Below are positions 1 through 64,000 of a DNA stretch of 64,000 nt, piece by piece. The stretch covers positions 1 through 64,000 of the forward strand of contig JAOZFN010000017.1 of the NCBI GenBank assembly GCA_027492205.1, given 5' to 3'. The stretch comes from Thermoproteota archaeon. Lineage in GTDB: Archaea; Korarchaeota; Korarchaeia; Korarchaeales; Korarchaeaceae. Within the stretch, counting starts at the first letter, position 1, and every line of letters begins with the position of its first letter. The position numbers were made by a program, and so were the translations under genes. The notes under the pieces were generated by a model. It was not told the DNA's origin. It worked only from the letters and a program-made list of their open reading frames with translations, and did no database searches.

Positions 1-7
1 AGGTCGG

Positions 8-694
8 ATGAGGGAGCACGACAGGAAGTTCAACGAGATACTCGAGGAGCTCAGGAGGCTGAGGGAGGGGCAGGCGGAGCACTCCAGCAGGCTCGAGGAG
101 CACGACAGGAAGTTCAACGAGATACTCGAGGAGCTCAGGGCCCACAGGCGCCTGCTGGAGGCGCACGAGAGGAGGTTCGAGGGCATAGAGGCCAGGCTGG
201 AGGAGCACGACAGGAAGTTCAACGAGATACTCGAGGAGCTCAGGAGGCTGAGGGAAGACTTCCAGAAGCTTGACATGAGGGTCGAGGTCACCATAGGGAG
301 CATGGGCAGGAGGTGGGGCAGGGACCTGGAGAGGACCACGCTTGAGATCTTCAGGGAGGTGCTGGAGAGGGAGGGGATAGAGCCGGGGAGGGTCAGAAAG
401 TTCAGGTACAGGGATGCAGACGGGGAGTACACGGGCAGGCCAGGATCCGTAATTGACGTTGACATCCTGATCGAGGACCAAAGGCTCTACGTTGTGGAGG
501 TAAAGTCCAGTGCCGAGCTGGACCACGTGGAGAGGCTCGCCGACAAGGTCCCCATCGTGGAGAGGATACTGAACAGGAAGGTGGATCGTGTTTACTTGGT
601 GGCCGTCAACGTGGACGACGATGCCTTGGAGAGGGCTAAGGAACTTGGGTTCAGGGTCATCTACGGTAATGTAATAAGGCTGGAGGGCGGTTAA
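8..694 (+). CDS. Archaeal coiled-coil repeat protein with C-terminal PD-(D/E)XK nuclease-like domain (DUF3782-like); may be 5'-truncated by the window edge
   Basis: Repeated EHDRKFNEILEELR heptads, then G-x-RWG and IDVDILI...VVEVKS nuclease-like motif; frame stays open upstream of position 8. Confidence 0.75.
   Translation: MREHDRKFNEILEELRRLREGQAEHSSRLEEHDRKFNEILEELRAHRRLLEAHERRFEGIEARLEEHDRKFNEILEELRRLREDFQKLDMRVEVTIGSMGRRWGRDLERTTLEIFREVLEREGIEPGRVRKFRYRDADGEYTGRPGSVIDVDILIEDQRLYVVEVKSSAELDHVERLADKVPIVERILNRKVDRVYLVAVNVDDDALERAKELGFRVIYGNVIRLEGG
14..244 (+). repeat. Three exact 42-bp intragenic repeats
   Basis: GAGCACGACAGGAAGTTCAACGAGATACTCGAGGAGCTCAGG at 14-55, 98-139 and 203-244. Confidence 0.9.
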
Positions 695-763
695 GGGTGG
701 AGGAGATCCCGGGAGGTGGAGGACGGGGCCGCCCGCGGGTAGGGGCCTCTCCCATTGGTCCTG

Positions 764-1336
764 CTAATCACCCTCTAGCCCCAGCTCGCGGAGCCTCTCC
801 TCTATCTGCCTCAGGCGCTCCTCTATCCAGCGCTTCTGCTCCTTCAAGAGGCGAATCTCTTCCTCCCTGGGGACCGCCCCAGTTGGAATGGGGGCCGGCG
901 GTGGAGGGATCGGCGGAAGCGGCTGAGGCAGCGGGGCGGGAACGCCGAGGGGGAAGGTCGTCGGCACCGGCGGGGGCGGCCTGACCGGAGGCGGCGCTAC
1001 CCTTGGCCCCCCCTGCAGGTAGGCCTCAACCGCGTCCCTGACCCTCATCCCGGCGTACCCAGAGACCGGCCGTATCCCGAGGCCCATCAGGGCCTGAACG
1101 GCGTTGATTCCGAAGTCCCCCGCTATGGCTACCTGAGCGCCGAGGCTGGCGACGAACTGAGCGGCCGAGGGCCCGGCCGCGCTCGGCGCGTCGGCATACG
1201 GGTTGGAGTGGGACGTCGCCCCAGAGATCCGGCCCTCGACCACCTCCACCAGCACGAAGTAGGGGGCCCTCCCAAACGTGTAGGACACTATGGCGTCCAG
1301 CCCCTCGGGACCCTCCGCGGCGACCGCCACCCTCAC
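764..1336 (-). CDS. NifB/NifX family (COG1433-like) protein with Pro-rich linker and C-terminal coiled coil
   Basis: MRVAVA...FGRAPYFVLVE...NP...AGDFGINA...GI motifs; tail EEEIRLLKEQKRWIEERLRQIEERLREL. Confidence 0.85.
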   Translation of the reverse strand: MRVAVAAEGPEGLDAIVSYTFGRAPYFVLVEVVEGRISGATSHSNPYADAPSAAGPSAAQFVASLGAQVAIAGDFGINAVQALMGLGIRPVSGYAGMRVRDAVEAYLQGGPRVAPPPVRPPPPVPTTFPLGVPAPLPQPLPPIPPPPAPIPTGAVPREEEIRLLKEQKRWIEERLRQIEERLRELGLEGD

Positions 1337-1337
1337 C

Positions 1338-1823
1338 TCAGATGCCCCCCTCGAGCTCCCTGAGTCGCCTGTCGATCTCCTCCAGCTGCCTCCTCAGGTA
1401 GTCGCGCTCCCTCAGCAGGGAGTCCATGTCAGTCGGGAGCGGCGCCGAGGATGGTGAGGTCGGGGTAGCCGGGAGGATCCCCGGAAACGGGAACGAGGGC
1501 GCCGCCGGGAGGCCCGCCACGCCAGCGCCGTAGACCTGCCACGCGTGGACCAGCCTGCCGTCTGGGGTAACGTAGAACGCGAAGGGGCCCAGCCCGCTCC
1601 TGCAGGGGCCGACGTAGTAGTAGCCCCTAGACGCGGCGGAGCTTATCAGGGGCCAGCCGAGCATCGCTCCCCAGCCCGGGCCGCCCCAACTCCATCCACG
1701 GCCCCAGCCGGGTCCTCCCCATCCTCTGCCCCATCCGAATCCGGCTCCGAACCCCCAGCCTCCCCTTCCCCTACCTCTCCTACCCCTGCCGTAGCCGTAC
1801 CCACCCCAGCCGAACCACCCCAT
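1338..1823 (-). CDS. DUF5320-like Gly/Arg/Trp-rich protein with C-terminal coiled coil
   Basis: GRGRRGRGRGGWG repeats, YVGPCRSGLGP motif, tail LLRERDYLRRQLEEIDRRLRELE; start placed after GAGGTGA RBS (ORF track starts at 1856). Confidence 0.7.
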   Translation of the reverse strand: MGWFGWGGYGYGRGRRGRGRGGWGFGAGFGWGRGWGGPGWGRGWSWGGPGWGAMLGWPLISSAASRGYYYVGPCRSGLGPFAFYVTPDGRLVHAWQVYGAGVAGLPAAPSFPFPGILPATPTSPSSAPLPTDMDSLLRERDYLRRQLEEIDRRLRELEGGI

Positions 1824-1890
1824 GGGCATCACCTCAAGTGTAACATTGTTACCCATTGGTGGCGTAAAAATGTTGCGGCCGGGGGAGGGG

Positions 1891-2184
1891 TCAGGACTCG
1901 CCCTCCAGCGTCCTGAGCCGCCTCTCCACCTCCTCCAGCTGCCTCTTCAGGTAGTCGCGCTCCCTCTCCAGAGCCTCTCTTGTAGAGTACCCGGCGGGAG
2001 GCACCCACGAAAACGGCCAGAACCACGGAACGGGTGGGAGGTACTGAGGCCAGTGCTGGCTCAGCAGCGGGAGCCAGAAGAACCACCAGCACCAGCCTCT
2101 ACCTCTGCCCCTCCCCCAGCCCCACCACCAAAACCACCAGGGCCACCAGTATGCCGAGCCGGAGGTCGGGTACCACTGAGACAT
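1891..2184 (-). CDS. DUF5320-like Trp-rich small protein with C-terminal coiled coil
   Basis: WWPWWFWWWGWGRGRGRGW core; tail LERERDYLKRQLEEVERRLRTLE paralogous to the neighbouring gene. Confidence 0.65.
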   Translation of the reverse strand: MSQWYPTSGSAYWWPWWFWWWGWGRGRGRGWCWWFFWLPLLSQHWPQYLPPVPWFWPFSWVPPAGYSTREALERERDYLKRQLEEVERRLRTLEGES

Positions 2185-2228
2185 GGGCATCACTCCCCCC
2201 TATAGGTAACATCACTATCCATATTGTG

Positions 2229-2240
2229 ACTATTTATAGT
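2229..2240. promoter_or_regulatory. Palindromic TATA element between divergent genes
   Basis: ACTATTTATAGT reads TTTATA on + (about 27-32 nt before the PadR ATG) and TATAAATA on -. Confidence 0.55.
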
Positions 2241-2263
2241 TCGCCCAGGGGAAGGGGCCTGAG

Positions 2264-2617
2264 ATGGGAAGGAGGTGGAGGTGGGGGGCCCGGAGTGCTG
2301 GCCTCTACGGCCTGTACCCGACCCTGGTGCTCCTGATGATCTCTAAAGGGCACACCCATGGATACGAGATCAAGAGGAGGATCGAAGAACTCACGGGCTC
2401 CCCCCTCCCCGAAGGCTTCATCTACGTGACCCTTCGGCGCCTCGAGGCGTCGGGGTTGGTCGTCTCGGCGCTGGTTCCCGGAGACCCGAGGGGCAAGAGG
2501 GTGTATCAGCTCACGCCAGCCGGTTGGCAGGTCCTGTCGGCGAGGCTGGCGGAGCTCAGGGCCATGAAGGGGTTCATCGACGCCGTCTTGAGGTTCTATG
2601 AGTCGGGAGAGGTGTAA
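2264..2617 (+). CDS. PadR family transcriptional regulator
   Basis: HGYEIKRRI...G-x-IY-x-TLRRLE-x-x-GLV...KRVYQLTPAG. Confidence 0.9.
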   Translation: MGRRWRWGARSAGLYGLYPTLVLLMISKGHTHGYEIKRRIEELTGSPLPEGFIYVTLRRLEASGLVVSALVPGDPRGKRVYQLTPAGWQVLSARLAELRAMKGFIDAVLRFYESGEV

Positions 2618-2675
2618 GTGCCGCCTCTCCCGGCTTACACGACCGCCATTTCGGTCCTTGAATCCCTCCAGTGGA

Positions 2676-3947
2676 TTAACTCTGAATAACCACCGAGACG
2701 GGCCTCCCGTTGACGACGATCGTCCACTCGCCGGGCTCCAACGGGCCGATCTGAAGCGTCGTCGTTATGACACCGACGCACTGAATGCAGATGACCGGCT
2801 TCCTCTCAAGCGCCAGGGTGACCTCCACGGCCCTGCTCGACGCGGAGACCGAGACTGAGGAGATCACGTGGAACGCGCAGGGGTTCGGCCCGCCCTCCCG
2901 GTACGTGACGAACGCGTACTCCCCCTCGGCGGAAGCCTCGACGCCCATCCCCTCGCCGACCGCACAGCTCCCCGAACTCGAGACGATCCTCACGCAGACC
3001 CCGCCGGGACACGCCAGAGCGGACGCGAGCCTCTCTGGCCACCCCTGCGAGATGAACTCCCCCACCGCCCCCTTGGTCTCCCAGCGGTCCGCGCCGGCCA
3101 GGACAACGATGGTCACACCGCCGACCGACTCCACTTGGACCAGCCTAGGGGTTTCCCCAGTCGCGAGCTCCTGGGCCGCGGTCGGGCCCACGAAGGGCGA
3201 CACGGCGGGGCCGGTGCCCGGGGCCAGGTGACCGCCGAGGAATATCACAATCGGGTACCTGAGAAGCGCCTCTGCGGCCCTCTCAGGAGGAAGTAGGACC
3301 GTGTTGAGGCCGGCGCTCTCGAAGGCGCTCCTGAGGAGCGGGTAGCTTATGTTGGCATCTATCTCGTTAGCCACGACGGCAGCGACGCCGACCCACAGTG
3401 ACGGGAGTGTGGGGGCCACGCCTAACGGTCCGCCGCACCTCCATACGCGGACCTTCTCCCTGATCTCCAGGCCCAGCTCAAGCTCTGCCCACCTCACAAC
3501 GGCCTCTGGAGGAGACTCGTTGTTGGGCGACCCCAGGGGGCCGACCACCAGGGTCCTGGGATCCAGGACCCCAACGGAGGCCAGGATCGAAGTGGCCAGC
3601 CTGAGCCACCCGGCGTCGAGGTCCGTCGAGGTCTCGGAGAGGACGAGCGTCGCCTGCTCCCCAGCGATGAGGTAGGCCCTGAGGGGCCTGCCATCCGGCC
3701 AGCGCCCAACCACGAACTCCACGGCCCTAAGCCTCAGGACGCCGCCCGCGTAGGGGAAGGTCGCGTCAACGCTGTTGGCCCTCACCCCTGACTCCCTCAG
3801 GGCTTCCAGGGCGCGCTCCAAGTCAACGGCCGCCGAGAAGATCGATCCCACGTATCCTCCCGTGGGGGGGCACGCGAGCGACGGAATCGACTGCGGGGCG
3901 AGGACCAGCGGGATGAGCAGAGCGGCGATCGCGGCTCTCCGTGGCAC
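2676..3947 (-). CDS. Secreted/surface protein with cell-wall-binding-2/S-layer-like motif and PrcB-like C-terminal domain
   Basis: Signal-like N-terminus RRAAIAALLIPLVLA; IFLGG...VLAGADRWET; C-terminal GGPNPC...ICIQCVG...LEPGEWTIVVNG. Confidence 0.55.
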   Translation of the reverse strand: MPRRAAIAALLIPLVLAPQSIPSLACPPTGGYVGSIFSAAVDLERALEALRESGVRANSVDATFPYAGGVLRLRAVEFVVGRWPDGRPLRAYLIAGEQATLVLSETSTDLDAGWLRLATSILASVGVLDPRTLVVGPLGSPNNESPPEAVVRWAELELGLEIREKVRVWRCGGPLGVAPTLPSLWVGVAAVVANEIDANISYPLLRSAFESAGLNTVLLPPERAAEALLRYPIVIFLGGHLAPGTGPAVSPFVGPTAAQELATGETPRLVQVESVGGVTIVVLAGADRWETKGAVGEFISQGWPERLASALACPGGVCVRIVSSSGSCAVGEGMGVEASAEGEYAFVTYREGGPNPCAFHVISSVSVSASSRAVEVTLALERKPVICIQCVGVITTTLQIGPLEPGEWTIVVNGRPVSVVIQS

Positions 3948-4035
3948 ACTCAATAGTCCATCTTGGGCGATAAAAGGGAAGCGGGTCTGGTGCGAGGGTC
4001 GTCGCACCAGACTAGTGGGGCGCCCGGGCGAAAGA

Positions 4036-6108
4036 TCACCCGGAGACGGGGAACCTGGCCACCTGCCTCACCTCCGGGGGCTCCACCTCCCCGTCCCCGT
4101 CGTAGTCCCTCCACTCTATCACGGACCCATAACCGCCCGTCAGCCATCCGTAGTGTGAGTTCAGCCAGATGGCCGCCGCCCTGGTCCCGTACCTCGTGAG
4201 GCCCATCGCGGCGTAGACCCTGTTGCCAGCCTCGTCCACGTAGGAGAAGGCCACGGCGTAGTCCCGCGCGCCCCAGTCTGACCCGTTCACCCTCCACGTC
4301 TGCTCGATGGAGGCGACCCTCATCACCAGGTACCCACCCTCCCTGTAGAAGAGCACCCTCGCCCTTCTGGCCGCCTCGGCCCCGAGCTCGTGGGCGAACG
4401 GGCCCCCGAGGATCACGTAGTCGCCGTCGGCTGGCACCTGCGACGTTATCGAGGCGCCCCTCGAGCTGGCCAGCGCGAGGGCCGCCTCCATGTCCGCCGG
4501 AGAGGGGGAGAGCACGTACCTGAACGGGGGAGGCTGGGGAGTCGGCGGCGGGGTCGTCGAGGGCGGGGCCCCCTCTTGAGAGCGGTAGGTGCACCCGCAG
4601 TACCTCACCGGGACGTGGGTGCCGGGCGACCAGCTCTTGACCTCAAGGGTCCTCGGCGAGTGGGTGGAGGAGATGGCCAGGTACCCGAGGGAGGCCTGCA
4701 GCTCGCACCCTCCCACGGGCACGCAGAACCCCTCGGTCACCCTGTAGATGCCGAACCTTCCCCAGCTCGTACAGTTCACCCCGCAGCAGGTCTCTCTCGG
4801 AGAGACGGACGTCACCTCTATTGCGGTGAGCGCGTAGACGTCTCCTCCGTACTCCCTCTCCTCCCCGACCCCCCAGGTGCCGTTCTCGAACACCGCGTAC
4901 CACGCCGGGTCGTGGACCTCGACGGGATCCCCGTACGCCCAGGTATACGAGGTGACCCCGTGGATCCTCCCGAGGGCCCCCCAAGTCGCGGCCCTGACGG
5001 CGAAGGGGCCCCTCCTGACGCCGTCCAGGATCACGTAGCCGACGAAGTAGGGGCCGTCGGAGGCGTACTGGATCCACCAGTCGAAATCCGAGGTCGGAGA
5101 GTCAGAGGGCCAGCTCTCCTCAAGGTCGGTCACGTCCGGGTAGCCATCTCCGTCGAGGTCGACCCTCTCGAACGCCTGGACGTCTATCCACGGGCTGCTG
5201 AGGAGGACCTCCAAGTAGTCCTGATCCGCGTCCACCCGGTAGACGTGGAGGAAGAATATCATCGGCACCGGCTGGCCGCCGAACCGGACGGGGGACGAGA
5301 GCCTGTTCCCGCCGAGGTCTTCGTAGTATAAGAAGAGCCTGTTCACGGTGCCGTCCGGCTGAGACGAGTACTCCAGGTTGAGAATGGTCACCGGGGAGAG
5401 TGACTCGTCCAAGATCACGAACTGGGCGCCGGTGTCGGAGACGCTCCTGACCTCGAGCCAGTAGCCCAAGAACTGGACAAAGTACCTGTCCCCCTCCCTC
5501 AGGATCGCCGTCGACGAGCCCGACGGGGCGAAGGTCAGGAAGAAGCCCGGCCTGTTGAGGGAGTACTCTACGTCCACCCCTGAGTAGATGTCGGTGGCGT
5601 TAACCTCGGCGTCGGCCGTCGTCCCTCCCCTGTAGAAGTCGGAGTCGCCGTACCTCACCACGACCTCCTCGTAGGTGACCGCGGGGGTGTCTGCGTCGTT
5701 GTATGACTCTATCCAGGTCACCCCGTCCAGGGTCGCCGCCCGCGTGTCGGAGGGGAGGGAGCCCAGCTTGGAGGCCGAGCTGTAGACGATCACCGGATAC
5801 CTGCATGTCTCCCCGCCCAGGCCCGGGCACACGGGACACGTGGGCACCTCCCTCTCCTCGATCCTCAGGTCCCTGGGGACCATGAGGTAGTCCGGCTCGG
5901 TGGGGTCGCCGAGCGGGTAGGCCAGCTGTTGCGGGTAGCTTGAGGAGAAGGGAGGGGTCGCCGTCCCGGATGACAGGCCGAACCAGAGCCCCACCCCAGA
6001 TGGGATCTCGTGGACGCCGCAGGGGGTGGTGGGGCTCGTCTGGGCGGGGGCCGGAGGGGTGGCAGCGGTCAGCGCCAGCACTCCGATGACCGCCCACGCG
6101 CGCCTCAT
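4036..6108 (-). CDS. Large secreted Cys-containing surface protein with S-layer-like C-terminal domain
   Basis: Signal peptide MRRAWAVIGVLALTAA; Pro/Thr linker; C-terminal VILGGPFAH...DYAV...AMGLTRYGTRAAA; DxDGDG Ca-binding-like loops. Confidence 0.6.
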   Translation of the reverse strand: MRRAWAVIGVLALTAATPPAPAQTSPTTPCGVHEIPSGVGLWFGLSSGTATPPFSSSYPQQLAYPLGDPTEPDYLMVPRDLRIEEREVPTCPVCPGLGGETCRYPVIVYSSASKLGSLPSDTRAATLDGVTWIESYNDADTPAVTYEEVVVRYGDSDFYRGGTTADAEVNATDIYSGVDVEYSLNRPGFFLTFAPSGSSTAILREGDRYFVQFLGYWLEVRSVSDTGAQFVILDESLSPVTILNLEYSSQPDGTVNRLFLYYEDLGGNRLSSPVRFGGQPVPMIFFLHVYRVDADQDYLEVLLSSPWIDVQAFERVDLDGDGYPDVTDLEESWPSDSPTSDFDWWIQYASDGPYFVGYVILDGVRRGPFAVRAATWGALGRIHGVTSYTWAYGDPVEVHDPAWYAVFENGTWGVGEEREYGGDVYALTAIEVTSVSPRETCCGVNCTSWGRFGIYRVTEGFCVPVGGCELQASLGYLAISSTHSPRTLEVKSWSPGTHVPVRYCGCTYRSQEGAPPSTTPPPTPQPPPFRYVLSPSPADMEAALALASSRGASITSQVPADGDYVILGGPFAHELGAEAARRARVLFYREGGYLVMRVASIEQTWRVNGSDWGARDYAVAFSYVDEAGNRVYAAMGLTRYGTRAAAIWLNSHYGWLTGGYGSVIEWRDYDGDGEVEPPEVRQVARFPVSG

Positions 6109-6186
6109 CGGGAGTCGGGGGGATGGGCTGGTAATAATACCCCCGAGCCAGGGGTCGTCGAGGCGGACGCCCGACATCGGCGGGCG

Positions 6187-7107
6187 TCAAACGATGACCT
6201 CCCAGGCGGACGACAGCCTGAGCGCGGCCAACGCCGGTCTGGCGACTCCCCTCTCGCTCGATCGAGCCATCTCCTGGATGCTGCCGACGTCTGCAGTCCG
6301 ACCTGCGAGCACGTCGGACAGCGCCTGGCAGCTGGACCTATCGGGATCGTTATTTAGGGCCCTCCTGACCTCGACGGCGGCGCCCAAGAGCCAGAGCCCC
6401 AAGAGTTCGCCTCTTATGAGTTCCTCTGCGCCCAGCCGCGCGGCCTCCTCCACGTCGGCATCCTCCAGGGAGGCCATGGCTCTGAAGGCCTCCACCAGAT
6501 CGGGGCGGTCCGCGGCGGCCTTCCGGGCCGGCAGCCCCCTGAGCTCCAGGCCGGCCAGCCTCAGGTAGTCCCGAGGGTAGCTGCAGAGGAGCCCGTGGCC
6601 GGCGCCGGCCCAGCCGGCTGCCACCTCCAGCTCCGCCAGACCCGTCTCCTGACAGACCGAGGCGGCGGCCAGGCAGCGAAGGAGCCTTGGGAGGATCTCT
6701 CGCGCGGCCTCCTCGCCCAGCTCGGACCTGACCGACACCTTCCCGGTGATGAAGACGTTCACCCTCAAGTCGGCGCTCTCTCCTATCACCATCTGCCCCC
6801 TAAGGGCGGTCCTCGTCCTCAGACCCAGGGCGGGGAGCGTCAGCGAGGCGGCCTCGTGATCCAGCGGCCTGAACCTGGCGCCCTCCGGGGAGAGGGAGAG
6901 GACCACCTCCGCCAGGGCGGGCCTGGACGGACACGGCCTGACCACCCTGAGCCTGGCGGGCCTGGCTATCCAGGGGGGGCCGATCGAGGGCCTGGCGAAC
7001 GGGCACTCCACGTCCCGCCCTCCCAGCTCCATGTGGCGCGCGGCCGAAGAGCACGACGGAAACCCGCAGAGGCCGCAATCGTAGCCCGGAAGACCCACCC
7101 AGCTCAT
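6187..7107 (-). CDS. Putative Fe-S-binding protein (FeS domain, COG4871-like)
   Basis: N-terminal LPGYDCGLCGFPSC...CPF cluster motif, plus RPCP and VFITGKVSVR. Confidence 0.65.
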   Translation of the reverse strand: MSWVGLPGYDCGLCGFPSCSSAARHMELGGRDVECPFARPSIGPPWIARPARLRVVRPCPSRPALAEVVLSLSPEGARFRPLDHEAASLTLPALGLRTRTALRGQMVIGESADLRVNVFITGKVSVRSELGEEAAREILPRLLRCLAAASVCQETGLAELEVAAGWAGAGHGLLCSYPRDYLRLAGLELRGLPARKAAADRPDLVEAFRAMASLEDADVEEAARLGAEELIRGELLGLWLLGAAVEVRRALNNDPDRSSCQALSDVLAGRTADVGSIQEMARSSERGVARPALAALRLSSAWEVIV

Positions 7108-7164
7108 GGCTCCATTGGCGAGGGGGTTGGCACATTTTTAACGCCAGCCCGCCGCGCGGGCCCG

Positions 7165-8844
7165 ATGACAGAGGCCGCCCTAGACTTCTTGAGGGCACAG
7201 GGGCCGCTGATCCACCTGGGGATTGCCTCCGCCCTCGCCCTTGCGTACGCCAAGAGGAGGTCCATCGTCATCCTGCCTGCCGTGATGTTCGCCTCCCTGA
7301 TCTCTCTCCTCCTCGGGGTCGAAGCCCACGAGAGCCTGCTGGCCATAGCGCCCATAGCGGCGGCCCTGATAGTGTTCATCGCCGGCCTGGAGCTGGACAT
7401 CGAGGTGTTCATCGCCGAGAAGGAGAGGCTCTTCCTCATGTTCACGATAGAGGCCGCAATACTCCTGAGCCTTCTGTACCTCCTCGCAACCAGCTTTGAG
7501 GGACCCACGCCCTTCGCTGTGATAGCCCTGATGATAGCCTCCAACGAGTACTTCGTCCTAGAGCTGAAGAAGCTGGGGAAGGAGAGGATCGCCAACGTGG
7601 GGATAGCCCTCTCGGTCATGGAGGACTCCCTCGCGGTGGCCCTGGTCTCGTTCGGGGTATTGGCCGGAGGGGGTGAGCTCACCTCCATAAGGCCGGAGGT
7701 GATAGACCTCCTGGCGATCACCGCCCTCCTGGTGCCGATCCTCTACCTGGCCGCGAAGCCCTTCGACAGGTTCCTGAAGGCCACCGACAGGCTCGACGCC
7801 AGGGTGCTGACAACCCTGCTCTACCTGTTCCTCCTGATCTCTATAGGGCACAGCCTCCACGTGCCCGAGGCGATCCCGGTCTTCATAGGCTCGATAATGC
7901 TCTCTCTCGGTGGTTTCGACAGGGAGACCTTCCACGTCGTCGAGGGCTACCTCATGCTGGCGCTCCTGGGCTTTGTCTCCTCGTTCCCCTTCAACCTCCG
8001 CGCCCAGGTGGACCTGGGGACCTTCCTCCTGGCCGTCGCATACGGCCTGATATGGGCGCTCCTCGCCTGCGCGCTCAGGGGGCTCATCCTATTCTCGTCC
8101 GCGATCCTGGCCGGTTTCGAGCCCCAAGACGCTGCCGAGATGGCAATGGTCCTCGCCAACACCGGTGAATTCGGCCTGATAGCCATCGCAGGGATGCTGA
8201 ACCAGCTCCCCCCTGTAGTTGCGCTGGCCGCAATGTTCGCCTACGGCTTTAACCTGACCCTGGTGTCGGAGGTCACGAAGAGGGTCCACGCGTTGGCCGA
8301 GAGGGCTATAGGGGGTCTGCCGCAGGTGGTTAGGTCCTTCCTGGAGGAGATAAGCGAGGGCGCCAACAGGGTCGTGGAGGACGTGGAGTTCAGGCGCTGG
8401 ATGTACGGCTCGCTCTTCAGGCTGGTGGTCATCTACCTGATACTCAGCGCCTCGAAGCTCCTCGTTGCTCAAACCCCCATGCTGCAGTTTTTGCTCACCG
8501 TACTCTCCATGGGGGTCTTCATCTCCACGATCCAGCACACCTACACCTACTTCGAGCGGAGGATAATGACCGTCATAGCCAGGGGGGCGGCCTCCCTGAT
8601 ACTGGCGCTCAGGCTGCTGTTCACGTACCTAGCGCTGGCTCCCGTGATGAGCGTCCTGGAGGGCCTGCTGTTCACGGTCTCAAAGGTGGGCGGGCCCGAG
8701 ATCTCGCTCTCCTCACCCATCGCGATTCTCGGAATGTTCGCCGTCGCGTACCTGATCAACAAGGCGAGCAGGGGTGTCGTGGGGAGGCTGGTTCCGGAGA
8801 GACCGGCGATGAGGGGGGAGCCTCCCCCGGTGAAGCCCACTTGA
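7165..8844 (+). CDS. Cation:proton antiporter (CPA2/Kef-like) with extra C-terminal TM segments
   Basis: FIAGLELD, SVMEDSLAV and NTGEFGLI motifs; many TM helices; ATG at 7165 follows TTTTTAA. Confidence 0.8.
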   Translation: MTEAALDFLRAQGPLIHLGIASALALAYAKRRSIVILPAVMFASLISLLLGVEAHESLLAIAPIAAALIVFIAGLELDIEVFIAEKERLFLMFTIEAAILLSLLYLLATSFEGPTPFAVIALMIASNEYFVLELKKLGKERIANVGIALSVMEDSLAVALVSFGVLAGGGELTSIRPEVIDLLAITALLVPILYLAAKPFDRFLKATDRLDARVLTTLLYLFLLISIGHSLHVPEAIPVFIGSIMLSLGGFDRETFHVVEGYLMLALLGFVSSFPFNLRAQVDLGTFLLAVAYGLIWALLACALRGLILFSSAILAGFEPQDAAEMAMVLANTGEFGLIAIAGMLNQLPPVVALAAMFAYGFNLTLVSEVTKRVHALAERAIGGLPQVVRSFLEEISEGANRVVEDVEFRRWMYGSLFRLVVIYLILSASKLLVAQTPMLQFLLTVLSMGVFISTIQHTYTYFERRIMTVIARGAASLILALRLLFTYLALAPVMSVLEGLLFTVSKVGGPEISLSSPIAILGMFAVAYLINKASRGVVGRLVPERPAMRGEPPPVKPT

Positions 8845-8889
8845 TCCGAACCGTTTTTTAGGCCGCCCCTTCACCTCTTCCCGGATCAG

Positions 8890-10584
8890 ATGTCGAGAAG
8901 GGCCGCGGCGCTTGTGCTGCTGGTTGCGGCCGCCGCCCCCTCCCTGTCGGTGGCCGCGGAGGACCTATCCTATCGGATCGCCCGGGAGTGGATCGTCCTG
9001 CAGATCGAGCGGGACGGGACGATCCTGCTCTCCTACAACCTGACCGTGGCCGTGGACTCTGGAGCGATCAGGCGCTTCGTCAGGGTCGGCATGCCCGTCG
9101 GGAGCTTCGAGGTGCTGGAGGCCCGGGAGCTGGAGACGGGGTTGGACGTGGGCTACGACGAGATCAGGGAGGGAGACTACTACGCCGTGGAGCTCCACCC
9201 CAGCGGCCCAATAGAGGCCGGGCAGTCGAGGACCTTCACGTTCACCGCGCTGGTCGAGGACTTCGTCAATCCCGACGAGACCAACCCGGGTAACGTGGGG
9301 GTGCAGTTCACCCCCTCCTGGTTTGACGACGCGCCGGTGGAGGACCTCAGGCTCCTGGTGGTGCTTCCCGAGGGCGTGGATCCGTCGGAGGTCAGGAACA
9401 ACCCGGACTACGACAACCTGATGAACCTAGACGGGAGGGTCGCCCTCTACTGGGAGAGACGCAACCTGTACCCGGGGGAGCGGTTCGAGGTCGGGGTCAG
9501 CTTCCCATCGCAGTACGTGGGGCATTACGTGGAGGCGCCGGGCTCCAGGGGGATACTCTACAGGATCGGCCAGATCCTGGGCGTCCTGGTCATGCTGGCC
9601 CCGTTCGCGCTCGTCGCGGCGTACGTCCTCTACACGCGGACCAAGAAGTATCTGGGAGAGTATGAGCCCCCGTGGATTGGGATCGAGGCCTTGGGCCCGC
9701 AGAAGCAGCTGAACCCACCCGAGGCCGCCTACCTGATGCTCCTGGAGTCTGGCGGGAGGGAGTTCTCCAGGGTGATAACGGTGGCGCTGGTAGAGGGGCT
9801 CAAGTTGGGCGTCCTTGAGCTTGAGAGCCTGAGACCTCTGAGGCTGAGGGTGAGGGACGACGGGGGCCCTCTGAAGTACTACCTGAGGAGGCTCGTCCGC
9901 TGCGTCCAGGACGACGGGTCCCTGGACGGGGACTGCCTCGCGAGGCTGATCAAGGCCGTACACAGGGCCACCTACCGCAAGCTGTCCGGCTTCTCTAGGA
10001 AGGAGACTGTGGACTTCTACCGCAAGAAGATCGCGGAGGGTTGGAGGGAGCTCCAATCTGCACCTCCCGAGAAGAAGAGGGAGGTCCTGGACGAGTGGAT
10101 CGAGTGGCTCATGATCGACGAGAACTTCTTCGAGAGGCTCAGGGAGGCCATGAGGGCCCCCGAACCGGCTCAGGTCGTTCTGCCGAGCGACTGGTGGATG
10201 TACAGGATCTGGCGGTGGACGTGGCCCGGCTGGGACGGGCACGTCGTCGTGACAAGGCCGGCCCCCGGCGCTCCCCGAGTCGAGCCCGTGATGGAGCCCA
10301 GGACCGTCACCAGGATTGAGCGGAGGGCAGAGGGGCCGGTCGTCTCCCTGGAGAAGGCCGCCGACGAGGTGGCCAGGGGGGTCGAGTCAGTCTTCGACTC
10401 CGTGGCGGACAGCGCGGAGGGACTGGCGGACAGGGTGGCCAGGCTCATAGCGCCGGAGCGGACCAGGCCGAGGAGCAGGACCAGATCCGCCGTGAGTTCC
10501 TGCGTCTGCGCCTGCGTGTCCTGTGCGTGCGCCTGCGCCTGCGTCTCCTGCGCCTGCGCATGCGCCGGAGGGGGTGCTGGCTGA
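8890..10584 (+). CDS. DUF2207-like membrane protein with C-terminal poly-Cys tail (candidate radical-SAM substrate)
   Basis: Signal peptide, beta-rich ectodomain (LQIERDGT...LLVVLPEG...FEVGVSFP), one TM helix, LNPPEAAYL, ends CVCACVSCACACACVSCACACAGGGAG. Confidence 0.75.
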   Translation: MSRRAAALVLLVAAAAPSLSVAAEDLSYRIAREWIVLQIERDGTILLSYNLTVAVDSGAIRRFVRVGMPVGSFEVLEARELETGLDVGYDEIREGDYYAVELHPSGPIEAGQSRTFTFTALVEDFVNPDETNPGNVGVQFTPSWFDDAPVEDLRLLVVLPEGVDPSEVRNNPDYDNLMNLDGRVALYWERRNLYPGERFEVGVSFPSQYVGHYVEAPGSRGILYRIGQILGVLVMLAPFALVAAYVLYTRTKKYLGEYEPPWIGIEALGPQKQLNPPEAAYLMLLESGGREFSRVITVALVEGLKLGVLELESLRPLRLRVRDDGGPLKYYLRRLVRCVQDDGSLDGDCLARLIKAVHRATYRKLSGFSRKETVDFYRKKIAEGWRELQSAPPEKKREVLDEWIEWLMIDENFFERLREAMRAPEPAQVVLPSDWWMYRIWRWTWPGWDGHVVVTRPAPGAPRVEPVMEPRTVTRIERRAEGPVVSLEKAADEVARGVESVFDSVADSAEGLADRVARLIAPERTRPRSRTRSAVSSCVCACVSCACACACVSCACACAGGGAG

Positions 10585-11921
10585 TGAGAGTCGGGGTAGG
10601 GAGAGATCCCAAGAGGAGCGCGCGCATGCTCGGCTTCGTGTACAGGGGCCAGAAGGTCCACCTGAGGGTCGATCCGTCCGGCGTCGGCGTGCTGGTGGTG
10701 GCCGCCAGGAGGTCCGCATACCTCAACAGGTCAGGGACGCTGTTCGCCCAGTCATTCCTGAGCGGGGAGCCGCCGGAGACCGCGGTGGGTAGGGCCGTGA
10801 GGGCATTCAAGGGACTCACGAGGGAGAGGGCAGAGAGGGACTACAGAGACTTCGTCAGGAGGCTCAAGGCCTTCCTAGACGCCGAGGAGGTCTGCCCCGT
10901 CACCGACCTCGGGTTCGCGAGGGTCGACCCCCTCTCGGTCAGGACCTCGGCGCCCTTCAGGATGGACCTCGCCCTCACCTACAGGTGCAACAACAGGTGC
11001 GTGCACTGCTACAGCGGGTCTCCCGAGCCAAAGCCCGAGATGAGCACAGAAGAGTGGAAGGAAGTCCTGCGGAGGCTGGAGAACCTTGGTGTACCCAACG
11101 TGGTCTTCACCGGGGGAGAGCCAACCCTGAGGGACGACCTGGTGGAGCTGGTGGCGGAGGCCCAGCGGCTGGGCCTGGTCGCCGGGCTGGTGACCAACGG
11201 CAGGAGGCTGGCGGACAGGTCCTTCGCTGAGGCCCTAGTGAGAGCCGGGCTGGACTACGTCCAGGTCACGCTTGAGTCCCACAGGCCGGAGGTCCACGAA
11301 AGGATAACTCGGGCCCCTGGGAGCTGGAGCGAGACGGTAGAGGGTATCAGGAACATCGCTGACCTCGGGATATACGTGGACGTCAACGCCACCCTCAGCA
11401 GGCTGAACGTGGGCGACGTCGTCGGGCTCGTCGAGCTGGCCCACGAACTCGGGGCCGACGCAGTTTCCGCGAACCGCCTCATATACAGCGGTCGGGGCCT
11501 TGAGGTCAGGGAGTGGTTCGAGCCCTCGCCGGGGGAGACGCTGGTTGCCCTGGAGGAGATGGCGGACGCCGCGGCCGAGAGGGATCTGGAGTTCAGGTGG
11601 TACGGCGTCACTAGGTACTGCGAGCTGAACCCGCTGGAGCATCAGCTCGGGGTGAAGTTCTGCTCGGCCTGCTCGATAACCATGGCCGTCGAGCCCGACG
11701 GTACCGTGATACCCTGCCAGAGCTACTACGAGCCCCTCGGCCACATCCTCAGGGACGACTGGGGCTCCATATGGGATCACTCGCTCTGCGAGGGGATAAG
11801 GTCGAGGAGCTTCGCTGGACCCGCGTGCAGGTCCTGCCCGTTCTTCAGCGCGTGCGGGGGAGGCTGCCCCCTGGAGGCCAGGGTCAGGCCCTACCCCGAG
11901 TCTCCGCCGGAGGTAGCCTGA
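10584..11921 (+). CDS. Radical SAM/SPASM enzyme with N-terminal PqqD/RRE-like domain
   Basis: CNNRCVHC, FTGGEPTLR and VTNG; SPASM CSAC...PDGTVIPC...CRSC...CGGGCP; N-terminal LNRSG...AERDYRDFVRRL; TGATG overlap with the upstream gene. Confidence 0.9.
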   Translation: MRVGVGRDPKRSARMLGFVYRGQKVHLRVDPSGVGVLVVAARRSAYLNRSGTLFAQSFLSGEPPETAVGRAVRAFKGLTRERAERDYRDFVRRLKAFLDAEEVCPVTDLGFARVDPLSVRTSAPFRMDLALTYRCNNRCVHCYSGSPEPKPEMSTEEWKEVLRRLENLGVPNVVFTGGEPTLRDDLVELVAEAQRLGLVAGLVTNGRRLADRSFAEALVRAGLDYVQVTLESHRPEVHERITRAPGSWSETVEGIRNIADLGIYVDVNATLSRLNVGDVVGLVELAHELGADAVSANRLIYSGRGLEVREWFEPSPGETLVALEEMADAAAERDLEFRWYGVTRYCELNPLEHQLGVKFCSACSITMAVEPDGTVIPCQSYYEPLGHILRDDWGSIWDHSLCEGIRSRSFAGPACRSCPFFSACGGGCPLEARVRPYPESPPEVA

Positions 11922-11995
11922 GCCTCGGACGCCGCGGCGGAGCGGGGAATACGTCAAACCGTCGGGTGATCTCACAGCCCAGCCTCCCGCCCCCA

Positions 11996-12405
11996 TCAGG
12001 GTGTGAACTCGGCCACGTGCCTCACCACTCCCAGGCTCGACGCCTTTCTGATGAGCCTCTCGTCGGCCGTGTACAGGACGGTCTCGTTTATCAGGGCGAG
12101 CGCCACGTAAGAGGCGCCGTATATTGTCAGACCCTTTCTCATGGCGATCTCTACGGTCCTCTCCGCATATCTCCCCGCGAGGTCATGCAGGGTGAACTGA
12201 TAGCCCTAGATGACCGAGGAGACCTCCCTCAGCTCATCCTCCCAAAGCGCCCGGAGTACTTCAGGGCGTTGAGGACCTCCATTGGCAGGAGATACGGGGC
12301 GAGGAGGTCTACTAGGCCGTCGACGTAGGCGTCCCTGAGCCTGAGGGGCTCTCCCGTGTACTCCTCCCTAACGAACCACTTCACCACCACGGAGGCGTCT
12401 ACCAC
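11996..12405 (-). pseudogene. vapC: Inactivated VapC/PIN toxin
   Basis: VVDASVVVKWF...EVLNALKY, then a frameshift near 12242, in-frame TAG at 12206-12208, and continuation IYGASYVALA...LYTADERL to TGA at 11996. Confidence 0.8.
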
Positions 12406-12686
12406 CGCCTCGCCTCTCTCCAGCGCCTTATCTCCTCCACCCCGCTCCAAACGGGCACCTCCCTGCGGAGCGCGTCGGTACGAATGGCGGCCGCCCGCAT
12501 GGCGGACCTGTCCTTCCGGCGCATCATCGCCTCCTCCCGCCTGACGACCTCTTCTATGGCCCTCCTCACCACGGCGCTCCAGTTGACGTGCCTCAACCTG
12601 TCCATCCTCTCCTTGAGCCTTCTATCAACCCTGAAGCTGATTACGACGCTCAATTCCCTCGCCACATTGTATACACCTCTCGTCAT
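12399..12686 (-). CDS. vapB: VapB-type ribbon-helix-helix antitoxin
   Basis: VVISFRVDRRLKERM...VNWSAVVRRAIEE...VEEIRRWRE; overlaps the PIN gene; true start may be slightly downstream. Confidence 0.8.
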   Translation of the reverse strand: MTRGVYNVARELSVVISFRVDRRLKERMDRLRHVNWSAVVRRAIEEVVRREEAMMRRKDRSAMRAAAIRTDALRREVPVWSGVEEIRRWREARRW

Positions 12687-12714
12687 AATTGTTTACAGGT
12701 ACGTGGCGCTCTGG

Positions 12715-13005
12715 GGCCAACGGGATGGGTATGGAGTCGAGTGAGCGCTAGGGGATGGTGGAAGCGGCGTTTTCACCACAACGGTGGGGACTGAATCGAT
12801 CCGGGCCCCGGGAACCCGCTATGCGGGCTCGTGGATCGCTGCGGGATCCGCCACAACAGCATGGGTGAGGCCCCGGAACTCGGGAGAATCGGGGAGCACG
12901 GCCATCTGCAGGAACGCCTTTCCGCCGTACGCGCGGAGTACGCGGTTCTGAACTCCCTCGCGGCCCTCAACTCTGTCGAGAGCGGGGCCTACCCGAGCGC
13001 GGGCC
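12715..13005 (+). pseudogene. Decayed internal fragment paralogous to the beta-helix gene at 16284
   Basis: FHHNGGD*IDPG, LVDRCGIRHN and EYAVLNSLAALNSVESGAY match VHHNGGDGIDLG, LVKRCRVHHN and EYRVLRTLVAFNSVESRAY of 16284..18056. Confidence 0.7.
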
Positions 13006-13039
13006 ATATAAGGATCCTCGCCCCGGCTATCGAGCGAGG

Positions 13040-14395
13040 TTGAAGGGGCCAGTAAGGATCACTTACGACAGGGGGACCGTGCTCGTCTGGGGGGCAAGGT
13101 CGGCCCCCTACTGCGCCTGGGATCCGAGGGTCGGGGCCCTGAGGGCCATGGCCCACAGGTACAGGGAGGTCAGGGAGGCGCTCCCTCACGCCGTGGACGA
13201 GGTGATGGATCCCCTCCCGGTGCCGCCGCTAAGGTCGGACATCAGGCTGAAGCCGTTCCAGAGGGAGGCGCTCGACGCCTGGATGGAGAGGCGGAGGGGG
13301 ATAGTCGTCCTCCCCACAGGGGCGGGGAAGACCTTCGTGGCCCTGAAGGCGGTGGAGGAGTTGAGCGTCTCCACGCTGGTGGTGGTTCCAACGCTCCCGC
13401 TCCTCACCCAGTGGGCCGAGAGGATCTCGGAGGCATTTGGCGTGGAGGTTGGCGTGGTCGGCGGCGGCAGGTCGGAGCTGAGGGGCATAACCGTCATCAC
13501 GTACGACTCGGCCTACCTCAGGGCCCCGGAGATAGGGAACAGGTTCCTCCTCGCGGTGTTCGACGAGGTCCACCACCTGGCGGCCGAGGGATACATCGAG
13601 ATAGCGGAGAGCCTGGCCTCCCCCTACAGGATGGGCCTGACGGCCACCCTTGAGAGGGAGGACGGGAGGCACGTCCACCTGCTGACCCGCGTGGGAGGGG
13701 TGGTCTACAGGCTCGGCCCCAGGGAGCTTGCCGGAGAGCACCTCGCGGAATTCGACACCGTGAGGGTGAGGGTGAGGCTGACCGAGGACGAGAGGAGGGA
13801 GTACGAGAGGCTGATCTCCGAGTACAGGGAAGGCCTGAGGAGGGCGGGGCTGAGCGTCGGCTCCCTCGAGGACTTCAGGAGGCTGGTGATGAGGAGCGGG
13901 TCCAGCATGGCGGCAAGGAGAGCCCTCATCAGCTGGAATAGGGCGAGGAAGCTCGCGATAAACGCCAAGAGGAAGCTTGAGGTCCTGGAGGAGTTGCTGG
14001 AGAGCCACAGGGACGACAAGGTGATCATATTCACGGAGTACAACGAGATGGCCGAGGAGGTCAGCAGGAGGTTCCTGATTCCTCTGATAACCCACCGGAC
14101 AAGTCAGAGGGAGAGACAGGAGATACTATCCGCCTTCAGGACGGGAGGGTTGACCAAGGTGGTCACGTCCAAGGTGCTGGACGAGGGCGTGGACGTCCCC
14201 GACGCGAGGGTGGGCATCATACTCGGCGGCACCGGGAGCAGGAGGGAGTTCATCCAGAGGCTCGGGAGGATACTGAGGAAGAGGGAGGGCAAGAGGGCGG
14301 TCCTGTACGAGGTCGTAACCGCGGGCACCTCGGAAGTCAGGGCCTCCGCCAGGAGGAGGAGGGCCCTGGACCCCGGAGGTCAGGGAGGCGGCTAG
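13040..14395 (+). CDS. xpb: XPB/Rad25-like SF2 DNA helicase
   Basis: LPTGAGKT, DEVHH, GLTATLERED, VLDEGVDVPDA, QRLGRILR. Confidence 0.9.
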   Translation: MKGPVRITYDRGTVLVWGARSAPYCAWDPRVGALRAMAHRYREVREALPHAVDEVMDPLPVPPLRSDIRLKPFQREALDAWMERRRGIVVLPTGAGKTFVALKAVEELSVSTLVVVPTLPLLTQWAERISEAFGVEVGVVGGGRSELRGITVITYDSAYLRAPEIGNRFLLAVFDEVHHLAAEGYIEIAESLASPYRMGLTATLEREDGRHVHLLTRVGGVVYRLGPRELAGEHLAEFDTVRVRVRLTEDERREYERLISEYREGLRRAGLSVGSLEDFRRLVMRSGSSMAARRALISWNRARKLAINAKRKLEVLEELLESHRDDKVIIFTEYNEMAEEVSRRFLIPLITHRTSQRERQEILSAFRTGGLTKVVTSKVLDEGVDVPDARVGIILGGTGSRREFIQRLGRILRKREGKRAVLYEVVTAGTSEVRASARRRRALDPGGQGGG

Positions 14396-15975
14396 TGGGG
14401 GGTGGTGCCTTGCTCCCGTCTCAGCTGCTGAGGGCGAGGAGGTTCCGGGACAGGCTCACGCTGCGATGGGCCACCGGCGGGGGGGAGGAGCTGGCCCTCG
14501 CCAAGGAGCTGATATCCCAGTTCAGGCCAGGCCGCAGCCTGGCCGAGGTACACTCCGCCGTGGAGGAGATCGAGGAGGCCTACGGGGCCGCCGGGATAGA
14601 CTTCAAGCTGGTCAGGGGCCTCGCCCTGATCCTGGAGAGGAGGTGCTCCTTCGAGAGGCCCGAGACGAGGGTGAGCCCGGAGAGGGCGAGGCTCGCTGTC
14701 TACAGGGTCGTTAACAGGAGGTTCCACGGGTTCGCCTCCGGGGCCCAGAGGGAGGAGGCGCTGAGGCTCGCTGCAGACGAGCTGGGCGTGACGGTCGAGG
14801 AGCTCGAGGAGGCCTTGTGGGCCGACTCGGACGAGGCCCTCAGGCTCGCTGAAGCCGAACTGCCTGACCCGGAGGGCCTGCTCAGGGAGTACAACCTCTC
14901 CCTCCTCCAGACCGCACTCTTCAGGAGCGTGAGACTCACGGTAGAGACGGGATCGCCGGGCTGGCAGGTCAAGCGCCTGCTGAGGGCGGTCAAGGCCCTG
15001 GGCCTCATGTACACGGCGTCGAGGGTGGGAGGGGCCCTGAGGCTCGACGTCGACGGACCCGCCACGGTCCTCAAGATGACGACGCGATACGGAACGGCCC
15101 TGGCCAGGCTGGTGCCGAGGGTGGTCTCCATGGACGACTGGAGGATGTTCGCGTGGGTGGTCAGGGGGTCCGGGTCCTGGGAGGGGAGGCTGTCCCTGAG
15201 GCTCGAGGTGGACTCCTCCCATCGGAACCTATTCCCGGTCGCACGGGAGCCGGGGTGGGAGGTCGAGTACGACAGCTCGCTGGAGAGGGACTTCGCGATC
15301 GCCTGCTCCCTCGACGGGTGGAGGGTCGAGAGGGAGCCCGAGCCGCTCCTGGCTGGGAGGTCCGTCCTCATCCCCGACTTCCTCATACAGAAGGGGCCGG
15401 TCAGGGTTTACGTGGAGGTCATGGGGTTCTGGACGCCCCAGTACATCAGGAGGAAGCTAGAGAAGCTCAAGGAGGTTGAGAGACCCGTTCTGGTTGTCGT
15501 CAAGAGGGACCTGGCGTGCGCCCCCGTGGAGGAGGTCGCCCGGGACGTCCTCTACTTCGAGGGGAGGGGGGACGTGAAGCCCCTCCTCGAGAGGCTCAGG
15601 GAGATAGAGGAGAGGGAGTGGAATAGGGTGGTCTCCTCTGGGGGTCTGAGTGGCCGCCTCAGACCGGAGGGAGACCTGGTTAGCCTGAGGGACCTCGCCG
15701 AGGGGCACGGCCTGACGCCGGAGCAGGCTCTTGAGATTGCGGATCTCAGGGGTTATCGGGTCGTGGGGGATCACCTCATCTCCGAGAACCTCCTCTCGAG
15801 GGCCGCCGAGATTCTCCTCAGCCGGAGGCCGGGCACCGTCGGGCAGGCGAGGGCCGCTCTGGAGGAGATTGGGGTCGCGGGGGAGCTGGCCGCCCCCGTG
15901 ATAGAGGCGGTCGGGCTGAAGGTCAGGTGGAGGTCCCTGGAGGAGGACGACGCCGAGGTGGTGTACCCGCCCTAG
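14395..15975 (+). CDS. bax1: DUF790 / Bax1 endonuclease
   Basis: YNLSLLQT, DGPATV...TRYG, YDSSLE...REPEPL...IPDF...VEVMGFWTPQY; adjacent to xpb. Confidence 0.85.
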   Translation: MGGGALLPSQLLRARRFRDRLTLRWATGGGEELALAKELISQFRPGRSLAEVHSAVEEIEEAYGAAGIDFKLVRGLALILERRCSFERPETRVSPERARLAVYRVVNRRFHGFASGAQREEALRLAADELGVTVEELEEALWADSDEALRLAEAELPDPEGLLREYNLSLLQTALFRSVRLTVETGSPGWQVKRLLRAVKALGLMYTASRVGGALRLDVDGPATVLKMTTRYGTALARLVPRVVSMDDWRMFAWVVRGSGSWEGRLSLRLEVDSSHRNLFPVAREPGWEVEYDSSLERDFAIACSLDGWRVEREPEPLLAGRSVLIPDFLIQKGPVRVYVEVMGFWTPQYIRRKLEKLKEVERPVLVVVKRDLACAPVEEVARDVLYFEGRGDVKPLLERLREIEEREWNRVVSSGGLSGRLRPEGDLVSLRDLAEGHGLTPEQALEIADLRGYRVVGDHLISENLLSRAAEILLSRRPGTVGQARAALEEIGVAGELAAPVIEAVGLKVRWRSLEEDDAEVVYPP

Positions 15976-16283
15976 GATGGCGCGGCGTCCCCGAACCCTA
16001 GGCCCTCTCCAGGGACGAGATCGGTTTGCCCGCGTGAGCGCGGCCGCGTCTGGGCCCGTCCTCACAGGGCGGTCGGCCTGGGCCGCAAGGGGGGGCTGAT
16101 CAGGTGCCGGTCCGTGCGAGCCGAGTAAGCACGGTCAGTCCGGGTGGGATCGGGAGAGGACACCCATCGGCAACAGTCAACGGTGTGCGTGGTGTGCCCC
16201 CGGCGGACGGGCCTTCGTAGGAGACCACGCGTGGGCCCGAACGCCTGCCATGGTTTAAATTAAGCAGACCTCCCCAGGAGGTA

Positions 16284-18056
16284 ATGGAGAGGTCTCCCAT
16301 CTTGGCGGCCGCGCTGGCGGCCCTCCTCCTGGCACCCCACGCCGCGGCGGCGGGGGGACAGGGTCGCGTGTACCACGTGTCCCCGGGTGGGAGCGACTCC
16401 AACCCGGGGACCGAGTCCAGGCCCTGGGCCACGATCTCACGCGGGGTCGCCGCGCTGGGGCCCGGGGACAGGCTGGTCATCCACGGGGGGACCTACCACG
16501 AGGTCGTCGACATCAACGTCTCGGGAACCCCGGACGCCCCGATAGAGATAGTGGGGGCCGAGGGAGAGCTTGTGACGGTGGACCAGTCGGGGTTCGGCTC
16601 CAGCGGGGTCATCTTCAGGCCGGGCGTGTCCTACGTCAGGTTCGGGAACCTCAGGCTCGTGGGGGCCGACGTGTGGGCCGTCTCGCTGGAGGGGAACAAC
16701 AGCCACATAGAGCTCTTCAGGCTGGACGTCTCCGGCGCCGAGGTGGGGATCCACATGACCGTCGGCGAGAGCGGCCAGTGGCCGACCCACGGGCCCGTGG
16801 ACAACGTGACCATAGAGGAGAGCGCCATACACGACAACCTCTACGGGGGGATCGACTGCACTCCCGGACCCTGCAGCGACGTCAGGATAAGTTGGTGTTC
16901 CGTCTTCAACAACGGGGCGGAGGGGGACTTCGGGGGAGACGGGATCTCGGCCGAGAGCGGGTTGAGGTGGGGGATCTTCGGCAGCAACGTTCACCACAAC
17001 GGCGGGGACGGGATAGACCTGGGCTCCAGGACCAGCCTTTACGGGTTCCCGTACTCCCTCGGCCTCTACCTTGTCAAGAGGTGCAGGGTGCACCACAACG
17101 GGATGGAGGGGGTGAAGCTTTGGAAGAAGGGCGACGTCGACACCAGCGAGGTCTACAGGAACGGGCTCACCGGGATAGACTTCATCTACGAGGGGGAGTA
17201 CAGGGTCCTCAGAACGCTGGTGGCTTTCAACTCCGTCGAGAGCAGGGCCTACTCCCTCTCGGCAGGTTACCCGGAGCCAGAGCCCCTGGCCCCCCAGAGC
17301 GGGATCAGTCTGACGATATACAACTCGATATTCGCCTTCAACGGTCCGAGGGAAGCTCCGGTGGGGATATATGTTGGAGAGGGCGTGGTGGAGTTCGTGG
17401 AGGACTACAACATATGGTACAGCAGGAGCGACTCGGAGATCTGGCTCGAGGGTGAGCAGAGGGACGTGACGTGGGACGACATCACGTCGGGCGCCTGGAC
17501 CAGGGAGAGCGGCCAGGGTGGGCACGACATAGTCGCTGACCCCATGTTCGTGGATCCAGAGTCCGACGACTTCCACCTTAGGGAGGGGAGCCCGGCCATC
17601 GACGCGGGATTCAGTGAGTGGGCCCCTAGGTTGGACATAGAGTGGGGGGAGAGGGTTGGCGCGCCGGACATAGGCCCCCACGAGTTCGGGTCCATCCCCA
17701 CCGGAAGGCCGGGCGCGCCGGATGACGTGCTGGCTTGGGCTGGAGCGCCCCAGCCAAGCGCGTCGCCCTCGACGGCTCCTCCGACTCAGCCTCAGGCCAC
17801 CGAGGGTCCAACACCCGCCCCCCGGGGCGCCGGAGGGGAGGGGGGTGGAAGGGCCCCGCTGCTGGGGCTTGCCGTGGTCCTCGTGGCAGCGGTCGGAGTC
17901 GCCCTGGCGGCCTCCGCCAGGCGAGGGCCTGGCCGGCCGGGGGCTCGAATATCCTCCGAGAGGGAGAAGAAGTTGGCTCTACTTGAGGAGAGGTACAGGT
18001 CCGGCGAGATATCGAGGGAGACATACGAGGAGCTGAGGAGGAAGTACGGTGGATAG
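16284..18056 (+). CDS. Secreted right-handed parallel beta-helix protein with C-terminal TM anchor and SHOCT domain
   Basis: YHVSPGGSDSNPGT...PWATI...PGD...GGTY; HHNG repeats; DPMFVDP...DFHLREGSPAIDAG; TM helix; LEERYRSGEISRETYEELR. Confidence 0.85.
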   Translation: MERSPILAAALAALLLAPHAAAAGGQGRVYHVSPGGSDSNPGTESRPWATISRGVAALGPGDRLVIHGGTYHEVVDINVSGTPDAPIEIVGAEGELVTVDQSGFGSSGVIFRPGVSYVRFGNLRLVGADVWAVSLEGNNSHIELFRLDVSGAEVGIHMTVGESGQWPTHGPVDNVTIEESAIHDNLYGGIDCTPGPCSDVRISWCSVFNNGAEGDFGGDGISAESGLRWGIFGSNVHHNGGDGIDLGSRTSLYGFPYSLGLYLVKRCRVHHNGMEGVKLWKKGDVDTSEVYRNGLTGIDFIYEGEYRVLRTLVAFNSVESRAYSLSAGYPEPEPLAPQSGISLTIYNSIFAFNGPREAPVGIYVGEGVVEFVEDYNIWYSRSDSEIWLEGEQRDVTWDDITSGAWTRESGQGGHDIVADPMFVDPESDDFHLREGSPAIDAGFSEWAPRLDIEWGERVGAPDIGPHEFGSIPTGRPGAPDDVLAWAGAPQPSASPSTAPPTQPQATEGPTPAPRGAGGEGGGRAPLLGLAVVLVAAVGVALAASARRGPGRPGARISSEREKKLALLEERYRSGEISRETYEELRRKYGG

Positions 18057-18110
18057 AGCTCCGAGTGAACCACTCAAGCTTTTGTGCTCTCGGCTCCTGG
18101 CGGACGAGGG

Positions 18111-19274
18111 GTGTTCCACTCGAGGGCGGCCGTGGTAGGACTGGGGTCCGTTGGCCGGGCGGCGGCGTGGGACCTCTACGAGCGGGTGTCTGGAAGGGAC
18201 CTCCTTCTGGTGGACAGGGACGAGACCGCCCTCAGGGAGGTCTCGACCAGGCTGAGGGGGAGCCGGGCGGTTAAAGTAGACGCCTCCGATGTGGACGCGC
18301 TTGCGAGGACGCTCAGGGATGTGGACGTGGCCGTCGGGTCTCTACCGGGGAGGCTCGGGAGGAACGTCTGGCTGTCGGCCATCAAAGCCGGTGTCGACCT
18401 CGTGGATGTCTCCTACTCTCCGGATGACCCCCTCTCCCTCAATATCCAGGCCAGAGAGGCCGGGGTCACGATAGTGCCGGACGCCGGAGTGGCTCCAGGC
18501 CTCAGCAACATGCTGGCGGGGAGGGCCTACGCCAGGCTCGAGGGGAGGGTCGAGGAGCTGGTGATATACGTCGGCGCCGTACCCGAGGAGCCGACGACCC
18601 CGCTGGGGTACGTGGTCACGTGGAGCCCAGAGGATCTCATTGAAGAGTACACCAGGCCCGCTCGGGTGATAAGGGACGGGAGGCTGACTTCCCTGCCGGC
18701 CCTCTCCGAGGTCGAGGAGGTGGACCTGGAGGGGGTGGGGAGGATGGAGGCGTTCCTCACCGACGGCCTGCGGACGATGATCAAGACCCTTAGGGGCGTC
18801 AGGAGGATGGAGGAAAAGACCCTCCGGTGGCCCGGGCACGCGGAGAGGATCGCCGTGCTGAGAGACCTCGGCTTCTTCGACTCCGCCCCCCTAGAGGTGG
18901 ACGGAACAGGCGTGATCCCGGCGTCTGTCACGGCGGAGCTGTTCAGGAGGCGGCTCTCAGGTGACCCCAGAGACATGGTCGTCCTGCTCGTGAGGGCCAG
19001 AGGGATGACGCCGGAGGGCAGGGTGGAGGTGGAGTACGGGGTCGTCGACAGGTACGACGACTCAAGCGGCCTCACGGCCACGGCCAGGACCACCGCTTTC
19101 ACCGCAACCGCGGTCGCGGAGCTGCTGGCCGAGGGGATGGCGCCGGGGCCTGGGGTGGTGCCTCCAGAGGCCATCGGGATGGAGGAGTCCCTCATGAGCC
19201 ACGTGGCCCAGTGGCTGGCCAGGCGTGGCATCGTGATCCATGAGAGGGTGACAACCGAGGGGCGGCTGGGATAG
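18111..19274 (+). CDS. Saccharopine dehydrogenase family / L-lysine 6-dehydrogenase-like oxidoreductase
   Basis: GLGSVG Rossmann motif, DAGVAPGLSN, TWSPEDLIEEYTRPA, EAFLTDGLRT, EKTLRWPGH. Confidence 0.85.
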   Translation: MFHSRAAVVGLGSVGRAAAWDLYERVSGRDLLLVDRDETALREVSTRLRGSRAVKVDASDVDALARTLRDVDVAVGSLPGRLGRNVWLSAIKAGVDLVDVSYSPDDPLSLNIQAREAGVTIVPDAGVAPGLSNMLAGRAYARLEGRVEELVIYVGAVPEEPTTPLGYVVTWSPEDLIEEYTRPARVIRDGRLTSLPALSEVEEVDLEGVGRMEAFLTDGLRTMIKTLRGVRRMEEKTLRWPGHAERIAVLRDLGFFDSAPLEVDGTGVIPASVTAELFRRRLSGDPRDMVVLLVRARGMTPEGRVEVEYGVVDRYDDSSGLTATARTTAFTATAVAELLAEGMAPGPGVVPPEAIGMEESLMSHVAQWLARRGIVIHERVTTEGRLG

Positions 19275-19282
19275 TGGGGGGG

Positions 19283-20476
19283 TCAGCCCCCCGGAGAGAC
19301 CTCCTCCAGCGACCTGCCGGCCGTCTCAACCCCCAGCCCAGCCACCACGCCCGCTGAGATCAGCTGGGCGACTCCAAAGGTGAGGAAGGCCAGGGAGTAG
19401 CTTCCAGTCGCGTCCAAGATTGCGCCGACCAGGTACGGGCCGAGTATCCCGCCGAGCCTGCCGAAGGAGTTGGCGGCCCCCGACCCTAGCCCCCTGAGGC
19501 TCGTCGGGTAGAGCTCAGGTGTGTAGGCGTAGGTAATCCCCCAGGCGCCGAGGTTGAAGAACGACAGCACTATCGCCCCGGCCAGGGCCTGATTCGGCGT
19601 GGTCGCGAACCAGTAGAGAAGCGCCCCGAGGCCCGCGAGGCCCATGTAGAGTGAGAGGCTCAGCCTCCGGCCCAGGCGCTCGATAACCCAGGCCCCGCTC
19701 CAGTACCCGGGGATCTGGGCCAGAGTGATCAGGAAGGACCACTGGAGGGACTTGACGAGCGTCAGCCCCCTCTGGGCCACCAAGACCTTGGGGAACCAGA
19801 GGAAGACGCCCCAGTAGGCCATGACGATGACGAACCAGTGGATCCAGAGCATCAGGGTCCTGCGGAGGTACTCGCCCCTGAAGAGCGAGGATATCGGTGG
19901 CTTCTCGGGCTTGGCCGCCTCCTCCAGGAACATGGATGACTCTGGCACGATCTTGAGGAGAGGTATAGCCGCCAGCGGAGCGACTCCAGCGAGGAAGATC
20001 GGCCGCCACCCCTTCGAGGGCGCTATGACGAGTCCCAAGAGAGAGGCGAGCAGCCAGCCGTAGGCCCAGAACGACTCGAGTATCGCGACGTTCCTCCCCC
20101 TAACCTCCGTGGGCGAGAGCTCCGACAGCAGCGTGCTTGCGACGACCATGTATCCCGTGGCGCCCACGCCGGCGAGCAGCCTCATCAGGCCCATGGAGAC
20201 CCAGTTGGGGGCCAGCGCGCACGCCGCCGTCCCTATCGCGAGGAGCGTCAGCGAGGTCACGGCCGCGGGCTTTCGGCCGAGGGCGTCTGCGAGCTTGCCC
20301 AGCGCGAAGCCCCCGATGAGCATGCCCAGTAGGTAGAGGTTCAAGAGGAGGCCTATCTGCGTGCCTTTCAGGGCCCACTCCGAGGCTATGAGCGGGAGAG
20401 CAAAAGAGATCAGCCCGGAGTTGGACGCCACGAAGGCCCATCCAACGCCGAGTGCGAGCAGCTCCCTCCTGCCCAT
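19283..20476 (-). CDS. MFS transporter (NiaP/aromatic acid-like)
   Basis: GKLADALGRK, ELSPTEVRGR, YTPELYPTSLRG; about 12 TM helices. Confidence 0.9.
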   Translation of the reverse strand: MGRRELLALGVGWAFVASNSGLISFALPLIASEWALKGTQIGLLLNLYLLGMLIGGFALGKLADALGRKPAAVTSLTLLAIGTAACALAPNWVSMGLMRLLAGVGATGYMVVASTLLSELSPTEVRGRNVAILESFWAYGWLLASLLGLVIAPSKGWRPIFLAGVAPLAAIPLLKIVPESSMFLEEAAKPEKPPISSLFRGEYLRRTLMLWIHWFVIVMAYWGVFLWFPKVLVAQRGLTLVKSLQWSFLITLAQIPGYWSGAWVIERLGRRLSLSLYMGLAGLGALLYWFATTPNQALAGAIVLSFFNLGAWGITYAYTPELYPTSLRGLGSGAANSFGRLGGILGPYLVGAILDATGSYSLAFLTFGVAQLISAGVVAGLGVETAGRSLEEVSPGG

Positions 20477-20620
20477 AGTCGGTCGAGAAGCCTGCCGTGG
20501 GCCTCATGAAATTCTTTTCCACTACTTCGTCAGGGGCGATCTAAGGCGACTTCTCCGGATTCTGGCGCACCTCCGCACCAGACTCTGAGGGAGGGGCTGA
20601 GGGCGGCTGGCCAAGTTATG

Positions 20621-20641
20621 TTATCTCATTTGGGAATAACG
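20621..20641. promoter_or_regulatory. Candidate operator upstream of tupA
   Basis: TTATCTCATTTGGGAATAACG (GTTAT-N11-ATAAC symmetry), 16/21 identical to 29090-29110. Confidence 0.45.
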
Positions 20642-20694
20642 GTTTTATCTTATCGAAATTCATTCAGTGATAACGAGAAGAGGGGTGGCGGAGA

Positions 20695-21597
20695 GTGAAT
20701 TGGAGTCTTAAGACCGTCGCAGTGGTGATTGCAATCCTCCTGGTGGCTTCTCTATCCGGACTGATGTGGTTTCAGGGGAGATACAGAGGCACCCTCAGGG
20801 TGACCACCACCACGAGCCTCTACGCCACGGGCCTGTTGGACCTCCTGGCCGATGAGTTCCAGGAGACGTACCCCGGAGTGAGTGTTCAGTTCATCCCGGT
20901 GGGCAGCGGCGAGGCGCTGCGTAGAGCCTCCCTGGGAGATGCCGACGCGGTCACCGTCCACGCCCCATCCCTAGAGGCCCAGTACGTAGAGGAGGGCTAC
21001 CTGATCGATGGGAGGGTATTCGCGTACAACCACTTCATCATCGTGGGCCCGCCCGAGGACCCCGCCGAGATCTCGGGGGTCGACCCCGTCGAAGCCATGA
21101 GGAGGATCTACGAGGCCGGAGAGAGGGGGGTTGCCCTCTTCGTGTCTAGGGGAGACAACTCCGGGACCCACATTAGGGAGCTCTCGCTTTGGGAGGCTGC
21201 CGGTCTCGATCCGAGGGGGAAGCCCTGGTACATAGAGAGCGGCTCGGGAATGTCTCAGACTCTCATGCTGGCCAACGAGAAGAGGGCTTACACTCTCTCA
21301 GACATCGGAACGTACCTCAAGATGTCCGAAAGGCTGGCGGAACTCACCATACTTCTCGACCGGGGGGAGGAGCTCATCAACATCTACAGCGTGTACGTGG
21401 TGAACCCGGACAAGGTTCCCGGCGTGAACTCCAGGCTGGCGAGGGCGTTCGCCGACTTTTTGGTGTCAGACGAGGCGCAGGAACTCATAGAGAGCTACGG
21501 AGCGGAGAAGTTCGGCAGACCCCTCTTCTACCCGGCACGGGGCGACCCGACTGGGGAGCTCAGGGCGGCCTGGGAGAGGCTCGCGACCGGGGGATGA
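20695..21597 (+). CDS. tupA: Tungstate ABC transporter substrate-binding protein
   Basis: TTTS motif, VGSGEAL, HAP, FVSRGDNSGTH, YTLSDIGTY. Confidence 0.9.
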   Translation: MNWSLKTVAVVIAILLVASLSGLMWFQGRYRGTLRVTTTTSLYATGLLDLLADEFQETYPGVSVQFIPVGSGEALRRASLGDADAVTVHAPSLEAQYVEEGYLIDGRVFAYNHFIIVGPPEDPAEISGVDPVEAMRRIYEAGERGVALFVSRGDNSGTHIRELSLWEAAGLDPRGKPWYIESGSGMSQTLMLANEKRAYTLSDIGTYLKMSERLAELTILLDRGEELINIYSVYVVNPDKVPGVNSRLARAFADFLVSDEAQELIESYGAEKFGRPLFYPARGDPTGELRAAWERLATGG

Positions 21598-21690
21598 CGC
21601 CCCCTCCCTTTATTTCCTCCCACCCCTGAGGACGCCGAACGCGTGAGGTGAGCTGCCCTGAGTGGTCTGGCCGCCGAGGTCGCCCAGATC

Positions 21691-22308
21691 GTGGCCCGAT
21701 CGCTCGCGATATCCGGCTCGGCAACGCTGCTGGCCTCGACCTGGAGCATCCCGCTTGCCGTAAAGCTGGTGATCGGCGGAGACTCCAGGGCGAGTAGGCT
21801 AGCCCTGGACCTGCTAAACTCCCTCACCAGCGTGCCGACCGTGGTGATAGGGCTCGTCATGTACCTGATCCTCTCGCGATCAGGTCCGCTGGGATTTCTC
21901 AACCTACTCTACACGCCCGTCGCGATAGCGTTGGGCCAGGCCGTCCTGGTGACGCCCCTCATCACCTCCGCGGCCGCGGCCTCTCTCTCTGGCGTCCACG
22001 AGGTCGTCTGGGAGATGGCCATGGCCCTAGGGGCGACGGAGAGGCAGGCCGCGGGGGCCATGCTGAGGGAGGCCCTCCCCTCCATCCTCACCGTGGTGCT
22101 TCTCGGGTTCAACAGGGCGCTGGGCGAGCTGGGAATAGCCCTCATGCTGGGGGGCAACATCAGGGGATTCACCAGGGTGATGACGACGGCCATAGCGCTG
22201 GAGGTCTCCAGGGGAGAGTTCGAGCTAGCCCTCTCGCTGAGCGGCATCCTCCTCAGCCTGGCCATCGTGGTCAACGTGGCGATCAGGAGGATGGGGGAGA
22301 GGAGGTGA
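21691..22308 (+). CDS. tupB: Tungstate ABC transporter permease
   Basis: PTVVIGL...SRSGPLG...LLYTP...GGNIRGFTRVMTTAIALE; frame extends to a CTG at 21658. Confidence 0.9.
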   Translation: MARSLAISGSATLLASTWSIPLAVKLVIGGDSRASRLALDLLNSLTSVPTVVIGLVMYLILSRSGPLGFLNLLYTPVAIALGQAVLVTPLITSAAAASLSGVHEVVWEMAMALGATERQAAGAMLREALPSILTVVLLGFNRALGELGIALMLGGNIRGFTRVMTTAIALEVSRGEFELALSLSGILLSLAIVVNVAIRRMGERR

Positions 22309-22312
22309 TCGG

Positions 22313-22993
22313 TTGATCGAACTCCTCGACGTTCGGTACAGCTACCCTCGCGGGGCGGAGGCGCTGAGGGGGGTGGCCCTCACGATCCGGGAGGGAATCA
22401 CCTCCCTGGTGGGACCCAACGGCTCCGGGAAAACCACCATCCTGAAGATCTCGGCTGGCCTCCTCCGCCCAGCGGCCGGGCAGGTCCTGGTGGACGGATC
22501 AGACCTGTGGAGCGCTGACCCAGAGGAGAGGCTCCGGCTGAGGAGATCTGTTGTTTACGTCCACGAGTCTCCGGTTGTGATGAGGGGCACCGTCGAGGAG
22601 AACGTTGCATTCGGGCTGAGGCTCAGGGGAGTGCCGGACGAGGAGGCGAGGGAGAGCGTGAGGGAGGCCATGGAGATGCTTGGCTTGTCCCAACTCGCGT
22701 CCGCAAGTGCGAGGGCCCTGTCCGCTGGCCAGAGGCAGCTGGTAGCCCTGGCCAGGGCGCTGGCGGTCTCCCCAAGGCACCTCCTGCTGGACGAGCCCAC
22801 GGCCAACCTTGACAGGGAGAACAGGAGGCGGGTCGCGCGGGTCCTGAGGACCCTGGCGAAGGAGGGTGTGAGCGTGGCTGTGGCCACCCACGACCGCCTC
22901 TTAGCCCTGGAGATATCGGATAGGGCCGTTCTAATTGAGGACGGGCTCGTGGCGGCGGAGGGTGAGCCGTCAGAAGTCCTCGAGGGACTCTAG
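22313..22993 (+). CDS. tupC: Tungstate ABC transporter ATP-binding protein
   Basis: GPNGSGKT, LSAGQRQ, LLLDEPTANLD; operonic with tupAB. Confidence 0.85.
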   Translation: MIELLDVRYSYPRGAEALRGVALTIREGITSLVGPNGSGKTTILKISAGLLRPAAGQVLVDGSDLWSADPEERLRLRRSVVYVHESPVVMRGTVEENVAFGLRLRGVPDEEARESVREAMEMLGLSQLASASARALSAGQRQLVALARALAVSPRHLLLDEPTANLDRENRRRVARVLRTLAKEGVSVAVATHDRLLALEISDRAVLIEDGLVAAEGEPSEVLEGL

Positions 22994-23025
22994 AGGCGCG
23001 CTGTGGGGAGGGGGTCCTACATCGG

Positions 23026-23748
23026 CTACCCCCCGTGGGCCCACAGGTCCCCCGCCAGCCTCTTAACCTCCTCGACCGGCAGGTTAAGCTGGCCGGCCGC
23101 CGTCTCCGGGGTCAGGCCGGGGTTCGTCTCGTACAGGGACTTCACCTCCTGCCTGACGTACTCCTCGTAGCTCACGGTGCCCTCCGCGCCCCAGTGGGAC
23201 TCGAACCTCTCCAGCAGCATCGAGGCGAGCGTGGGCGACTCTATAACGTAACCCTTCTTGGTGGGTTCCTCCTCGCCCTGCCCCCTCGGCTGTCCGATTA
23301 TCACCCTGCTCTCATCCACAACCATGTACCTGAGGTCGTAGACGGCCAGGCCTGCCCTGTACCTCACCTCGGCCCCGGCCCGACAAAGCAGGTGGCCCAC
23401 GTGGAGGTGGGCGGCGGACCTGGGGATGAGGTACCTGATCCTCACGCCCCTCTTCGAGGCCTCCCGGACCTTCTCGGCTATGGAGTTCAACACCTCCTCT
23501 TCCTCCTCGTCCCTGGGCGGCGTCCCGGTGATGACCGCGATCACGCTCTTCCTGGCGTCGCGGAGGGCGTCCTGAACGGCCGAGAAGTACTCCCTCCTGG
23601 TCAGCGCGGTTATGGCGAGGCTGAGCAGCTTCAGGAGTTCGTGCCTTCCGGCGTGCTCCCTCCTGCTCAGGTAGAGCAGTATCACGGTCGCGATGAGCAG
23701 GACGAACTCCACAGAGAGGAGGGCGAGTTCCAGAGACACCTGGGGCAT
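23026..23748 (-). CDS. Membrane-anchored TrmB/PLD-like-fold protein with C-terminal HTH-like segment
   Basis: N-terminal TM helix; ARKSV...RGVRIRYL...RYMVVDESRVIIG...LERFESHW; C-terminal PGLTPETAAGQLNLPVEEVK. Confidence 0.6.
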   Translation of the reverse strand: MPQVSLELALLSVEFVLLIATVILLYLSRREHAGRHELLKLLSLAITALTRREYFSAVQDALRDARKSVIAVITGTPPRDEEEEEVLNSIAEKVREASKRGVRIRYLIPRSAAHLHVGHLLCRAGAEVRYRAGLAVYDLRYMVVDESRVIIGQPRGQGEEEPTKKGYVIESPTLASMLLERFESHWGAEGTVSYEEYVRQEVKSLYETNPGLTPETAAGQLNLPVEEVKRLAGDLWAHGG

Positions 23749-23797
23749 TTGCCCGCCCCCTGCGGCCTTCCCGATTTATGCCTTGCCCTAGGAAAGA

Positions 23798-23846
23798 TTT
23801 ATAATCGAATAACTTCGGATAAATTCTAACAAACCGAAGTTATTCG
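23798..23846 (+). promoter_or_regulatory. TATA box followed by a perfect 13-bp inverted repeat (candidate operator)
   Basis: TTTATAA at 23798-23804; CGAATAACTTCGG at 23806-23818 and CCGAAGTTATTCG at 23834-23846. Confidence 0.7.
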
Positions 23847-23847
23847 G

Positions 23848-24618
23848 GTGATGTCGGGTATGGCCGGACCCTTCAGGAGCGGCCTTTACAGGGTCGGCGG
23901 AGTTCTCCTCCATCCCAGGCAGGCCTTTGAGGTAATGGCGCACGAGGACGTGTCAATAGGGCTTCCGCTGCTGCTCGCGGCCGGCATATCCTTCGCCGAG
24001 GGTGCCCTCTTCGTCGCAGCCGTCCTAAGGATCATTCCGCTCCCTCTCGCCCCCGTGATCTCCATAGCCAGCCCTCTCGTGGGCATAGGCGCGGCCGTCT
24101 CCAACGTCGTGCTGATGGTCATCGCGGCCCTGCTGATCCACCTGGACGCCCGGCTCCTCGGCGGAACGGGAGACGTCACCAGAGCCCTCAGCGTGGTGGC
24201 CTACTCGATCCTGCCCTCGGCCCTCCCCCTTGGGGCCTTCGCCCTGGCGGTGCTCGTCGGGGGGCTGGGGGCGATCGGGTGGCTCGCCCTCGGCGGCGCG
24301 CTCTGGCTCGTCGCGGCCGTCTGGGGGGTGGCCCTGCTGGTCATCGGGGTCTCTGTGTTCTACAACGTCGACGTGGGATCTGCGTTCCTCGCCGCACTGC
24401 TCATACCGCTGGTGGACCTGCTCGTGGTGATCTTCCTGGGGAAGTACGGGCTCGTCCTGCTGATGGCGGCCTACGCGCTGGCGTACTACTTCAGCAGGCA
24501 GTCGAGGGCGGGGGGAGCCGCGTGGGCCCCCGCACGGGAGCCGGTAGGTGCGGACGTGGGTGAGATCGCCCCCGAGGGGTTGGATGAGGAAAGGCCGGGG
24601 GAAGATGGAGGTGAGTAG
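23848..24618 (+). CDS. Yip1 family membrane protein
   Basis: VLLHPRQAF...IHLDARLLGGTG...VAYSILP; multiple TM helices. Confidence 0.8.
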   Translation: MMSGMAGPFRSGLYRVGGVLLHPRQAFEVMAHEDVSIGLPLLLAAGISFAEGALFVAAVLRIIPLPLAPVISIASPLVGIGAAVSNVVLMVIAALLIHLDARLLGGTGDVTRALSVVAYSILPSALPLGAFALAVLVGGLGAIGWLALGGALWLVAAVWGVALLVIGVSVFYNVDVGSAFLAALLIPLVDLLVVIFLGKYGLVLLMAAYALAYYFSRQSRAGGAAWAPAREPVGADVGEIAPEGLDEERPGEDGGE

Positions 24619-24620
24619 AA

Positions 24621-25322
24621 GTGAGGGTTGAGGAGGCGGTGGGTTTACTGATCGTCGGTTTGGTGATCTTCAGCGTCGGGGCCAGCCTGGCCGCGCCCGC
24701 CCTCGCCCCCAAGCCCACCCAGCAGGAGGTCGAAGAGCTGGGAGGCCTCCTGAGCCAGATCATGAAGGACTTTTTCGGACCTGCTAGGGTGTGCGGGGGG
24801 GCGTCCAGCGCCGGCGGGCAGTGGAGGATCGAGCTTGATCCCCGAGAGGCTCGAGAGATGCTCATTAGAGTCGGCGTCGGCAGCGTCGAGCTCAACCCGT
24901 CGGACTCAAGCGGGGGGGCTGTGGTCGTTGAGATGGAGGGGGTGAGGGAGTGGGCCCCTAGCGAGAACGTCATCTCCCTCTGCTTCGGGGAGGTGAGGGT
25001 CTACCTCCCCCCTGGCTTCGCCTTCGACAACCTGACGATCGAGGTCGGCACCGGAGAGGTTCGCGGCACGCTGCCCGTCTCCCCCGGTGGTTCGGCGGAG
25101 GTCGACCTGGGAACGGGAGAGGTTCTGCTCGACCTGGCCCCTCAGTCCCCGAGCGGCGTCGCGACGCTGAGCGTTGGGATGGGGTCCGCTGAGGCCTACG
25201 GGTTCGACTCCACCTCCGAGGGCCCCGGGGAGGTTAGGGCCACCCTGGGCTCTGGGATCGGCTTCACCCTTGAGGTTGACCTGGGGATGGGAGACGCGGA
25301 GGTCAGGGTGTCCAGGCCTTGA
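24621..25322 (+). CDS. Membrane-anchored beta-strand-repeat protein (DUF4097/toast-rack-like)
   Basis: N-terminal TM helix; repeated (V/L)G(V/T/M)G(S/E/D)(V/A) units. Confidence 0.6.
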   Translation: MRVEEAVGLLIVGLVIFSVGASLAAPALAPKPTQQEVEELGGLLSQIMKDFFGPARVCGGASSAGGQWRIELDPREAREMLIRVGVGSVELNPSDSSGGAVVVEMEGVREWAPSENVISLCFGEVRVYLPPGFAFDNLTIEVGTGEVRGTLPVSPGGSAEVDLGTGEVLLDLAPQSPSGVATLSVGMGSAEAYGFDSTSEGPGEVRATLGSGIGFTLEVDLGMGDAEVRVSRP

Positions 25323-25966
25323 GGATACCGTCAAACAGGCCCCTTGCAGCCCGGAGGGTCATGCAGGCGCTCTCGAGCGACGCCAAGCTCAGACTGCTCA
25401 GGGTGCTGGCGAGGGGTCCCGCCTCGCCAGCCTCAATGGCGAGGGAACTCGACATGGCGCTCAGCGTGGTTACGGAGCACCTGCGCGACCTGGAGGCCGC
25501 CGGCCTGGTGAGGACGGCGGGCTACGCCCGGGTCGGGCGCGGCAGGCCGGCCAAGCTCTACGCCCTCTCCAGCCCGAGGGTCGTGATAGAGGTCGACCTG
25601 CCCCTGTACGCTGAGGTCGGATCCGAGGACAGGGTGGCGAGCCTCGCCCTGGAGTACGTCAGGAGGAAGATGGAGGGACCCGGGCTGCCGGCCTCCCCCT
25701 CCGCGCTGGACATCGCGGAGACCCTGGGGATCGACGTCAAGCTGGCCTCCATAGTCCTAGGATACGTCAGACCCACGTCGGAGGATCTGATGGGCATCCT
25801 AGAGGGATCCGTCATGGACGTCCTTCGGGAGCGCGGAGGGGCCGACGTCGGGGAACTCTCCGACTCGCTCAACGTCGACAGGTACTGGATCGTGGCCGCC
25901 CTCAAGAGACTCTCTGAGAAGGGACTCATCGAGATCCGGCGGGGCATTGCCAGGCCGATCGTCTGA
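25319..25966 (+). CDS. ArsR-type winged-helix regulator with additional C-terminal HTH domains
   Basis: ALSSDAKLRLLRVL...MARELDM...EHLRDLEAAGLV...GRPAKLY; C-terminal ELSDSLNV...LKRLSEKGLI. Confidence 0.8.
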   Translation: MRIPSNRPLAARRVMQALSSDAKLRLLRVLARGPASPASMARELDMALSVVTEHLRDLEAAGLVRTAGYARVGRGRPAKLYALSSPRVVIEVDLPLYAEVGSEDRVASLALEYVRRKMEGPGLPASPSALDIAETLGIDVKLASIVLGYVRPTSEDLMGILEGSVMDVLRERGGADVGELSDSLNVDRYWIVAALKRLSEKGLIEIRRGIARPIV

Positions 25967-25999
25967 TCCCTCCTCCGCCGCGCCTTTTTTCACGCTCTC

Positions 26000-27082
26000 T
26001 CACAGGACTGGGCTCGGACCTCGGAGTTCCTCCGTCTTTGCGGCAAAGCGGAATCTGTCTGCCCTCCTCCAGGTGACGTCCCCCCTGTTCAGGAGGAGCT
26101 CGCTCACCGCTGTCCCCATCCACAGGAACCCGTCGATGACCCTGACTATCGGGGAGAACAGGGCCGCGGGGATCAAGTCGATCCTCCTCAGCCGGAGGGC
26201 CCCGTAGAGGGCCATCGCAAGCCACGAGACGACCTCTCCCAACACGAACGCCAGCGCGAGGGATTCCCTCCTGCGGGCGCCCGCGAGGTACACCGCGAGG
26301 AGGGGCGTGACGGTGCCCATCATGTTCTCGATCGAGAGATAGGCCATCTGGAACTTCATTCTCCTCGGCAAGGAGGAGAAGTGCTTTCTCACGTTCTGGA
26401 AGTACCCCGAGAACCACCTCCAGCTTTGCCTGACGTAGGAGCGTAGGTTGGGCGGGTCGCTGGTCACCGCCACCGCCCTCGGCTCGTAGACGACCCTGTG
26501 GCCGGCCTTCACGACCGTGAGGGTCTGGTCCATGTCCTCGGTGACCGTGTCTGGGCTGGGGTCGAACAGATCCCTCCTCACGGCCCCAACGCAGCCGGGG
26601 ATGACCATGACCGTTCCGAGGACCCCCATCCCCCTCTTGTAGACCTCCTGCCCCATTATGTACTGGAGCTCCCTGACCGAGGTCAGGAGGTTGTGCCTGC
26701 GGGAGACGACGATCCCGGAGACGGCCCCCACCCGGGGGTCGAGAAAGTGCGCGAGCAGGAGCTCAACGGCACGGGGGTGGAGCTCGGAGTCCGCGTCGGT
26801 GTAGACCACTACGTCCCCTTTGATGTGGGGGAGGGCCGCCCTGAGGGCCAGCGCCTTGTTGCCTGAGTTCTCGACCAGGGTCACCACCCCGATCCGGCCG
26901 CGGAACTCCTCGAGTATCCGGGGGGTCCCGTCCGTCGAGCCGTCGTCCACCACGATAACCCGATCGGGAGCCACCGTCTGCCGTAGAACGCTCTCCAGGC
27001 AGGCTCTAACCCCCTCCTCCTCGTTGTACGCCGGGATCACCACGGTGACGGAGAGGCGGAGGGGGGATGCCCCCCTCCCCAT
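26000..27082 (-). CDS. Processive family 2 glycosyltransferase (cellulose/PNAG synthase-like)
   Basis: IPAYNEE, VDDGSTD, DAD, TED and QSWRW motifs; C-terminal TM helices. Confidence 0.9.
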   Translation of the reverse strand: MGRGASPLRLSVTVVIPAYNEEEGVRACLESVLRQTVAPDRVIVVDDGSTDGTPRILEEFRGRIGVVTLVENSGNKALALRAALPHIKGDVVVYTDADSELHPRAVELLLAHFLDPRVGAVSGIVVSRRHNLLTSVRELQYIMGQEVYKRGMGVLGTVMVIPGCVGAVRRDLFDPSPDTVTEDMDQTLTVVKAGHRVVYEPRAVAVTSDPPNLRSYVRQSWRWFSGYFQNVRKHFSSLPRRMKFQMAYLSIENMMGTVTPLLAVYLAGARRRESLALAFVLGEVVSWLAMALYGALRLRRIDLIPAALFSPIVRVIDGFLWMGTAVSELLLNRGDVTWRRADRFRFAAKTEELRGPSPVL

Positions 27083-27083
27083 C

Positions 27084-27395
27084 TCAGTGAGCCCCCATCC
27101 GGTAGAACCCGTACCCGAAGGAGAGCGCCCCCAGGGACGTCAGGGCCACGTACGTGGACGCGACGCCCAGCGGCCAGATCGCCAGCCTCTCCAAGAGCAT
27201 CATGAGGGATAGGAAGAGCAGGAATATCCCTGCGGAGGTGAAGCCCGCCGCTATGGCGTACCTCCGCATCCGGGCCCTCCTGACCCTCTCTACCTCCTCC
27301 CAAGCCCTCTCGAGGGCCGACTTCAGCTCCTCGGGGGACCTCGGTCCGACCTCCTGGGGAGCCACACCGTACTCCAAACTCACGGACTCCTCCAT
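27084..27395 (-). CDS. Small two-TM membrane protein
   Basis: Coiled N-terminus plus two hydrophobic helices; 1-nt spacing to both neighbours. Confidence 0.6.
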   Translation of the reverse strand: MEESVSLEYGVAPQEVGPRSPEELKSALERAWEEVERVRRARMRRYAIAAGFTSAGIFLLFLSLMMLLERLAIWPLGVASTYVALTSLGALSFGYGFYRMGAH

Positions 27396-27396
27396 C

Positions 27397-27921
27397 TCAA
27401 TCCTTCTCCCATCTCAACAGCTCGCTGGCCAGCCTGACGAACTCCTCTGGGGTGATCAGTTCCTTCCTGAAGGCGTCGACTATCACCTGCAGGGGAGAGG
27501 CTGGGGTGAGCCCGAACTCCCTGGCCATCGCCCTCGCGCGTTCGTTCACCAGGAAGACCATGTCGTGGGCCGTCGCTACGGCCGTGGCTATCGTCGCAGC
27601 CTCCCCGACGGAGAGGCCCAGGCCCAACAGCCCTCCGGCAAGCTCGACGGCCGCCCCCGGAGAAGGCGCCGTCCTGAGGAGCTCCCCAGTTATGTAGAGC
27701 CCCCAGGGAACCTCGCCCGCCGCGGCCGCGCAGAGCTCGCGGTCCATCAGGATCTCGTCGTAGGTCCTCCCCACGAGCCATGGGTATCCGAGGTCGTTGA
27801 AGAGTCGGAGGATCTCCGGCTCCACGACTACCCTGGATCCCGTGGACCCGGCCGCCGCCCCTGCGGCGGCCGCCCCACCCAGAAAAAGGGCCGACAGGGA
27901 CCCTCCCCAGACCACGCTCAA
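27397..27921 (-). CDS. Degenerate PIN-like (DUF3368/COG2405-like) protein with hydrophobic N-terminus
   Basis: LSVGEAATIATA...LVNERARAMAREFGL...LQVIVDAFRKELIT pattern. Confidence 0.55.
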   Translation of the reverse strand: MSVVWGGSLSALFLGGAAAAGAAAGSTGSRVVVEPEILRLFNDLGYPWLVGRTYDEILMDRELCAAAAGEVPWGLYITGELLRTAPSPGAAVELAGGLLGLGLSVGEAATIATAVATAHDMVFLVNERARAMAREFGLTPASPLQVIVDAFRKELITPEEFVRLASELLRWEKD

Positions 27922-28011
27922 GCTGACCTAACCTCTACTACACCTAGTGTTAGCCCTCTATTTAAACTATCAACATTACGTGTGATATACCCCTATTTGC
28001 TTGAAAGTATC

Positions 28012-29088
28012 TCAGGGGTAAATCTGACGGCCAGAGTCCGGGGTCAGCCTGTAGCCCGGCATGGCAGATATGATCTCGCCAACCTCTCCGGACCTGAACA
28101 GCCCGAGGATCTCTTGGGCGGCCGGCTTGCGCAGCGAGTCCCTCCTTATGGCGAGGTCGTACCACTCCCACGCCAGCCTCCTGAATCCGAGCCCGAACCG
28201 CTCTGCGACGTATCGAATGGCCACTCCGACGTCGGCATCACCGGACGAGACCTTCCTGGCAACGCCGACGTGCGTCCTGACCTCCAGCTGATACCCTTTA
28301 ACCCTCTTGGGGATATCCGCTGGGTCCGCGCCCTCGTCGAGCGCCGCCCTCTTGAGCAGGTAGTCCAGCAGGATCCTGCTCCCAGATCCGGGGTTTCTGT
28401 TCACGAGCTTGACCCTTCCCGCCAAGATGTCCCTGAGGCTGTACTCCTCCCCCCTCCTGAAGACCAGGCCGATCTCCCTCTGGTACCCCCTAATCATCAC
28501 GACGCGGTCCTCGAGCCAGTATCTGGGAATGTAGGGGACGTTGTAGCGGCCCGTCTCGGGGTCCAAGAGGTGCGTCCCCGCGGCGTCCGCGTACTCGAGC
28601 ATCAGCGCGGCGAGTCCGCCCGCCGAACCGAGCCACTCCCTCCTGAGCTCGATGTCCGGCGCCGACTCCCTCACCCTGGAGAGTATGACGTCGAGGGCTG
28701 GGTCGTGGCTCCCCAGCAGGAGGAAGTCGGGCGGGGTCATCAAGCTCCTGCCCAGGGGGCCAACCCTGGAGCCTCCCCTCACCTTGGCCCTCTCCTCGAC
28801 GTAGATCCTGAGCAGCGCCTTCCCGAACCTGGTGAGCCTCGCCCCGCCGCCGCCCGGGCCGCCCCTCCTCACCTCCAGTATCCTCTTGCCGAGCAAGCCC
28901 TCCAGGTCGGATATCCTCTCCCATATTCGGGAGTACGAGGCGCCGACGGACTTGCAGGCGGAGAGCAGAGACCCCCTCCTCTCAACCTCCTCCAGTATCT
29001 TGGCCAGCCTGTCGTCCAAGACCGCCTCGCCGCGATACTCCAGGATCAGGGCGACGCGAGGCCTCAGCTCGTTTAGGATTTCCTCCAC
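28012..29088 (-). CDS. ModE-like HTH regulator fused to a PBP/LysR-type substrate-binding domain
   Basis: GSLLSACKSVGASYSRIW...RRGGPGGGGARLT; GSHDP, AGTHLLD, NRNPGSGSR. Confidence 0.85.
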   Translation of the reverse strand: MEEILNELRPRVALILEYRGEAVLDDRLAKILEEVERRGSLLSACKSVGASYSRIWERISDLEGLLGKRILEVRRGGPGGGGARLTRFGKALLRIYVEERAKVRGGSRVGPLGRSLMTPPDFLLLGSHDPALDVILSRVRESAPDIELRREWLGSAGGLAALMLEYADAAGTHLLDPETGRYNVPYIPRYWLEDRVVMIRGYQREIGLVFRRGEEYSLRDILAGRVKLVNRNPGSGSRILLDYLLKRAALDEGADPADIPKRVKGYQLEVRTHVGVARKVSSGDADVGVAIRYVAERFGLGFRRLAWEWYDLAIRRDSLRKPAAQEILGLFRSGEVGEIISAMPGYRLTPDSGRQIYP

Positions 29089-29089
29089 A

Positions 29090-29117
29090 TTATCCCCATC
29101 GGGAATATCGCATATAA
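29090..29117 (-). promoter_or_regulatory. Promoter and candidate autoregulatory operator of the ModE-like gene
   Basis: TTATAT (minus strand) 24-29 nt upstream of the GTG; TTATCCCCATCGGGAATATCG resembles 20621-20641. Confidence 0.45.
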
Positions 29118-29282
29118 CGGTTTGGCGGTGACCATTAGGTGCTCAGAGACCTTGGGTTGGCAGTCTAGGGGTGAATTCAGCGTGCGCGCGGCAAAACAGG
29201 CCGGTCCAGCTGCGCCTGCGGGCTGGAGAAAAGGATATAACGGTGTCATTCATCGGAGTTAGGTGAGCCTAAATCGAGGGGG

Positions 29283-29672
29283 ATGGGCGGGTTGACGGAT
29301 ATAGGGGAGAAACCGAGTCGAGAGATAAGGCAGAGGGTGATCGAGGCCCTGAAGGGCACCTTCGACCCGGAGATCCCGGTGAACGTCTACGACCTGGGGC
29401 TCGTGTACAGGATCGACGTGGATGAGGAGGGGAACGTGGAGGTCGACATGACGATGACGGCCCCCGGATGCCCGGTGGCGGGGATGGTAATCGCCATGGC
29501 CGAGGCTGCCATCAGGGAGGCCGTGGGTCCCGGCAGGAGGGTGAAGGTGAACCTCGTGTGGGACCCGCCCTGGACCCCGGAGAGGGTGACCCCCCAGGGC
29601 AGGGAGAGGCTGAGGGAGATCTACGGCTACGATGTGGTTGGGGAGTGGATCAAGAGGGCCAAGAGGGGGTGA
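29283..29672 (+). CDS. DUF59/SufT metal-sulfur cluster assembly factor
   Basis: DPEIPVNVYDLGLVY...MTMTAPGCPVA...VNLVWDPPWTP. Confidence 0.9.
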   Translation: MGGLTDIGEKPSREIRQRVIEALKGTFDPEIPVNVYDLGLVYRIDVDEEGNVEVDMTMTAPGCPVAGMVIAMAEAAIREAVGPGRRVKVNLVWDPPWTPERVTPQGRERLREIYGYDVVGEWIKRAKRG

Positions 29673-30085
29673 TCCGGTTGGGGGAGCCGGACAGAGATTC
29701 GAGGTTGGTCGCCTACATCCTTGCGAGGCTCGGCTGCACCCACCCCTTCAGGGTATCCCGAATCCTCCTGCTGGCAGATTGGAGGGCCGAGGAGGTCGGA
29801 CTGGGGAGGCTCACGGAGGGGCTGAGCTACGTGGCGGAGCCCTACGGGTTTTACGTCGAGGGCCTGCAAGGAGTCCTGGAGCGCCTGGAGCGATCTGGGT
29901 GTTTGAGGCGCAGAGAGGAGGAGAGGTGCCTAGAGTACACGTGCGCCGAGCCTGGCCTCATGCCCCAAGAGCGCGAGGTCCTTGACGAGGTTATCCGAGA
30001 AGTCTACGACCTGAGCGACAGGGAGCTGAACCGGCTGGTGACCCGAGACGAGAGATACGTCGAGCTGACTGGCAGGGGGCGGTAG
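29669..30085 (+). CDS. Panacea/SocA-like (DUF4065-like) small protein
   Basis: LVAYIL...VSRILLLADW...YVAEPYGFYV...EVLDEVIREVYDLS; GTGA overlap with the upstream gene. Confidence 0.55.
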   Translation: MIRLGEPDRDSRLVAYILARLGCTHPFRVSRILLLADWRAEEVGLGRLTEGLSYVAEPYGFYVEGLQGVLERLERSGCLRRREEERCLEYTCAEPGLMPQEREVLDEVIREVYDLSDRELNRLVTRDERYVELTGRGR

Positions 30086-30087
30086 AG

Positions 30088-30960
30088 TTGATGGTCTCGG
30101 TGTCGGGCGGGAAGGGGGGTACGGGCAAGTCGACGGTGGCCGTTAACCTGGCCGCGCTCCTCTCGCGGGATCTCAGGCTGGTGCTGGCTGATCTAGACGT
30201 GGAGAACCCCAACGACCACATCCTCTTGGGGGCCGAACTCGCGGGCGAGCGGCCCGTCAACATCATGCTGCCCTTCGTGAACTACCAGAAGTGCGTCAAG
30301 TGCGGGGCCTGCGGGAGGGTGTGCGACACCGGAGCCATGCTGATCTCGCCTGACGGCCTCCCCTACGTGATACCCAGGCTCTGCAGCGGGTGCAGGTCCT
30401 GCTACTTCGCGTGTCCCGTGGACGCCATCGTGGAGGGGAAGAGGACGATCGGGTACACCTACCTGTCGGAACTCGAGCTCGGCGAGTCCAAGATCACGCT
30501 GGTCACCGGATCCCTGAGGGAGGGAGAGGAGCACACTCCGCCTGTCGTCCTGGCCGCCAGGCGCAGGGCGCTCTCCGTCGAGGCGGACCTGCACCTGGTG
30601 GACACCTCCGCGGGGACGAGCAACTCCGTCGCGGCGGCGGTGGACGGGTCTAGGCTCCTCATAGCAGTCACGGAGCCCACCCCTCTGGGCCTGCACGACC
30701 TCGACCTGATTCTGGAGATGGCCCAGACCCTGGGGATGGAGGCATGGGTCGTCATAAACAGGGCCGGAATAGGACCGGAAGACGACCACGTCAGGCTGGT
30801 GAGGGAGAGGGGGGCCGAGATAGTCGCCCGGATACCCTACTCCAGGAGGGTGGTGGAGTCATACATCCGGGGGGTCCCGATCGTGCTCCACAGTCCCAAC
30901 TCTCCGGAGGCGGAGGAGTTCAGGCGGCTGGCAGAGATGGTGAGGGGGGTGGTTTCGTGA
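30088..30960 (+). CDS. MinD-superfamily P-loop ATPase with inserted ferredoxin (COG1149)
   Basis: GKGGTGKST, DLDVENPN, CVKCGACGRVC, CSGCRSCYFACP, VTEPTPLGLHD. Confidence 0.9.
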   Translation: MMVSVSGGKGGTGKSTVAVNLAALLSRDLRLVLADLDVENPNDHILLGAELAGERPVNIMLPFVNYQKCVKCGACGRVCDTGAMLISPDGLPYVIPRLCSGCRSCYFACPVDAIVEGKRTIGYTYLSELELGESKITLVTGSLREGEEHTPPVVLAARRRALSVEADLHLVDTSAGTSNSVAAAVDGSRLLIAVTEPTPLGLHDLDLILEMAQTLGMEAWVVINRAGIGPEDDHVRLVRERGAEIVARIPYSRRVVESYIRGVPIVLHSPNSPEAEEFRRLAEMVRGVVS

Positions 30961-31937
30961 TCGAGATAGCGATAGCCAGCGGGAAGGGCGGGGTCGGGAA
31001 GTCTACCGTCTCCGCCACGATAGTCCTGGCCGCGGCGAGATCCGGAAAGAGCGTGATCGCCGTCGACGCCGACGCGGACGCGCCAAACCTGCACCTGATA
31101 TTCGGGGTCAGGGAGTGGGAGTGGGAGAAGTCCTACGTCGAGAGCAAGGTCGCCGAGATAGTCCAGTCGCTCTGCACGAGGTGCGGCAGGTGCCGGGAGG
31201 TCTGCCCCTACGAGGCCATCCACGTTGACGAAGGGGGGAGGTTTGCGGTGAACCAGGTCATCTGCGAGGGGTGCCTGACGTGCTCCCTCGTGTGCCCGGA
31301 GAGGGGGGCCATAAGGCTGCTCTCCGCCGAGTCGGGGAGGCTCAGGAGGACGACCACTAGCTACGGCTTCCCGCTCGTCTCCGCGAGGCTTAACCCGGGG
31401 AGGCCGAACTCCGGCAAGCTGGTGACCGAAGAGAAGTCAATGGCCAAGGAGCTTGCCTCGCAGGACTCCCTGGTGGTGGTGGACTCCGCGGCAGGGATAG
31501 GGTGCCAGGTGGTCTCGAGCCTGGCCGGGGCCAACGCTGCCATACTGGTGGCCGAGCCAACCCCGGCGAGCTTCGCCGCGCTGAAGAGAGTCTTCAGGCT
31601 CACGAGGCACTTCATGCAGCCCGCCGGGCTGGTCATCAACAAGCACGACGTCAACCCCGGGGTGACGGAGGAGATGGAGGCGTTCGCCCGGAGGAAGAAC
31701 ATTGACCTGCTGGGCCGGATCCCCTATGACGATGCCATTCCCAAGAGCATGGCCGTGATGAAGCCGGTGGTCGAGGCCTTTCCGGACAGCCCCGCGTCGA
31801 GGGCCCTGATGGAAGTCGCGGAGAGGGTCATGGCAATAGTCGACGACTGGCAGTCGTGGTTCACGAGGTTCAGGCCGAGAGAGCCCGAGCCGTACCGGCC
31901 CATCATAATAAGGCCGGAGGGGCTTCCGGGGGATTGA
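30957..31937 (+). CDS. Second MinD-superfamily P-loop ATPase with inserted ferredoxin (COG1149)
   Basis: SGKGGVGKST, DADADAPNL, CTRCGRCREVC, CEGCLTCSLVCP, NSGKLV, GIGCQV. Confidence 0.9.
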   Translation: MIEIAIASGKGGVGKSTVSATIVLAAARSGKSVIAVDADADAPNLHLIFGVREWEWEKSYVESKVAEIVQSLCTRCGRCREVCPYEAIHVDEGGRFAVNQVICEGCLTCSLVCPERGAIRLLSAESGRLRRTTTSYGFPLVSARLNPGRPNSGKLVTEEKSMAKELASQDSLVVVDSAAGIGCQVVSSLAGANAAILVAEPTPASFAALKRVFRLTRHFMQPAGLVINKHDVNPGVTEEMEAFARRKNIDLLGRIPYDDAIPKSMAVMKPVVEAFPDSPASRALMEVAERVMAIVDDWQSWFTRFRPREPEPYRPIIIRPEGLPGD

Positions 31938-31946
31938 CGAGGGGGG

Positions 31947-32300
31947 ATGCTCGTGGGAACGGTGAAGGTGGGTCTGGCCGTGGAGGACGACTCTGGTCTG
32001 GACTCAAGGGTGAGTTCCAGGTTTGGGAGGGCCCCGTTCCTCGCCATAGTCGAGCTGGAGGACGGGGAAATCGGGGGAGTGAGAGTGGTGGAGAACCCCG
32101 GCGCCTCGGCCAGGAGCGGCGCGGGGATCAAGGCAGTCCAGAGGCTGCTGGAGGAGGGCGTCAGGGTAGCGGTCGCTGGCGCCTTCGGACCGAACGCCAT
32201 GACGGCGCTGGAGGAGCTGGGGATAGAGACCGTAGAGCTCGCTGGTGTCTCGGTCGAGGAGGCCCTGCAGAGGATCCGGACGAGGCTACAGGGCCAATGA
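31947..32300 (+). CDS. NifB/NifX family protein (COG1433)
   Basis: SRFGRAPF...ENPG...GAGIKAVQ...GAFGPNA...GI. Confidence 0.9.
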   Translation: MLVGTVKVGLAVEDDSGLDSRVSSRFGRAPFLAIVELEDGEIGGVRVVENPGASARSGAGIKAVQRLLEEGVRVAVAGAFGPNAMTALEELGIETVELAGVSVEEALQRIRTRLQGQ

Positions 32301-32719
32301 GACCTGTAGCGCCCAGAGGAAACTCCTGCAGAGAGATAGGGGCCTGAGATGAGTCGTGAGGCAACAACTTCGGTTCGACGCTTGACTTGACCGACGGGGC
32401 GAAAAAAGAGAGATTGGGGGCCTACCTCAGGAGCACGTCGTGTCTCAGGGGATGCTTGGTGGCCTGGCTCGCAAGGACGAAGGCGGTCTCTAGGTCCGCC
32501 GCCTGGGCGGCGTCGGCGTACCCGTTCCACACCCATCTCACAACAAGCCTTCCCCCGTCGAATCGCATCTCCAAGACTAGAAGGAGCTGACCACCGGCAT
32601 AGGGTTGCAGGTCACGTGTGAGCGCTGCAGCGGGAGTTGCCAATCCCTGACGGTGCGGGAATTTATGGTACTGGGCCTCTGCTGACCCGGCATTCAATTC
32701 GCAGATTATTCGAGCCAGT

Positions 32720-34636
32720 TCAGTATCCACCCTTCGACTCGGACACGGTGCCGTATCCGACGAAGAGTATCCTATCCGGGTCCAGGGCTCTGATCACCTC
32801 CCTCCTGTGGGTTACAACCAAGGCGGTTATCCCAGACTCTCTGGCCAGCTTCCCGAAGGCCCTGGCAATCCTCATCGCCGTCAGGGCATCTAGGTGGGCG
32901 GCGAACTCGTCAACCAGCAGCACGTTGGGCCTCTCGGCGAGCACGCTGGCCAGCCTCGCCCTCTCCCTCTGGCCCGTGGAAAGCTCGGCGTACCTGGCCC
33001 TGTAGAGGACGGCGTCGGAGAGGCCGCACCTGTTCAGCACCTCGACGGCGGTCCTCTCGTCGCCCAGCCTGGCGTAGACGTGTTCTAGGATGGACTCGTC
33101 TCCAAACCGCGGCTCCCTCTCCCCGGGGATCAGAACGCCCACCCTGGAGTTCTCCGGGGCCCGAACCCTCCCCGCGGTTGGCTCGAACTTCCTCCCCCTC
33201 AGCCCCCCGCAGGCCCCCCAGATCAGCCTGAGCAGCGTGGTCTTGCCGGCCCCCGAGGCCCCGACCACGGCGATCACCTCCCCCGGAGAGATCTCCAGGT
33301 TCACGTTCCTCAGGACCTGCCTCTGTATGACCCTGCTCCTCACCCCAAAGGCTTCCAAGAGGTCCCTGAGCCTATCGGGGAGGCCATCGACGTTCAACTC
33401 GCTCTCGAACACCATGGATACGTCCTCGAGCCTTATGGGACCCTTGAGCCGCTCGACCTGCCCGTAGGTCGGGACGCAGAGCCTGCCGCCGTGCTCCCTG
33501 GCGACGGGGTCGGTCCGCAGGAATCTCTCCAGCGCCTCCCTCCCCTCGTCGGTCAGCGGGTAGTAGAGGACCGGCCTGCCCGAGGCGGTGTCCCAGACGT
33601 ACCTGAAGCCCACCTTCTCGAAGAAGGGGTTGTACCTGGCCATCTGGGCGATGGTCTCGACCAGGTGCTTCCTCCTCCTCATCTCGGGGATCCTGCGCTC
33701 CCGGATCCACTCGTGGGCCGCCCTCACCGAGAGCTGTCCCAGCCCGTCGGACCTGTAGTCCGGGTGCACGACGACCCTCGCCACCCTGGACGCGGCGGCG
33801 TTCGTCCTCCTCAGCGCCTCCGTCTTGACCTCTTCCCAGAGCCTCCTCAGCCCGACTTGAACGCCGTACCTCCTCCTGAGCTCGGCCAGCCTCTCCCTAA
33901 GGAGCTCCTCGGGGTTGTAGACCGGGTGGAACCAGTCCTCCGGGAACACCCTCTCCCTGATGTCCCTCACGATAGAGCCGTCCGGGAGCCTTCGGTGCAT
34001 CTTCGGCACCGGAGGGTCGATCCGCACGTAGGCCACATACTGGGGCTCGTACTCCTCCCTCTCGACGAGTTCTAGAACCAGAAACCTCGAGGCCGGGGTC
34101 GACCCCTTGATCTCCAGTATGTGGACGCGCTCGTCGGTGCCGCAGTTCGGGCACGTGGGCTTCGTGTTGGCCTCCATTATCTCGCCGCAGACGTCGCACC
34201 TCCACAGGGCGACGAGCTCCTTCTCGGAGGCGTAGTGATACTGCTCCAGCTCCGCGACGGCCTCGAAGTCCCTCTCGTAGGCGGCCTCCCTCGCCCTGAT
34301 CTTGTAGGTGTAGACGGGCTCCCCCGTCACCGGGCTCACCCTCTGGGACTCGTGGTGCCTGGAGAAGACCGGCCACGCCTGCACGGGCCCCTCCACGGTG
34401 ACTCTCCACAGGGCGTAGTCGTCGAACCCGAGCCTCGAGCCGTCCCTCAGTAGCCCATTCCTGACCTCCAGCAGGACCGGCTCGCCGGTGTCAAACCACT
34501 GGGCCACCGTCCCGGACATGAGGAGAGAGACCTCCGAGCCGTCGACCTCGACCTGGAGGATCCCGAACCACCTGCTCCTGAAGCGGGGAATCTCGGAGCC
34601 GACCACGCGGCCCCTCAGCTTGGACCTCGACGCCAC
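32720..34636 (-). CDS. GNAT acetyltransferase-ABC ATPase fusion (COG2401-like) with Zn ribbon
   Basis: LEQYHY, CDVC...CPNC, RVVVHPDYRSDGLG, MARYNPFFEKVGF, GASGAGKTT, LSTGQ, VDEFAAHLD. Confidence 0.85.
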   Translation of the reverse strand: MASRSKLRGRVVGSEIPRFRSRWFGILQVEVDGSEVSLLMSGTVAQWFDTGEPVLLEVRNGLLRDGSRLGFDDYALWRVTVEGPVQAWPVFSRHHESQRVSPVTGEPVYTYKIRAREAAYERDFEAVAELEQYHYASEKELVALWRCDVCGEIMEANTKPTCPNCGTDERVHILEIKGSTPASRFLVLELVEREEYEPQYVAYVRIDPPVPKMHRRLPDGSIVRDIRERVFPEDWFHPVYNPEELLRERLAELRRRYGVQVGLRRLWEEVKTEALRRTNAAASRVARVVVHPDYRSDGLGQLSVRAAHEWIRERRIPEMRRRKHLVETIAQMARYNPFFEKVGFRYVWDTASGRPVLYYPLTDEGREALERFLRTDPVAREHGGRLCVPTYGQVERLKGPIRLEDVSMVFESELNVDGLPDRLRDLLEAFGVRSRVIQRQVLRNVNLEISPGEVIAVVGASGAGKTTLLRLIWGACGGLRGRKFEPTAGRVRAPENSRVGVLIPGEREPRFGDESILEHVYARLGDERTAVEVLNRCGLSDAVLYRARYAELSTGQRERARLASVLAERPNVLLVDEFAAHLDALTAMRIARAFGKLARESGITALVVTHRREVIRALDPDRILFVGYGTVSESKGGY

Positions 34637-34681
34637 AGGGTTACGGGGGCCCGAATGCTAAATACTCAGCGGGCTGCGGGC

Positions 34682-36037
34682 TCACCCTACCGCCGATCGC
34701 TCCCCCTGGTCGACTGTGGTCACCCTAACCACGGCGAGGGCGTCCGGGGCGACCTCGGCGAGGGCAGCCTGCACCTCGTGGGCGAGCCTGTTGGCCTCGG
34801 CCAGGCTCATGGATGGGTCGGCCCCCACGGTGACCTCTAGCCTGAACCCTCCGTCCGCGCACCTGACGCTCATCACCCTGGCCCACTTCACGGAGGGGAC
34901 AGATTCGACGGCGCGCCGGACGGCCTCGAGGTCGAGGTCATGCCGAGGCCGCTGGGCGAAGTGGTCTATGTGCGCCACGACCTGTCGGAGCGACAGCTCC
35001 TTAGCGATCTTCTTCTCGACCCTCCGGGCGATCTCGTCAGCCTCACCCAGCCTCAGACTCCCGTCTATCACCAAGTGGAGGGTGAGCCTGTCCCTGCCCG
35101 GTCCGTAAAGCTCTATGGAGTGGGCGCCTATGACCCCGGCCTCGGACTTCGCGATCCTCGCTGCCTTGACCGCCAGGCTCTCACCGGCCGGCCTCACGGC
35201 GAGGGTCACGTCGCACGGGCTGTTGACGATCCTCTCAACGGCCCGATGGGCCTCCATCATCACCCGAGAAGCCTGCTCGGTGGTGAGCTCCGGGTCTACC
35301 CCCACCACCGCGTCGACCAGCACGAGTCGTCCGACCCTCCGGGCCCTTACCCTCTCGACCCGCCTCACGCCGGGCGTGGACGAGAGGGCCTCCCGGATCG
35401 ACTCGACGAGCCACGGATCGATCCTGTCCAGCAGATCGGTGGCCGACCAGTAGGCGACCCTCAGCGTTGACGGCATGATGGCCAGCGAGACCACGATCGC
35501 CGAGGCGGGGTCCAGCCACGGCGCAACCCTGCTGGATATCAGGAGGACTCCGGCGACCACAAGAGTCCTGCCGGCGTCCCAGCCGTAGTTCAGGGCCTCC
35601 GACTGGAGCACCCTGCTCTCCTCGCCCCTGCCGACGGCCCAGAGGGCGGCTGACCTGAAGACGTTGACGACGCTGGTGCCGACTAGGGCCCACAGAGCCA
35701 CAGCGGGCGCGCGGGGCGCCGCGTAGCCGAGGAGGAGGGACCCAGCGCTTCTGAACAGCACGTAGGCCTCGGCCTCGAAGAGGAGGGCCGAGGTGAGGAG
35801 TCCCAGCAGGCTGTCGTACTTGGCGTGTCCGTAGGGGTGATCCGCGTCGGGCGGCCTCCTAGAGAGCCTTATGGCCAAGAGGCTGACCGATGACGTGGCC
35901 ACGTCGCCTAGGGAGTCGACGACCTCCGCTGCAACCATTACGCTCCCAGTGATTAGCTGGACGAACGCCTTCACGGCCACTGTGGCAACTGACACCGCTA
36001 TCGATGCCGCGGCGGCCCTCTCAGCGCGTGTCGACAT
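34682..36037 (-). CDS. Cation diffusion facilitator transporter with repeated C-terminal domains
   Basis: DSLGD, PPDADHPYGHAKYD, LDP...DLLD, then about three ZT_dimer-like units; ATG at 36037. Confidence 0.85.
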   Translation of the reverse strand: MSTRAERAAAASIAVSVATVAVKAFVQLITGSVMVAAEVVDSLGDVATSSVSLLAIRLSRRPPDADHPYGHAKYDSLLGLLTSALLFEAEAYVLFRSAGSLLLGYAAPRAPAVALWALVGTSVVNVFRSAALWAVGRGEESRVLQSEALNYGWDAGRTLVVAGVLLISSRVAPWLDPASAIVVSLAIMPSTLRVAYWSATDLLDRIDPWLVESIREALSSTPGVRRVERVRARRVGRLVLVDAVVGVDPELTTEQASRVMMEAHRAVERIVNSPCDVTLAVRPAGESLAVKAARIAKSEAGVIGAHSIELYGPGRDRLTLHLVIDGSLRLGEADEIARRVEKKIAKELSLRQVVAHIDHFAQRPRHDLDLEAVRRAVESVPSVKWARVMSVRCADGGFRLEVTVGADPSMSLAEANRLAHEVQAALAEVAPDALAVVRVTTVDQGERSAVG

Positions 36038-36095
36038 TCGCTCCGGGCGACGGAGCGGCGGCAGGTTTAAGGGGTTTTCCCCGCGAGTATGAGGC

Positions 36096-36884
36096 GTGGA
36101 CCTGGGTCTCAGGGGCAAGCTGGCGCTGGTGACGGCGTCAAGCAGGGGGATAGGCCGCGCGTGCGCGGAGGCCCTGGCCAGGGAGGGCGCCAGGGTCATC
36201 ATATCCTCCAGGGACGAGGGGGCCCTGAGGCGGGCGGCGCGGGAGATCTCCGCTGCAACCGGGTCAGAGGTCCTGTGGAAGGCGGCGGACCTCACGTCGA
36301 GGGCGGACGTCGAGTCGCTGGCGGACTTTGTGGGGGAGGCAGGCGGGGCGGACGTGTTCGTCTTCAACACGGGAGGTCCCAGGCCCGCGAGGTTCTTCGA
36401 GACGTCGGAGGAGGACTGGTACCACGCGTTCGAGCTCCTCCTGATGAGCGCCGTCAGGCTGACAAGGAGGCTGGCGCCCACCATGATCGAGAGGGGGTGG
36501 GGGAGGATCGTATACGTGACGTCCGTGGCCATAAGGCAGCCGATTCCCGACATAGCCCTCTCGAACGTCGTAAGGATCTCGCTGGCCGGATTGGTGAAGA
36601 CCCTGGCGCTGGAGCTGGCGCCTCACAACGTGCTCGTCAACGGGGTCATGCCCGGCATAACGCTCACCGACAGGGTCAGGCAGCTGGCCGAGGCGAGGGC
36701 GCAGAGGGAGGAGATCACCGTGGAGGAGGCGATCCGCAGGATGACCTCCGGCGTGCCGGTTGGGAGGGCCGCGTCGCCAGAGGAGGTCGCGTGGGTCGTG
36801 GCATTCCTGGCCAGTGAGAGGGCCAGCTACGTGACGGGCGCCATGATCCCAGTGGATGGGGGCAGGATACTCTCCGTGTTCTGA
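36096..36884 (+). CDS. Short-chain dehydrogenase/reductase
   Basis: TASSRGIG, NTGGP, SNVVR, YVTGAMIPVDGG. Confidence 0.9.
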   Translation: MDLGLRGKLALVTASSRGIGRACAEALAREGARVIISSRDEGALRRAAREISAATGSEVLWKAADLTSRADVESLADFVGEAGGADVFVFNTGGPRPARFFETSEEDWYHAFELLLMSAVRLTRRLAPTMIERGWGRIVYVTSVAIRQPIPDIALSNVVRISLAGLVKTLALELAPHNVLVNGVMPGITLTDRVRQLAEARAQREEITVEEAIRRMTSGVPVGRAASPEEVAWVVAFLASERASYVTGAMIPVDGGRILSVF

Positions 36885-36944
36885 GCTCGCCGGTCTCCGG
36901 CGCGGCACGGTTATAGCCAGGCGCGCCGGGCTCTGCAGGGAGAC

Positions 36945-37547
36945 ATGGGCAGGAGGGCCGTCGCCTTCGACTTGGACGGGACGCTGCTGACCCTGCCGGT
37001 ACCCTGGACGGAACTCAAGCTAAAGGTCTCTAAGGCGCTATCGAGGCCGGTTTACAGCTTCAGAGACCTCTTCAGGGAGCTGTGGGGAACCGAGGACTAC
37101 TGGACGGTAAGCTCCATGGTTGAAGAAGCCGAGGTTGAGGCGGTCTCAGGATCGGCTATGTTCTCAGAGGCCAAGACGGTCCTAGGGGGACTCGCCACCA
37201 GGTTTGACATCTACCTGATAACCCTTCAATCGAGGAGGGCGGCAGACGCCGCGCTCAGGTTTCACGGGATCAGGCGGCTGTTCCGGGGGCTCATAACGAG
37301 AGAGGACGGGCCCGACAGGCCCTCACAGGCCAGGGTCCTAGTGAGGCGGGTGGGGCGCGCCGTCTCCCTGGTCGATGATCACCTAGACCAGCTGGTCGAG
37401 GTCCAGGCGGCGGGGCTGGGTCTCAGGGAGATCTGGGTGTGCAGAGAAGGCTCGATAGACTGTGTGAGGAGGGCTGAACGTCTGGGCTTCAGGGGCGACG
37501 TGGTGAGGAGCCTCAGGGAGGTCCCGCTGCTCCTTAGCGGGGGGTGA
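36945..37547 (+). CDS. HAD family hydrolase
   Basis: FDLDGTL motif I; LVDD motif. Confidence 0.8.
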   Translation: MGRRAVAFDLDGTLLTLPVPWTELKLKVSKALSRPVYSFRDLFRELWGTEDYWTVSSMVEEAEVEAVSGSAMFSEAKTVLGGLATRFDIYLITLQSRRAADAALRFHGIRRLFRGLITREDGPDRPSQARVLVRRVGRAVSLVDDHLDQLVEVQAAGLGLREIWVCREGSIDCVRRAERLGFRGDVVRSLREVPLLLSGG

Positions 37548-38401
37548 CGGGCCTGATCACGTACATGCTCGAGGCCCTGGCGGCGGCCGTGATCTGGGGG
37601 CTCGTACCCCTCATGATCGAGTTCGCCGTCCGCAGGACCGACCCCGTCTACGTCAACGCGTGGCGCAACGTTGGGGCCGCGGCCGCGCTGATCCCGGTCT
37701 GCGTCTCCGAGGGGGTTCTGGGCATGAGCGCCCGGGCGGCGGCCTTCACGCTGGCCAGCGCGGCCGTGGGTCCGGGAATAGGCCTCCTGGCCTACACGGA
37801 GGCGCTTAACAGAGAGGGCCCCTCCAGGGTAGTACCCATATCCTTCACCTACGTCGTCTGGGCCCAAATGCTGGGAGGGGTCCTCTTCGGGGAGCCCGTC
37901 GGGCCGCTCACCCTGGCTGGAGCCCTCTTGTCTGTCTCGGGAATATGGGTGCTGTCGTCTGGCGGAGAGGCCCCCCGAGGATCCTCGGCCGTTGGACTAG
38001 CCCTCCTGACGTCGGCCTCTTGGGCCCTAGGCGCCGTCCTCTCCAGGGAGGCGTTGTTCTACGCTCACCCGCTCACGGTGGCCGCCTGGAGGGCCGCTGC
38101 GCTGGCGGCGGCCTTCTCAGGCTGGTACGCTCTCCGCGGATCCTCTTTGTCCAGGGACCCCCCGGCGGCGGGGGTCTCGGCGGCCAGCGGCACCTTAGGG
38201 CTGGGGGTGGGGCTCGTACTCTACTACACGGCCATGGAGGTCCTGGGGGTTGGGCCTTCGTCTCTGGCCAGCTCGGTCACACCACTAGTGTCGCAGGTCG
38301 CCGGGAGGCTGGTCAGCGGGGAGCCTCTGAGCGCCAGGATATTAGCGGGCGGGATACTGATCAGCCTGGGGCTCGCCATGGTTGCGCTCCAGCTCACGTG
38401 A
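37544..38401 (+). CDS. DMT/EamA family transporter
   Basis: About 10 TM helices in two repeats; LFGEP and SGEP motifs. Confidence 0.85.
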   Translation: MTGLITYMLEALAAAVIWGLVPLMIEFAVRRTDPVYVNAWRNVGAAAALIPVCVSEGVLGMSARAAAFTLASAAVGPGIGLLAYTEALNREGPSRVVPISFTYVVWAQMLGGVLFGEPVGPLTLAGALLSVSGIWVLSSGGEAPRGSSAVGLALLTSASWALGAVLSREALFYAHPLTVAAWRAAALAAAFSGWYALRGSSLSRDPPAAGVSAASGTLGLGVGLVLYYTAMEVLGVGPSSLASSVTPLVSQVAGRLVSGEPLSARILAGGILISLGLAMVALQLT

Positions 38402-38438
38402 TCGAGCGAAGGGTTCTTCGCCGGTGAACGCGCGGATA

Positions 38439-38834
38439 TCAGCTGTAGCCGGTCCTCTCCAGTTCTTCTGCGAGCATTCTGCCTATCCTGCTCATCTCAT
38501 ACTTGATCAGTCCCAGCTTGGAGTTCTTTCCGGCCAGCACGACGAGGAGAGCGTCACCATTTACGGGCTTCACTATCACGAATCCCTTGGAGCCGCTCAC
38601 CAGCGCTGTCTCGAACTCCCCCCTGTCCAGCTCGGCCCCAATCTTCTCGGCCACCGAGAGGAGGGCCGCGCTCATTGCGGCCACCCTGTCCTCGTCTGCG
38701 CCTCCTTCCAGAGAAGAGGCCATGATGAGTCCATCGTAGCTCACCAGCGCGGCAGCCTCGACGCCTGGGCAGTCGTAGGCCATGAACCTCAGCAGCCTCT
38801 CCAGCCTCTCGGAGAGGGAGGCCTCCCCGTACAT
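38439..38834 (-). CDS. Roadblock/LC7 domain protein
   Basis: VEAAALVSYDGLIMASSL...DRVAAMSAALLS...KLGLI. Confidence 0.9.
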   Translation of the reverse strand: MYGEASLSERLERLLRFMAYDCPGVEAAALVSYDGLIMASSLEGGADEDRVAAMSAALLSVAEKIGAELDRGEFETALVSGSKGFVIVKPVNGDALLVVLAGKNSKLGLIKYEMSRIGRMLAEELERTGYS

Positions 38835-38937
38835 GGAGAATCGCTCCTACCCGAGGCTCGGAAGTGATAAGTTTTACACTCATGAATGGAAGGTCTCGCG
38901 CGCTTGATCCAAATCGAACCTCTCGGGGGCGGGCTGG

Positions 38938-40521
38938 CTAGGAGAGGAGCCTCGTCACCCTGCCCATCCCCTTGGTCCTGCCCTCCCTGAAGAAGAACAC
39001 GTCGCCCTCGTTGATGTACTCCGGCCTGATCTTGAACCTGAAGACGGCCGTGTCAACGTCCCCGCTCCTGAGGACGCCCTTGGTGCAGTAGACCAGCTTC
39101 GCGCTCTGCCTTATGGTCTTGAGCTGTATCACTGGCTCGTAGCCGGGCCTTATCGTGGTGGGGTGGTGGAGGACCCTTATCTTGGCCTCGAACTCCCTCA
39201 CCGCCCTGGGCCTCTCGTTCAGATCGAGGAGGACCATGCCCCTCCGGACCTCGTCGTACTCGACGTTTGCGAGGGCGAATCCGGCCATCTGCCCGGCGAC
39301 CGCCCTCTCAACGGGGAGCCTGTTCACGTGGATCGACCTGACCCTCACCGTCCTGAAGGAGCCGTCGTCGAACGGACCGAGGAGGACCCTGTCTCCCGCG
39401 GACACCGAGCCCGACTCGACCAGCCCGGAGACCACCAGCCCGACCCCGGAGACGTCGAACTTCTCGTCGACGTAACTCAGGAACCTCCCACCCTGCTTCT
39501 CGGACCAGTCCAGCCTGGGCGGGAGCATGTTGATGAAGGACTTCAGGAGGTCGAGGCCCTCGCCCGTGACGTTGGACACCAGGAATATCGGCGCTACCCT
39601 TCCGTGAGGCATGTTCCTCGCCGCCACGGCGGCGTCTCCCGGGGACTTCACGACGAACGGGATCTTGTTGACTCCCGGGAGCTTCAGGTAGGCCTCGATG
39701 TCCCTGAGGGTCCTCCCCAGCACCTCAGGGGGCGCCATGTCGACCTTGGTCACCACCACGAAGACCGGAATCCGGAGGGCGACCGCCATGCCCAGGTGCT
39801 CCCTGAAGCTCCCTATGGGTCCGGCGTTTCCGGCCACGACCATGCAGGCATAGTCTGGGGCGGAGCCCAGGACGCCCCTCATGGTGGTCTTGAGGTAGCG
39901 CTCGTGCCCCGCCAGGTCCACCAGGGTGACGACCTTCGAGGCCCTGAGGTAGACCTGGGCCTCGTCGTAGGCCCCTAGCTCGTCGTTGACGCTCCTCCCC
40001 CTCTCGTCGAACCCCAGGACGTGAAAGGTCACGCTGGAGGACCTGCGGAACTTCAGCTCGTGCAGGTACCTGGCCACCATGCTCATGGCCAGGCCGTCCC
40101 CGTCGTCCAGCTGGCCGTACACCAGGACCCCCTTCAGGGTGGACTTTCCGGCGTCCACGTTGCCGAGGAGGACCACGGAGACCTGTATCGGCGGGGTGTC
40201 GACGGTCCTCCTGATCAGGAGCTCGTAGACGTGCCCCCTCTTGGCCCTCTCCTTCCTCACGACGATGTAGGAGGCGCCGACTATCTCGCAAACCTGCTCC
40301 ATCACCTGGAGGGACCTCTCGGCCTCCTCATCGGTCAGCCCCACCGGCTCTCCGTCGTCCGTCACGCCAAGCTCGTAGAACGCCTCGCCCCCGCCCTCGT
40401 TGAGCCGGTAGTTCAGCTGGGTGGCGAGCTTCTGGACCCTCTCTGGCGTGGAGGGATCGAGCCTGAGCTTGTACTCCACGCAGCCCTCGTCCCTCTCGGG
40501 CTCACGGGCGGGGGGCATCAC
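38938..40521 (-). CDS. GTPBP1-like translational GTPase
   Basis: EGCVEYKL N-domain, GNVDAGKST, LDDGDG, DLAGHERYLKTT, TKVD, HHPTTI, FREGRTKGMG. Confidence 0.9.
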   Translation of the reverse strand: MMPPAREPERDEGCVEYKLRLDPSTPERVQKLATQLNYRLNEGGGEAFYELGVTDDGEPVGLTDEEAERSLQVMEQVCEIVGASYIVVRKERAKRGHVYELLIRRTVDTPPIQVSVVLLGNVDAGKSTLKGVLVYGQLDDGDGLAMSMVARYLHELKFRRSSSVTFHVLGFDERGRSVNDELGAYDEAQVYLRASKVVTLVDLAGHERYLKTTMRGVLGSAPDYACMVVAGNAGPIGSFREHLGMAVALRIPVFVVVTKVDMAPPEVLGRTLRDIEAYLKLPGVNKIPFVVKSPGDAAVAARNMPHGRVAPIFLVSNVTGEGLDLLKSFINMLPPRLDWSEKQGGRFLSYVDEKFDVSGVGLVVSGLVESGSVSAGDRVLLGPFDDGSFRTVRVRSIHVNRLPVERAVAGQMAGFALANVEYDEVRRGMVLLDLNERPRAVREFEAKIRVLHHPTTIRPGYEPVIQLKTIRQSAKLVYCTKGVLRSGDVDTAVFRFKIRPEYINEGDVFFFREGRTKGMGRVTRLLS

Positions 40522-40540
40522 GGGAGTTGAGGGCTCCGAC

Positions 40541-40933
40541 TTAATAATTGGGGGGTCCAGGCCGGGTCCTCCCCGAGAGGCGCCTCAGCAGGCCCAGGTC
40601 GTCGACGAGCGGCACCCCCCCCACCACGTCGTCGATGACGGGGGCCCCCTTCTCCACCAGCCTCTCGACGTCCTCGGGCCTGAGCGGGATGGGCTCAATC
40701 CCCGGGAGGAGGTGGGGTCGTAGGAGATCGTACCTCTCGAGTGGGTTCTTGGGCAGGGACGGGGAGACTACCAGGACGTCTATGTCACTCCAGGCGTTGA
40801 AGTCACCCCTCGCGGTCGATCCGATCACTATCACGGAGGCGGGACGCACGAGGTCTAGGATGGACTCGGCGAATATCCTGGCCCTCCTCAGCCTCTCTTC
40901 CCTCTCCCTCCTCCTCCTCTCAATGACCCCCAC
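40541..40933 (-). CDS. Minimal nucleotidyltransferase (MNT)
   Basis: IGSTARGDFNAWSDIDVLVVS. Confidence 0.9.
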   Translation of the reverse strand: MGVIERRRREREERLRRARIFAESILDLVRPASVIVIGSTARGDFNAWSDIDVLVVSPSLPKNPLERYDLLRPHLLPGIEPIPLRPEDVERLVEKGAPVIDDVVGGVPLVDDLGLLRRLSGRTRPGPPNY

Positions 40934-41310
40934 TTCTCCTCGACGAACTCGATCACCCTCCTGGCATAAAAAATGGCCTCCTCCGCCTCCCTCCTCGTGT
41001 AGTACTCGTGGGGGGATCCCTCTGACCACATGTCCGCGTACCTCGGCGCCGTGTAGAATTTGTCCAGCCTCGCGCAGGCATCCCTCACGTCGTCGGGAAC
41101 CTCTCCAATAAGCTCCGAGAGCCTCAGCAGGCTGTGCCCAAAGGCAGGCTGCCCCACGCCCCAGAGGTACGCTTTGAGGGCGTACTCTGCGGCCTGCTGG
41201 GACTTGAAGCAGGCCCAGTTGTAGTCTCCGCCCTCCAGGTCCCTAATGGCTGATCGGAGCGTGTGCCTGGCGCTGCCCATCCAGCGCCTGAACTCCTCCT
41301 CGTCGAACAT
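40888..41310 (-). CDS. HEPN domain protein (HEPN-MNT pair)
   Basis: YNWACFKSQQAAEYALKA...GHSL...LDKFYTAPRY; overlaps the MNT gene. Confidence 0.9.
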   Translation of the reverse strand: MFDEEEFRRWMGSARHTLRSAIRDLEGGDYNWACFKSQQAAEYALKAYLWGVGQPAFGHSLLRLSELIGEVPDDVRDACARLDKFYTAPRYADMWSEGSPHEYYTRREAEEAIFYARRVIEFVEEKWGSLRGGGGRGKRG

Positions 41311-41407
41311 TCGGGGCGGGTCCCGCCGGCTTCAAAATAGGTGTTTGGTGGGATCCGGGGGGCCTGCGCGGCGGCCGTTATTAGTGGGGTCGGGCGCGAA
41401 CTCAGGG

Positions 41408-43765
41408 ATGGCCACCACACCCTCCGAGGGGAGGGCCGGGAGGTGGCTCTCCAGGCTCCTCCTGCTGGAGCGGCCCGGGGTCGAGATGGTCCGAACCCCG
41501 GAGACGGAGAGGCTCCTCAAGAAGAGGGTGGACGTGCTGGTTCCGGAGTCCGCCAGGCCCCTGGAGGAGGCGGTCCTCCACCACCTGTGCGGAGAGGTCG
41601 TCGACGGGGTTCCCCCGCCTAGGGTCATCGTCCTCCTGGGACCCCTCGGCTCGGGGAAGACGGCGGTGTGCGAGAAGATAGCCCAGGAGGCTGCGGCAAG
41701 GTCGAGGGCGCTGGAGGTCAAGTTCGTGAGCCCCAGCGACGTGTTCAGCAAGTGGTACGGCGAGAGCGAGAGGAGGGTGGCCTCTCTCTTCTCAGTGCCC
41801 AGGGGGAGGAGCAGGCTCGTCGTCTTCGACGACTTCGACAGCTTCGTGTCCGTGGACGTCTCCTCGATGGACCTGGACAGCCCCGGACAGGTCGCCGACC
41901 TCAGGGTGAGGGACGAGCTGGTCCACAGGCTGGACGAGCTCGCCTCTGGGGACGAGGCCATCGTGGTGGTGTTCACAAGCAACTCCGACCGGGTGATCCC
42001 GGACTACAAGAAGAGGGCCAGGATCGTCAGGCTGACGTACAGCAGGGAGGAACTCGTCCAGGTCACGAGGATCCTACAGGAGAGGTATGGGGTCGAGGCG
42101 GACCCCGAGGAGGTGCTGGAGGCCGTGGAGGAGGCCGTCTTCACCCTGGGGTACAGGTACGTGGTACCCGGAGACCTGGAGAACGTCCTCTACTCGGCGG
42201 CCGAGGAGGCGCGGAGGGAGGGGAGGAGGGCGACCATCCAGGACGTCAGGGCGAAGGCGCTGAGCGCGAAGGACTACGCGGAGTCCACCGTCCTTGACGC
42301 GGCCCTCATGATCAAGCCGAAGACCACGCTCAGGGACGTGGGCGGGATGTGGAGGGTGAAGAGGGCCGTCGTCGTTCCCGTGGCCGTGGTGATGATGAGC
42401 CCGAGCGTCGAGGCCCCCAGGGGGATCCTGCTGTACGGCCCGCCGGGCACCGGGAAGACCACGCTGGCCAGGGCCCTTGCCGGGACCTTCAATGCCACCT
42501 TCCTCTACGTCAAGCTGACCGACATATATGGCCACAGGGACCCCCTGAAGGTGCTCAGCGACGTCTTCAGGGAGGCGAGGAAGAGGCAGCCCAGCATCCT
42601 GTTCTTCGACGAGTTCGACGCCATAGCCGCGGACAGGAGGGTCAACCCGGTGGCCGCCAGAATAGTGAACCACCTCCTACAGGAGATGGAGGGGCTCCTG
42701 CAGGGCAGGAACAGGATCATCGTGATAGCCGCCACGAACTTCGTGGAGAGGGTCGACCCGGCGATAATCTCGAGGTTCCAGCCCAACGTGATCTACGTCG
42801 GGCTGCCGGAGACCTACGAGGAGCTGAGGGAGATACACGAGGTCTACGTGAGGAGGTACGGGGCCTCGTTCACGGCCGAGGAGGCTCTCAGGCTGGTCGG
42901 ACTTAGGGTGAGGGTGCCCAGGATGATATCGAGGCTCTACGAGGAGGCCGAGAGGCTCAGGCAGGCGGAGCTCGTCTCGGAGCTCGTGGACGACTGCCTC
43001 CTGGGAGGGATCTTCGAGGAGCACAGGAGGAGGCGGAGGGCCATAGAGGAGAGGCACGGCCGCGGCGACGGATATCCCCTGAGGCTGGAGCACCTGTCAG
43101 AGGCCCTGAGGAGGTTCACCGGTCTGAGCGAGACCCTGAACGCGATCTCCGTCTCGGCCACCCCCGGGGGAGATAGGGTCGTGGGCAGGGCCATGGCCGT
43201 CGCCTCGCTGAGCGACAGCGGCGAGGGGGTGGTGTTCCCTGTCGAGGCGGTCTCATCGACAGAGAGGCGGGGCGTGGAGGTGCTCGGGGCCGACGAGACC
43301 GTCCTGGAGTCGGCGAAGGCCGCTAGGGCCTGGCTCGCCCAGAGGCTGCCGGAGGCCGACAGGCGCGGCTGGACCGTCCAGTTCATCACGCCAGCGGAGG
43401 GATCCCCCCAGAGGCCCTCTGGGCCAAGCGCGGGCCTGGCCATCGCCGTCGCGATGTGGAGCGAGCTCACAGGGACCCCGATCAGGCAGGACGTCGCCCT
43501 ATCGGGCAAGGTCTCCGCCAAGACGGGGGTCGTCGGGCCCGTGGGCGGGTGGGACAGCGCCAACACGGGAAAGATCTCGGCGGTCCTCGCGGCAGACTGG
43601 GTCAGCTGCGTGGTCATCCCGGAGGCTAACAGGTTCGAGTACGGGGTGGAGGTCAGGGAGAACCTTGCCGTGAGGGAGCTGGAAAGGAGGGGCAAGAGGG
43701 TGGTGTTCGTGAGGACCGTTGACGAGGCCATCGAGGTGGCCTCCGGGGGGCGGGGCTCGGAGTGA
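41408..43765 (+). CDS. Tandem AAA+ ATPase fused to a C-terminal Lon (S16) protease domain
   Basis: GPLGSGKT/SKWYGESE/VVFDDFD; GPPGTGKT/FFDEFD/AATN...DPAIISRF; SGPSAGLAIAVA...DVALSG...PVGG...GKI. Confidence 0.8.
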   Translation: MATTPSEGRAGRWLSRLLLLERPGVEMVRTPETERLLKKRVDVLVPESARPLEEAVLHHLCGEVVDGVPPPRVIVLLGPLGSGKTAVCEKIAQEAAARSRALEVKFVSPSDVFSKWYGESERRVASLFSVPRGRSRLVVFDDFDSFVSVDVSSMDLDSPGQVADLRVRDELVHRLDELASGDEAIVVVFTSNSDRVIPDYKKRARIVRLTYSREELVQVTRILQERYGVEADPEEVLEAVEEAVFTLGYRYVVPGDLENVLYSAAEEARREGRRATIQDVRAKALSAKDYAESTVLDAALMIKPKTTLRDVGGMWRVKRAVVVPVAVVMMSPSVEAPRGILLYGPPGTGKTTLARALAGTFNATFLYVKLTDIYGHRDPLKVLSDVFREARKRQPSILFFDEFDAIAADRRVNPVAARIVNHLLQEMEGLLQGRNRIIVIAATNFVERVDPAIISRFQPNVIYVGLPETYEELREIHEVYVRRYGASFTAEEALRLVGLRVRVPRMISRLYEEAERLRQAELVSELVDDCLLGGIFEEHRRRRRAIEERHGRGDGYPLRLEHLSEALRRFTGLSETLNAISVSATPGGDRVVGRAMAVASLSDSGEGVVFPVEAVSSTERRGVEVLGADETVLESAKAARAWLAQRLPEADRRGWTVQFITPAEGSPQRPSGPSAGLAIAVAMWSELTGTPIRQDVALSGKVSAKTGVVGPVGGWDSANTGKISAVLAADWVSCVVIPEANRFEYGVEVRENLAVRELERRGKRVVFVRTVDEAIEVASGGRGSE

Positions 43766-44376
43766 CTAGGAGGGGGCTGGGCGCCCTGATAGCCGCGCTG
43801 GCCTACGCCCTGACCGTCATCCACGTCACGTGGGCGGGCATGACGCACTTCGGCCAGGTAACGTTGGAGCTGGACGCGAGCTCGGAGTCGACTCTGGTAG
43901 TCAGGAACCTGGCCGGGAGGAGCGCTGTCGTGAGGCTCGTCTTCGTGGGGGACAGGAGGATCCAGGTGGGCCGGAACGTGGGTCCTGGGGGCCTGGTGAG
44001 GGTGGACCTGGGTGGGCCGAGCGGAGAGAGGATCCTGGTCGTCACAGATGCCGGGGAGTGGGTGCTGTTCCCCGGGGGAAAGAGGGTGGTGACGAACAGG
44101 CTGACCAGCCAGGCGGCCCTCGTCGTCGTATCGGTCTGGACGCTGTTCCCGCCACTGGTGGTGTTCCTGTGGGAGTACTTCAAGGGGGTGAGGGGGGTAG
44201 CCGCCCCCTACCTCCTGGCCTACGCGCCCACGGCGGCCTCGTGCCTCCACGCCGGAGGGGCCTGGGCGGCCTTCTCTCCCCTGGTGTCGTCCCTGGCGGG
44301 GAGCGCCTCGGCCCTCCTACTGTCGGAGTACGCCAGGAGGAGGTTAATTGTCGAGGAGGGGGCGAGGGAGGGGTGA
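43762..44376 (+). CDS. Hypothetical membrane protein
   Basis: N-terminal TM helix, beta-rich loop, about three C-terminal TM helices; GTGA overlap with the AAA-Lon gene. Confidence 0.65.
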   Translation: MTRRGLGALIAALAYALTVIHVTWAGMTHFGQVTLELDASSESTLVVRNLAGRSAVVRLVFVGDRRIQVGRNVGPGGLVRVDLGGPSGERILVVTDAGEWVLFPGGKRVVTNRLTSQAALVVVSVWTLFPPLVVFLWEYFKGVRGVAAPYLLAYAPTAASCLHAGGAWAAFSPLVSSLAGSASALLLSEYARRRLIVEEGAREG

Positions 44377-44383
44377 GGGTGGG

Positions 44384-45577
44384 TCAGGCCAGGGCCTCGA
44401 GCCTCACCCCCTTGGTCTCCGGGACGGTCCAGATCAGGGCAGCGGCGAGAAGCACAGCCACCGCAGCGGCCATGAGGCCGGCGTTAAACCCGGCAAGGCC
44501 GGCGACGTAGCCCAGCAGGACCGGGGCGGCGAACGAGACGGCCCTAGCCCCGTTGTAGCACAGGGAGGCCCCGGTCGCCCTGACCCTCGTCGGAAAGATC
44601 TCGCCGAAAAGCGCCCCGTAGACCGAGAAGAACCCGCAGGCAAACGTGTTTGCGGCCAGGGCCGCGAATCCCGTAAGCCCGGGCCCGGCTGCCGTCAGCC
44701 CCAGGACCGAGGCGGCGAACATGGCGGCGTAGATGGTGAAGGTCGGCCTCCTCCCGATCCTGTCCGCCGCGACGCCGAAGAGCGCGTGCCCGAACCACCC
44801 AATGAGCCAGGAGGCCCCGACGAAGGTCGCCGACCTGACCATGGACATGCCCTTGACGGTCTCTAGGTAGGCCGGAGCCCAGGACCAGAGCGTGTAGAAG
44901 GCGAACATCCCGAGGGACGCGAGGGCGAGGCCCTTGAGCGTCCTCCCGATCAGGTCCCCGTGGAAGAGCTGGCGCAGGGTGGGCCACCCAGCCTTCTCGG
45001 AGAGCTCGGGCGGGAGTTCGCCCCTATCTTTGGCCCTCTTGTACTCCAGCCAGAGCCTCGACTCGGGCATCTTCCCCCTGACGACCACGAGCAGGAGTAT
45101 GGGGAGTACGGCCACGGCGAATCCCGCCCTCCAGCCGAACCTCGACATGACGAGGGCCGCGTCCGTAGAGGCTATGGCCATGCCTATGGGCCAACCCGCC
45201 TGCGTGAGGCCCACCATGCTTCCCCTGGTATCTGGGGGCCAGACCTCGTTCAGGATCGCCATGCCTAGGCCCCACTCCCCGCCGATGCCCAGGCCGGCCA
45301 CGAACCTGAACAGGGCGACCTCCCAGAGGTTCCCGCTGAGGGCCGTGAGCCCGGTGGCCACGCTGTAGAGGGCAATGTCAAGCATGAGTCCCCTCTTCCT
45401 GCCTATCGCGTCGGCTATGACCCCAAAGAGCACCCCGCCCAGCCCCGTGGCCACCAGCTGCAGCCCGAACACGGAGCCGATGACCGTCTTGGAGACGCCG
45501 AACTCGGCCATCATCTGATTGAGCGCGAAGGATAGGACCGAGAAGTCAAAAGCGTCAAAGGCCCAGCCAGCCACCAC
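44384..45577 (-). CDS. MFS transporter (sialate/carboxylate-like)
   Basis: GWAFDAFDF, ADAIGRK, GIGGEWG, EIFPTRVRATG; frame extends to an ACG at 45622. Confidence 0.9.
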   Translation of the reverse strand: MVAGWAFDAFDFSVLSFALNQMMAEFGVSKTVIGSVFGLQLVATGLGGVLFGVIADAIGRKRGLMLDIALYSVATGLTALSGNLWEVALFRFVAGLGIGGEWGLGMAILNEVWPPDTRGSMVGLTQAGWPIGMAIASTDAALVMSRFGWRAGFAVAVLPILLLVVVRGKMPESRLWLEYKRAKDRGELPPELSEKAGWPTLRQLFHGDLIGRTLKGLALASLGMFAFYTLWSWAPAYLETVKGMSMVRSATFVGASWLIGWFGHALFGVAADRIGRRPTFTIYAAMFAASVLGLTAAGPGLTGFAALAANTFACGFFSVYGALFGEIFPTRVRATGASLCYNGARAVSFAAPVLLGYVAGLAGFNAGLMAAAVAVLLAAALIWTVPETKGVRLEALA

Positions 45578-45760
45578 GACGAACAGCGTCCAATACCTCT
45601 CAGAGCGGGTGTACTCGGCCGTCCCGGGTCACCGGCGCGGTCTTCGGCATTTCAGTTAAAAGTTTGGCCACTTGGGGGCGACCTCGCGGGAGGACACGGG
45701 CCACGCGCGCCCGCCGGAGGCTGGGTAACCTTTTTCGATTCGTCCGGACGTCGGAGTAAG

Positions 45761-46633
45761 GTGCTCGTAAGGCCTCTCGCGTTCGACTCCATGGGCGTCC
45801 GCAGCATGGCCACGTACGTGGAGACGAGGGACGTGAGCCTGCTGATCGACCCGGGCGTGGCCCTGGCGCCGAGGAGGTTCGGCCTGCCTCCCCACGACGT
45901 GGAGAGGGAGAGGCTCAGGAGCCTCGCCAGGGTCATAGAGGAGCACGCCAGGCGGGCCCGGATTCTGGTTGTGACGCACTACCACTACGACCACCACGAC
46001 CTGGGGAGGAGGATACCCCTGGACGTGTACGACGGCAAGCTCGTGTTCGTGAAGCACCCAGAGGAGAACATCAACAGGAGCCAGGCGGTCGTGAGGGCGC
46101 CCAGGTTCCTCAAGGCCATAGAGGGGCGGCCCGAGAGACTGGAGTACGCCGACGGAAGCTACCTGCGCGTGGGCGACACGGAGATCCTGTTCTCTGAGGC
46201 CGTGCCGCACGGGGCGGACTCCAGGCTGGGTTACGTCGTTCAGGTGGCGGTGAAGGAGGGAGACGAGACCTTCCTGTTCACGTCAGACGTCGAGGGGCCC
46301 GCGCTGAGGGAGCAGCTGAGGTTAGCACTCGAGGTGAACCCGACCGTCGCCTACGTGGACGGCCCCATGACCTACATGCTGGGCTTCAAGTACCCCGAGG
46401 AGATCCTGAGGGCGTCGGTCGAGAACCTGCTCAAGCTGATCTCCGAGACCCACCTCCGGACGATCGTCCTGGACCATCACTTCGCCAGGGACCTGGGCTG
46501 CTGGGAGCACCTCTCGGAGGTCGTGTCGGCGGCCAGGGAGAAGGGGGTGAAGCTCATCCTGGCGGCCCAGGAGGCCGGCCAGGACGTCAACATGCTGGAG
46601 GCCCGCAGGCGGGAACTCTACGGTAGGGCCTGA
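45761..46633 (+). CDS. UPF0282 metallo-beta-lactamase-fold hydrolase
   Basis: PLAFDSMGVRSMAT, IDPGVALAPRRFGLPP, THYHYDHH, SDVEGP, DHHFARD. Confidence 0.9.
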   Translation: MLVRPLAFDSMGVRSMATYVETRDVSLLIDPGVALAPRRFGLPPHDVERERLRSLARVIEEHARRARILVVTHYHYDHHDLGRRIPLDVYDGKLVFVKHPEENINRSQAVVRAPRFLKAIEGRPERLEYADGSYLRVGDTEILFSEAVPHGADSRLGYVVQVAVKEGDETFLFTSDVEGPALREQLRLALEVNPTVAYVDGPMTYMLGFKYPEEILRASVENLLKLISETHLRTIVLDHHFARDLGCWEHLSEVVSAAREKGVKLILAAQEAGQDVNMLEARRRELYGRA

Positions 46634-47230
46634 TCCCCGGATCGGAGCCCAGATCACCCCTTCCGCGTGCGGAACCTCCCTGCGTCGGGCCAGAACCAAC
46701 CTTACCGGCTCTACGGACGCCCCTTCCGGCCGCGTGGAAGGGAACCTCCGCCCTCCTCAGGTCCCACGTGCCTGTCGCTGAACGTCCCCTCCACCGCCCC
46801 GGCCCCGACCACATCGGCCAGTACGAGGGTCATCGCGTCCCACCTGAACGGTCTGGTGCACCCTGCACTCCACCACCCCGAGGGCGTTGTCAAGGGCCGG
46901 CGCGCTCACTTCTCTGGCCCGAGCCGCCCTCCAGCCGACGACCGAGAGCTTGTCCACATCCCTCCCGCTCACCGAGCTCAGGTAGAGGATCTCGTCCACC
47001 TGATCCACGGAGAGAACTCGCAGCGTGAACTCCCCTCGCTCCAGCAGAAGCCCGCGGGTGCAGGACTCCTCGCTCAGGGCAATCGCCACGACCGGCGGCC
47101 CGTCGGACACCGGCGTCACCCACGAGGCCGGCGCGAAGCTGTACTCTCCATCGATGTCTCCGGCTCCCACCAGGACCACAGGCCTCGGGTGCAGCATCCT
47201 CCAGGAGACCTCTGGATCGACCTCCCTCAC
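46587..47230 (-). pseudogene. Flavin reductase (DIM6/NTAB-like) with two C-terminal frameshifts
   Basis: LHPRPVVLV...SGRDVDK...VECRV in one frame; DAMTLVLADVV in a second; WDLRRAEVPFHAAG in a third; 3' end approximate. Confidence 0.65.
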
Positions 47231-47434
47231 GGCCGCTCCCTGGAGGTTCCCCTCTAGCTACAGTTTAGCGACGCGCCTCGCCAGCAGGGGGCGGGTGAAG
47301 CCGGAGGATGAGCCGACACCATGGCACCAGCGGGGAGCTGCCCCCGGAGGCGGTGACCGAGTGGTCCTCCGGCGACCCCCATCTCCCCAGATTCCGCAGC
47401 GTTCTAGTCTCCGTCTCTAGGCCCTATGCGCGGA

Positions 47435-48133
47435 TCACTCCCTGAGGGGCATCATGACGTCTGGCCTGTTCGAGGCCACCCCGTCGGCCCCCCTCCTCTT
47501 GAGTTCCCTCGCCGTCTCGAGGTCGTCCACGGTCCACGGGACGACCCTCAGCCTCATCCTGTGGGCGAAGGCGATGGCCTTCCCTGTGGCGAGGCGGTAG
47601 TACGGCAGGACGAACTCGCAGCCGAGCTTCTTGGCCCCGACAATCCCGTCGGAGGGCTTGAAGTAGATCAGCCCAATGTGTGCCCCCTCTTCCTCGGCCC
47701 TCACATGTGAAAGGGCGATCTCACTGAAGGAGATGAACAGGACCTCGTCCAGCATCCCCACATCCCTGACCAGCTTCAGGGACGGCAGCGCCGCCTCATC
47801 CACCTTCAGCTCCACGAACAGAATCGCCCTGCCCCTGACCTCGTCGAGGACCTCTTCGAGGGTCGGGATCCTCTCGCCCTGACCGGCGTCAAGCCTTCTC
47901 AGCTCCTCAAGCGTCATCTCCGCCACCTTCCCGGCGCCGTCGGTGGTCCTGTCGACTGTCTCGTCGTGAATGACCACGGGAACCCCGTCGGCCGAGAGCC
48001 TGACGTCGACCTCCACGGCGTCCGCGCCGATCTCCAGGGCCCTCCTGACCGCTCTCACGGTGTTCTCGGGCTCGTAGGCGCTCGCTCCCCGGTGGGCTAC
48101 CACGAAGAACTTGGCCTCCTCGAGCATGAACAC
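47435..48133 (-). CDS. Glycerophosphodiester phosphodiesterase
   Basis: AHRGAS...PENT...EVDVRLSADG...HDETVDRTT...IPTLEEVL...WTVD. Confidence 0.92.
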   Translation of the reverse strand: MFMLEEAKFFVVAHRGASAYEPENTVRAVRRALEIGADAVEVDVRLSADGVPVVIHDETVDRTTDGAGKVAEMTLEELRRLDAGQGERIPTLEEVLDEVRGRAILFVELKVDEAALPSLKLVRDVGMLDEVLFISFSEIALSHVRAEEEGAHIGLIYFKPSDGIVGAKKLGCEFVLPYYRLATGKAIAFAHRMRLRVVPWTVDDLETARELKRRGADGVASNRPDVMMPLRE

Positions 48134-48178
48134 TCGCGACGCCCCCCGGAGAGACCAGAAAAACGTGAGGTCGCCCCC

Positions 48179-48526
48179 TCACCTGACCGGGATCACCCTT
48201 CCCGCGCGCCTGAGCCAGTCAAGCCCATCGGGGGGGGCTACGTGTATCTCCAAGGGGGCGGCCAGGTCTCCCAGCCTCGAGAAAATCTCCACCCTCAGCT
48301 CAGCCAGCTTGCCCAGCTTCGTTGGAAGCCCTGTCAGAGATCACGAGGACGCCGATGTCGCTCGCCCCAGGAATAGCCCTTCCCCGACCGCCGAGCCGAA
48401 AAGGAACACCCTGACGTTTGGGTAACCAAGAAGATCCCGAGCGATTTCCGCTATTCGAGACGCGTACTCCATGGGACGCTGAAAGTACTCCCTCTCCTTC
48501 TCGACGATCTCTCTCTGTAGATCCAT
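48179..48526 (-). pseudogene. Frameshifted MNT nucleotidyltransferase
   Basis: VFLFGSAV, then ASDIGVLVISD and LRVEIF...PLEIHVA in different frames. Confidence 0.7.
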
Positions 48527-48680
48527 CAGGGTTTTTTAGGCACCTCCTCATCCCCTCCAGTAGCTCCTCGTAGGCGCTCAACATATCCCTGACCTCGACA
48601 TCCTGCCTGGCATTCCTGTAGGAGCTGTCTGCTCTTCCTGAGGAACTCGAACTCAGGCACTCCTTCCCTCCTTCCTCCAT
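48510..48680 (-). pseudogene. Possible HEPN C-terminal remnant
   Basis: ...EVRDMLSAYEELLE helix directly upstream of the MNT relic; weak similarity only. Confidence 0.35.
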
Positions 48681-48767
48681 TATTCTGGATTCGCTATAAC
48701 CATGCCCTTCAGCCCACCCCTCCAGCCCCGGGGAAGTCGGCGCGTGGCGTTCCCGGGTGGAGGTTCC

Positions 48768-49478
48768 TTAGATGCCCAGGTAGTGCTCTCTCACCTTCTT
48801 GTTGCTCGCGACCTCCTCGGAGGTCCCGCTCAGCACTATCCTCCCGTTCTCCAGGACGTACGCCCTGTCGCTGACCCTGAGGGCGACGGGCACGTGCTGC
48901 TCCACCAGGAGTATCGTGACCCCCCTCTCCCTGAGCCTCTGTATCGACCGGAAGACCTTCGACACCAGGATCGGAGCGAGGCCCATGGAGGGCTCGTCGA
49001 GCATCAGCAGCCGCGGGTTGGTGATCATGGCCCTGGCGATGGCCAGCATCTGGGCCTCCCCCCCGCTGAGCGTCCTGGCGACCTGATCCCTCCGCTCCTT
49101 CAGCCTCGGGAAGAGGTCGAAGACCATCTCCAAGTTCTCCTCGAAGCTGTCCCTGCACCTCCTCATGTAAGAGGCCGCCATGAGGTTCTCGAGGACCGTC
49201 AGGTTCGGAAATATCCTCCTGCCCTCAGGTACGAGGGACATCCCCCTCTCCGCCAGCTCCCACGCGGGCAGCCCGGTCACGTCTTCCCCGTAGAAGGTTA
49301 TCCTCCCCGAGAGGGGGGTGAGTATGCCGGATACCGTGTGGAGGGTCGTGGTCTTGCCGGCACCGTTTGGTCCGATTATGCAGACGCTCTCCCCCTCTTC
49401 CACGTGGAACGAGACGTCCCAGAGGACCTGAACCTTCCCGTAGGCCACGTTGAGGTTCTGAACCTCCAGCGCCCTCAT
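48768..49478 (-). CDS. livF: Liv-type ABC transporter ATP-binding protein
   Basis: GPNGAGKTT, VPEGRRIF, LSGGEAQM, LDEPSMGLAP, VEQH. Confidence 0.9.
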   Translation of the reverse strand: MRALEVQNLNVAYGKVQVLWDVSFHVEEGESVCIIGPNGAGKTTTLHTVSGILTPLSGRITFYGEDVTGLPAWELAERGMSLVPEGRRIFPNLTVLENLMAASYMRRCRDSFEENLEMVFDLFPRLKERRDQVARTLSGGEAQMLAIARAMITNPRLLMLDEPSMGLAPILVSKVFRSIQRLRERGVTILLVEQHVPVALRVSDRAYVLENGRIVLSGTSEEVASNKKVREHYLGI

Positions 49479-50212
49479 ATCACCACCTCCGCTCCGAGGT
49501 AGGCCTCCACCACCTTGGGATCGTGGGCCACCTGCTCGGGCGGACCCTCAGCGATCTTCTCGCCGTAGTGGAGGACGACTATCCTGTCCGAGATCCCCAT
49601 CACGAACCTCATGACGTGCTCGACCACCCAGAGGGTGACCCCCATCTCCCTGTTCACCCTCCTCAGGAGCTCGATGAGGTCGTCCACCTCGCCAGGGTTG
49701 AGACCCGCGGCCGCCTCGTCCAGCAGCAGGAGCTTTGGATCCGTGGCCAGGGCCCTAGCAATGGCGGTCTGCTTGATCTGGACTATGTTGAGGTCCCTGC
49801 AGAGCCTGTCCCTCAGCCTGTCCAGGCCCATGAACTCGAGGATCTCCCTCACCCTCCTCTCGACTTCGGCCTCGTCGGAGAGGCGGTTGTACGCCCCGAC
49901 CCTGACGGCGTCCTCGACGGTCAGCCCCAGGAACGGCTTGACCACCTGGAACGTCCTGCTGATCCCCAGCTTGGCTATCTCGTGTGGTGGCCTTCCTGTG
50001 ATGTCCTCTCCGCGAAATATGACCTTCCCGGAGTCCGGAGGGTAGTATCCGGTGACCACGTTGAAGAGGGTTGTCTTCCCGGCCCCGTTGGGCCCTATCA
50101 TCCCGAGTATCTCCCCCTCGTACACGTCGACGTCCACGCGGTCCAGCGCCACAATGCCGCCGAACCTCTTGGTCACCCCCCTCACCCGGAGGAGGGCCTC
50201 AGCCTCTGTCAA
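49475..50212 (-). CDS. livG: Liv-type ABC transporter ATP-binding protein
   Basis: KRFGGIVAL, GPNGAGKTT, SRTFQ, LDEAAAGLN, VEHVM, EAYLG. Confidence 0.9.
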   Translation of the reverse strand: MTEAEALLRVRGVTKRFGGIVALDRVDVDVYEGEILGMIGPNGAGKTTLFNVVTGYYPPDSGKVIFRGEDITGRPPHEIAKLGISRTFQVVKPFLGLTVEDAVRVGAYNRLSDEAEVERRVREILEFMGLDRLRDRLCRDLNIVQIKQTAIARALATDPKLLLLDEAAAGLNPGEVDDLIELLRRVNREMGVTLWVVEHVMRFVMGISDRIVVLHYGEKIAEGPPEQVAHDPKVVEAYLGAEVVI

Positions 50213-50213
50213 C

Positions 50214-51212
50214 CTACCCACCTCCCGCCCGTCTCCTGAGCAGGGCCGCCCTGATCCGTCCGTAGAGCCTCTCGTAGGTCTCAGACAGGCCCTCCGGCTT
50301 AAGCAAAACAACGACCGTCAGTATCACGCCGTAGAAGATCAGGTGGATGCCGGGGATCCACCCCCCCAAGGTCGACCTGAGAAGCTCCGATATCGAGTAG
50401 ATGATGAAGGTGGTCGCGGGCAGGCTGTAGATGGACCCCACGCCCGCCCCGCCAACTATGCCGAGGATGGCGACCTGGAGGCTTGTCCAGGTGTCGAAGT
50501 GGTGCGGGTGCAGGTACCCGCTGATCAGGGCGAAGATCCCCCCTATGCAACCCGTGACGAAGGCGTAGATGAGCAGGGCCCTGAGCTTGTACTTCCTCAC
50601 GTCGATCCCCAGTATCTCGGCCGCCTCCTCGTTCTCCCTTATCGCCAGCAGGTAGTAGCCGGTCTTGCTCCTCCTGATCTTGACGTTCAGGAGCAGCACC
50701 ATGACCAGGACGGCCAGCAGGATGTAGTAGTACGGCGCATAGCCCCTGAACCTGAGGTAGTAGAGCTCGCCGTACCTGGCTGGCAGGTACCTCTCCTCCG
50801 GCCCTCCGACCCCCTCCCACACCAGGAAGAGCTTCTGCAGCACGACCACGCTGCTTATCGTCGCCAGGGCGTACCAGGCCTCCTTCAGCCCGAACCTGAA
50901 GGTCGGGTAGCCCACCAGGGCCGCGAAGCCCGCTGCAACCAGCCCTCCCAGCGGTATACCCACCCATGGGGTCACGTCGAGCCTCGTCAGCAGGGTCCCC
51001 ATCGTGTAGGCGCCCAGACCTATGTACGACGCGGCCGCCAGGTCCAGCTGACCGGCCAGGCCTCCGATCACGTTCCACGCCGTCACCAGAGTTGAGTAGT
51101 AGAGGATCCACGTTAGGAGGAGGACGTAGTAGTTGTTCATCCTGACCGCCAGTGGGAGGGCGGCCAGCATGGCCGTCAGCGCGACTATGGGCTTTAGGTC
51201 GGACGCCCTCAT
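50214..51212 (-). CDS. livM: Liv-type ABC transporter permease
   Basis: WNVIGGLAGQL...GLGAY...AIRENEEAA. Confidence 0.88.
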   Translation of the reverse strand: MRASDLKPIVALTAMLAALPLAVRMNNYYVLLLTWILYYSTLVTAWNVIGGLAGQLDLAAASYIGLGAYTMGTLLTRLDVTPWVGIPLGGLVAAGFAALVGYPTFRFGLKEAWYALATISSVVVLQKLFLVWEGVGGPEERYLPARYGELYYLRFRGYAPYYYILLAVLVMVLLLNVKIRRSKTGYYLLAIRENEEAAEILGIDVRKYKLRALLIYAFVTGCIGGIFALISGYLHPHHFDTWTSLQVAILGIVGGAGVGSIYSLPATTFIIYSISELLRSTLGGWIPGIHLIFYGVILTVVVLLKPEGLSETYERLYGRIRAALLRRRAGGG

Positions 51213-51214
51213 GG

Positions 51215-52078
51215 CTACCTCCTCCCAAAGAGGCCCCTCGGCTTGACCCAGAGGATCAGGATGAAGAGAGAGTACATCACCGCCAAGCTGGCCCTTGGAT
51301 CCCAGAACGTGATCTCCAGGGCCTCGACCATCCCCAGTATCAGGCCCGACAGGAGGACCCCGCTTACCCCTCCCAGCCCGGCCATGACGACTATTATCCA
51401 GCTTATCAGCCCCCAGGTGAGCCCGGACTCCGGGTTAACCTGCTGGAAGGTCATGATGAAGGCGGCGGCTATCCCGATTATCGCGCAGCCCAGGCCGAAG
51501 GCAAGCGCGAACATCCTCCTGACGTTGATCCCCAGGAGGGAGGCGGCCTGCATGTCGTCACTCGTGGCCCTCAGCGCGAGGCCCAGCCGGGTGTGCGTCA
51601 GGAACCAGTGGAGGGCCAGCATCGTGCCGACGCTTACCAGGGCTGCGGTCAGCCTCGATATGGGCACCACCACGGGCCCCAGGGTCACGCTCCCCCTCAG
51701 CACCTCGTACTGGAGGCCCCTTGGCTGGGCCCTCCACGCCGCCAGGGCGAGGTTCCTGAGGAGTACCATGAGCCCTATCGTGGCCGCTATCTGGGCCAGT
51801 GGGTAGGTGCCGACGATCCGGTCTATGACAAGCTTGTAGACTACTAGCCCGAAGACGAAGTAGATGGGCGCGACGATCAGGGATGTCAGGGAGCCGGGGA
51901 TCGCAAGGTAGAGGCTGATCCAGAAGACCAGGTACATAGCGATCATGACGAACTCGCCGTGGGCGAAGTTGATGATGTCCATGACGCCAAACTGCAGGGC
52001 GAGGCCCAGCGCGACGAGCGCGTAGACGCAGCCCATCAGGATTCCGTTCACTAGGTTCTGCAGGAGCAGCTCGAGCAA
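51215..52078 (-). CDS. livH: Liv-type ABC transporter permease
   Basis: YALVALGLALQFGVMDIINFAHGEF...TRLGLALRA...KPRGLFG. Confidence 0.9.
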   Translation of the reverse strand: MLELLLQNLVNGILMGCVYALVALGLALQFGVMDIINFAHGEFVMIAMYLVFWISLYLAIPGSLTSLIVAPIYFVFGLVVYKLVIDRIVGTYPLAQIAATIGLMVLLRNLALAAWRAQPRGLQYEVLRGSVTLGPVVVPISRLTAALVSVGTMLALHWFLTHTRLGLALRATSDDMQAASLLGINVRRMFALAFGLGCAIIGIAAAFIMTFQQVNPESGLTWGLISWIIVVMAGLGGVSGVLLSGLILGMVEALEITFWDPRASLAVMYSLFILILWVKPRGLFGRR

Positions 52079-52121
52079 GCTCTCACCTCCGGAAACGGGA
52101 AAAATTGTGGGGAGGGGGGCC

Positions 52122-53459
52122 CTACGGCTTGTACCCCGGTATCGGGAAGATGGGCTCGGCCTGGGCGTACTCGAACGGGTAGACCAGGACGGGCTCCCCG
52201 TTCTGAACCTGGAGGACCACGGCCATCGCGTAGATGTTGTCTCCGTTCGGGCCGAACTTGATGTGTCCGGACGGGTAGGTCTCCGCGGCGGGCCCGCTGG
52301 TTATGTCCAGGGCCAGGAAGGCCTGCCTCAGGTTGTCGGGGTTCAGCGGGTCCTCCGGGAACATCTGGCCCGCCAGCTCGAGGGCCTCCTTGATGGTCCA
52401 GAGGGAGTAGAAGATTATCCCGCCAGCTTCCGTCGGGAGCTTCCCATACCTCTCCTGGAACTTCTGCACTATCTCCCGGTTGTACGGGGTGTTCAGGAAC
52501 GGGTTGTAGCTGTAGGTCTGGGTGAATCCCTCAACGGCCGACCCTGCCGCGCTTATGGAGTCCGGATCGCAGTAGCCGCACCCTCCTGCCCCGGCGACTA
52601 TCATGGGCTTGTAGCCCACCTCCTCCATGGTCGTGGCGATGAGCACGCCGTCGGAGAAGTAGGGCACGGAGATCACAACGTCCGGGTCGAGCTCCATGAG
52701 CCTGCTGACTATCGGGGAGGCGTCGGCTATGTCGTACGGATACTCTATCTGGTCTAGGACCGTCAGGCCGAGGCCTAGCGCCTCGTGATAGGCTCCCAGG
52801 GCCGTGTACCTCCCGAAGACCGAGTCCTCGTTGATGATGACAACCGTCTTGATATCGATCCCCTTTCTCTGGGCAGTCTCGTAAACGAAGTCCATCGCGG
52901 TCTTGCCGTGGATGGACGTCTTCGGGCAGGCCCTGAAGAAGTACTTCCAGCCCTTCTCGCTGAGGAAGTCCACGAGGGCGTCAGCCACCAGTATGACCTT
53001 CTCGCGCTCTGTCACCTCAGCCATGGCCGCCGTGTGCCTGCTGATGTAGGCGCCGATTATGATCGGCGGGTGATACTGGGAGATCAGCTTCTCCGCCGCG
53101 AGCTTCGCCCCCTCGATGCTGTCCTTGGAATCCTCCACAACCAGCTTGAGCTTGGCGCCGCCCAGGGACTTTATTCCCCCCTTGGCGTTGATGTCCTCTA
53201 TGATCAGCTCGGCGGCCTGCTTTGCCTCGATCCCGAAGATGGAGTGGGTCCCACTGAGGGGCTCCACCATCCCTATGACGATCTCCTCTATCTTGGGGGC
53301 CGGCGGTGCTGTCGTCGGGGGTGCGGTCGTCGGGGCAGGAGTTGGCGAGGGAGTTGGGGCCGGCTTCCGCATGTAGAAGGCGGCTAGGGCAACGAGGAGT
53401 ATCAGAACAATCAGGGCCCCCACGAGGATGGTTCTACCGATCCCGGGTCGCCTCCGCAT
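52122..53459 (-). CDS. Liv-type ABC transporter substrate-binding protein
   Basis: N-terminal TM helix plus Pro/Thr linker; PLSG...INAKGGIKSLGGAKL; IKFGPNGDN. Confidence 0.9.
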   Translation of the reverse strand: MRRRPGIGRTILVGALIVLILLVALAAFYMRKPAPTPSPTPAPTTAPPTTAPPAPKIEEIVIGMVEPLSGTHSIFGIEAKQAAELIIEDINAKGGIKSLGGAKLKLVVEDSKDSIEGAKLAAEKLISQYHPPIIIGAYISRHTAAMAEVTEREKVILVADALVDFLSEKGWKYFFRACPKTSIHGKTAMDFVYETAQRKGIDIKTVVIINEDSVFGRYTALGAYHEALGLGLTVLDQIEYPYDIADASPIVSRLMELDPDVVISVPYFSDGVLIATTMEEVGYKPMIVAGAGGCGYCDPDSISAAGSAVEGFTQTYSYNPFLNTPYNREIVQKFQERYGKLPTEAGGIIFYSLWTIKEALELAGQMFPEDPLNPDNLRQAFLALDITSGPAAETYPSGHIKFGPNGDNIYAMAVVLQVQNGEPVLVYPFEYAQAEPIFPIPGYKP

Positions 53460-53485
53460 GTTGAATTTTCTTGAAGGTCAGAATC

Positions 53486-53497
53486 TAATAAACTTTC
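53486..53497 (-). promoter_or_regulatory. BRE/TATA of the ABC transporter operon
   Basis: GAAAGTTTATTA on the minus strand, 27-38 nt upstream of ATG 53459. Confidence 0.55.
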
Positions 53498-53785
53498 ACG
53501 GCTATCGGAGTCCATAGTTGTCTATACGGGGTGGAATCGCCAATATTTCGATGACATTTATGACTCAAGGAGGAATTTCGGTTAAATAGATCATCCATCA
53601 GGTTCAACAGGTACACTGGTGGCGCTGTTTAGCCGGAGACAGGAAAACTGTGGGAGGGCGAACCCGGCCAGCGTCGGGTGGAAATCTCCTTGGCGCGATC
53701 CGCCGGCCTGACCGCATTTCCCGAGCAGCCCCTCGTGTGAAAGTGCGCGGGAGGTCGACCGGGGTGACAGGCCGGAGGTCGAGCC

Positions 53786-55141
53786 CTAAGCTGACCCCCT
53801 GGGTATCCAAGCCCCGCCGGGGGTCTCCCTGACGACCCGTCCCTCGCGGGCGACGACGGTCCCCCTCAGCACCGTGTAGACCACCCTGCCCCTCAGCCTC
53901 CAGCCGTTAAATGGGGTGAGTGGATGCTTGGCGTACAGCTCCTCGGCACTCACCACCCACTCCCCCCTCGGATCCACGATCGTGAGGTCCCCGTCGCTCC
54001 CGACCGCTATCTCGCCCTTCCTGGGGTGCAGCCCGAAGAGCCTGGCCGGATTCCTGGACATGAGCTCCGGTATCTTGGTTATTGGAAGCCTCCCCCTGAG
54101 CGCCGCGTCTAACATTAGGGGGAGGAACGTCTGGACGGCCGGCACGCCCGAGGCGGCCGACATGATGTCTCCAGACTTCTCCTTGGCGGAGTGAGGGGCG
54201 TGGTCGGACCCCAGGGTCTGGAGGGTCCCGTCGTTGACGGCCCTCCAGAGTTCGGTCTGGTGCCTCGCCTCCCTGACGGGCGGATTCACCTTCATCAGGG
54301 CGCCGTACCTGGGGTAGTCGCCGGCCGAAAGAAGCAGGTAGTGCGGGCAGGTCTCCCCGTGGAGGTCGACCCCGAGGGCCCTGGCCCTCCTAATCGCGTC
54401 AGCCGCCTCTGCCGCCGCCACGTGGACGATCAGGGCCCTGCCCCCGGCCCTTCGCGCAAGGAGCGCGATCCTCTGAACGGCCTCCTCCTCGCAGACCGGC
54501 GGCCTGGATCTCAGGTGTGCCAGCGGATCCCGCCCCCCCGAGGACCTGACTCTCTCGGTGAACCTCCTCACCAAGTCCCAGTTCTCCCCGTGGAACGCCA
54601 CGGTGAAGCCGAGCCTCGAGGACTTCTCAAGCGCCTCGTAGATGGCCCCGTCGCCCGGCGGGGGGATGTTCCCGGTGGTGGGACCTAGGAAGGCCTTGAA
54701 GCCCACGGCGCCCGCCTCAAGCATGCCCTCGAGTTCGTCTAGGTTCTCGTCGTGGAGGACCCCAAGCAGGGCGAAGTCCACGTGCGCCTTCCCCGACAGG
54801 AGGCTCGCCTTGCTCCTCAGCTTGCCCGGGTCCTCGACCGGTGGGAGGGTGTTGGGCATCTCCACGACCGTCGTCACGCCGCCGGCCGCGGCTGCCATCG
54901 TCCCGTGGGTGAAGTCGTCCTTGTACTCCAGCCCGGGCTCCCTCATGTGAACGTGCTCGTCGACGATGCCGGGGAGGACGAGCATTCCAGAGGCATCAAG
55001 GACCTCGTGTCCGGACGACCTGAGCCCCCTGCCCACCCGAACTATCACGCCGTCCTCGATCATGACGTCGGCCTCTCTGGCCCCCTCCGGCGTTACGAGC
55101 GTGCCCCCCCTGACCAGGAGGTCGCCGCCAGGCAATTCCAT
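53786..55141 (-). CDS. Cyclic amidohydrolase (allantoinase/dihydroorotase family)
   Basis: DEHVHMREPG, GGVTTVVEMPN, GFKAF, HGEN, ETCPHYL, KVNPP, SDHAPH. Confidence 0.88.
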   Translation of the reverse strand: MELPGGDLLVRGGTLVTPEGAREADVMIEDGVIVRVGRGLRSSGHEVLDASGMLVLPGIVDEHVHMREPGLEYKDDFTHGTMAAAAGGVTTVVEMPNTLPPVEDPGKLRSKASLLSGKAHVDFALLGVLHDENLDELEGMLEAGAVGFKAFLGPTTGNIPPPGDGAIYEALEKSSRLGFTVAFHGENWDLVRRFTERVRSSGGRDPLAHLRSRPPVCEEEAVQRIALLARRAGGRALIVHVAAAEAADAIRRARALGVDLHGETCPHYLLLSAGDYPRYGALMKVNPPVREARHQTELWRAVNDGTLQTLGSDHAPHSAKEKSGDIMSAASGVPAVQTFLPLMLDAALRGRLPITKIPELMSRNPARLFGLHPRKGEIAVGSDGDLTIVDPRGEWVVSAEELYAKHPLTPFNGWRLRGRVVYTVLRGTVVAREGRVVRETPGGAWIPRGSA

Positions 55142-55202
55142 CCCTCCGTCAGTCTATCGGAGGTGACCAAGGCTTAATTTAGAGCCTTCTCTCGATCGGC
55201 TC

Positions 55203-57608
55203 GTGAGATCTTTGAGCGCCGAGGGCCGGTTCAGGTTCGTCGGCGTGAGGGTCGGCAGGAAGGACGGGGTCCTGAAGGCCACGGGGAGGGCCACCTACGC
55301 CTACGACGTCTGGCTGCCGGGGATGCTCCACGGGCGCATTCTGAAGAGCCCCTACGCCCACGCCGAGGTCCGCGTTGACGCGACCGAGGCGGAGAGGATG
55401 GGGGCAGTCGTGCTCACCCCGAGGGACGTGCCCGACGTTCTCTTCAACCCGAGGCTGGTCAGCGTGGAGGAGGACACCTTCAAGGACTGGAGGGTCCTCA
55501 CCGACCACCCGAGGTACGTGGGCGAGCCCGTGGCCGCGGTCGCGGCGGCCTCGGAGGAGGCGGCCCAGCGCGCGCTGGAGGCCGTCAGGCTGGAGCCCGT
55601 CAGGGTGTACAGGCCCCTCCTCGACCCGTTCGAGGCCACCAGGCCGGGTTCCCCGGCCATCCACGAGAGGGTCATGAGGGGCGGGGCCTGGGTCGACGTG
55701 GAAGACAACGTCGCCTGCACCCTCGAGTACTCCGAGGGAGACGTCGACCGAGCCCTGTCGGAGGCCGACGTGGTGATAGAGAGGAGGTTCCACACCAACC
55801 GCAGGTACCACCTCCAGCCCGAGCCCAAGGTGGCGGTGAGCAGGCCGGACCCCGACGGCGGCGTCACGGTCTGGACCACGACGCAGACCGTCCACAACAC
55901 CAAGATCCTCATATCGCAGGTCTTCGGGATCCCGCAGAGCAAGGTCAGGGTGAAGAAGGTCTTCCTGGGCGGGGGGTTCGGGTCCAGCATCCACACCAAC
56001 CTCGTGACCCTGGTGGCCGTCGCCCTGAGCAGGAAGGCCAGGAGGCCCGTGAGGATGGCCCTGACGAGAGAGGAGGACATGATGCACGACCACGTCTCCT
56101 TCGAGATGCACATGAGGATCAGGGCGGGGGCGAAGAGGAACGGGAGGCTGTCAGGGGCGGAGTTCGAGAACGTCATGGACATAGGGGCCCACCAAATTCA
56201 ACCCTACCCGCTGCTGGGCACCGCGCTGGGCTGGTTCGTTTCCCTCTACAAGTGGGGGGCCATCAGGTACTTCGGGAGAGCCGTCTACACCAACAAGGTC
56301 CCGAGCTGCGCCCTCAGGGGATACGGGAACCCCCAGGTCACCTGGGCCGTCGAGACCGTCGTGGACGAGCTGGCCGAGGAGCTGGAAATGGATCCCGTGG
56401 AGTTCAGGCTGAAGAACTACGTGGGCAAGGGCGACCTGTTCTGGGGACAGGGGCCCACTGTGAAGAGCATCATCAGGAGCGACGGCGTCCCGGAGCTCAT
56501 GAGGAGGGGAGCGGAGCTCATCGGCTGGAGGAACAGGCCGAGGCCCGGGGAGCAGACCGGCAGGTACAGGCGCGGCATAGGGGTGGCCAGGGGGTTCCAC
56601 ACCTCCGGGGCCGGCGGACCCCTGTCCGGGTCGGTGATCGACTACTCCGGGGCGTTCCTCAAGGTGAACGAGGACGGGAGCGTGGACTACGTCACGGCCC
56701 TGCAGGACCACGGCGGGGGCACGCTGGACGCCCACGCCAAGATCATCGCGGAGGAGCTCTGCATCCCGCTGGAGAAGGTCAACGTGGTCTGGTCGGACAG
56801 CTCCACCACCGTCTACGACGTGTGCACCCACGCCTCCAGGGGCGTGTACGTGGGAGGGGAGGCCGCCAGGAGGGCCGCCAGGGAGGTGAAGAGGAAGATC
56901 CTGGAGTACGCGGTTAGGATCCTGAACGTCGCCGTGGGCCCCGAGGCCCTGAGGATGAGGTACGACGAGGAGTTGAAGGACGCGGTCATCTACGTGGAGG
57001 GTTCAGACGCCCAAACGACCCTAAGCGAGGTGGCCAGGACGGCTTGGCAGAGGAACTGGGGGTCCATCTCGGCGTCGGTGAGCTTCAGGGCCACCGCCGC
57101 ACCTCCAAGCTTCACCGCCTACTTCGTGGAGGTCGAGGTGGACACCGAGACGGGCAGGGTCAGGCCCGTCAGGGTCGTCGCGGGCGCCGACATAGGCACG
57201 GTGATCAACCCCGAGCTGGCGGAGGGGCAGGTGCAGGGCGGATTCGTCATGGGCTGGGGCTGGGCCGTCTTGGAGGACACGCCCTACAACCCGGAGACCG
57301 GGGCGCTGGAGAACATGGGGTTCATCACCGACTACAAGGTCCCCACCGCCGGGGACATACCGCCAATCGAGGACTTCAGGGTGATATTCGCCGACACCTA
57401 CGAGCCAACGGGCCCGTTCGGGGCCAAGGGAATAGGGGAGGCCGCCAGCAACCCCGTCGCGGCCGCCGTGGCCAACGCGATCTACGACGCCATAGGGATC
57501 AGGTTCTACGAGCTCCCGATCACCCCTGAGAGGATACTGAGGGCCCTCAGGGAGAGGGAGCGCCAGGGGCGGGAATCCGCCCAGGAGAGGGGGGGTGGCC
57601 TGAGCTGA
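55203..57608 (+). CDS. Xanthine dehydrogenase family molybdopterin-binding subunit (set 1)
   Basis: GGGFGS, LRGYGNPQ, THASR, GQVQGG, GPFGAKGIGE. Confidence 0.92.
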   Translation: MRSLSAEGRFRFVGVRVGRKDGVLKATGRATYAYDVWLPGMLHGRILKSPYAHAEVRVDATEAERMGAVVLTPRDVPDVLFNPRLVSVEEDTFKDWRVLTDHPRYVGEPVAAVAAASEEAAQRALEAVRLEPVRVYRPLLDPFEATRPGSPAIHERVMRGGAWVDVEDNVACTLEYSEGDVDRALSEADVVIERRFHTNRRYHLQPEPKVAVSRPDPDGGVTVWTTTQTVHNTKILISQVFGIPQSKVRVKKVFLGGGFGSSIHTNLVTLVAVALSRKARRPVRMALTREEDMMHDHVSFEMHMRIRAGAKRNGRLSGAEFENVMDIGAHQIQPYPLLGTALGWFVSLYKWGAIRYFGRAVYTNKVPSCALRGYGNPQVTWAVETVVDELAEELEMDPVEFRLKNYVGKGDLFWGQGPTVKSIIRSDGVPELMRRGAELIGWRNRPRPGEQTGRYRRGIGVARGFHTSGAGGPLSGSVIDYSGAFLKVNEDGSVDYVTALQDHGGGTLDAHAKIIAEELCIPLEKVNVVWSDSSTTVYDVCTHASRGVYVGGEAARRAAREVKRKILEYAVRILNVAVGPEALRMRYDEELKDAVIYVEGSDAQTTLSEVARTAWQRNWGSISASVSFRATAAPPSFTAYFVEVEVDTETGRVRPVRVVAGADIGTVINPELAEGQVQGGFVMGWGWAVLEDTPYNPETGALENMGFITDYKVPTAGDIPPIEDFRVIFADTYEPTGPFGAKGIGEAASNPVAAAVANAIYDAIGIRFYELPITPERILRALRERERQGRESAQERGGGLS

Positions 57609-57655
57609 CCGAGGGAGTTAGGCCTGGGGCCGGGGGCGGTATCCGGGAGCTCCCC

Positions 57656-58555
57656 GTGAACCGGTTCAACACCCACATAATCCCGGTGGCGTTCGAGTAC
57701 CACGAGCCCAGGACGATAAGGGAGGCCCTTGAGCTGCTGGCGAGGTGGGGGGAGGACGCCAAGATACTGGCCGGGGGGACCGACCTCCTGGTGCAGATGA
57801 AGATGCGGAGGGTCGAGCCGAAGTGCCTAATCAACATCAAGGGGATCCCGGAGCTGGACTACATCAGGGAGGGGCCCACGGGCGTGAGGATAGGGGCCGC
57901 CACCCGGCTGAGGAGGCTTGAGAGGAGCGGCGCCATCAAGAGGCTCTTCCCGGCGCTGCACCGGGCGATCAGGTGGATGGCCTCGGTTCAGGTCAGGAAC
58001 ATGGCCACCATAGGGGGGAACCTGTGCAACGCCTCCCCCGCGGCCGACACCGCGCCTCCCCTGATCGTCTACGGGGCGAGGGTAAAGCTCGCCAGCGTCT
58101 CTGGCGAGAGGACCCTGCCCGTCGAGGACTTCTTCACCGGGCCGGGGCAGACGGCCATGAGGCCCGGGGAGATGCTGACGGAGATCTGGATCCCCAGGCA
58201 GCCGGAGGTGACGGGGTCGGCGTTCATCAAGGTGGCGAGGACCGCCATGGACCTGGCCAAGGTGAACGTGGCCGTCGCGCTGACCCTGAAGGGGTGGTCG
58301 GCCTTCAACGTCCGGATAGCCCTGGGCTCGGTGGCGCCAACGCCCATGAGGGCGAGGGAGGCGGAGGCCGCGCTGGAGGGGAGGCCGCCCACCGAGGACC
58401 TGCTGAGGAGGGTCGGGGAGATAGCTTCGGAGGAGATCAGGCCCATCACGGACGTCAGGTCAACCGCCGAGTACAGGCGCGAGGTCACCAAGGTCATCGT
58501 GGCGGACGCCCTCCGCGAGGCTCTCGGGATGGTGAGGGTCGGGGGTGTGGCGTAA
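57656..58555 (+). CDS. Xanthine dehydrogenase family FAD-binding subunit (set 1)
   Basis: AGGTDL, RNMATIGGNLCNASPAAD, PITDVRSTAEYR. Confidence 0.92.
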   Translation: MNRFNTHIIPVAFEYHEPRTIREALELLARWGEDAKILAGGTDLLVQMKMRRVEPKCLINIKGIPELDYIREGPTGVRIGAATRLRRLERSGAIKRLFPALHRAIRWMASVQVRNMATIGGNLCNASPAADTAPPLIVYGARVKLASVSGERTLPVEDFFTGPGQTAMRPGEMLTEIWIPRQPEVTGSAFIKVARTAMDLAKVNVAVALTLKGWSAFNVRIALGSVAPTPMRAREAEAALEGRPPTEDLLRRVGEIASEEIRPITDVRSTAEYRREVTKVIVADALREALGMVRVGGVA

Positions 58556-59070
58556 TGGAGCCCAGGGTCATCAGGTTCAGGCTGAACGGGGAGTGGGTCC
58601 GGCTCAGCGTGATGCCGAACGAGCTCCTGATCAACGTGCTCAGGGAGAAGCTCCACCTCACGGGAACCAAGTACTGGTGCGGAATAGGGGAGTGCGGCGG
58701 GTGCACGGTCCTGCTGGACGGCGAGCCCGTCCTGTCGTGCCTGACCCTGGCCGTGGACGTCGACGGCAGGAAGGTCACCACCATAGAGGGCCTCGCCACC
58801 GGAGAGGACGACCTCACGCCTCTTCAGAGGGCCTTCATAGAGGAGGGGGCGATCCAGTGCGGGTTCTGCACGCCCGGCTTCATACTCACGGCTCAGGCCC
58901 TCCTGAGGGAGAACCCCAACCCCACAGAGGAGGAGATCAGGGAGTACGTCCGAGGGAACCTCTGCAGGTGCACGGGCTACGTCAGCATAATCAGGGCCGT
59001 CAAGAGGGCCGCCTCAGAGGCGGTGAAGTCCCGGAGACCTGGGCCGGCCGCCGGCGCCGCGTCGGGGTGA
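58555..59070 (+). CDS. Xanthine dehydrogenase family 2Fe-2S subunit (set 1)
   Basis: CGIGECGGC...SC, QCGFCTPG, NLCRCTGY; TAATG overlap. Confidence 0.92.
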   Translation: MEPRVIRFRLNGEWVRLSVMPNELLINVLREKLHLTGTKYWCGIGECGGCTVLLDGEPVLSCLTLAVDVDGRKVTTIEGLATGEDDLTPLQRAFIEEGAIQCGFCTPGFILTAQALLRENPNPTEEEIREYVRGNLCRCTGYVSIIRAVKRAASEAVKSRRPGPAAGAASG

Positions 59071-59117
59071 CGCGGGCCCCCGTCTCGAGGTGTGGAGAGA
59101 GTCGGGAGGTGCGCGAG

Positions 59118-60044
59118 TTGGGTCTGAAGGGTCGGGACGTGATCTCCGCCCTGGACTTCTCCAGGGCGGAGGTGGAGGAGCTCTTTCGGTTGGCCGAGAG
59201 GCTGAGGGAGGAGATCGCGGAGAGGAGAATCCTGGACTACGCCAGGGGGAGGCTGATGGCCACCGTCTTCATGGAGCCGAGCACCAGGACCAGGCTCAGC
59301 TTCACCTACGCCATGATCAGGCTGGGGGGAGCCGTGGTGGACTTCGGGCCGGAGGCCGCAACCAGCAGGGCGAAGGGGGAGAGCCTGGAGGACTCCCTGA
59401 GGATGGTCGACGGCTACGGTCCGGACGTGATCGTCCTGAGGCAGGGCACCCCGGGCATGGCCGAGAAGGTGGCAGAGGTGTGCGAGGCCCCCGTGATAAA
59501 CGCCGGGGACGGGTGGAACGAGCACCCCACTCAGGCCCTGCTGGACGTCTACACCATCTGGAGGGAGCTGGGCAGGGTCGACGGCGTGACGGTGGGCATA
59601 ATGGGGGATCTGAAGCACGGGAGGACCCCGAGCTCCCTGTCCTACATGCTCTCCCTGTTCGACGGCGTCAAGATCTGGTACATAGCCCCAGACCCCCTGC
59701 AGATCAGGCCCGAGGTCGTGGAGAGGGTAGAGGGCAGGGTCGAGTACTCCAAGACCTCCAAACTTGAGGACGTGATCGAGGAGCTCGACGTGCTCTACGT
59801 GACCAGGCTCCAGAAGGAGAGGTTCCCTGATCCGGAGGAGTACGAGAGGCTGAAGGGGAGCTACAGGGTGGACGCCGACTTCCTGAGAAAGTTCAGGAAG
59901 ATCCCGATCATAATGCACCCGCTGCCGAGGGTGTGGGAGCTCGACGAGAGCGTCGACTCCCTCCCGCAGGCCAAGTACTTCGAGCAGGCCGTCAACGGGA
60001 TGTACGTGAGGGCGGCGCTGGTCAAGGAGATCCTGGGGATCTGA
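59118..60044 (+). CDS. pyrB: Aspartate carbamoyltransferase catalytic subunit (or close paralog)
   Basis: FMEPSTRTRLSF, KGESLED, NAGDG..EHPTQ, GDLKHGRT, TRLQKERF, MHPLPR; TTG start after GGAGGTG. Confidence 0.85.
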   Translation: MGLKGRDVISALDFSRAEVEELFRLAERLREEIAERRILDYARGRLMATVFMEPSTRTRLSFTYAMIRLGGAVVDFGPEAATSRAKGESLEDSLRMVDGYGPDVIVLRQGTPGMAEKVAEVCEAPVINAGDGWNEHPTQALLDVYTIWRELGRVDGVTVGIMGDLKHGRTPSSLSYMLSLFDGVKIWYIAPDPLQIRPEVVERVEGRVEYSKTSKLEDVIEELDVLYVTRLQKERFPDPEEYERLKGSYRVDADFLRKFRKIPIIMHPLPRVWELDESVDSLPQAKYFEQAVNGMYVRAALVKEILGI

Positions 60045-60185
60045 ACTCCGGCCGGCCGGTGTCTGGCCGGGGGCCCACCCCTCTCCTCAACTATTTATTG
60101 AAGCCGAGCCCGTTGTTGCCGGATCTGGGCGCCCGAGCTCGCATAGTCGGCCTCGGGCGTCTGACTAGAGGAGGGGCAGGTTGAC

Positions 60186-61058
60186 ATGCTGCCCGAGTTC
60201 GAGTATCACAGGCCAGCCTCTCTAGAGGAGGCCGTCAGGCTCCTCTCGGAGCTCGGTCCTGACGCCAAGGTGATCGCCGGGGGGACCGACCTGGTAGTGA
60301 AGATGAGGGCCGGGCTGGTGAGCCCGAGGCACGTCGTCGACCTGAGCAGGCTAACCGAGATTCGGTTCATCAGGGACGAGGGGGACCGGCTCAAGATAGG
60401 GGCCGGGACCACCCTGTGGGAGATAGAGAACTCCAGGGAAGTCGCCCGCGGGGTCCCGGTCCTCCGGGAGGCCGTCGAAGAGATGGCGAGCTGGCACGTC
60501 AAGACCACCGCCACCATAGGAGGGAACCTGTGCAACGCCTCCCCCGCGGCCGACGCCGCGCCTCCCCTGATGGTCCACGACGCCACGCTGGTCGTCGTCG
60601 GCCCGGAGGGGAGGAGAGAGGTTCCAATCGGTGAGTTCTTCACGGGACCCGGTCAGACGGTCCTGGGGGTGGGAGAGATCTTGGCGGAGGTGGTCGTCCC
60701 GAAGATGCGCCGAGGGCAGGGGGCGGCCTTCGAGAAGCTCACGGTGAGGGAGGGGGCCCTGTCAATAGCGTCCGCCGCCGCCCTAGTCGAGATCTCCGGC
60801 GGGCGCTTCGTCGACGCGAGGGTTGCGCTCGGGGCCGTGGCCCCGACGCCAATAAGAGCCCTTAAGGTCGAGAGGGCGCTTAAGGGGCGGCCGGCCACCA
60901 GGGAGATCCTGAGAAGCGCCAGCAGAGAGGCCAAGGCTGACATCAAACCGATAACCGACGTCCGGGGGTCGAGGGAGTACAGGGAAGAGATGTCGGTGGT
61001 CCTGGTGAGGCGGGCCCTTGAGAGGGCCGTCGAGAGGGCGGGGGGTGCCTGGGCTTGA
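60186..61058 (+). CDS. Xanthine dehydrogenase family FAD-binding subunit (set 2)
   Basis: AGGTDL, ATIGGNLCNASPAAD, PITDVRGSREYR. Confidence 0.92.
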   Translation: MLPEFEYHRPASLEEAVRLLSELGPDAKVIAGGTDLVVKMRAGLVSPRHVVDLSRLTEIRFIRDEGDRLKIGAGTTLWEIENSREVARGVPVLREAVEEMASWHVKTTATIGGNLCNASPAADAAPPLMVHDATLVVVGPEGRREVPIGEFFTGPGQTVLGVGEILAEVVVPKMRRGQGAAFEKLTVREGALSIASAAALVEISGGRFVDARVALGAVAPTPIRALKVERALKGRPATREILRSASREAKADIKPITDVRGSREYREEMSVVLVRRALERAVERAGGAWA

Positions 61059-61552
61059 GGGCCGGGGGAGGCGGGATCGTCGTGAGGTTCACCCTCAACG
61101 GCCGGGAGGTGGAGGTGACCACCAGGCCCAACGCCACGCTGCTGGACCTTCTGAGGAACGAGCTGAAGATCCTCAGCGTGAGGCGGGGCTGCGAGACGGG
61201 TGAGTGCGGGATGTGCACGGTGCTGGTGGACGGCCTCCCGGTAAGGTCGTGCCTGATGCTGGCCCCGCAGGTCGACGGGAGGAGCGTCACCACGGTCGAG
61301 GGCGTCGGAGACCCGGAGAGGCTGCACCCCGTTCAGGAGGCATTTGTGGAGGCCGGGGCCGTGCAGTGCGGGTTCTGCACGCCCGCCATGGTCCTCACGG
61401 CCAAGGCCCTGCTCGACCGGGATCCGAACCCGGACGAGCGCACGGTGAAGGAGGCCATCCTCGGCGTGCTCTGCAGGTGCACCGGGTACGCCAAGATAGT
61501 CAGGGCCGTGAGGCTGGCGGCCGAGAGGGTGGCGGGGGGTGTGAGGGAGTGA
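61055..61552 (+). CDS. Xanthine dehydrogenase family 2Fe-2S subunit (set 2)
   Basis: GCETGECGMC...SC, QCGFCTP, LCRCTGY. Confidence 0.92.
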   Translation: MRAGGGGIVVRFTLNGREVEVTTRPNATLLDLLRNELKILSVRRGCETGECGMCTVLVDGLPVRSCLMLAPQVDGRSVTTVEGVGDPERLHPVQEAFVEAGAVQCGFCTPAMVLTAKALLDRDPNPDERTVKEAILGVLCRCTGYAKIVRAVRLAAERVAGGVRE

Positions 61553-63882
61553 GCTCGAGCTCCGTACTGGAGGAGATTCGGAGGGCAGAGGAGTTCCTGG
61601 TCGTGGGCAAGGGAGTCAGGAGGATCGACGCCCTGGACAAGGTCACCGGGAGGGCCAGGTTCACGGGCGACTTCGTCCTGAAGGACGCCCTCCACGTCAG
61701 GCTGGTGAAGAGCCCCATACCCCACGGGAGGATCATCGAGATAGACGCCGAGAGGGCCCTTAGCCTGGGCCCCGTCCGCTTCTTCACGGCCGCGGACATT
61801 CCTGGGGAGAACCAGGTGGGCTACGCCCTGCCGGATCAGCCCCTCCTGCCCGCGGACAAGGTCAGGTACGTCGGAGAGCCGGTCGCCCTCGTGGCGGCCC
61901 CCGACGAGGACCTCGCCGAGAAGGCCGCCGAGCTCGTGGAGGTGAGGTACGAGGAGCTCCCGGCAGTGTTCGACCCGCTCGAGGCGATGGAGCGGTCCGA
62001 CGTGCTGGTGCACGAGGACAGAGGCACGAACATAGCCGAGATGACCAGGGTGAGGAAGGGGAACGTTGAGAGGGGCTTCGAGGAGTCCGACGTCGTCGTG
62101 GAGAACACCTACAGGACCGGCCACCAGGAGCACGCCCCCTTGGAGACCGAGGGGGCCGTCGCCATACCGGACACCCAGGGGGGCGTCACCGTCATCGCCT
62201 CCATACAGTACCCGCACCTCTGCCAGAGGATCACGGCGAGGGTCCTGGGGCTGCCCCACAGCATGGTCAGGGTCGTCCAGCCCTACGTCGGCGGGGGGTT
62301 CGGCGGGAAGGACGACATGGGTCCCGTAGTGAGCGCCATGGCCGCGCTGGTGGCCTTCAAGACCGGCAAGCCGGCCGTGCTGGTCTACAGCCGGAGGGAC
62401 AGCTTCACCTCCACCTGCAAGAGGGACCCGTCGGTCGTCAGGTACAAGACGGGCGCCACAAGGGACGGGAGGCTGAAGGCCATCGAGGTCCAGATAATAC
62501 TCGACTCGGGGGCGTACGCGAACAGGGGACCGTACGTCCTCTGGAGGGCGACGATGCACGCGGGCGGGCCCTACGAGGTACCGAACGCCAAGGTCGACGG
62601 CTTCCTGGTCTACACCAACAAGGTGTTCGAGGGGTCCTTCAGGGGGTTCGGGAACCCCCAGGTCCAGTTCGCGGCCGAGAGCCAGCTCGACGAGCTGGCC
62701 GAGAGGCTGGGCATGGATCCGCTGGAGATAAGGCTCAAGAACCTGCTGAGGCCCGGGAGCAGGACCATAACCGACCAGCTCCTGGAGTCCTCGGTCGGGA
62801 TCTACGAGGCCGTCAAGCTCCTGGGAGAGAAGACCGGGTTCAGGGCGAAGTGGCGCGAGTACAGGAGGGAGAGAGCTGGCAGGGTGAGGAGGGGGATAGG
62901 GATAGCCTGCGGCTACCACGGGATAAGCACCAGCAGGGGGGTGCCGGACTGGTCCAACGCCACCGTCATACTCGGGAGGGACGGGAGCGTCACTGTGGAG
63001 ACGGGCATATGCGAGATAGGCCAGGGCAGCTGGACGGCCCACGCCCAGATAGCTGCGGAGGTGCTGGGCGTGCCGGTGGAGAGGGTCAAGGTGGTCGGGG
63101 GGACCAGCGACGCCCCCGACACCGGGGCGACGCACGCGTCCAGGGGGTCGAGCATAGGCGGGATAGGGGTGTACGTCGCGGCGAGGAGGCTGAGGGAGAG
63201 GCTGGCGGATGCGGCCGCCAGGCTGCTGGAGTGCGACCCCTCTGACGTGGAGATCAGGGAGGGCAGGGCGTTCCGCAGGGACAACCCAGACGACTACGTG
63301 GAGTGGGAGGAACTCGTCCAGGCGGCCTACGGCATGGGCTACGAGATGAGCGCCACCGGCTACTTCTTCCTCCCGAAGGGCAAGTTCGACATGGAGAGGG
63401 GTCTGGGGTACGCGTACCCGGCGTTCAGCTACATCGCCAACGTGGCGGAGGTGGAGGTGGACCTGGAGACCGGCAAGGTCAGGGTCGTGAGGGTCTGGCC
63501 GGCCCTCGCCGCCGGGAGGATCCTCAACCCGGTGCTGGTGGAGGGGCAGATCGAGGGGGCCATCGCCCAGGGAATGGGATACGCGCTGACCGAGGAGCTG
63601 AAGTTCGAGGATGGGCGCATCCTGAACCCGAACTTCACGGACTACCTGATCCCGACATCGCTAGACGTGCCGGAGGTGGAGGAGCCGATATACGTGGAGG
63701 ACCTCTACGAGTACGGGCCGTTCGGTGCCAAGGGAGTCGGGGAGATGGCGCTGATCCCGACGCCGGCGGCCATAATGAACGCCGTGAAGAACGCGACGGG
63801 CGTCAGGATAACTGAGATCCCGGCCACCCCCGAGAAGGTTTACTTCGCCCTGAGGAGGGCGGGGGTGGTAGCCGGAGAGTGA
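61549..63882 (+). CDS. Xanthine dehydrogenase family molybdopterin-binding subunit (set 2)
   Basis: GGGFGGK, FRGFGNPQ, EIGQG, THASRG, GQIEG, GAKGVGE; GTGA overlap. Confidence 0.92.
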   Translation: MSSSSVLEEIRRAEEFLVVGKGVRRIDALDKVTGRARFTGDFVLKDALHVRLVKSPIPHGRIIEIDAERALSLGPVRFFTAADIPGENQVGYALPDQPLLPADKVRYVGEPVALVAAPDEDLAEKAAELVEVRYEELPAVFDPLEAMERSDVLVHEDRGTNIAEMTRVRKGNVERGFEESDVVVENTYRTGHQEHAPLETEGAVAIPDTQGGVTVIASIQYPHLCQRITARVLGLPHSMVRVVQPYVGGGFGGKDDMGPVVSAMAALVAFKTGKPAVLVYSRRDSFTSTCKRDPSVVRYKTGATRDGRLKAIEVQIILDSGAYANRGPYVLWRATMHAGGPYEVPNAKVDGFLVYTNKVFEGSFRGFGNPQVQFAAESQLDELAERLGMDPLEIRLKNLLRPGSRTITDQLLESSVGIYEAVKLLGEKTGFRAKWREYRRERAGRVRRGIGIACGYHGISTSRGVPDWSNATVILGRDGSVTVETGICEIGQGSWTAHAQIAAEVLGVPVERVKVVGGTSDAPDTGATHASRGSSIGGIGVYVAARRLRERLADAAARLLECDPSDVEIREGRAFRRDNPDDYVEWEELVQAAYGMGYEMSATGYFFLPKGKFDMERGLGYAYPAFSYIANVAEVEVDLETGKVRVVRVWPALAAGRILNPVLVEGQIEGAIAQGMGYALTEELKFEDGRILNPNFTDYLIPTSLDVPEVEEPIYVEDLYEYGPFGAKGVGEMALIPTPAAIMNAVKNATGVRITEIPATPEKVYFALRRAGVVAGE

Positions 63883-63889
63883 TCCCCGC

Positions 63890-64000
63890 GTGATCAGGGT
63901 CAGAGTCCGCTTCTACGCCGGACTGAGGCACCGCGTCGGCGTGAGCGAGGTCACGCTTGAGCTGCCTGGTGGGGCGAGGGTGGAGCACGCCGTGGATGAG
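63890..64000 (+). CDS. MoaD/ThiS-like ubiquitin-fold protein, N-terminal part (runs off the window)
   Basis: GTG start; MIRVRVRFYAGLRHRVGVSEVTLELPGGARV resembles MoaD/SAMP N-termini; not in the ORF track. Confidence 0.7.
   Translation, partial: MIRVRVRFYAGLRHRVGVSEVTLELPGGARVEHAVDE

Follow-up and report, generated by a model that had tools for sequence, protein, structure and literature searches.

Two overlapping genes in the window (the whole 64,000-nt stretch of Thermoproteota DNA that was analyzed) probably form a maturation cassette, in which a radical SAM enzyme would place thioether crosslinks on the Cys-rich tail of a membrane protein and the product would stay tethered. The near-invariant Cys/Ala tail and the adjoining radical SAM gene together suggest that a full-size protein is modified.

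The tail gene, its conservation and its neighborhood

The first gene (8890..10584, + strand, as are all features below) was taken from the ORF list and encodes a 564-aa single-pass membrane protein whose C-terminal end reads ...SAVSSCVCACVSCACACACVSCACACAGGGAG. Its stop codon TGA (10582-10584) and the start codon ATG of the second gene (10584-10586) form a TGATG overlap (10582..10586), so that one base is common to stop and start. Translation from the ATG at 10584 yields 445 aa (10584..11921), which the ORF, the profiles, the AF2 model and Foldseek assign to an RRE-like/radical SAM/SPASM enzyme.

The AF2 model of the membrane protein had a mean pLDDT of 80.8. An N-terminal, signal-peptide-like hydrophobic segment (residues 1-23, 8890..8958; hydropathy at 5-23, AF2 helix at 2-15) is followed by a predicted extracellular beta-sandwich (residues 27-206, 8968..9507; pLDDT 92-98), in which the invariant residues include D129, N132, G134, and W188. 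AF2 and hydropathy then give a single transmembrane helix and a basic TRTKK (residues 222-253, 9553..9648; hydropathy peak 2.57 at 229-247). The predicted cytoplasmic part starts with a helical domain carrying a small beta-hairpin (residues 276-450, 9715..10239; pLDDT mostly 87-96), for which E266, L268, G269, E278, P316, W385, and W406 were listed as conserved. A conserved pre-tail helix (residues 487-519, 10348..10446), modeled as 487-508 and 512-519 at a pLDDT of about 80, has A491, E499, and E510 conserved at 90% or more and is a candidate leader-like recognition segment. The basic linker behind it (residues 520-537, 10447..10500) is variable, being R-rich here, P/H/K-rich in Bathyarchaeia and G/S-rich in bacteria, and residues 523-564 are disordered in the model (pLDDT <50 from residue 523). 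Besides 5-23 and 229-247, the hydropathy scan picked up the Cys/Ala/Val tail. From the signal-like N-terminus and the single transmembrane helix followed by TRTKK, the C-terminal tail is predicted to be cytoplasmic, as the first-pass annotation had proposed.

No match to the membrane protein was found in Pfam (E ≤ 0.01) or NCBIfam, and the window protein did not reach a gathering-score match to DUF2207 (PF09972/PF20990). Sub-threshold DUF2207 matches occurred in two of the ten relatives scanned (the N-domain of L007, E = 0.0018; the C-domain of L080, E = 0.036). The Atlas feature neighbors were DUF2207-named clusters (score 0.93-0.98), including clusters with PF09972 in 20-88% of their members, and the source name of one homolog reads DUF2207. 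The sub-threshold matches and the Atlas neighbors point to a distant relative of DUF2207, not a member by Pfam's rule. DUF2207 membrane proteins, of which SMU.243 of S. mutans is an example in the excerpts of PMC10457818, have the same domain order as the window protein. A literature search found no link between DUF2207 and a radical SAM enzyme. In Foldseek, the beta-sandwich matched ribophorin I/Ost1 and the N-domains of M1 aminopeptidases; ribophorin I/Ost1 combines one or more lumenal beta-sandwiches with one transmembrane helix and a cytosolic helical part, and its hit 8b6l_O reached E = 3.1e-10 over 448 columns, yet with a TM-score of 0.27 and an rmsd of 23 Å, and the generic beta-sandwich N-domains of M1 peptidases scored close to it.

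The tail itself (residues 538-564, 10501..10581), the proposed substrate or "core," was delimited by sequence and codon-level conservation. It consists of three CxC blocks (3+4+3 Cys) with V-S between them, followed by AGGGAG, and residues 538-558 (nt 10501-10563) hold 10 of the 12 Cys of the whole protein, exactly the ten that had been counted before. The pattern CxCxCxCxxCxCxCxxG was kept in 79 of 81 sequences, with all seven Cys columns and five of the six Ala columns invariant. TGT and TGC were used almost equally, all four Ala codons occurred, Ser was encoded by both TCN and AGY, and the G+C content of the tail-bearing loci ranged from 32 to 64%. Since these columns are invariant despite free synonymous codon change, the tail is no artefact of a DNA repeat, and Cys and Ala are constrained at the protein level. 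When search words were drawn from the first 500 residues, leaving the tail out, 38 homologs were found, 36 of which had at least seven Cys in their last 40 residues; in the other two the Cys block was internal. A whole-length profile search gave 1079 representatives at E ≤ 1e-3, and 127 of the best 150 had a C-terminal (CA)n tail. The block was internal, with about 90 residues after it, in four relatives (P0032, P0034, P0177, and P0184), and in the bacterial versions a Gly/Ser-rich linker leads into a (CA)n stretch of only 13-17 residues.

Counted in one direction, from the tail gene to the enzyme, an enzyme ortholog (37-90% identity) was present at 77 of 80 related loci. At 68 of them a complete ORF on the same strand started between -46 and +55 nt from the stop of the tail gene, and at five more the match lay directly downstream in a cut or broken ORF. 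The other placements were one 444 nt downstream, one adjacent upstream, and two on the opposite strand within about 0.5-2.7 kb. At three loci (L007, L070, and L073) the tail gene had no enzyme ortholog within 3.9-8 kb. The archaeal loci were labeled Thermoproteota, Bathyarchaeia, Methanocella, Methanomicrobia, Thermococci, Theionarchaea, Halobacteria, and Promethearchaeota, and the bacterial ones Chloroflexota, Flexilinea, and Bacillota. Across 81 sources, only one gene family besides the pair was common to more than 25 (58 of 81), and it is absent from this window; the flanking genes were otherwise unconserved, and no protease or exporter was found conserved beside the pair. No conserved short ORF that could serve as a separate precursor was found near it either. 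The 120 short tail-bearing proteins listed looked, by eye, like C-terminal pieces of the membrane-protein family, and in their printed ends the pre-tail segment of the family precedes the tail. Thus the gene overlap and the lack of a separate precursor nearby, both noted in the first-pass annotation, held up. Cys-tail homologs proved to be linked to this enzyme family; the first-pass annotation had named missing linkage as grounds for giving up its reading.

The radical SAM enzyme

The radical SAM core of the second gene product (Pfam residues 131-283, 10974..11432) matched PF04055 at E = 4e-30 (105.6 bits against a cut-off of 29.5). Its CxxxCxxC motif, C135/C139/C142 (residues 135-142, nt 10986-11009), was invariant in 26 of 26 orthologs, and the beta/alpha core was modeled at pLDDT >90. 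Pfam, motif and model agree in placing the enzyme in the radical SAM superfamily. The SPASM domain (11619..11867; PF13186, E = 2e-7, 31.7 bits against 21.5) was matched in all 26 orthologs, whose alignment gives seven conserved Cys (346, 360, 378, 415, 418, 424, and 428); some orthologs have an eighth close to the C-terminus, which the window enzyme lacks. Judged from sequence, this is a C-terminal domain of the seven- to eight-Cys type, predicted to hold two auxiliary [4Fe-4S] clusters, and across the SPASM region the enzyme profile stays aligned with SkfB and PqqE. Both Cys patterns had been recognized from the letters alone.

RREs bind the recognition sequence of their substrates; their fold is winged-helix-like, comprises about 80-90 aa and places three helices after a small beta-sheet. 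The N-terminal domain of the enzyme (residues 14-99, 10623..10880) was modeled in just this way, with strands at 14-20, 23-29, 35-39, and 43-47 and helices at 49-59, 64-74, and 80-99 (pLDDT 81-95). The Pfam PqqD match of the window enzyme (E = 0.0014, 19.3 bits) was below the cut-off of 23.4 bits; of 26 orthologs, 18 matched PqqD at E ≤ 0.01 (the best at 1e-6), and positions 21-93 of the family profile matched TfuB1, an RRE protein, at E = 3.3e-4. By sequence and model the N-domain is RRE-like, which supports the earlier PqqD/RRE-like assignment, and the alignment to SuiB given below agrees with it.

Among solved structures, the profile matched SkfB (1.1e-32), PqqE (1.8e-29), SuiB (1.4e-20), CteB (9.8e-12), and anSME (5.9e-10). 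With the enzyme model, Foldseek returned SkfB at 1.9e-19 and SuiB at 2.7e-17, the latter aligning with the whole model over 468 columns. By sequence comparison, the solved structures nearest to the enzyme are those of peptide maturases; GDGT-MAS matched the profile at positions 126-228 only. The top NCBIfam E-values were those of PqqE (6.2e-41), NirJ2 (5.8e-39), and MftC (3.5e-36), and the bit scores against the cut-offs were 140.5/381 for PqqE, 134/500 for NirJ2, 125.1/265 for MftC, 103.3/300 for SkfB, and 71.6/850 for AlbA. An equivalog identity with PqqE, MftC, SkfB or AlbA was rejected, as no listed NCBIfam family reached its cut-off.

Proposed modification of the tail and alternative explanations

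In the proposed mechanism, the first gene would supply a type-I single-pass protein with a DUF2207-like extracellular beta-sandwich, a transmembrane helix and a cytoplasmic helical domain, which would end in the cytoplasm with the conserved helix, the variable linker and the near-invariant Cys/Ala block. From the second gene, translationally coupled, would come a radical SAM enzyme of the cytoplasm, whose N-terminal, RRE-like domain would bind peptide and whose SPASM domain should carry its two auxiliary clusters. The RRE would dock on the pre-tail segment and the Cys/Ala block would thread into the active site, where 5'-deoxyadenosyl radicals would take hydrogen atoms from the small residues that separate the cysteines; the Cys thiolates would then capture the carbon radicals, so that thioether crosslinks of the sactionine or ranthionine type build up like a ladder. 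The crosslinked tail would remain on the membrane protein, on the inner side of the membrane, with no cutting and no export. We infer that the tail is the substrate, as the first-pass annotation had suggested, from the gene linkage, the RRE-like N-domain, the lack of a precursor and the predicted cytoplasmic position of the tail. The docking site, the model-based topology and the attached state of the product are likewise deduced, whereas the thioether chemistry is a guess by analogy.

Observations counted against the cassette include the absence of Asp/Glu/Asn-type acceptors, the three of 80 loci without the enzyme, and the sub-cut-off PqqD match of the window enzyme. RiPP cores are variable as a rule; the invariant core here fits a cofactor-like or structural product, or a metal-binding site which needs no modification. 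The thioether acceptors of ranthipeptides are mostly of the Asp/Glu/Asn type, and CrpA carries CxxD/Q motifs, according to the excerpts of PMC13692751; the (CA)n tail contains no Asp or Gln acceptor residues. A bolder reading, which we regard as doubtful, is that its dedicated PqqE/SkfB-like enzyme turns the tail into a protein-tethered structure of a kind not seen before, perhaps a redox or metal cofactor derived from the protein, perhaps a rigid poly-thioether "ladder." It would sit on a ribophorin-I-like receptor at the cytoplasmic membrane face, in an ancient system of many anaerobic archaeal lineages and some bacteria. The alanines would then owe their invariance to a role as radical acceptor sites, and this would be the first thioether chemistry whose template alternates strictly between Cys and Ala.

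CxC arrays commonly ligate metals, and the tail may instead be an unmodified, membrane-tethered, metallothionein-like module binding metal or iron-sulfur, on which the enzyme docks via its RRE or from which it receives electrons or metal, while acting elsewhere on a membrane lipid or small molecule. The invariant core, unlike most RiPP cores, would suit such a module. In the excerpts available, the Crp authors suspect that their own product, too, binds metal (PMC13692751), and lipid-modifying archaeal SPASM enzymes such as Gms exist (PMC11186832). We nevertheless consider this explanation unlikely. Ala is as invariant as Cys, which metal ligation alone does not need; the beta/alpha RRE-like N-domain differs from the six-helix N-domain described for Gms in the excerpts of PMC11186832, and the GDGT-MAS match is confined to part of the profile. 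Moreover, in the characterized relatives at the top of the searches it is the substrate itself that sits on the RRE or peptide-binding part (SuiB-SuiA complex, 5v1t).

It is also conceivable, at a distinctly low probability, that the enzyme acts on the tail by another reaction: anSME-like conversion of Cys to formylglycine, C-C crosslinking, epimerization, or formation of a PqqE/MftC-type redox cofactor. The cofactor precursors PqqA and MftA have a strongly conserved C-terminal core, which the invariant core recalls, anSME is a clear structural relative, and the models of PqqE, NirJ2 and MftC gave the top NCBIfam scores. But these scores lie far under the cut-offs (140 vs. 381, 134 vs. 500, and 125 vs. 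265 bits), and Cys-rich cores beside RRE-SPASM enzymes have so far given thioethers, according to the excerpts of PMC13692751. Formylglycine, C-C, epimerization, cofactor and thioether reactions are indistinguishable from sequence.

The first-pass annotation had further suggested that the Arg-rich linker is a cleavage site and that the tail may be released. The order of leader-like helix, linker and core, and the Arg-rich linker of this clade, would indeed fit a giant RiPP precursor which is cut at the basic linker after modification, a small poly-thioether peptide then being released or exported. The cleavage site fails because the linker is unconserved, its composition differing between clades. 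Release likewise finds no support: no protease or exporter family is conserved beside the pair, a cytoplasmic peptide would have no obvious exit without an exporter, the Cys block is internal in the four relatives named above, and the core is invariant across phyla, unlike those of antimicrobial RiPPs. This explanation therefore seems very improbable. That the Cys/Ala/Val tail spans or embeds in the membrane, so that the protein end is not cytoplasmic, is hardly credible, since its Kyte-Doolittle score (2.24 at residues 538-556, above the threshold used for transmembrane segments) is set against a disordered AF2 tail (pLDDT <50), bacterial (CA)n stretches that at 13-17 residues are too short for a membrane span, and the coupling to a cytoplasmic Fe-S enzyme, which favors cytoplasmic exposure at least during modification.

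Comparison with known maturation systems

To our knowledge, radical SAM/SPASM maturases are known mostly for small secreted peptides, and established whole-protein substrates are few: those of anSME, QhpD and, since September 2026, CrpC. The tethered cassette proposed here would add a widespread whole-protein case, spread over several phyla of archaea, the Asgard group and some bacteria. Its candidate substrate is an integral membrane protein, its core is conserved almost to the residue, and its acceptor residues, if any, are alanines. It would also offer a first clue to what a DUF2207-like family does.

Like the enzyme here, anSME (4k36-4k39) is a radical SAM-SPASM protein. It modifies a Cys in a full-size protein, as is proposed here, but it has no RRE, acts on one Cys/Ser in the sulfatase motif and is distant (E = 5.9e-10). 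The PqqE/PqqD/PqqA and MftC/MftB/MftA systems share a PqqD-type recognition domain and gave the highest NCBIfam scores, yet far under the equivalog cut-offs. PqqA and MftA are short peptides, their chemistry is C-C bond formation or decarboxylation, and the tail here lacks the Glu/Tyr or Val/Tyr core of the PQQ and Mft systems. SkfB (6efn), CteB (5wgg/5why) and the Lys-Trp crosslinking SuiB (5v1t) were the best sequence and fold matches and have the same three-part architecture, but at 14-21% sequence identity, and their substrates are short, separately encoded, released peptides. Sactipeptide and ranthipeptide systems use a short precursor with a gene of its own, a leader at the N-terminus and a core at the C-terminus, and their products carry thioethers from Cys sulfur to carbon. 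Such a precursor was rejected for the pair here, as the Cys block ends a 564-aa membrane protein and no conserved short ORF was found.

Whether the pairing had been described was left open in the first-pass annotation. The literature search found no description of this tail/enzyme family, but the concept has experimental precedents, absent from the first-pass annotation, in QhpD/QhpC and CrpC/CrpA, both known to us from excerpts of PMC13692751. According to these, QhpD, likewise an RRE-bearing radical SAM-SPASM enzyme, installs thioethers on QhpC, and the product stays in a functional protein complex. QhpC, the small, soluble subunit in quinohemoprotein amine dehydrogenase, has an N-terminal leader, and its links are of the Cys-Asp/Glu type; unlike the pair here, the system involves neither a membrane protein nor a (CA)n motif. 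CrpC of Methanococcus voltae (Dieter et al., 2026; PMC13692751) is also encoded, as an RRE + radical SAM + SPASM gene, beside a Cys-rich protein far above RiPP-precursor size, and puts thioethers on it. In the excerpts, the Cys-rich part of CrpA is C-terminal, as here, and the product remains a protein that is possibly metal-related. However, CrpA is soluble, has a mass of 28.8 kDa and contains ten repeats of 17 residues carrying CxxQ/D, whereas the candidate substrate here, at 564 aa, is a membrane protein and has a single short (CA)n block. CrpA is recognized through its N-terminus (PMC13692751, excerpts), while any recognition segment here must directly precede the C-terminal block. CrpC belongs to TIGR04463 by the same source, which was not among the best 25 NCBIfam matches of the enzyme here. 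The screen in the excerpts of the Crp study required at least 5% Cys for proteins above 250 aa (PMC13692751), so that the membrane protein, with 12 Cys in 564 residues (2.1%), would be missed by it.

The tail gene and its protein family

The membrane protein is encoded at 8890-10584 on the + strand, and the last 27 of its 564 residues form a Cys/Ala/Val/Ser block followed by AGGGAG. Twelve Cys occur in the whole protein, ten of them in residues 538-558. The TGA of this tail gene (10582-10584) and the ATG of the enzyme ORF (10584-10586) have one base in common. The ORF and codon positions thus agree with the first-pass annotation, which had reported a 10-Cys tail on a 564-aa protein and an overlap between its stop and the start of a radical SAM gene. 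The G+C content of the window was 62-68%, and the nearest genome record was L001, with 91% identity.

No match for the membrane protein was found in Pfam or NCBIfam. With words taken from its first 500 residues, so that the tail was excluded, a word-based search recovered 38 relatives in records of Korarchaeota, Thermoprotei, and Bathyarchaeia. Apart from four close relatives, their bodies were 28-45% identical to the query. Nearly the same Cys block formed the C-terminal end in 36 of them and was internal in the remaining 2. When 1.84 billion representatives were searched with a profile of the whole length, 1079 proteins passed E<=1e-3, and 287 of these passed E<=1e-30. Among the best 150 representatives, the (CA)n tail was C-terminal in 127, internal in 2, and missing in 21. 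The tail-less proteins were mostly fragments of <500 aa; one had a 3-Cys version, and two (P0278 and P0298) had different C-termini. Tails of the bacterial type had shorter (CA)n runs and ended in GGGR after Gly/Ser-rich linkers. In the representatives P0032, P0034, P0177, and P0184, the block was internal and was followed by a conserved extension of ~90 aa, which had no Pfam match and no likeness to the N-domain of the enzyme.

The AF2 model of the membrane protein (mean pLDDT 80.8) begins with a signal-like helix and a confident beta-sandwich (residues 27-206). A single TM helix (222-253) comes next, with TRTKK after it, and then a helical domain, a further helix at 487-519, and a disordered tail. 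Hydropathy agreed on the two hydrophobic segments, and the tail itself was also hydrophobic. At window positions 10501-10557 it reached 2.24 in a 19-residue Kyte-Doolittle window, so automatic TM predictors may call a second membrane helix there. The feature-space neighbors of the protein were clusters named DUF2207, and the Pfam DUF2207 matches in its relatives were sub-threshold. In Foldseek, the best PDB matches of the model (8968-10239) were ribophorin I/Ost1 subunits of the eukaryotic oligosaccharyltransferase, with M1 aminopeptidase N-domains ranking after them. The match to 8b6l_O had an E-value of 3.1e-10 over 448 columns and a TM of only 0.27. A distant relation of this DUF2207-like protein to ribophorin I/Ost1 is possible and, with so low a TM, serves only as a lead.

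Linkage to the enzyme gene and constraint on the tail

To examine the linkage, species-representative genomes were scanned with the tail motif as the seed, and hits were confirmed by tblastn to the membrane protein. The resulting 80 loci are a part of the tail-pattern matches, at least 515 more of which lie beyond them. With the tail as its seed, the scan tests only the direction in which the tail implies the enzyme. By tblastn with the enzyme of the window, an ortholog was present at 77 of the 80 loci. A complete ORF on the same strand, starting -46 to +55 nt after the stop of the tail gene, was found at 68 of them. The match was directly downstream and cut by the contig end at three loci (L015, L045, and L063), downstream without a clean ORF at two (L072 and L078), and 444 nt downstream at L069. 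It was adjacent upstream on the same strand at L026 and nearby on the opposite strand at L047 and L075, while no ortholog lay within the flanks at L007, L070, and L073. The association of Cys-tail homologs with this radical SAM family, on which the first-pass proposal depended, was thereby borne out. The record titles included Thermoproteota, Bathyarchaeia, Methanocella, Methanomicrobia, Thermococci, Theionarchaea, Halobacteria, and Promethearchaeota among archaea, and Chloroflexota, Flexilinea, and Bacillota among bacteria.

All-against-all clustering of the ORFs from the loci placed the tail protein in all 81 sources, the enzyme in 75, and a small upstream gene in 58, and the next family in 25. 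These results indicated that the pair stays together while its surroundings change, since only three families were widely common to the loci. Broken copies were seen at L071:8114-9666, with a frameshift inside the tail, and at L052:9602-10162, L062:9597-10685, and L078:8802-9200. The enzyme ORFs were truncated at all four loci, and either assembly errors or decay would account for them.

Two genes lie upstream of the tail gene in the window (6187-8844). One, on the - strand, encodes a 306-aa protein that matches PF04060 ("Putative Fe-S cluster", E=2.6e-7); the product of the other is a polytopic membrane protein, ~561 aa long, without a family match. Both genes were kept only in L001 and L002, the loci closest to the window, and thus lie outside the cassette. 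A cluster of Fe-S-related genes was also noted at 29283-32297 and 764-1336. It contains FeS_assembly_P, two ATPases of the MinD/ParA type that carry ferredoxin inserts, and a pair of small Nitro_FeMo-Co (dinitrogenase cofactor-binding-like) proteins. Between the enzyme gene and a helicase gene, three short ORFs of 48, 73, and 95 aa lie on the - strand (11996-12686). None had a Pfam match at E<=0.001; on visual inspection, they look like a small antitoxin and a split PIN-like toxin. The XPB-type helicase (ResIII, ERCC3_RAD25_C, and XPB_DRD) and the DUF790 protein that follows it (E=2.2e-103) are encoded at 13040-15975 with overlapping stop and start, and we take them to be the archaeal XPB-Bax1 pair.

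The codons of the tail were compared in 79 of the 81 sequences, leaving out L071 for its frameshifted tail and L075 for its variant tail. Within the common core, every one of the seven Cys columns was invariant, as were five of the six Ala columns, in loci whose G+C content ranged from 32 to 64%. TGT and TGC were used near 50:50, all four Ala codons occurred, and Ser was encoded by both TCN and AGY. Invariant residues with free synonymous variation indicate a constraint on the tail at the protein level, and this analysis ruled out a DNA microsatellite or repeat artefact. The invariance of Ala is the most telling detail of this conservation: it is as fixed as Cys, so more than metal ligation is asked of the tail.

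The radical SAM enzyme

The 445-aa enzyme matched Radical_SAM in Pfam at E=4e-30 and SPASM above its cut-off (31.7 versus 21.5 bits), while PqqD was below its cut-off (E=0.0014, 19.3 versus 23.4 bits). The nearest NCBIfam models were PqqE, NirJ2, and MftC, and every model listed was far below its curated cut-off; no existing equivalog family therefore claims the enzyme. The CxxxCxxC motif (C135, C139, and C142) and seven SPASM Cys were conserved in 26 orthologs. Against solved structures, the family profile matched SkfB (1.1e-32), PqqE (1.8e-29), and SuiB (1.4e-20), and more weakly CteB (9.8e-12) and anSME (5.9e-10). In the AF2 model (mean pLDDT 88.6, pTM 0.89), the N-domain is built of four strands plus three helices. 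The top Foldseek ranks went to SkfB and the SuiB-SuiA complex, with SuiB aligned over 468 columns, that is, the whole length. Moreover, profile positions 21-93 matched TfuB1, a stand-alone RRE protein, at 3.3e-4, and PqqD was found at E<=0.01 in 18 of the 26 orthologs. From profile matches and the predicted fold, we accept the N-domain as RRE-like, with a putative binding role. Both features named in the first-pass annotation, the RRE-like N-terminus and the CxxxCxxC and SPASM Cys pattern, were thus retained. A lipid-modifying enzyme (Gms/GDGT-MAS) was rejected, since its domains are arranged differently and it matched only in part.

The candidate substrate and the fate of the tail

The predicted cytoplasmic tail as the substrate of the enzyme is the best-supported reading. 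The small upstream gene offers another candidate. It encodes ~115 aa immediately upstream of the tail gene, usually overlapping its start (for example, L008:7630-7980, L071:7648-8007, and L080:7637-7993), and its product has two TM helices and a C-terminal Zn ribbon with a conserved EEPKW end. An HMM search found it absent from the window and from the closest relatives, L001-L006, so it was rejected as a partner or substrate common to the whole system. In Bathyarchaeia, Chloroflexota, and an Asgard record, it probably belongs to the system as a third component. In the Theionarchaea record L061, the tail protein (4097-5737) carries a Zn ribbon at residues 321-348 (PF24460 DUF7575, E=3.2e-7). 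This arrangement looks like a fused counterpart of the separate gene and connects the module with the system's cytoplasmic part.

A short stand-alone precursor was rejected as well. A tail-region search gave 180 matches among proteins of <310 aa. In the 120 listed, the block was at the very end, with the pre-tail segment typical of the family ahead of it; by eye, these look like C-terminal pieces of the family, and many came from contigs of 1-3 kb. In agreement with the first-pass annotation, which saw no short precursor gene nearby, no conserved small ORF lay within 1.5 kb of the pair: clustering of the 20-95-aa ORFs there gave only frame shadows of known genes, and no Cys-rich ones or any in the window.

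Modification of whole proteins by radical SAM enzymes is already a known kind of system. QhpD/QhpC is an established case of an RRE-rSAM-SPASM enzyme acting on a whole protein, and CrpC/CrpA of M. voltae has been a second one since 21 September 2026 (PMC13692751). As described there, the Crp screen covered only high-Cys archaeal proteomes and took proteins of >250 aa only at >=5% Cys; the membrane protein, with 2.1% Cys, would therefore have been missed. Our literature searches found no paper joining DUF2207 and radical SAM, and the DUF2207 papers, judged by title and abstract, contained nothing on radical SAM enzymes. Searches on SPASM, archaea, cysteine-rich membrane proteins, and archaeal RiPP mining gave no description of the tail family, and the motif strings CACACAGGG, CACACAC, and CxCxCxC returned only DNA primers and unrelated papers. 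The class of substrate (a membrane protein), the core in which Cys and Ala alternate, and the subfamily of the enzyme thus appear undescribed.

If the enzyme acts on the tail, its RRE would bind either the conserved helix ahead of the tail or the motif before the linker. Co-folding of the enzyme with residues 478-564 of the membrane protein gave a score of 0.01, against a mark of 0.32, a value that weighs neither for nor against binding. The product would stay attached to the membrane protein, because no protease or exporter is conserved near the pair, the linker varies between clades, and four relatives carry the block internally. The variable linker speaks against the cleavage there that had been proposed at first, and the other two points speak against release of a tail peptide. 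By analogy with SkfB, CteB, QhpD, and CrpC, the modification is most likely thioether formation. Since the usual Asp/Glu/Asn acceptors are missing from the tail, the invariant Ala (or Val/Ser) would be the acceptors.

Follow-up and report, generated by a model that had tools for sequence, protein, structure and literature searches.

What kind of enzyme results when two AAA modules and a Lon protease domain are joined in one polypeptide, and does it act together with the membrane protein encoded by the overlapping downstream gene? This question is raised by a locus in a 64,000-nucleotide stretch of archaeal DNA (the window, in its entirety). The textbook energy-dependent proteases are Lon, FtsH, Clp, HslUV, and the proteasome with PAN or Cdc48. 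An initial annotation described the window product as a Cdc48-like double-AAA ATPase fused to a Lon protease domain with a coupled membrane partner, and the motifs and coordinates that it listed were all exact on the translations. As we discuss below, the AAA-AAA-Lon architecture defines a broad archaeal family, of which the window gene is a short, very divergent branch.

Domains of the AAA-AAA-Lon protein

Within a single 785-aa open reading frame, two AAA modules of the classical clade preceded a Lon S16 protease domain, with the following features.

41408..43765, + strand: AAA-AAA-Lon gene, 785 codons plus stop, encoding 785 aa
41378..41383, + strand: TATA-like box TTATTA, within CCGTTATTAG, ~27 nt 5' of the ATG at 41408
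41408..41605, + strand: N-terminal region, residues 1–66 (alignment, AF2)
41606..42277, + strand: AAA module D1, residues 67–290 (Pfam, motifs, alignment)
41639–41662, + strand: D1 Walker A GPLGSGKT, from residue 78
41747–41770, + strand: D1 pore loop SKWYGESE, from residue 114
41819–41839, + strand: D1 Walker B VVFDDFD, from residue 138, with Asp replacing the catalytic Glu (Asp-Asp)
42305..42973, + strand: AAA module D2, residues 300–522 (Pfam, motifs, alignment)
42437–42460, + strand: D2 Walker A GPPGTGKT, from residue 344
42602–42619, + strand: D2 Walker B FFDEFD, from residue 399
within D2, + strand: sensor-1 AATN (residue 441) and ISRF (residue 454), with Arg456
42974..43171, + strand: helical linker from D2 to the protease, residues 523–588, holding the family motif YPLRLEH
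43172..43762, + strand: Lon (S16) protease domain, residues 589–785 (Pfam Lon_C, PDB matches)
43427–43429, + strand: Ser674 in SGPSAG, candidate catalytic Ser, preceded by Pro
43571–43573, + strand: Lys722, candidate catalytic Lys, 48 residues after Ser674

Three observations agree in favoring the ATG at 41408 over the start of the longest open reading frame (from 41246): the HEPN gene on the opposite strand ends at 41310, the N-termini of relatives align to this ATG, and TTATTA, the only AT-rich hexamer of the spacer, lies ~27 nt upstream. The sequence CCGTTATTAG, which includes this hexamer, recurs as CCGTTATAAG ~32 nt before the ATG of the homologue in a related locus (L002). Archaeal TATA boxes are found about 26–27 nt upstream of the transcript start, and TTATTA is likely, as judged from its position, to be the promoter of a leaderless or near-leaderless transcript. 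Scans of the 64-kb window for tRNA genes and Rfam families gave no matches.

Residues 1–66 retained the 'RW' start of the family but, in the alignment, lacked ~30 residues of an aromatic motif found in the main family; AF2 modeled residues 1–26 with pLDDT values below 50, followed by helices at 31–38 and 47–60. Further AF2 helices around the linker spanned residues 504–524, 530–550, 560–570, and 573–583. The Cdc48 N domain, the Lon lid, the Lon N domain, and a transmembrane segment were all missing from the 785-aa protein. Among its 19-residue Kyte-Doolittle windows, the maximum was 1.33 and none reached 1.5, indicating that there is no transmembrane insert, in agreement with the initial annotation.

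Pfam AAA (PF00004) matched in two stretches (E 4.9e-48, 163 bits, cut-off 21.2). The AAA modules are both classical rather than of Lon's own clade, a distinction that the initial annotation had drawn. First, NCBIfam models for CDC48, PAN, CdvC, and FtsH scored 108, 106, 97, and 92 bits on D2, compared to 30 bits for the lon ATPase. Second, Foldseek searches with the protease returned p97, Cdc48, and Rix7 at E values of about 1e-25 over about 600 columns.

The two modules nevertheless differ in their equipment. In an alignment of 60 family proteins, which diverge to about 30% identity, the D1 Walker A Gly/Lys residues did not vary and the D1 pore loop was well conserved (W in 54, Y in 53, and G in 59 of 60), whereas the catalytic position of the D1 Walker B motif was Glu in 54 proteins and Asp in 4. 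In D2, the Walker A motif, the Asp-Glu of Walker B, the sensor-1 Thr-Asn, and Arg456 were each present in 60 of 60 proteins. D2 was also the best-conserved part of the window protein, with 90% identity to the L002 homologue and 36.5–38.5% to main-family members, although its pore loop is shortened in the window's branch (DIYGHRDP in the window protein).

A family of tandem-AAA Lon proteins

A genome scan recovered 49 loci, mostly from Bathyarchaeia and other Thermoproteota-type archaea and one (L049) from a bacterium. The scan used two peptide patterns from a three-sequence alignment, one of them YPLRL[EY]H, and it thus undercounts the family. Genome record CP117708.1 is one that carries a member. 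Pfam searches found Lon_C in all 49 locus proteins and AAA in 47 of them; contig ends truncate three of the open reading frames, and the two that lack AAA are among these. As defined here, the family has an N-motif, D1, D2, a helical linker with a YPLRL-type motif, and a Lon domain carrying GGxDxxxxGK before the Lys. By alignments and profile, the window protein is a member of this unnamed tandem-AAA Lon family, albeit a divergent one (branch length 1.67 in the tree). The family profile gave 244–327 bits for 17 family clusters and at most 98 bits for the other Lon proteins among the matches listed. Source databases label family members "AAA ATPase", and full-text literature searches did not find the AAA-AAA-Lon architecture described, as an already-described family or otherwise. 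The architecture is not peculiar to the window.

Multiple results bear on whether the fusion is genuine. The same continuous open reading frame occurred in 49 loci of separate assemblies, including the complete 1.43-Mb genome that holds locus L006. The third-position GC content of the window gene was 0.92 and uniformly high along its length, and dN/dS, at 0.057 compared to a second related locus (L001) and 0.14 compared to L002, was far below 1. Identity to the L001 protein was 98% across the matched C-terminal part and that to L002/P0004 was 70–75%. An artefact of assembly, which the initial annotation had allowed for, or of gene calling is refuted by the 49 continuous copies, and we regard it as vanishingly improbable.

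In an IQ-TREE phylogeny of Lon domains labeled by Pfam architecture, the protease domains of 27 tandem-AAA proteins separated from 30 other Lon domains with an SH-aLRT value of 93. A FastTree phylogeny labeled by family-HMM score showed 2 changes, but that labeling is circular and the IQ-TREE result was used instead.

Could the gene belong to a conflict or defence module, in which a membrane sensor with an exposed ectodomain controls an effector made of AAA modules and a protease, in loose analogy to the ATPase-protease pairs of defence systems? The AAA modules of the window protein did match PADLOC IetA (104 bits) and TRIP13 (89 bits) and the NCBIfam model for IteA, an anti-phage ATPase (84 bits). 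In the window, a HEPN-MNT pair is the immediate upstream neighbour, and the ectodomain of the partner changes quickly. The PADLOC matches were confined to the AAA modules, however, and the IetA and IteA matches reflect generic similarity among classical AAA proteins. No PADLOC model, including IetAS and BREX BrxL, matched the protein over its full length or matched the partner, the one exception being a weak 26-bit BrxL match to the Lon domain of one member (P0123). In L002, moreover, the HEPN/MNT pair is located elsewhere, and it is therefore not linked to the protease. The gene neighbourhoods of the main family consist of housekeeping genes, one copy resides in the complete 1.43-Mb genome mentioned above, and 29 Bathyarchaeota rows in the tree form a single clade, as vertical descent would give. 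Finally, a plasmid search with the protease part retrieved only ordinary lon genes (11 records, at most 37% identity). We therefore consider a defence role quite improbable.

The protease site and relation to known enzymes

Pfam Lon_C (PF05362) matched residues 607–752 of the window protein with an E value of 1.5e-11 and 44.7 bits (cut-off 21.1), and PDB sequence searches matched the human LONP1 protease domain (2x36, E 2.5e-10) and Thermococcus LonB (3k1j, E 3.4e-9). The Ser and candidate Lys named in the initial annotation proved invariant: the Gly-Pro-Ser sequence, including Pro673, and Lys722 were identical in 60 of 60 family proteins. Passages of one paper (PMC9569914) describe a Pro before the catalytic Ser as the mark of the A-type centre of LonA, and the window protein likewise has Pro in SGPSAG. 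The same passages give exactly 42 residues between Ser and Lys in the LonA and LonB subfamilies, compared to 47 between Ser674 and Lys722. Expressed as index distance, the spacing was 47 in 50 family proteins, 48 in 7, and 49 in 3, compared to 43 in canonical Lon, and the family thus carries a 4–6 residue insertion before the Lys.

This insertion could in principle displace Lys722 from dyad geometry. In a HMMER alignment to human LONP1, Lys722 fell three positions past the canonical Lys column, behind a gap. Since this column is offset, we took Lys722 as the putative catalytic Lys based upon its invariance and its predicted position; in the AF2 model, Ser674 and Lys722 each sit at the N-terminal end of a helix (673–688 and 721–728). 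One could also propose that the protein is an unfoldase or chaperone whose non-cutting Lon domain serves as an assembly platform, the reverse of LonC, which kept the protease and lost the ATPase. Such a role would fit the departure from the 42-residue spacing, as given in the passages of PMC9569914, and the modest Lon_C score of the window protein. Lon_C scores reach 97 bits elsewhere in the family, however, and conservation of Gly-Pro-Ser and Lys722 in every member at ~30% identity is hard to explain without catalysis. We judge a dead protease domain to be very improbable.

Comparison with characterized systems places the window protein between several designs. Like Lon proteases (MEROPS S16: LonA, LonB, LonC, LonBA), it combines an ATPase and an S16 protease in one chain and conserves the Ser-Lys pair. 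Unlike Lon, which has one AAA+ module of its own clade, the family has two classical AAA modules and an altered active-site spacing, its protease domains form a separate branch, and the window protein has an extra ~65-residue helical linker before the protease. The LonA domains PF02190 and PF22667 were absent from the best 25 of 58 Pfam families for the window protein and from the 23 Pfam families found across the 49 locus proteins. Scores for TIGR00763 (LonA; 64.5 bits, cut-off 608) and TIGR00764 (archaeal LonB; 44.6 bits, cut-off 516.6) were far below threshold. Archaeal LonB has a membrane-anchoring insert in its AAA+ module and an Asp before the catalytic Ser, whereas the window protein has no hydrophobic segment and a Pro at this position.

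Tandem classical AAA modules are shared with Cdc48, VAT, and p97, which were the best PDB sequence and fold matches, and the D1 pore loop is KWYG, as in archaeal Cdc48. The term 'Cdc48-like' is thus apt for the clade and tandem layout but not for the whole protein. Aligned to three CDC48 proteins, it lacked the entire N domain, and the families of the N-terminal double-psi barrel and beta-clam (PF02359 and PF02933) had no match in its listed Pfam families or in the 49 locus proteins; the TIGR01243 (CDC48) score was 154.2 bits, against a cut-off of 802.65, and both AAA modules matched the D2 part of that model. The C-terminal tail of Cdc48 docks on the 20S proteasome, whereas the window protein ends in a fused protease.

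FtsH also carries a classical AAA module N-terminal to a protease in one chain, and its membrane-associated role is one that we propose for the window protein. FtsH is a zinc M41 protease, however, and the window enzyme is a serine S16 protease; Peptidase_M41 (PF01434) was not in the best 25 of 58 Pfam families, and the 96.4 bits for TIGR01241 (FtsH; cut-off 600) came from D2 only. FtsH has N-terminal transmembrane helices of its own, whereas any membrane contact of the window enzyme would be made via a separate protein. AAA plus Peptidase_M41 proteins of 1133–1188 aa were among the best matches (P0008–P0010), and the two-AAA-plus-protease layout therefore has a parallel among tandem-AAA FtsH-like proteins. 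ClpA or ClpC with ClpP is likewise a two-ring unfoldase that feeds a serine protease chamber, but there the ATPases come from another AAA+ clade, and the peptidase, which has a different fold, forms a subunit of its own; in the window system, everything is in one polypeptide.

Membrane neighbours and a proposed mechanism

The gene that overlaps the protease stop codon encodes a membrane protein, as the initial annotation stated.

43762..44376, + strand: ORF204, a 204-aa membrane protein, with a GTG start and a 4-nt GTGA overlap with the protease stop codon

The GTG at 43762 lies inside ...GAGTGACT. ORF204 is, judging from the following evidence and from its predicted structure, a real membrane protein. 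Its GC3 of 0.89 is like that of real genes in the window, compared to 0.59 for a competing open reading frame at 43830–44510, and its dN/dS of 0.094 relative to L001 indicates purifying selection. The model consists of a helix (3–29), an eight-strand beta domain (34–111) forming a small beta-sandwich, and helices at 113–141, 147–163, and 173–203. Homologues directly follow the protease gene in L001 (96% identity, 4-nt overlap) and L002 (44% identity over 194 aa, 23-nt overlap), where the HEPN/MNT pair has by contrast moved. ORF204 nevertheless evolves much faster than adjacent genes (43% identity to L002, compared to 75% for the protease and 87% for an MFS gene) and is conserved only in the window's divergent sub-branch. 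Searches of Pfam, NCBIfam, PADLOC, and the ESM Atlas gave no match to ORF204, and a single cluster of relatives (P0272) was recovered. In a fold search, no match to ORF204 had an E value of 0.001 or below. Top-ranked above that threshold were archaeal type IV pilins (8fk7, E 6e-3, TMt 0.46), along with generic Ig, C2, and FN3 sandwiches. We reject a pilin in view of the further C-terminal helices and of the residue preceding the hydrophobic stretch, which is Gly in the window and Glu in L002.

Elsewhere in the family, the membrane protein is a different one. In 42 of the 49 loci, a membrane protein non-homologous to ORF204 is encoded immediately upstream on the same strand. Outside the window's branch, the upstream side is readable in 43 loci, and 42 of these have it. 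The layout of this upstream partner is TM1, ectodomain, TM2, loop, and TM3; of the 10 positions that are best conserved in it, 5 fall in the TM2–TM3 loop or at the cytoplasmic end of TM2. Pfam gave nothing for it except heliorhodopsin, below threshold and in 3 of 30, and the ESM Atlas gave no match. An hhalign comparison with ORF204 gave a probability of 0.5% and thus detected no homology, so that what recurs is the presence of a membrane partner and not a single conserved subunit. These loci show an operon link of the protease to membrane proteins; the partner described in the initial annotation holds for the window's branch, and other members have the upstream protein. In the window's branch, loss of the upstream partner coincides with loss of ~30 residues from the N-terminal aromatic motif; this joint loss is a single event.

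Does this linkage reflect recruitment of the protease to the membrane? The enzyme might instead be a soluble, cytosolic two-ring AAA-Lon protease, with the neighbour a co-expressed substrate, a regulator, or a chance sharer of the transcript. The N-termini of the 60 family proteins have no transmembrane or strongly hydrophobic segment, save that of P0130 (1.68), the two partner types have no detectable homology, ORF204 diverges fast, and the bacterial locus L049 has no membrane partner at all. Several features argue against a purely soluble enzyme, however: a membrane protein gene is tightly linked on the same strand in 42 of 49 loci, and in three of the window's branch if the window itself is counted; the protease gene and ORF204 have a start-stop overlap; and the best-conserved part of the upstream partner is its cytoplasmic loop. 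We consider a soluble enzyme whose neighbour is not an anchor unlikely, and we judge it moderately probable that the window gene encodes an active, self-contained ATP-dependent two-ring protease that docks at the membrane onto ORF204. Recruitment would be suggested here by gene neighbourhood.

For this docked protease, we infer the oligomeric state, the division of labour between rings, partner binding, and substrates of the window enzyme. The 785-aa protein is predicted from its sequence to be an active, self-contained ATP-dependent protease that, by analogy with its relatives, would assemble into a ring, the likeliest form being a hexamer. A stack of two classical-AAA rings would unfold substrates and thread them into the fused-Lon chamber, where Ser674 and Lys722 would cut them. 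In the window's branch, D2 would be the main motor given its intact Walker A and B motifs, sensor-1, and arginine finger, although the shortened D2 pore loop weakens this assignment. D1 would bind ATP but, because of its Asp-Asp Walker B motif, hydrolyse it poorly, and at the entry it would provide the canonical pore loop with its aromatic residues. By itself, the enzyme would be soluble, and it would do membrane work by docking onto co-translated ORF204, probably through the short conserved cytoplasmic loop (WEYF[KR]GVRGVA) and tail of the latter. Its role may be quality control or regulation by proteolysis in association with the membrane, similar to that of FtsH or archaeal LonB.

This family, widespread and unnamed, has the appearance of a new type of energy-dependent protease. 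A bolder proposal, which we regard as possible but somewhat unlikely, is that it represents a previously unrecognised fifth Lon type, and effectively a new class of ATP-dependent protease, in which a double-ring classical-AAA unfoldase is fused to an S16 chamber. Conserved in Bathyarchaeia and further Thermoproteota-type archaea, it would serve them as a dedicated machine for extraction and degradation of membrane proteins. Its anchors would be supplied in trans by small proteins whose exposed ectodomain is Ig-like or glycosylated; at least one replacement of these anchors would have taken place, and they could let outside conditions gate proteolysis inside the cell.

The family mixes a Cdc48-style double ring, FtsH-style covalent coupling, and a Lon serine-lysine chamber, and it is common in archaea that are abundant in sediments and hot springs, are mostly uncultured, and whose protein turnover is largely unstudied. 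If active, these enzymes would provide a natural single-chain two-ring unfoldase-protease for mechanistic work, in which a ring with a weakened Walker B motif and a good pore loop lies beside a ring with the opposite features, as well as a test case for the replacement of adaptors or anchors and a concrete annotation for hundreds of genes now labeled only 'AAA ATPase'.

Gene limits and modules of the window protein

A single, uninterrupted open frame occupies the forward strand from 41246 to 43765 (ORF list, translation), and initiation at the ATG at 41408 gives a protein of 785 residues. Three observations favor this start: the HEPN gene ends at 41310, the aligned N-termini of relatives agree with it, and a lone TTATTA lies ~27 nt before it, in a CCGTTATWAG motif that L002, a related locus from our genome scan, also has. 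As the initial annotation had noted, the next gene overlaps the protease gene, and its third-position GC (0.89) is like that of real genes in this 65% GC window.

Genes at the protease locus
41408–43765, +, protease (ORF list, translation, Pfam)
43762–44376, +, ORF204, membrane protein; GTG start in GAGTGACT, 4-nt overlap with the protease stop, GC3 0.89
40888–41310, −, HEPN gene, overlapping the nucleotidyltransferase gene
40541–41029, −, nucleotidyltransferase gene, overlapping the HEPN gene

Both flanks, the upstream HEPN/nucleotidyltransferase pair and a downstream MFS gene, lie on the opposite strand, and the unit thus consists of two genes, protease and ORF204. The pair (40541–41310, −) resembles a HEPN-MNT toxin-antitoxin module and appears to be mobile, as it is the immediate upstream neighbor of the protease gene in the window but in L002, where the MFS and metallo-beta-lactamase neighbors are syntenic with those of the window (87% and 78% identity), is located downstream of the MFS gene; given this different location, the pair is not part of the protease unit. 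An antisense 437-codon ORF (42937–44250, −) spans the protease end and most of ORF204; its GC3 was 0.815 versus 0.89–0.92 for sense genes, and we took it as a high-GC by-product. A competing ORF at 43830–44510 has a third-position GC of 0.59 and extends into the MFS transporter gene, which is convergent.

Every motif that the initial annotation had placed in the protein was recovered by script, each at the position given there.

Motifs of the window protein (all + strand, script matches; D1 and D2, first and second AAA modules)
nt 41639, D1 GPLGSGKT
residue 114, D1 SKWYGESE
residue 138, D1 VVFDDFD
nt 42437, D2 GPPGTGKT
within D2, FFDEFD, AATN, and ISRF
nt 43427, Ser674
nt 43571, Lys722, 48 residues after Ser674

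The proposed fusion of two AAA modules to a Lon domain was borne out by Pfam, which matched AAA (PF00004) twice (E 4.9e-48) and Lon_C (PF05362) once (E 1.5e-11), both exceeding curated cut-offs. No 19-residue window reached a hydropathy of 1.5, so the protease has no membrane insert, again as first described. By sequence, both ATPase modules, which share 26% identity, are assigned to the classical AAA clade: D2 scored 108, 106, 97, and 92 bits against the CDC48, PAN, CdvC, and FtsH families of NCBIfam and 30 bits against the ATPase of lon, and D1 scored 51 (CDC48) and 38 (CdvC), all values that fall far short of family cut-offs. The best PDB sequence matches were Afg2, p97, and VAT (E about 1e-51), and an AlphaFold2 model of the protease built from a 60-sequence alignment (mean pLDDT 79.3) matched p97, Cdc48, and Rix7 over ~600 columns (E about 1e-25) in a fold search. 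The label "Cdc48-like" holds for clade and tandem layout but not for the Cdc48 N domain, which is absent (Pfam, alignment). The C-terminal 200 residues matched the Lon protease domains of human LONP1 (2x36, E 2.5e-10), Thermococcus LonB (3k1j, E 3.4e-9), and LonC (4fwd, E 6e-6).

Elsewhere in the window, four large ORFs in a row (443, 713, 749, and 564 aa; 2676–10584) had no Pfam match at E ≤ 1e-8. An XPB helicase gene and a DUF790 gene with overlapping stop and start (13040–15975) form what we take to be the archaeal XPB-Bax1 pair. Each of two adjoining CbiA/ParA-type P-loop genes (30088–31937) contains a 4Fe-4S ferredoxin domain as an insertion, and two molybdopterin-dehydrogenase gene sets of the CO/xanthine dehydrogenase type (large and FAD subunits; 55203–63882) enclose an aspartate/ornithine carbamoyltransferase-like gene with a 196-residue N-terminal extension.

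A tandem-AAA Lon family and its putative active center

The AAA+AAA+Lon_C architecture, initially called unusual, is real but not peculiar to one gene: a genome scan of one genome per species with two family peptide patterns found 49 loci. The fusion recurs across these loci, one of them on a complete 1.43-Mb chromosome (L006, Thermoproteati), and an assembly artefact is excluded as its source. L001, titled uncultured Nitrososphaerota archaeon, and L002 match the window protein at 98% and 70% identity; the other 46 archaeal loci (29–36% identity) are mostly from Bathyarchaeia, the remainder being titled Thermoprotei, Thermoproteati, Marsarchaeota, Brockarchaeota, or Nitrososphaera/Thaumarchaeota. 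The only bacterial locus, L049 (Candidatus Acidiferrales, 4949–7798, 949 aa, 29% identity), has a long tree branch (1.39) that may reflect transfer from archaea, and it has no upstream membrane partner. Pfam found Lon_C in 49/49 locus proteins and AAA in 47/49, both exceptions belonging to three ORFs cut by contig ends, and Lon_lid, LON N, or Cdc48 N domains in 0/49.

Among the best 120 matches of a whole-protein word-indexed search, two others combined AAA and Lon_C (database clusters P0004 and P0007, 75% and 30% identity); the remainder were Cdc48 or tandem-AAA FtsH-like proteins. Many of these matches (P0008–P0010, P0014, P0017, P0022, and others; 966–1188 aa) join AAA domains to Peptidase_M41, are FtsH-like but much longer than ordinary FtsH, and apparently have two AAA modules, an architectural parallel to tandem-AAA Lon. 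An exhaustive HMMER search with residues 523–785 gave 582 matches at E ≤ 0.001. When 28 of the 150 listed matches plus P0004 and P0007 were scanned with Pfam, 15 of the 30 had two AAA stretches and Lon_C, and the others were LonA-type, single-AAA forms, or fragments. A profile of the protease part scored 244–327 bits on 17 family clusters versus ≤98 on every other Lon listed. In a tree of protease domains labeled by Pfam architecture, a branch with SH-aLRT 93 separated those of 27 tandem-AAA proteins from 30 others, of LonA, Firmicutes-type, and further Lon proteins. One member, P0124 (1120 aa), has a BSP-type peptidase domain (PF04450, residues 970–1112) after its Lon domain, placing two different protease domains on a single tandem-AAA chain (Pfam).

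Alignment of 60 family proteins (59 distinct) revealed invariant Gly and Lys residues in the D1 P-loop, an invariant D2 Walker A, and invariant D2 Asp-Glu, sensor-1 Thr-Asn, and Arg456. The D1 pore loop retained W in 54/60, Y in 53/60, and G in 59/60; the D1 Walker B Glu was present in 54/60 and replaced by Asp in four, the window protein and P0004 among them. The Ser and the candidate Lys of the initial annotation also withstood this comparison, with Gly-Pro-Ser and Lys722 invariant. Lys722 is the putative catalytic lysine, an assignment that rests on its invariance; an HMMER alignment to LONP1 places it outside the canonical Lys column. The Ser-to-Lys index distance was 47 in 50/60, 48 in 7/60, and 49 in 3/60, versus 43 for S679/K722 of E. 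coli Lon (available text of PMC2605481) and exactly 42 intervening residues in both LonA and LonB (available text of PMC9569914). The additional residues sit between the conserved Gly-Gly and Lys (GGxDxxxxGK), and in the protease model Ser674 and Lys722 each sit at a helix N-terminus. The residue before Ser is Pro, which marks an A-type Lon center in the same portion of PMC9569914.

That portion gives Lon subfamilies A, B, C, and BA a single ATPase domain each and states that no new active-center variants of Lon had been identified; the tandem-AAA form is not among the Lon_C architectures in the available part of a 2008 survey (PMC2605481). Openly available main texts, PMC6393860 among them, yielded no description of a tandem-AAA Lon, though one may exist. 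Public databases already contain family proteins, named only generically as "SpoVK/Ycf46/Vps4 family AAA+-type ATPase", "ATPase AAA", or "hypothetical protein". By the defining features of each, the window protein is not a LonA, LonB, Cdc48, or FtsH; it plausibly works like a hybrid of them.

Membrane partners and the window's branch

Clustering of all ORFs ≤4 kb from the protease gene at the 49 loci showed that, at 42 of them, a same-strand gene of ~240–275 codons directly precedes it. The seven others were L001, L002, L049, and four whose upstream side is cut off by a contig end (L012, L016, L027, and L045). This upstream partner has an N-terminal hydrophobic helix, an ectodomain of ~150 residues with N-x-T/S sequons, and two C-terminal helices joined by a conserved loop (D.YFKSK.E.VS..RW); five of its ten most conserved positions fall at the cytoplasmic end of TM2 and in the TM2-TM3 loop. 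No Pfam family covered the upstream partners, and homology to ORF204 was not detectable (hhalign probability 0.5%). Among family proteases, P0130 alone has a hydrophobic N-terminal segment. At one locus (L014, 3369–5037), the upstream-partner gene occurs twice in tandem ahead of the protease gene; at another (L046, Thermoproteota, 7840–10485), the protease gene is followed after 68 nt by the gene of an S8 subtilase (881 aa) that has two hydrophobic segments.

In a FastTree of the 60 proteins, the window protein, L001, L002, and P0004 formed one group (support 100), and a branch of length 1.67 set it apart from the other 56. Proteins of this branch have 785–793 residues (most locus ORFs have 897–949), lack ~30 residues of an aromatic N-terminal motif of the main family (…FxPLLYLTSWQYRLWRF…), have Asp for the D1 Walker B Glu, and have a D2 pore loop two residues shorter. 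D2 is their best-conserved part, 90% identical between window and L002 versus 36.5–38.5% between window and three main-family members compared. Protease dN/dS was 0.057 against L001 and 0.14 against L002.

Apart from one database cluster (P0272, 93%), homologs of ORF204 were found only directly 3′ of the protease gene, with 96% identity in L001 and 44% over 194 residues in L002; both overlap the protease gene. ORF204 dN/dS was 0.094 against L001; in the comparison with L002, with saturated synonymous sites, it was 0.31. Its model, built from four sequences (pLDDT 66.3), has a long N-terminal helix (residues 3–29), an eight-strand beta domain (residues 34–111, pLDDT 81–90), and three more helices, the last two of low confidence; a fold search gave 0 matches at E ≤ 0.001. 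Charge distribution suggests an N-in, C-in topology with the beta domain outside. The parts best conserved between window and L002 are TM1, a stretch running from the end of the second helix into the next loop (FLWE.F.GVRGVA.PY), and the tail (LSE.A.RR).

Functional implications

A role of the protease in defense is unlikely, as inheritance looks vertical, there were no specific PADLOC matches, and contexts are housekeeping, the other main-family neighbors being PEP synthase, aconitase X, UbiD, acylphosphatase, and a thioredoxin-reductase-like gene. The conserved sequence features support an active ATP-dependent protease whose single chain would form two stacked rings of the classical AAA type plus a Lon chamber. 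Gene neighborhood, mainly the recurrent close linkage of its gene to genes for small membrane proteins, leads us to infer that this enzyme would act at the membrane via a partner provided in trans; the most conserved parts of the partner proteins are predicted to face the cytoplasm. In the window's branch, the type of partner was swapped together with a change in the enzyme's N-terminus, a coincidence that represents a single event.
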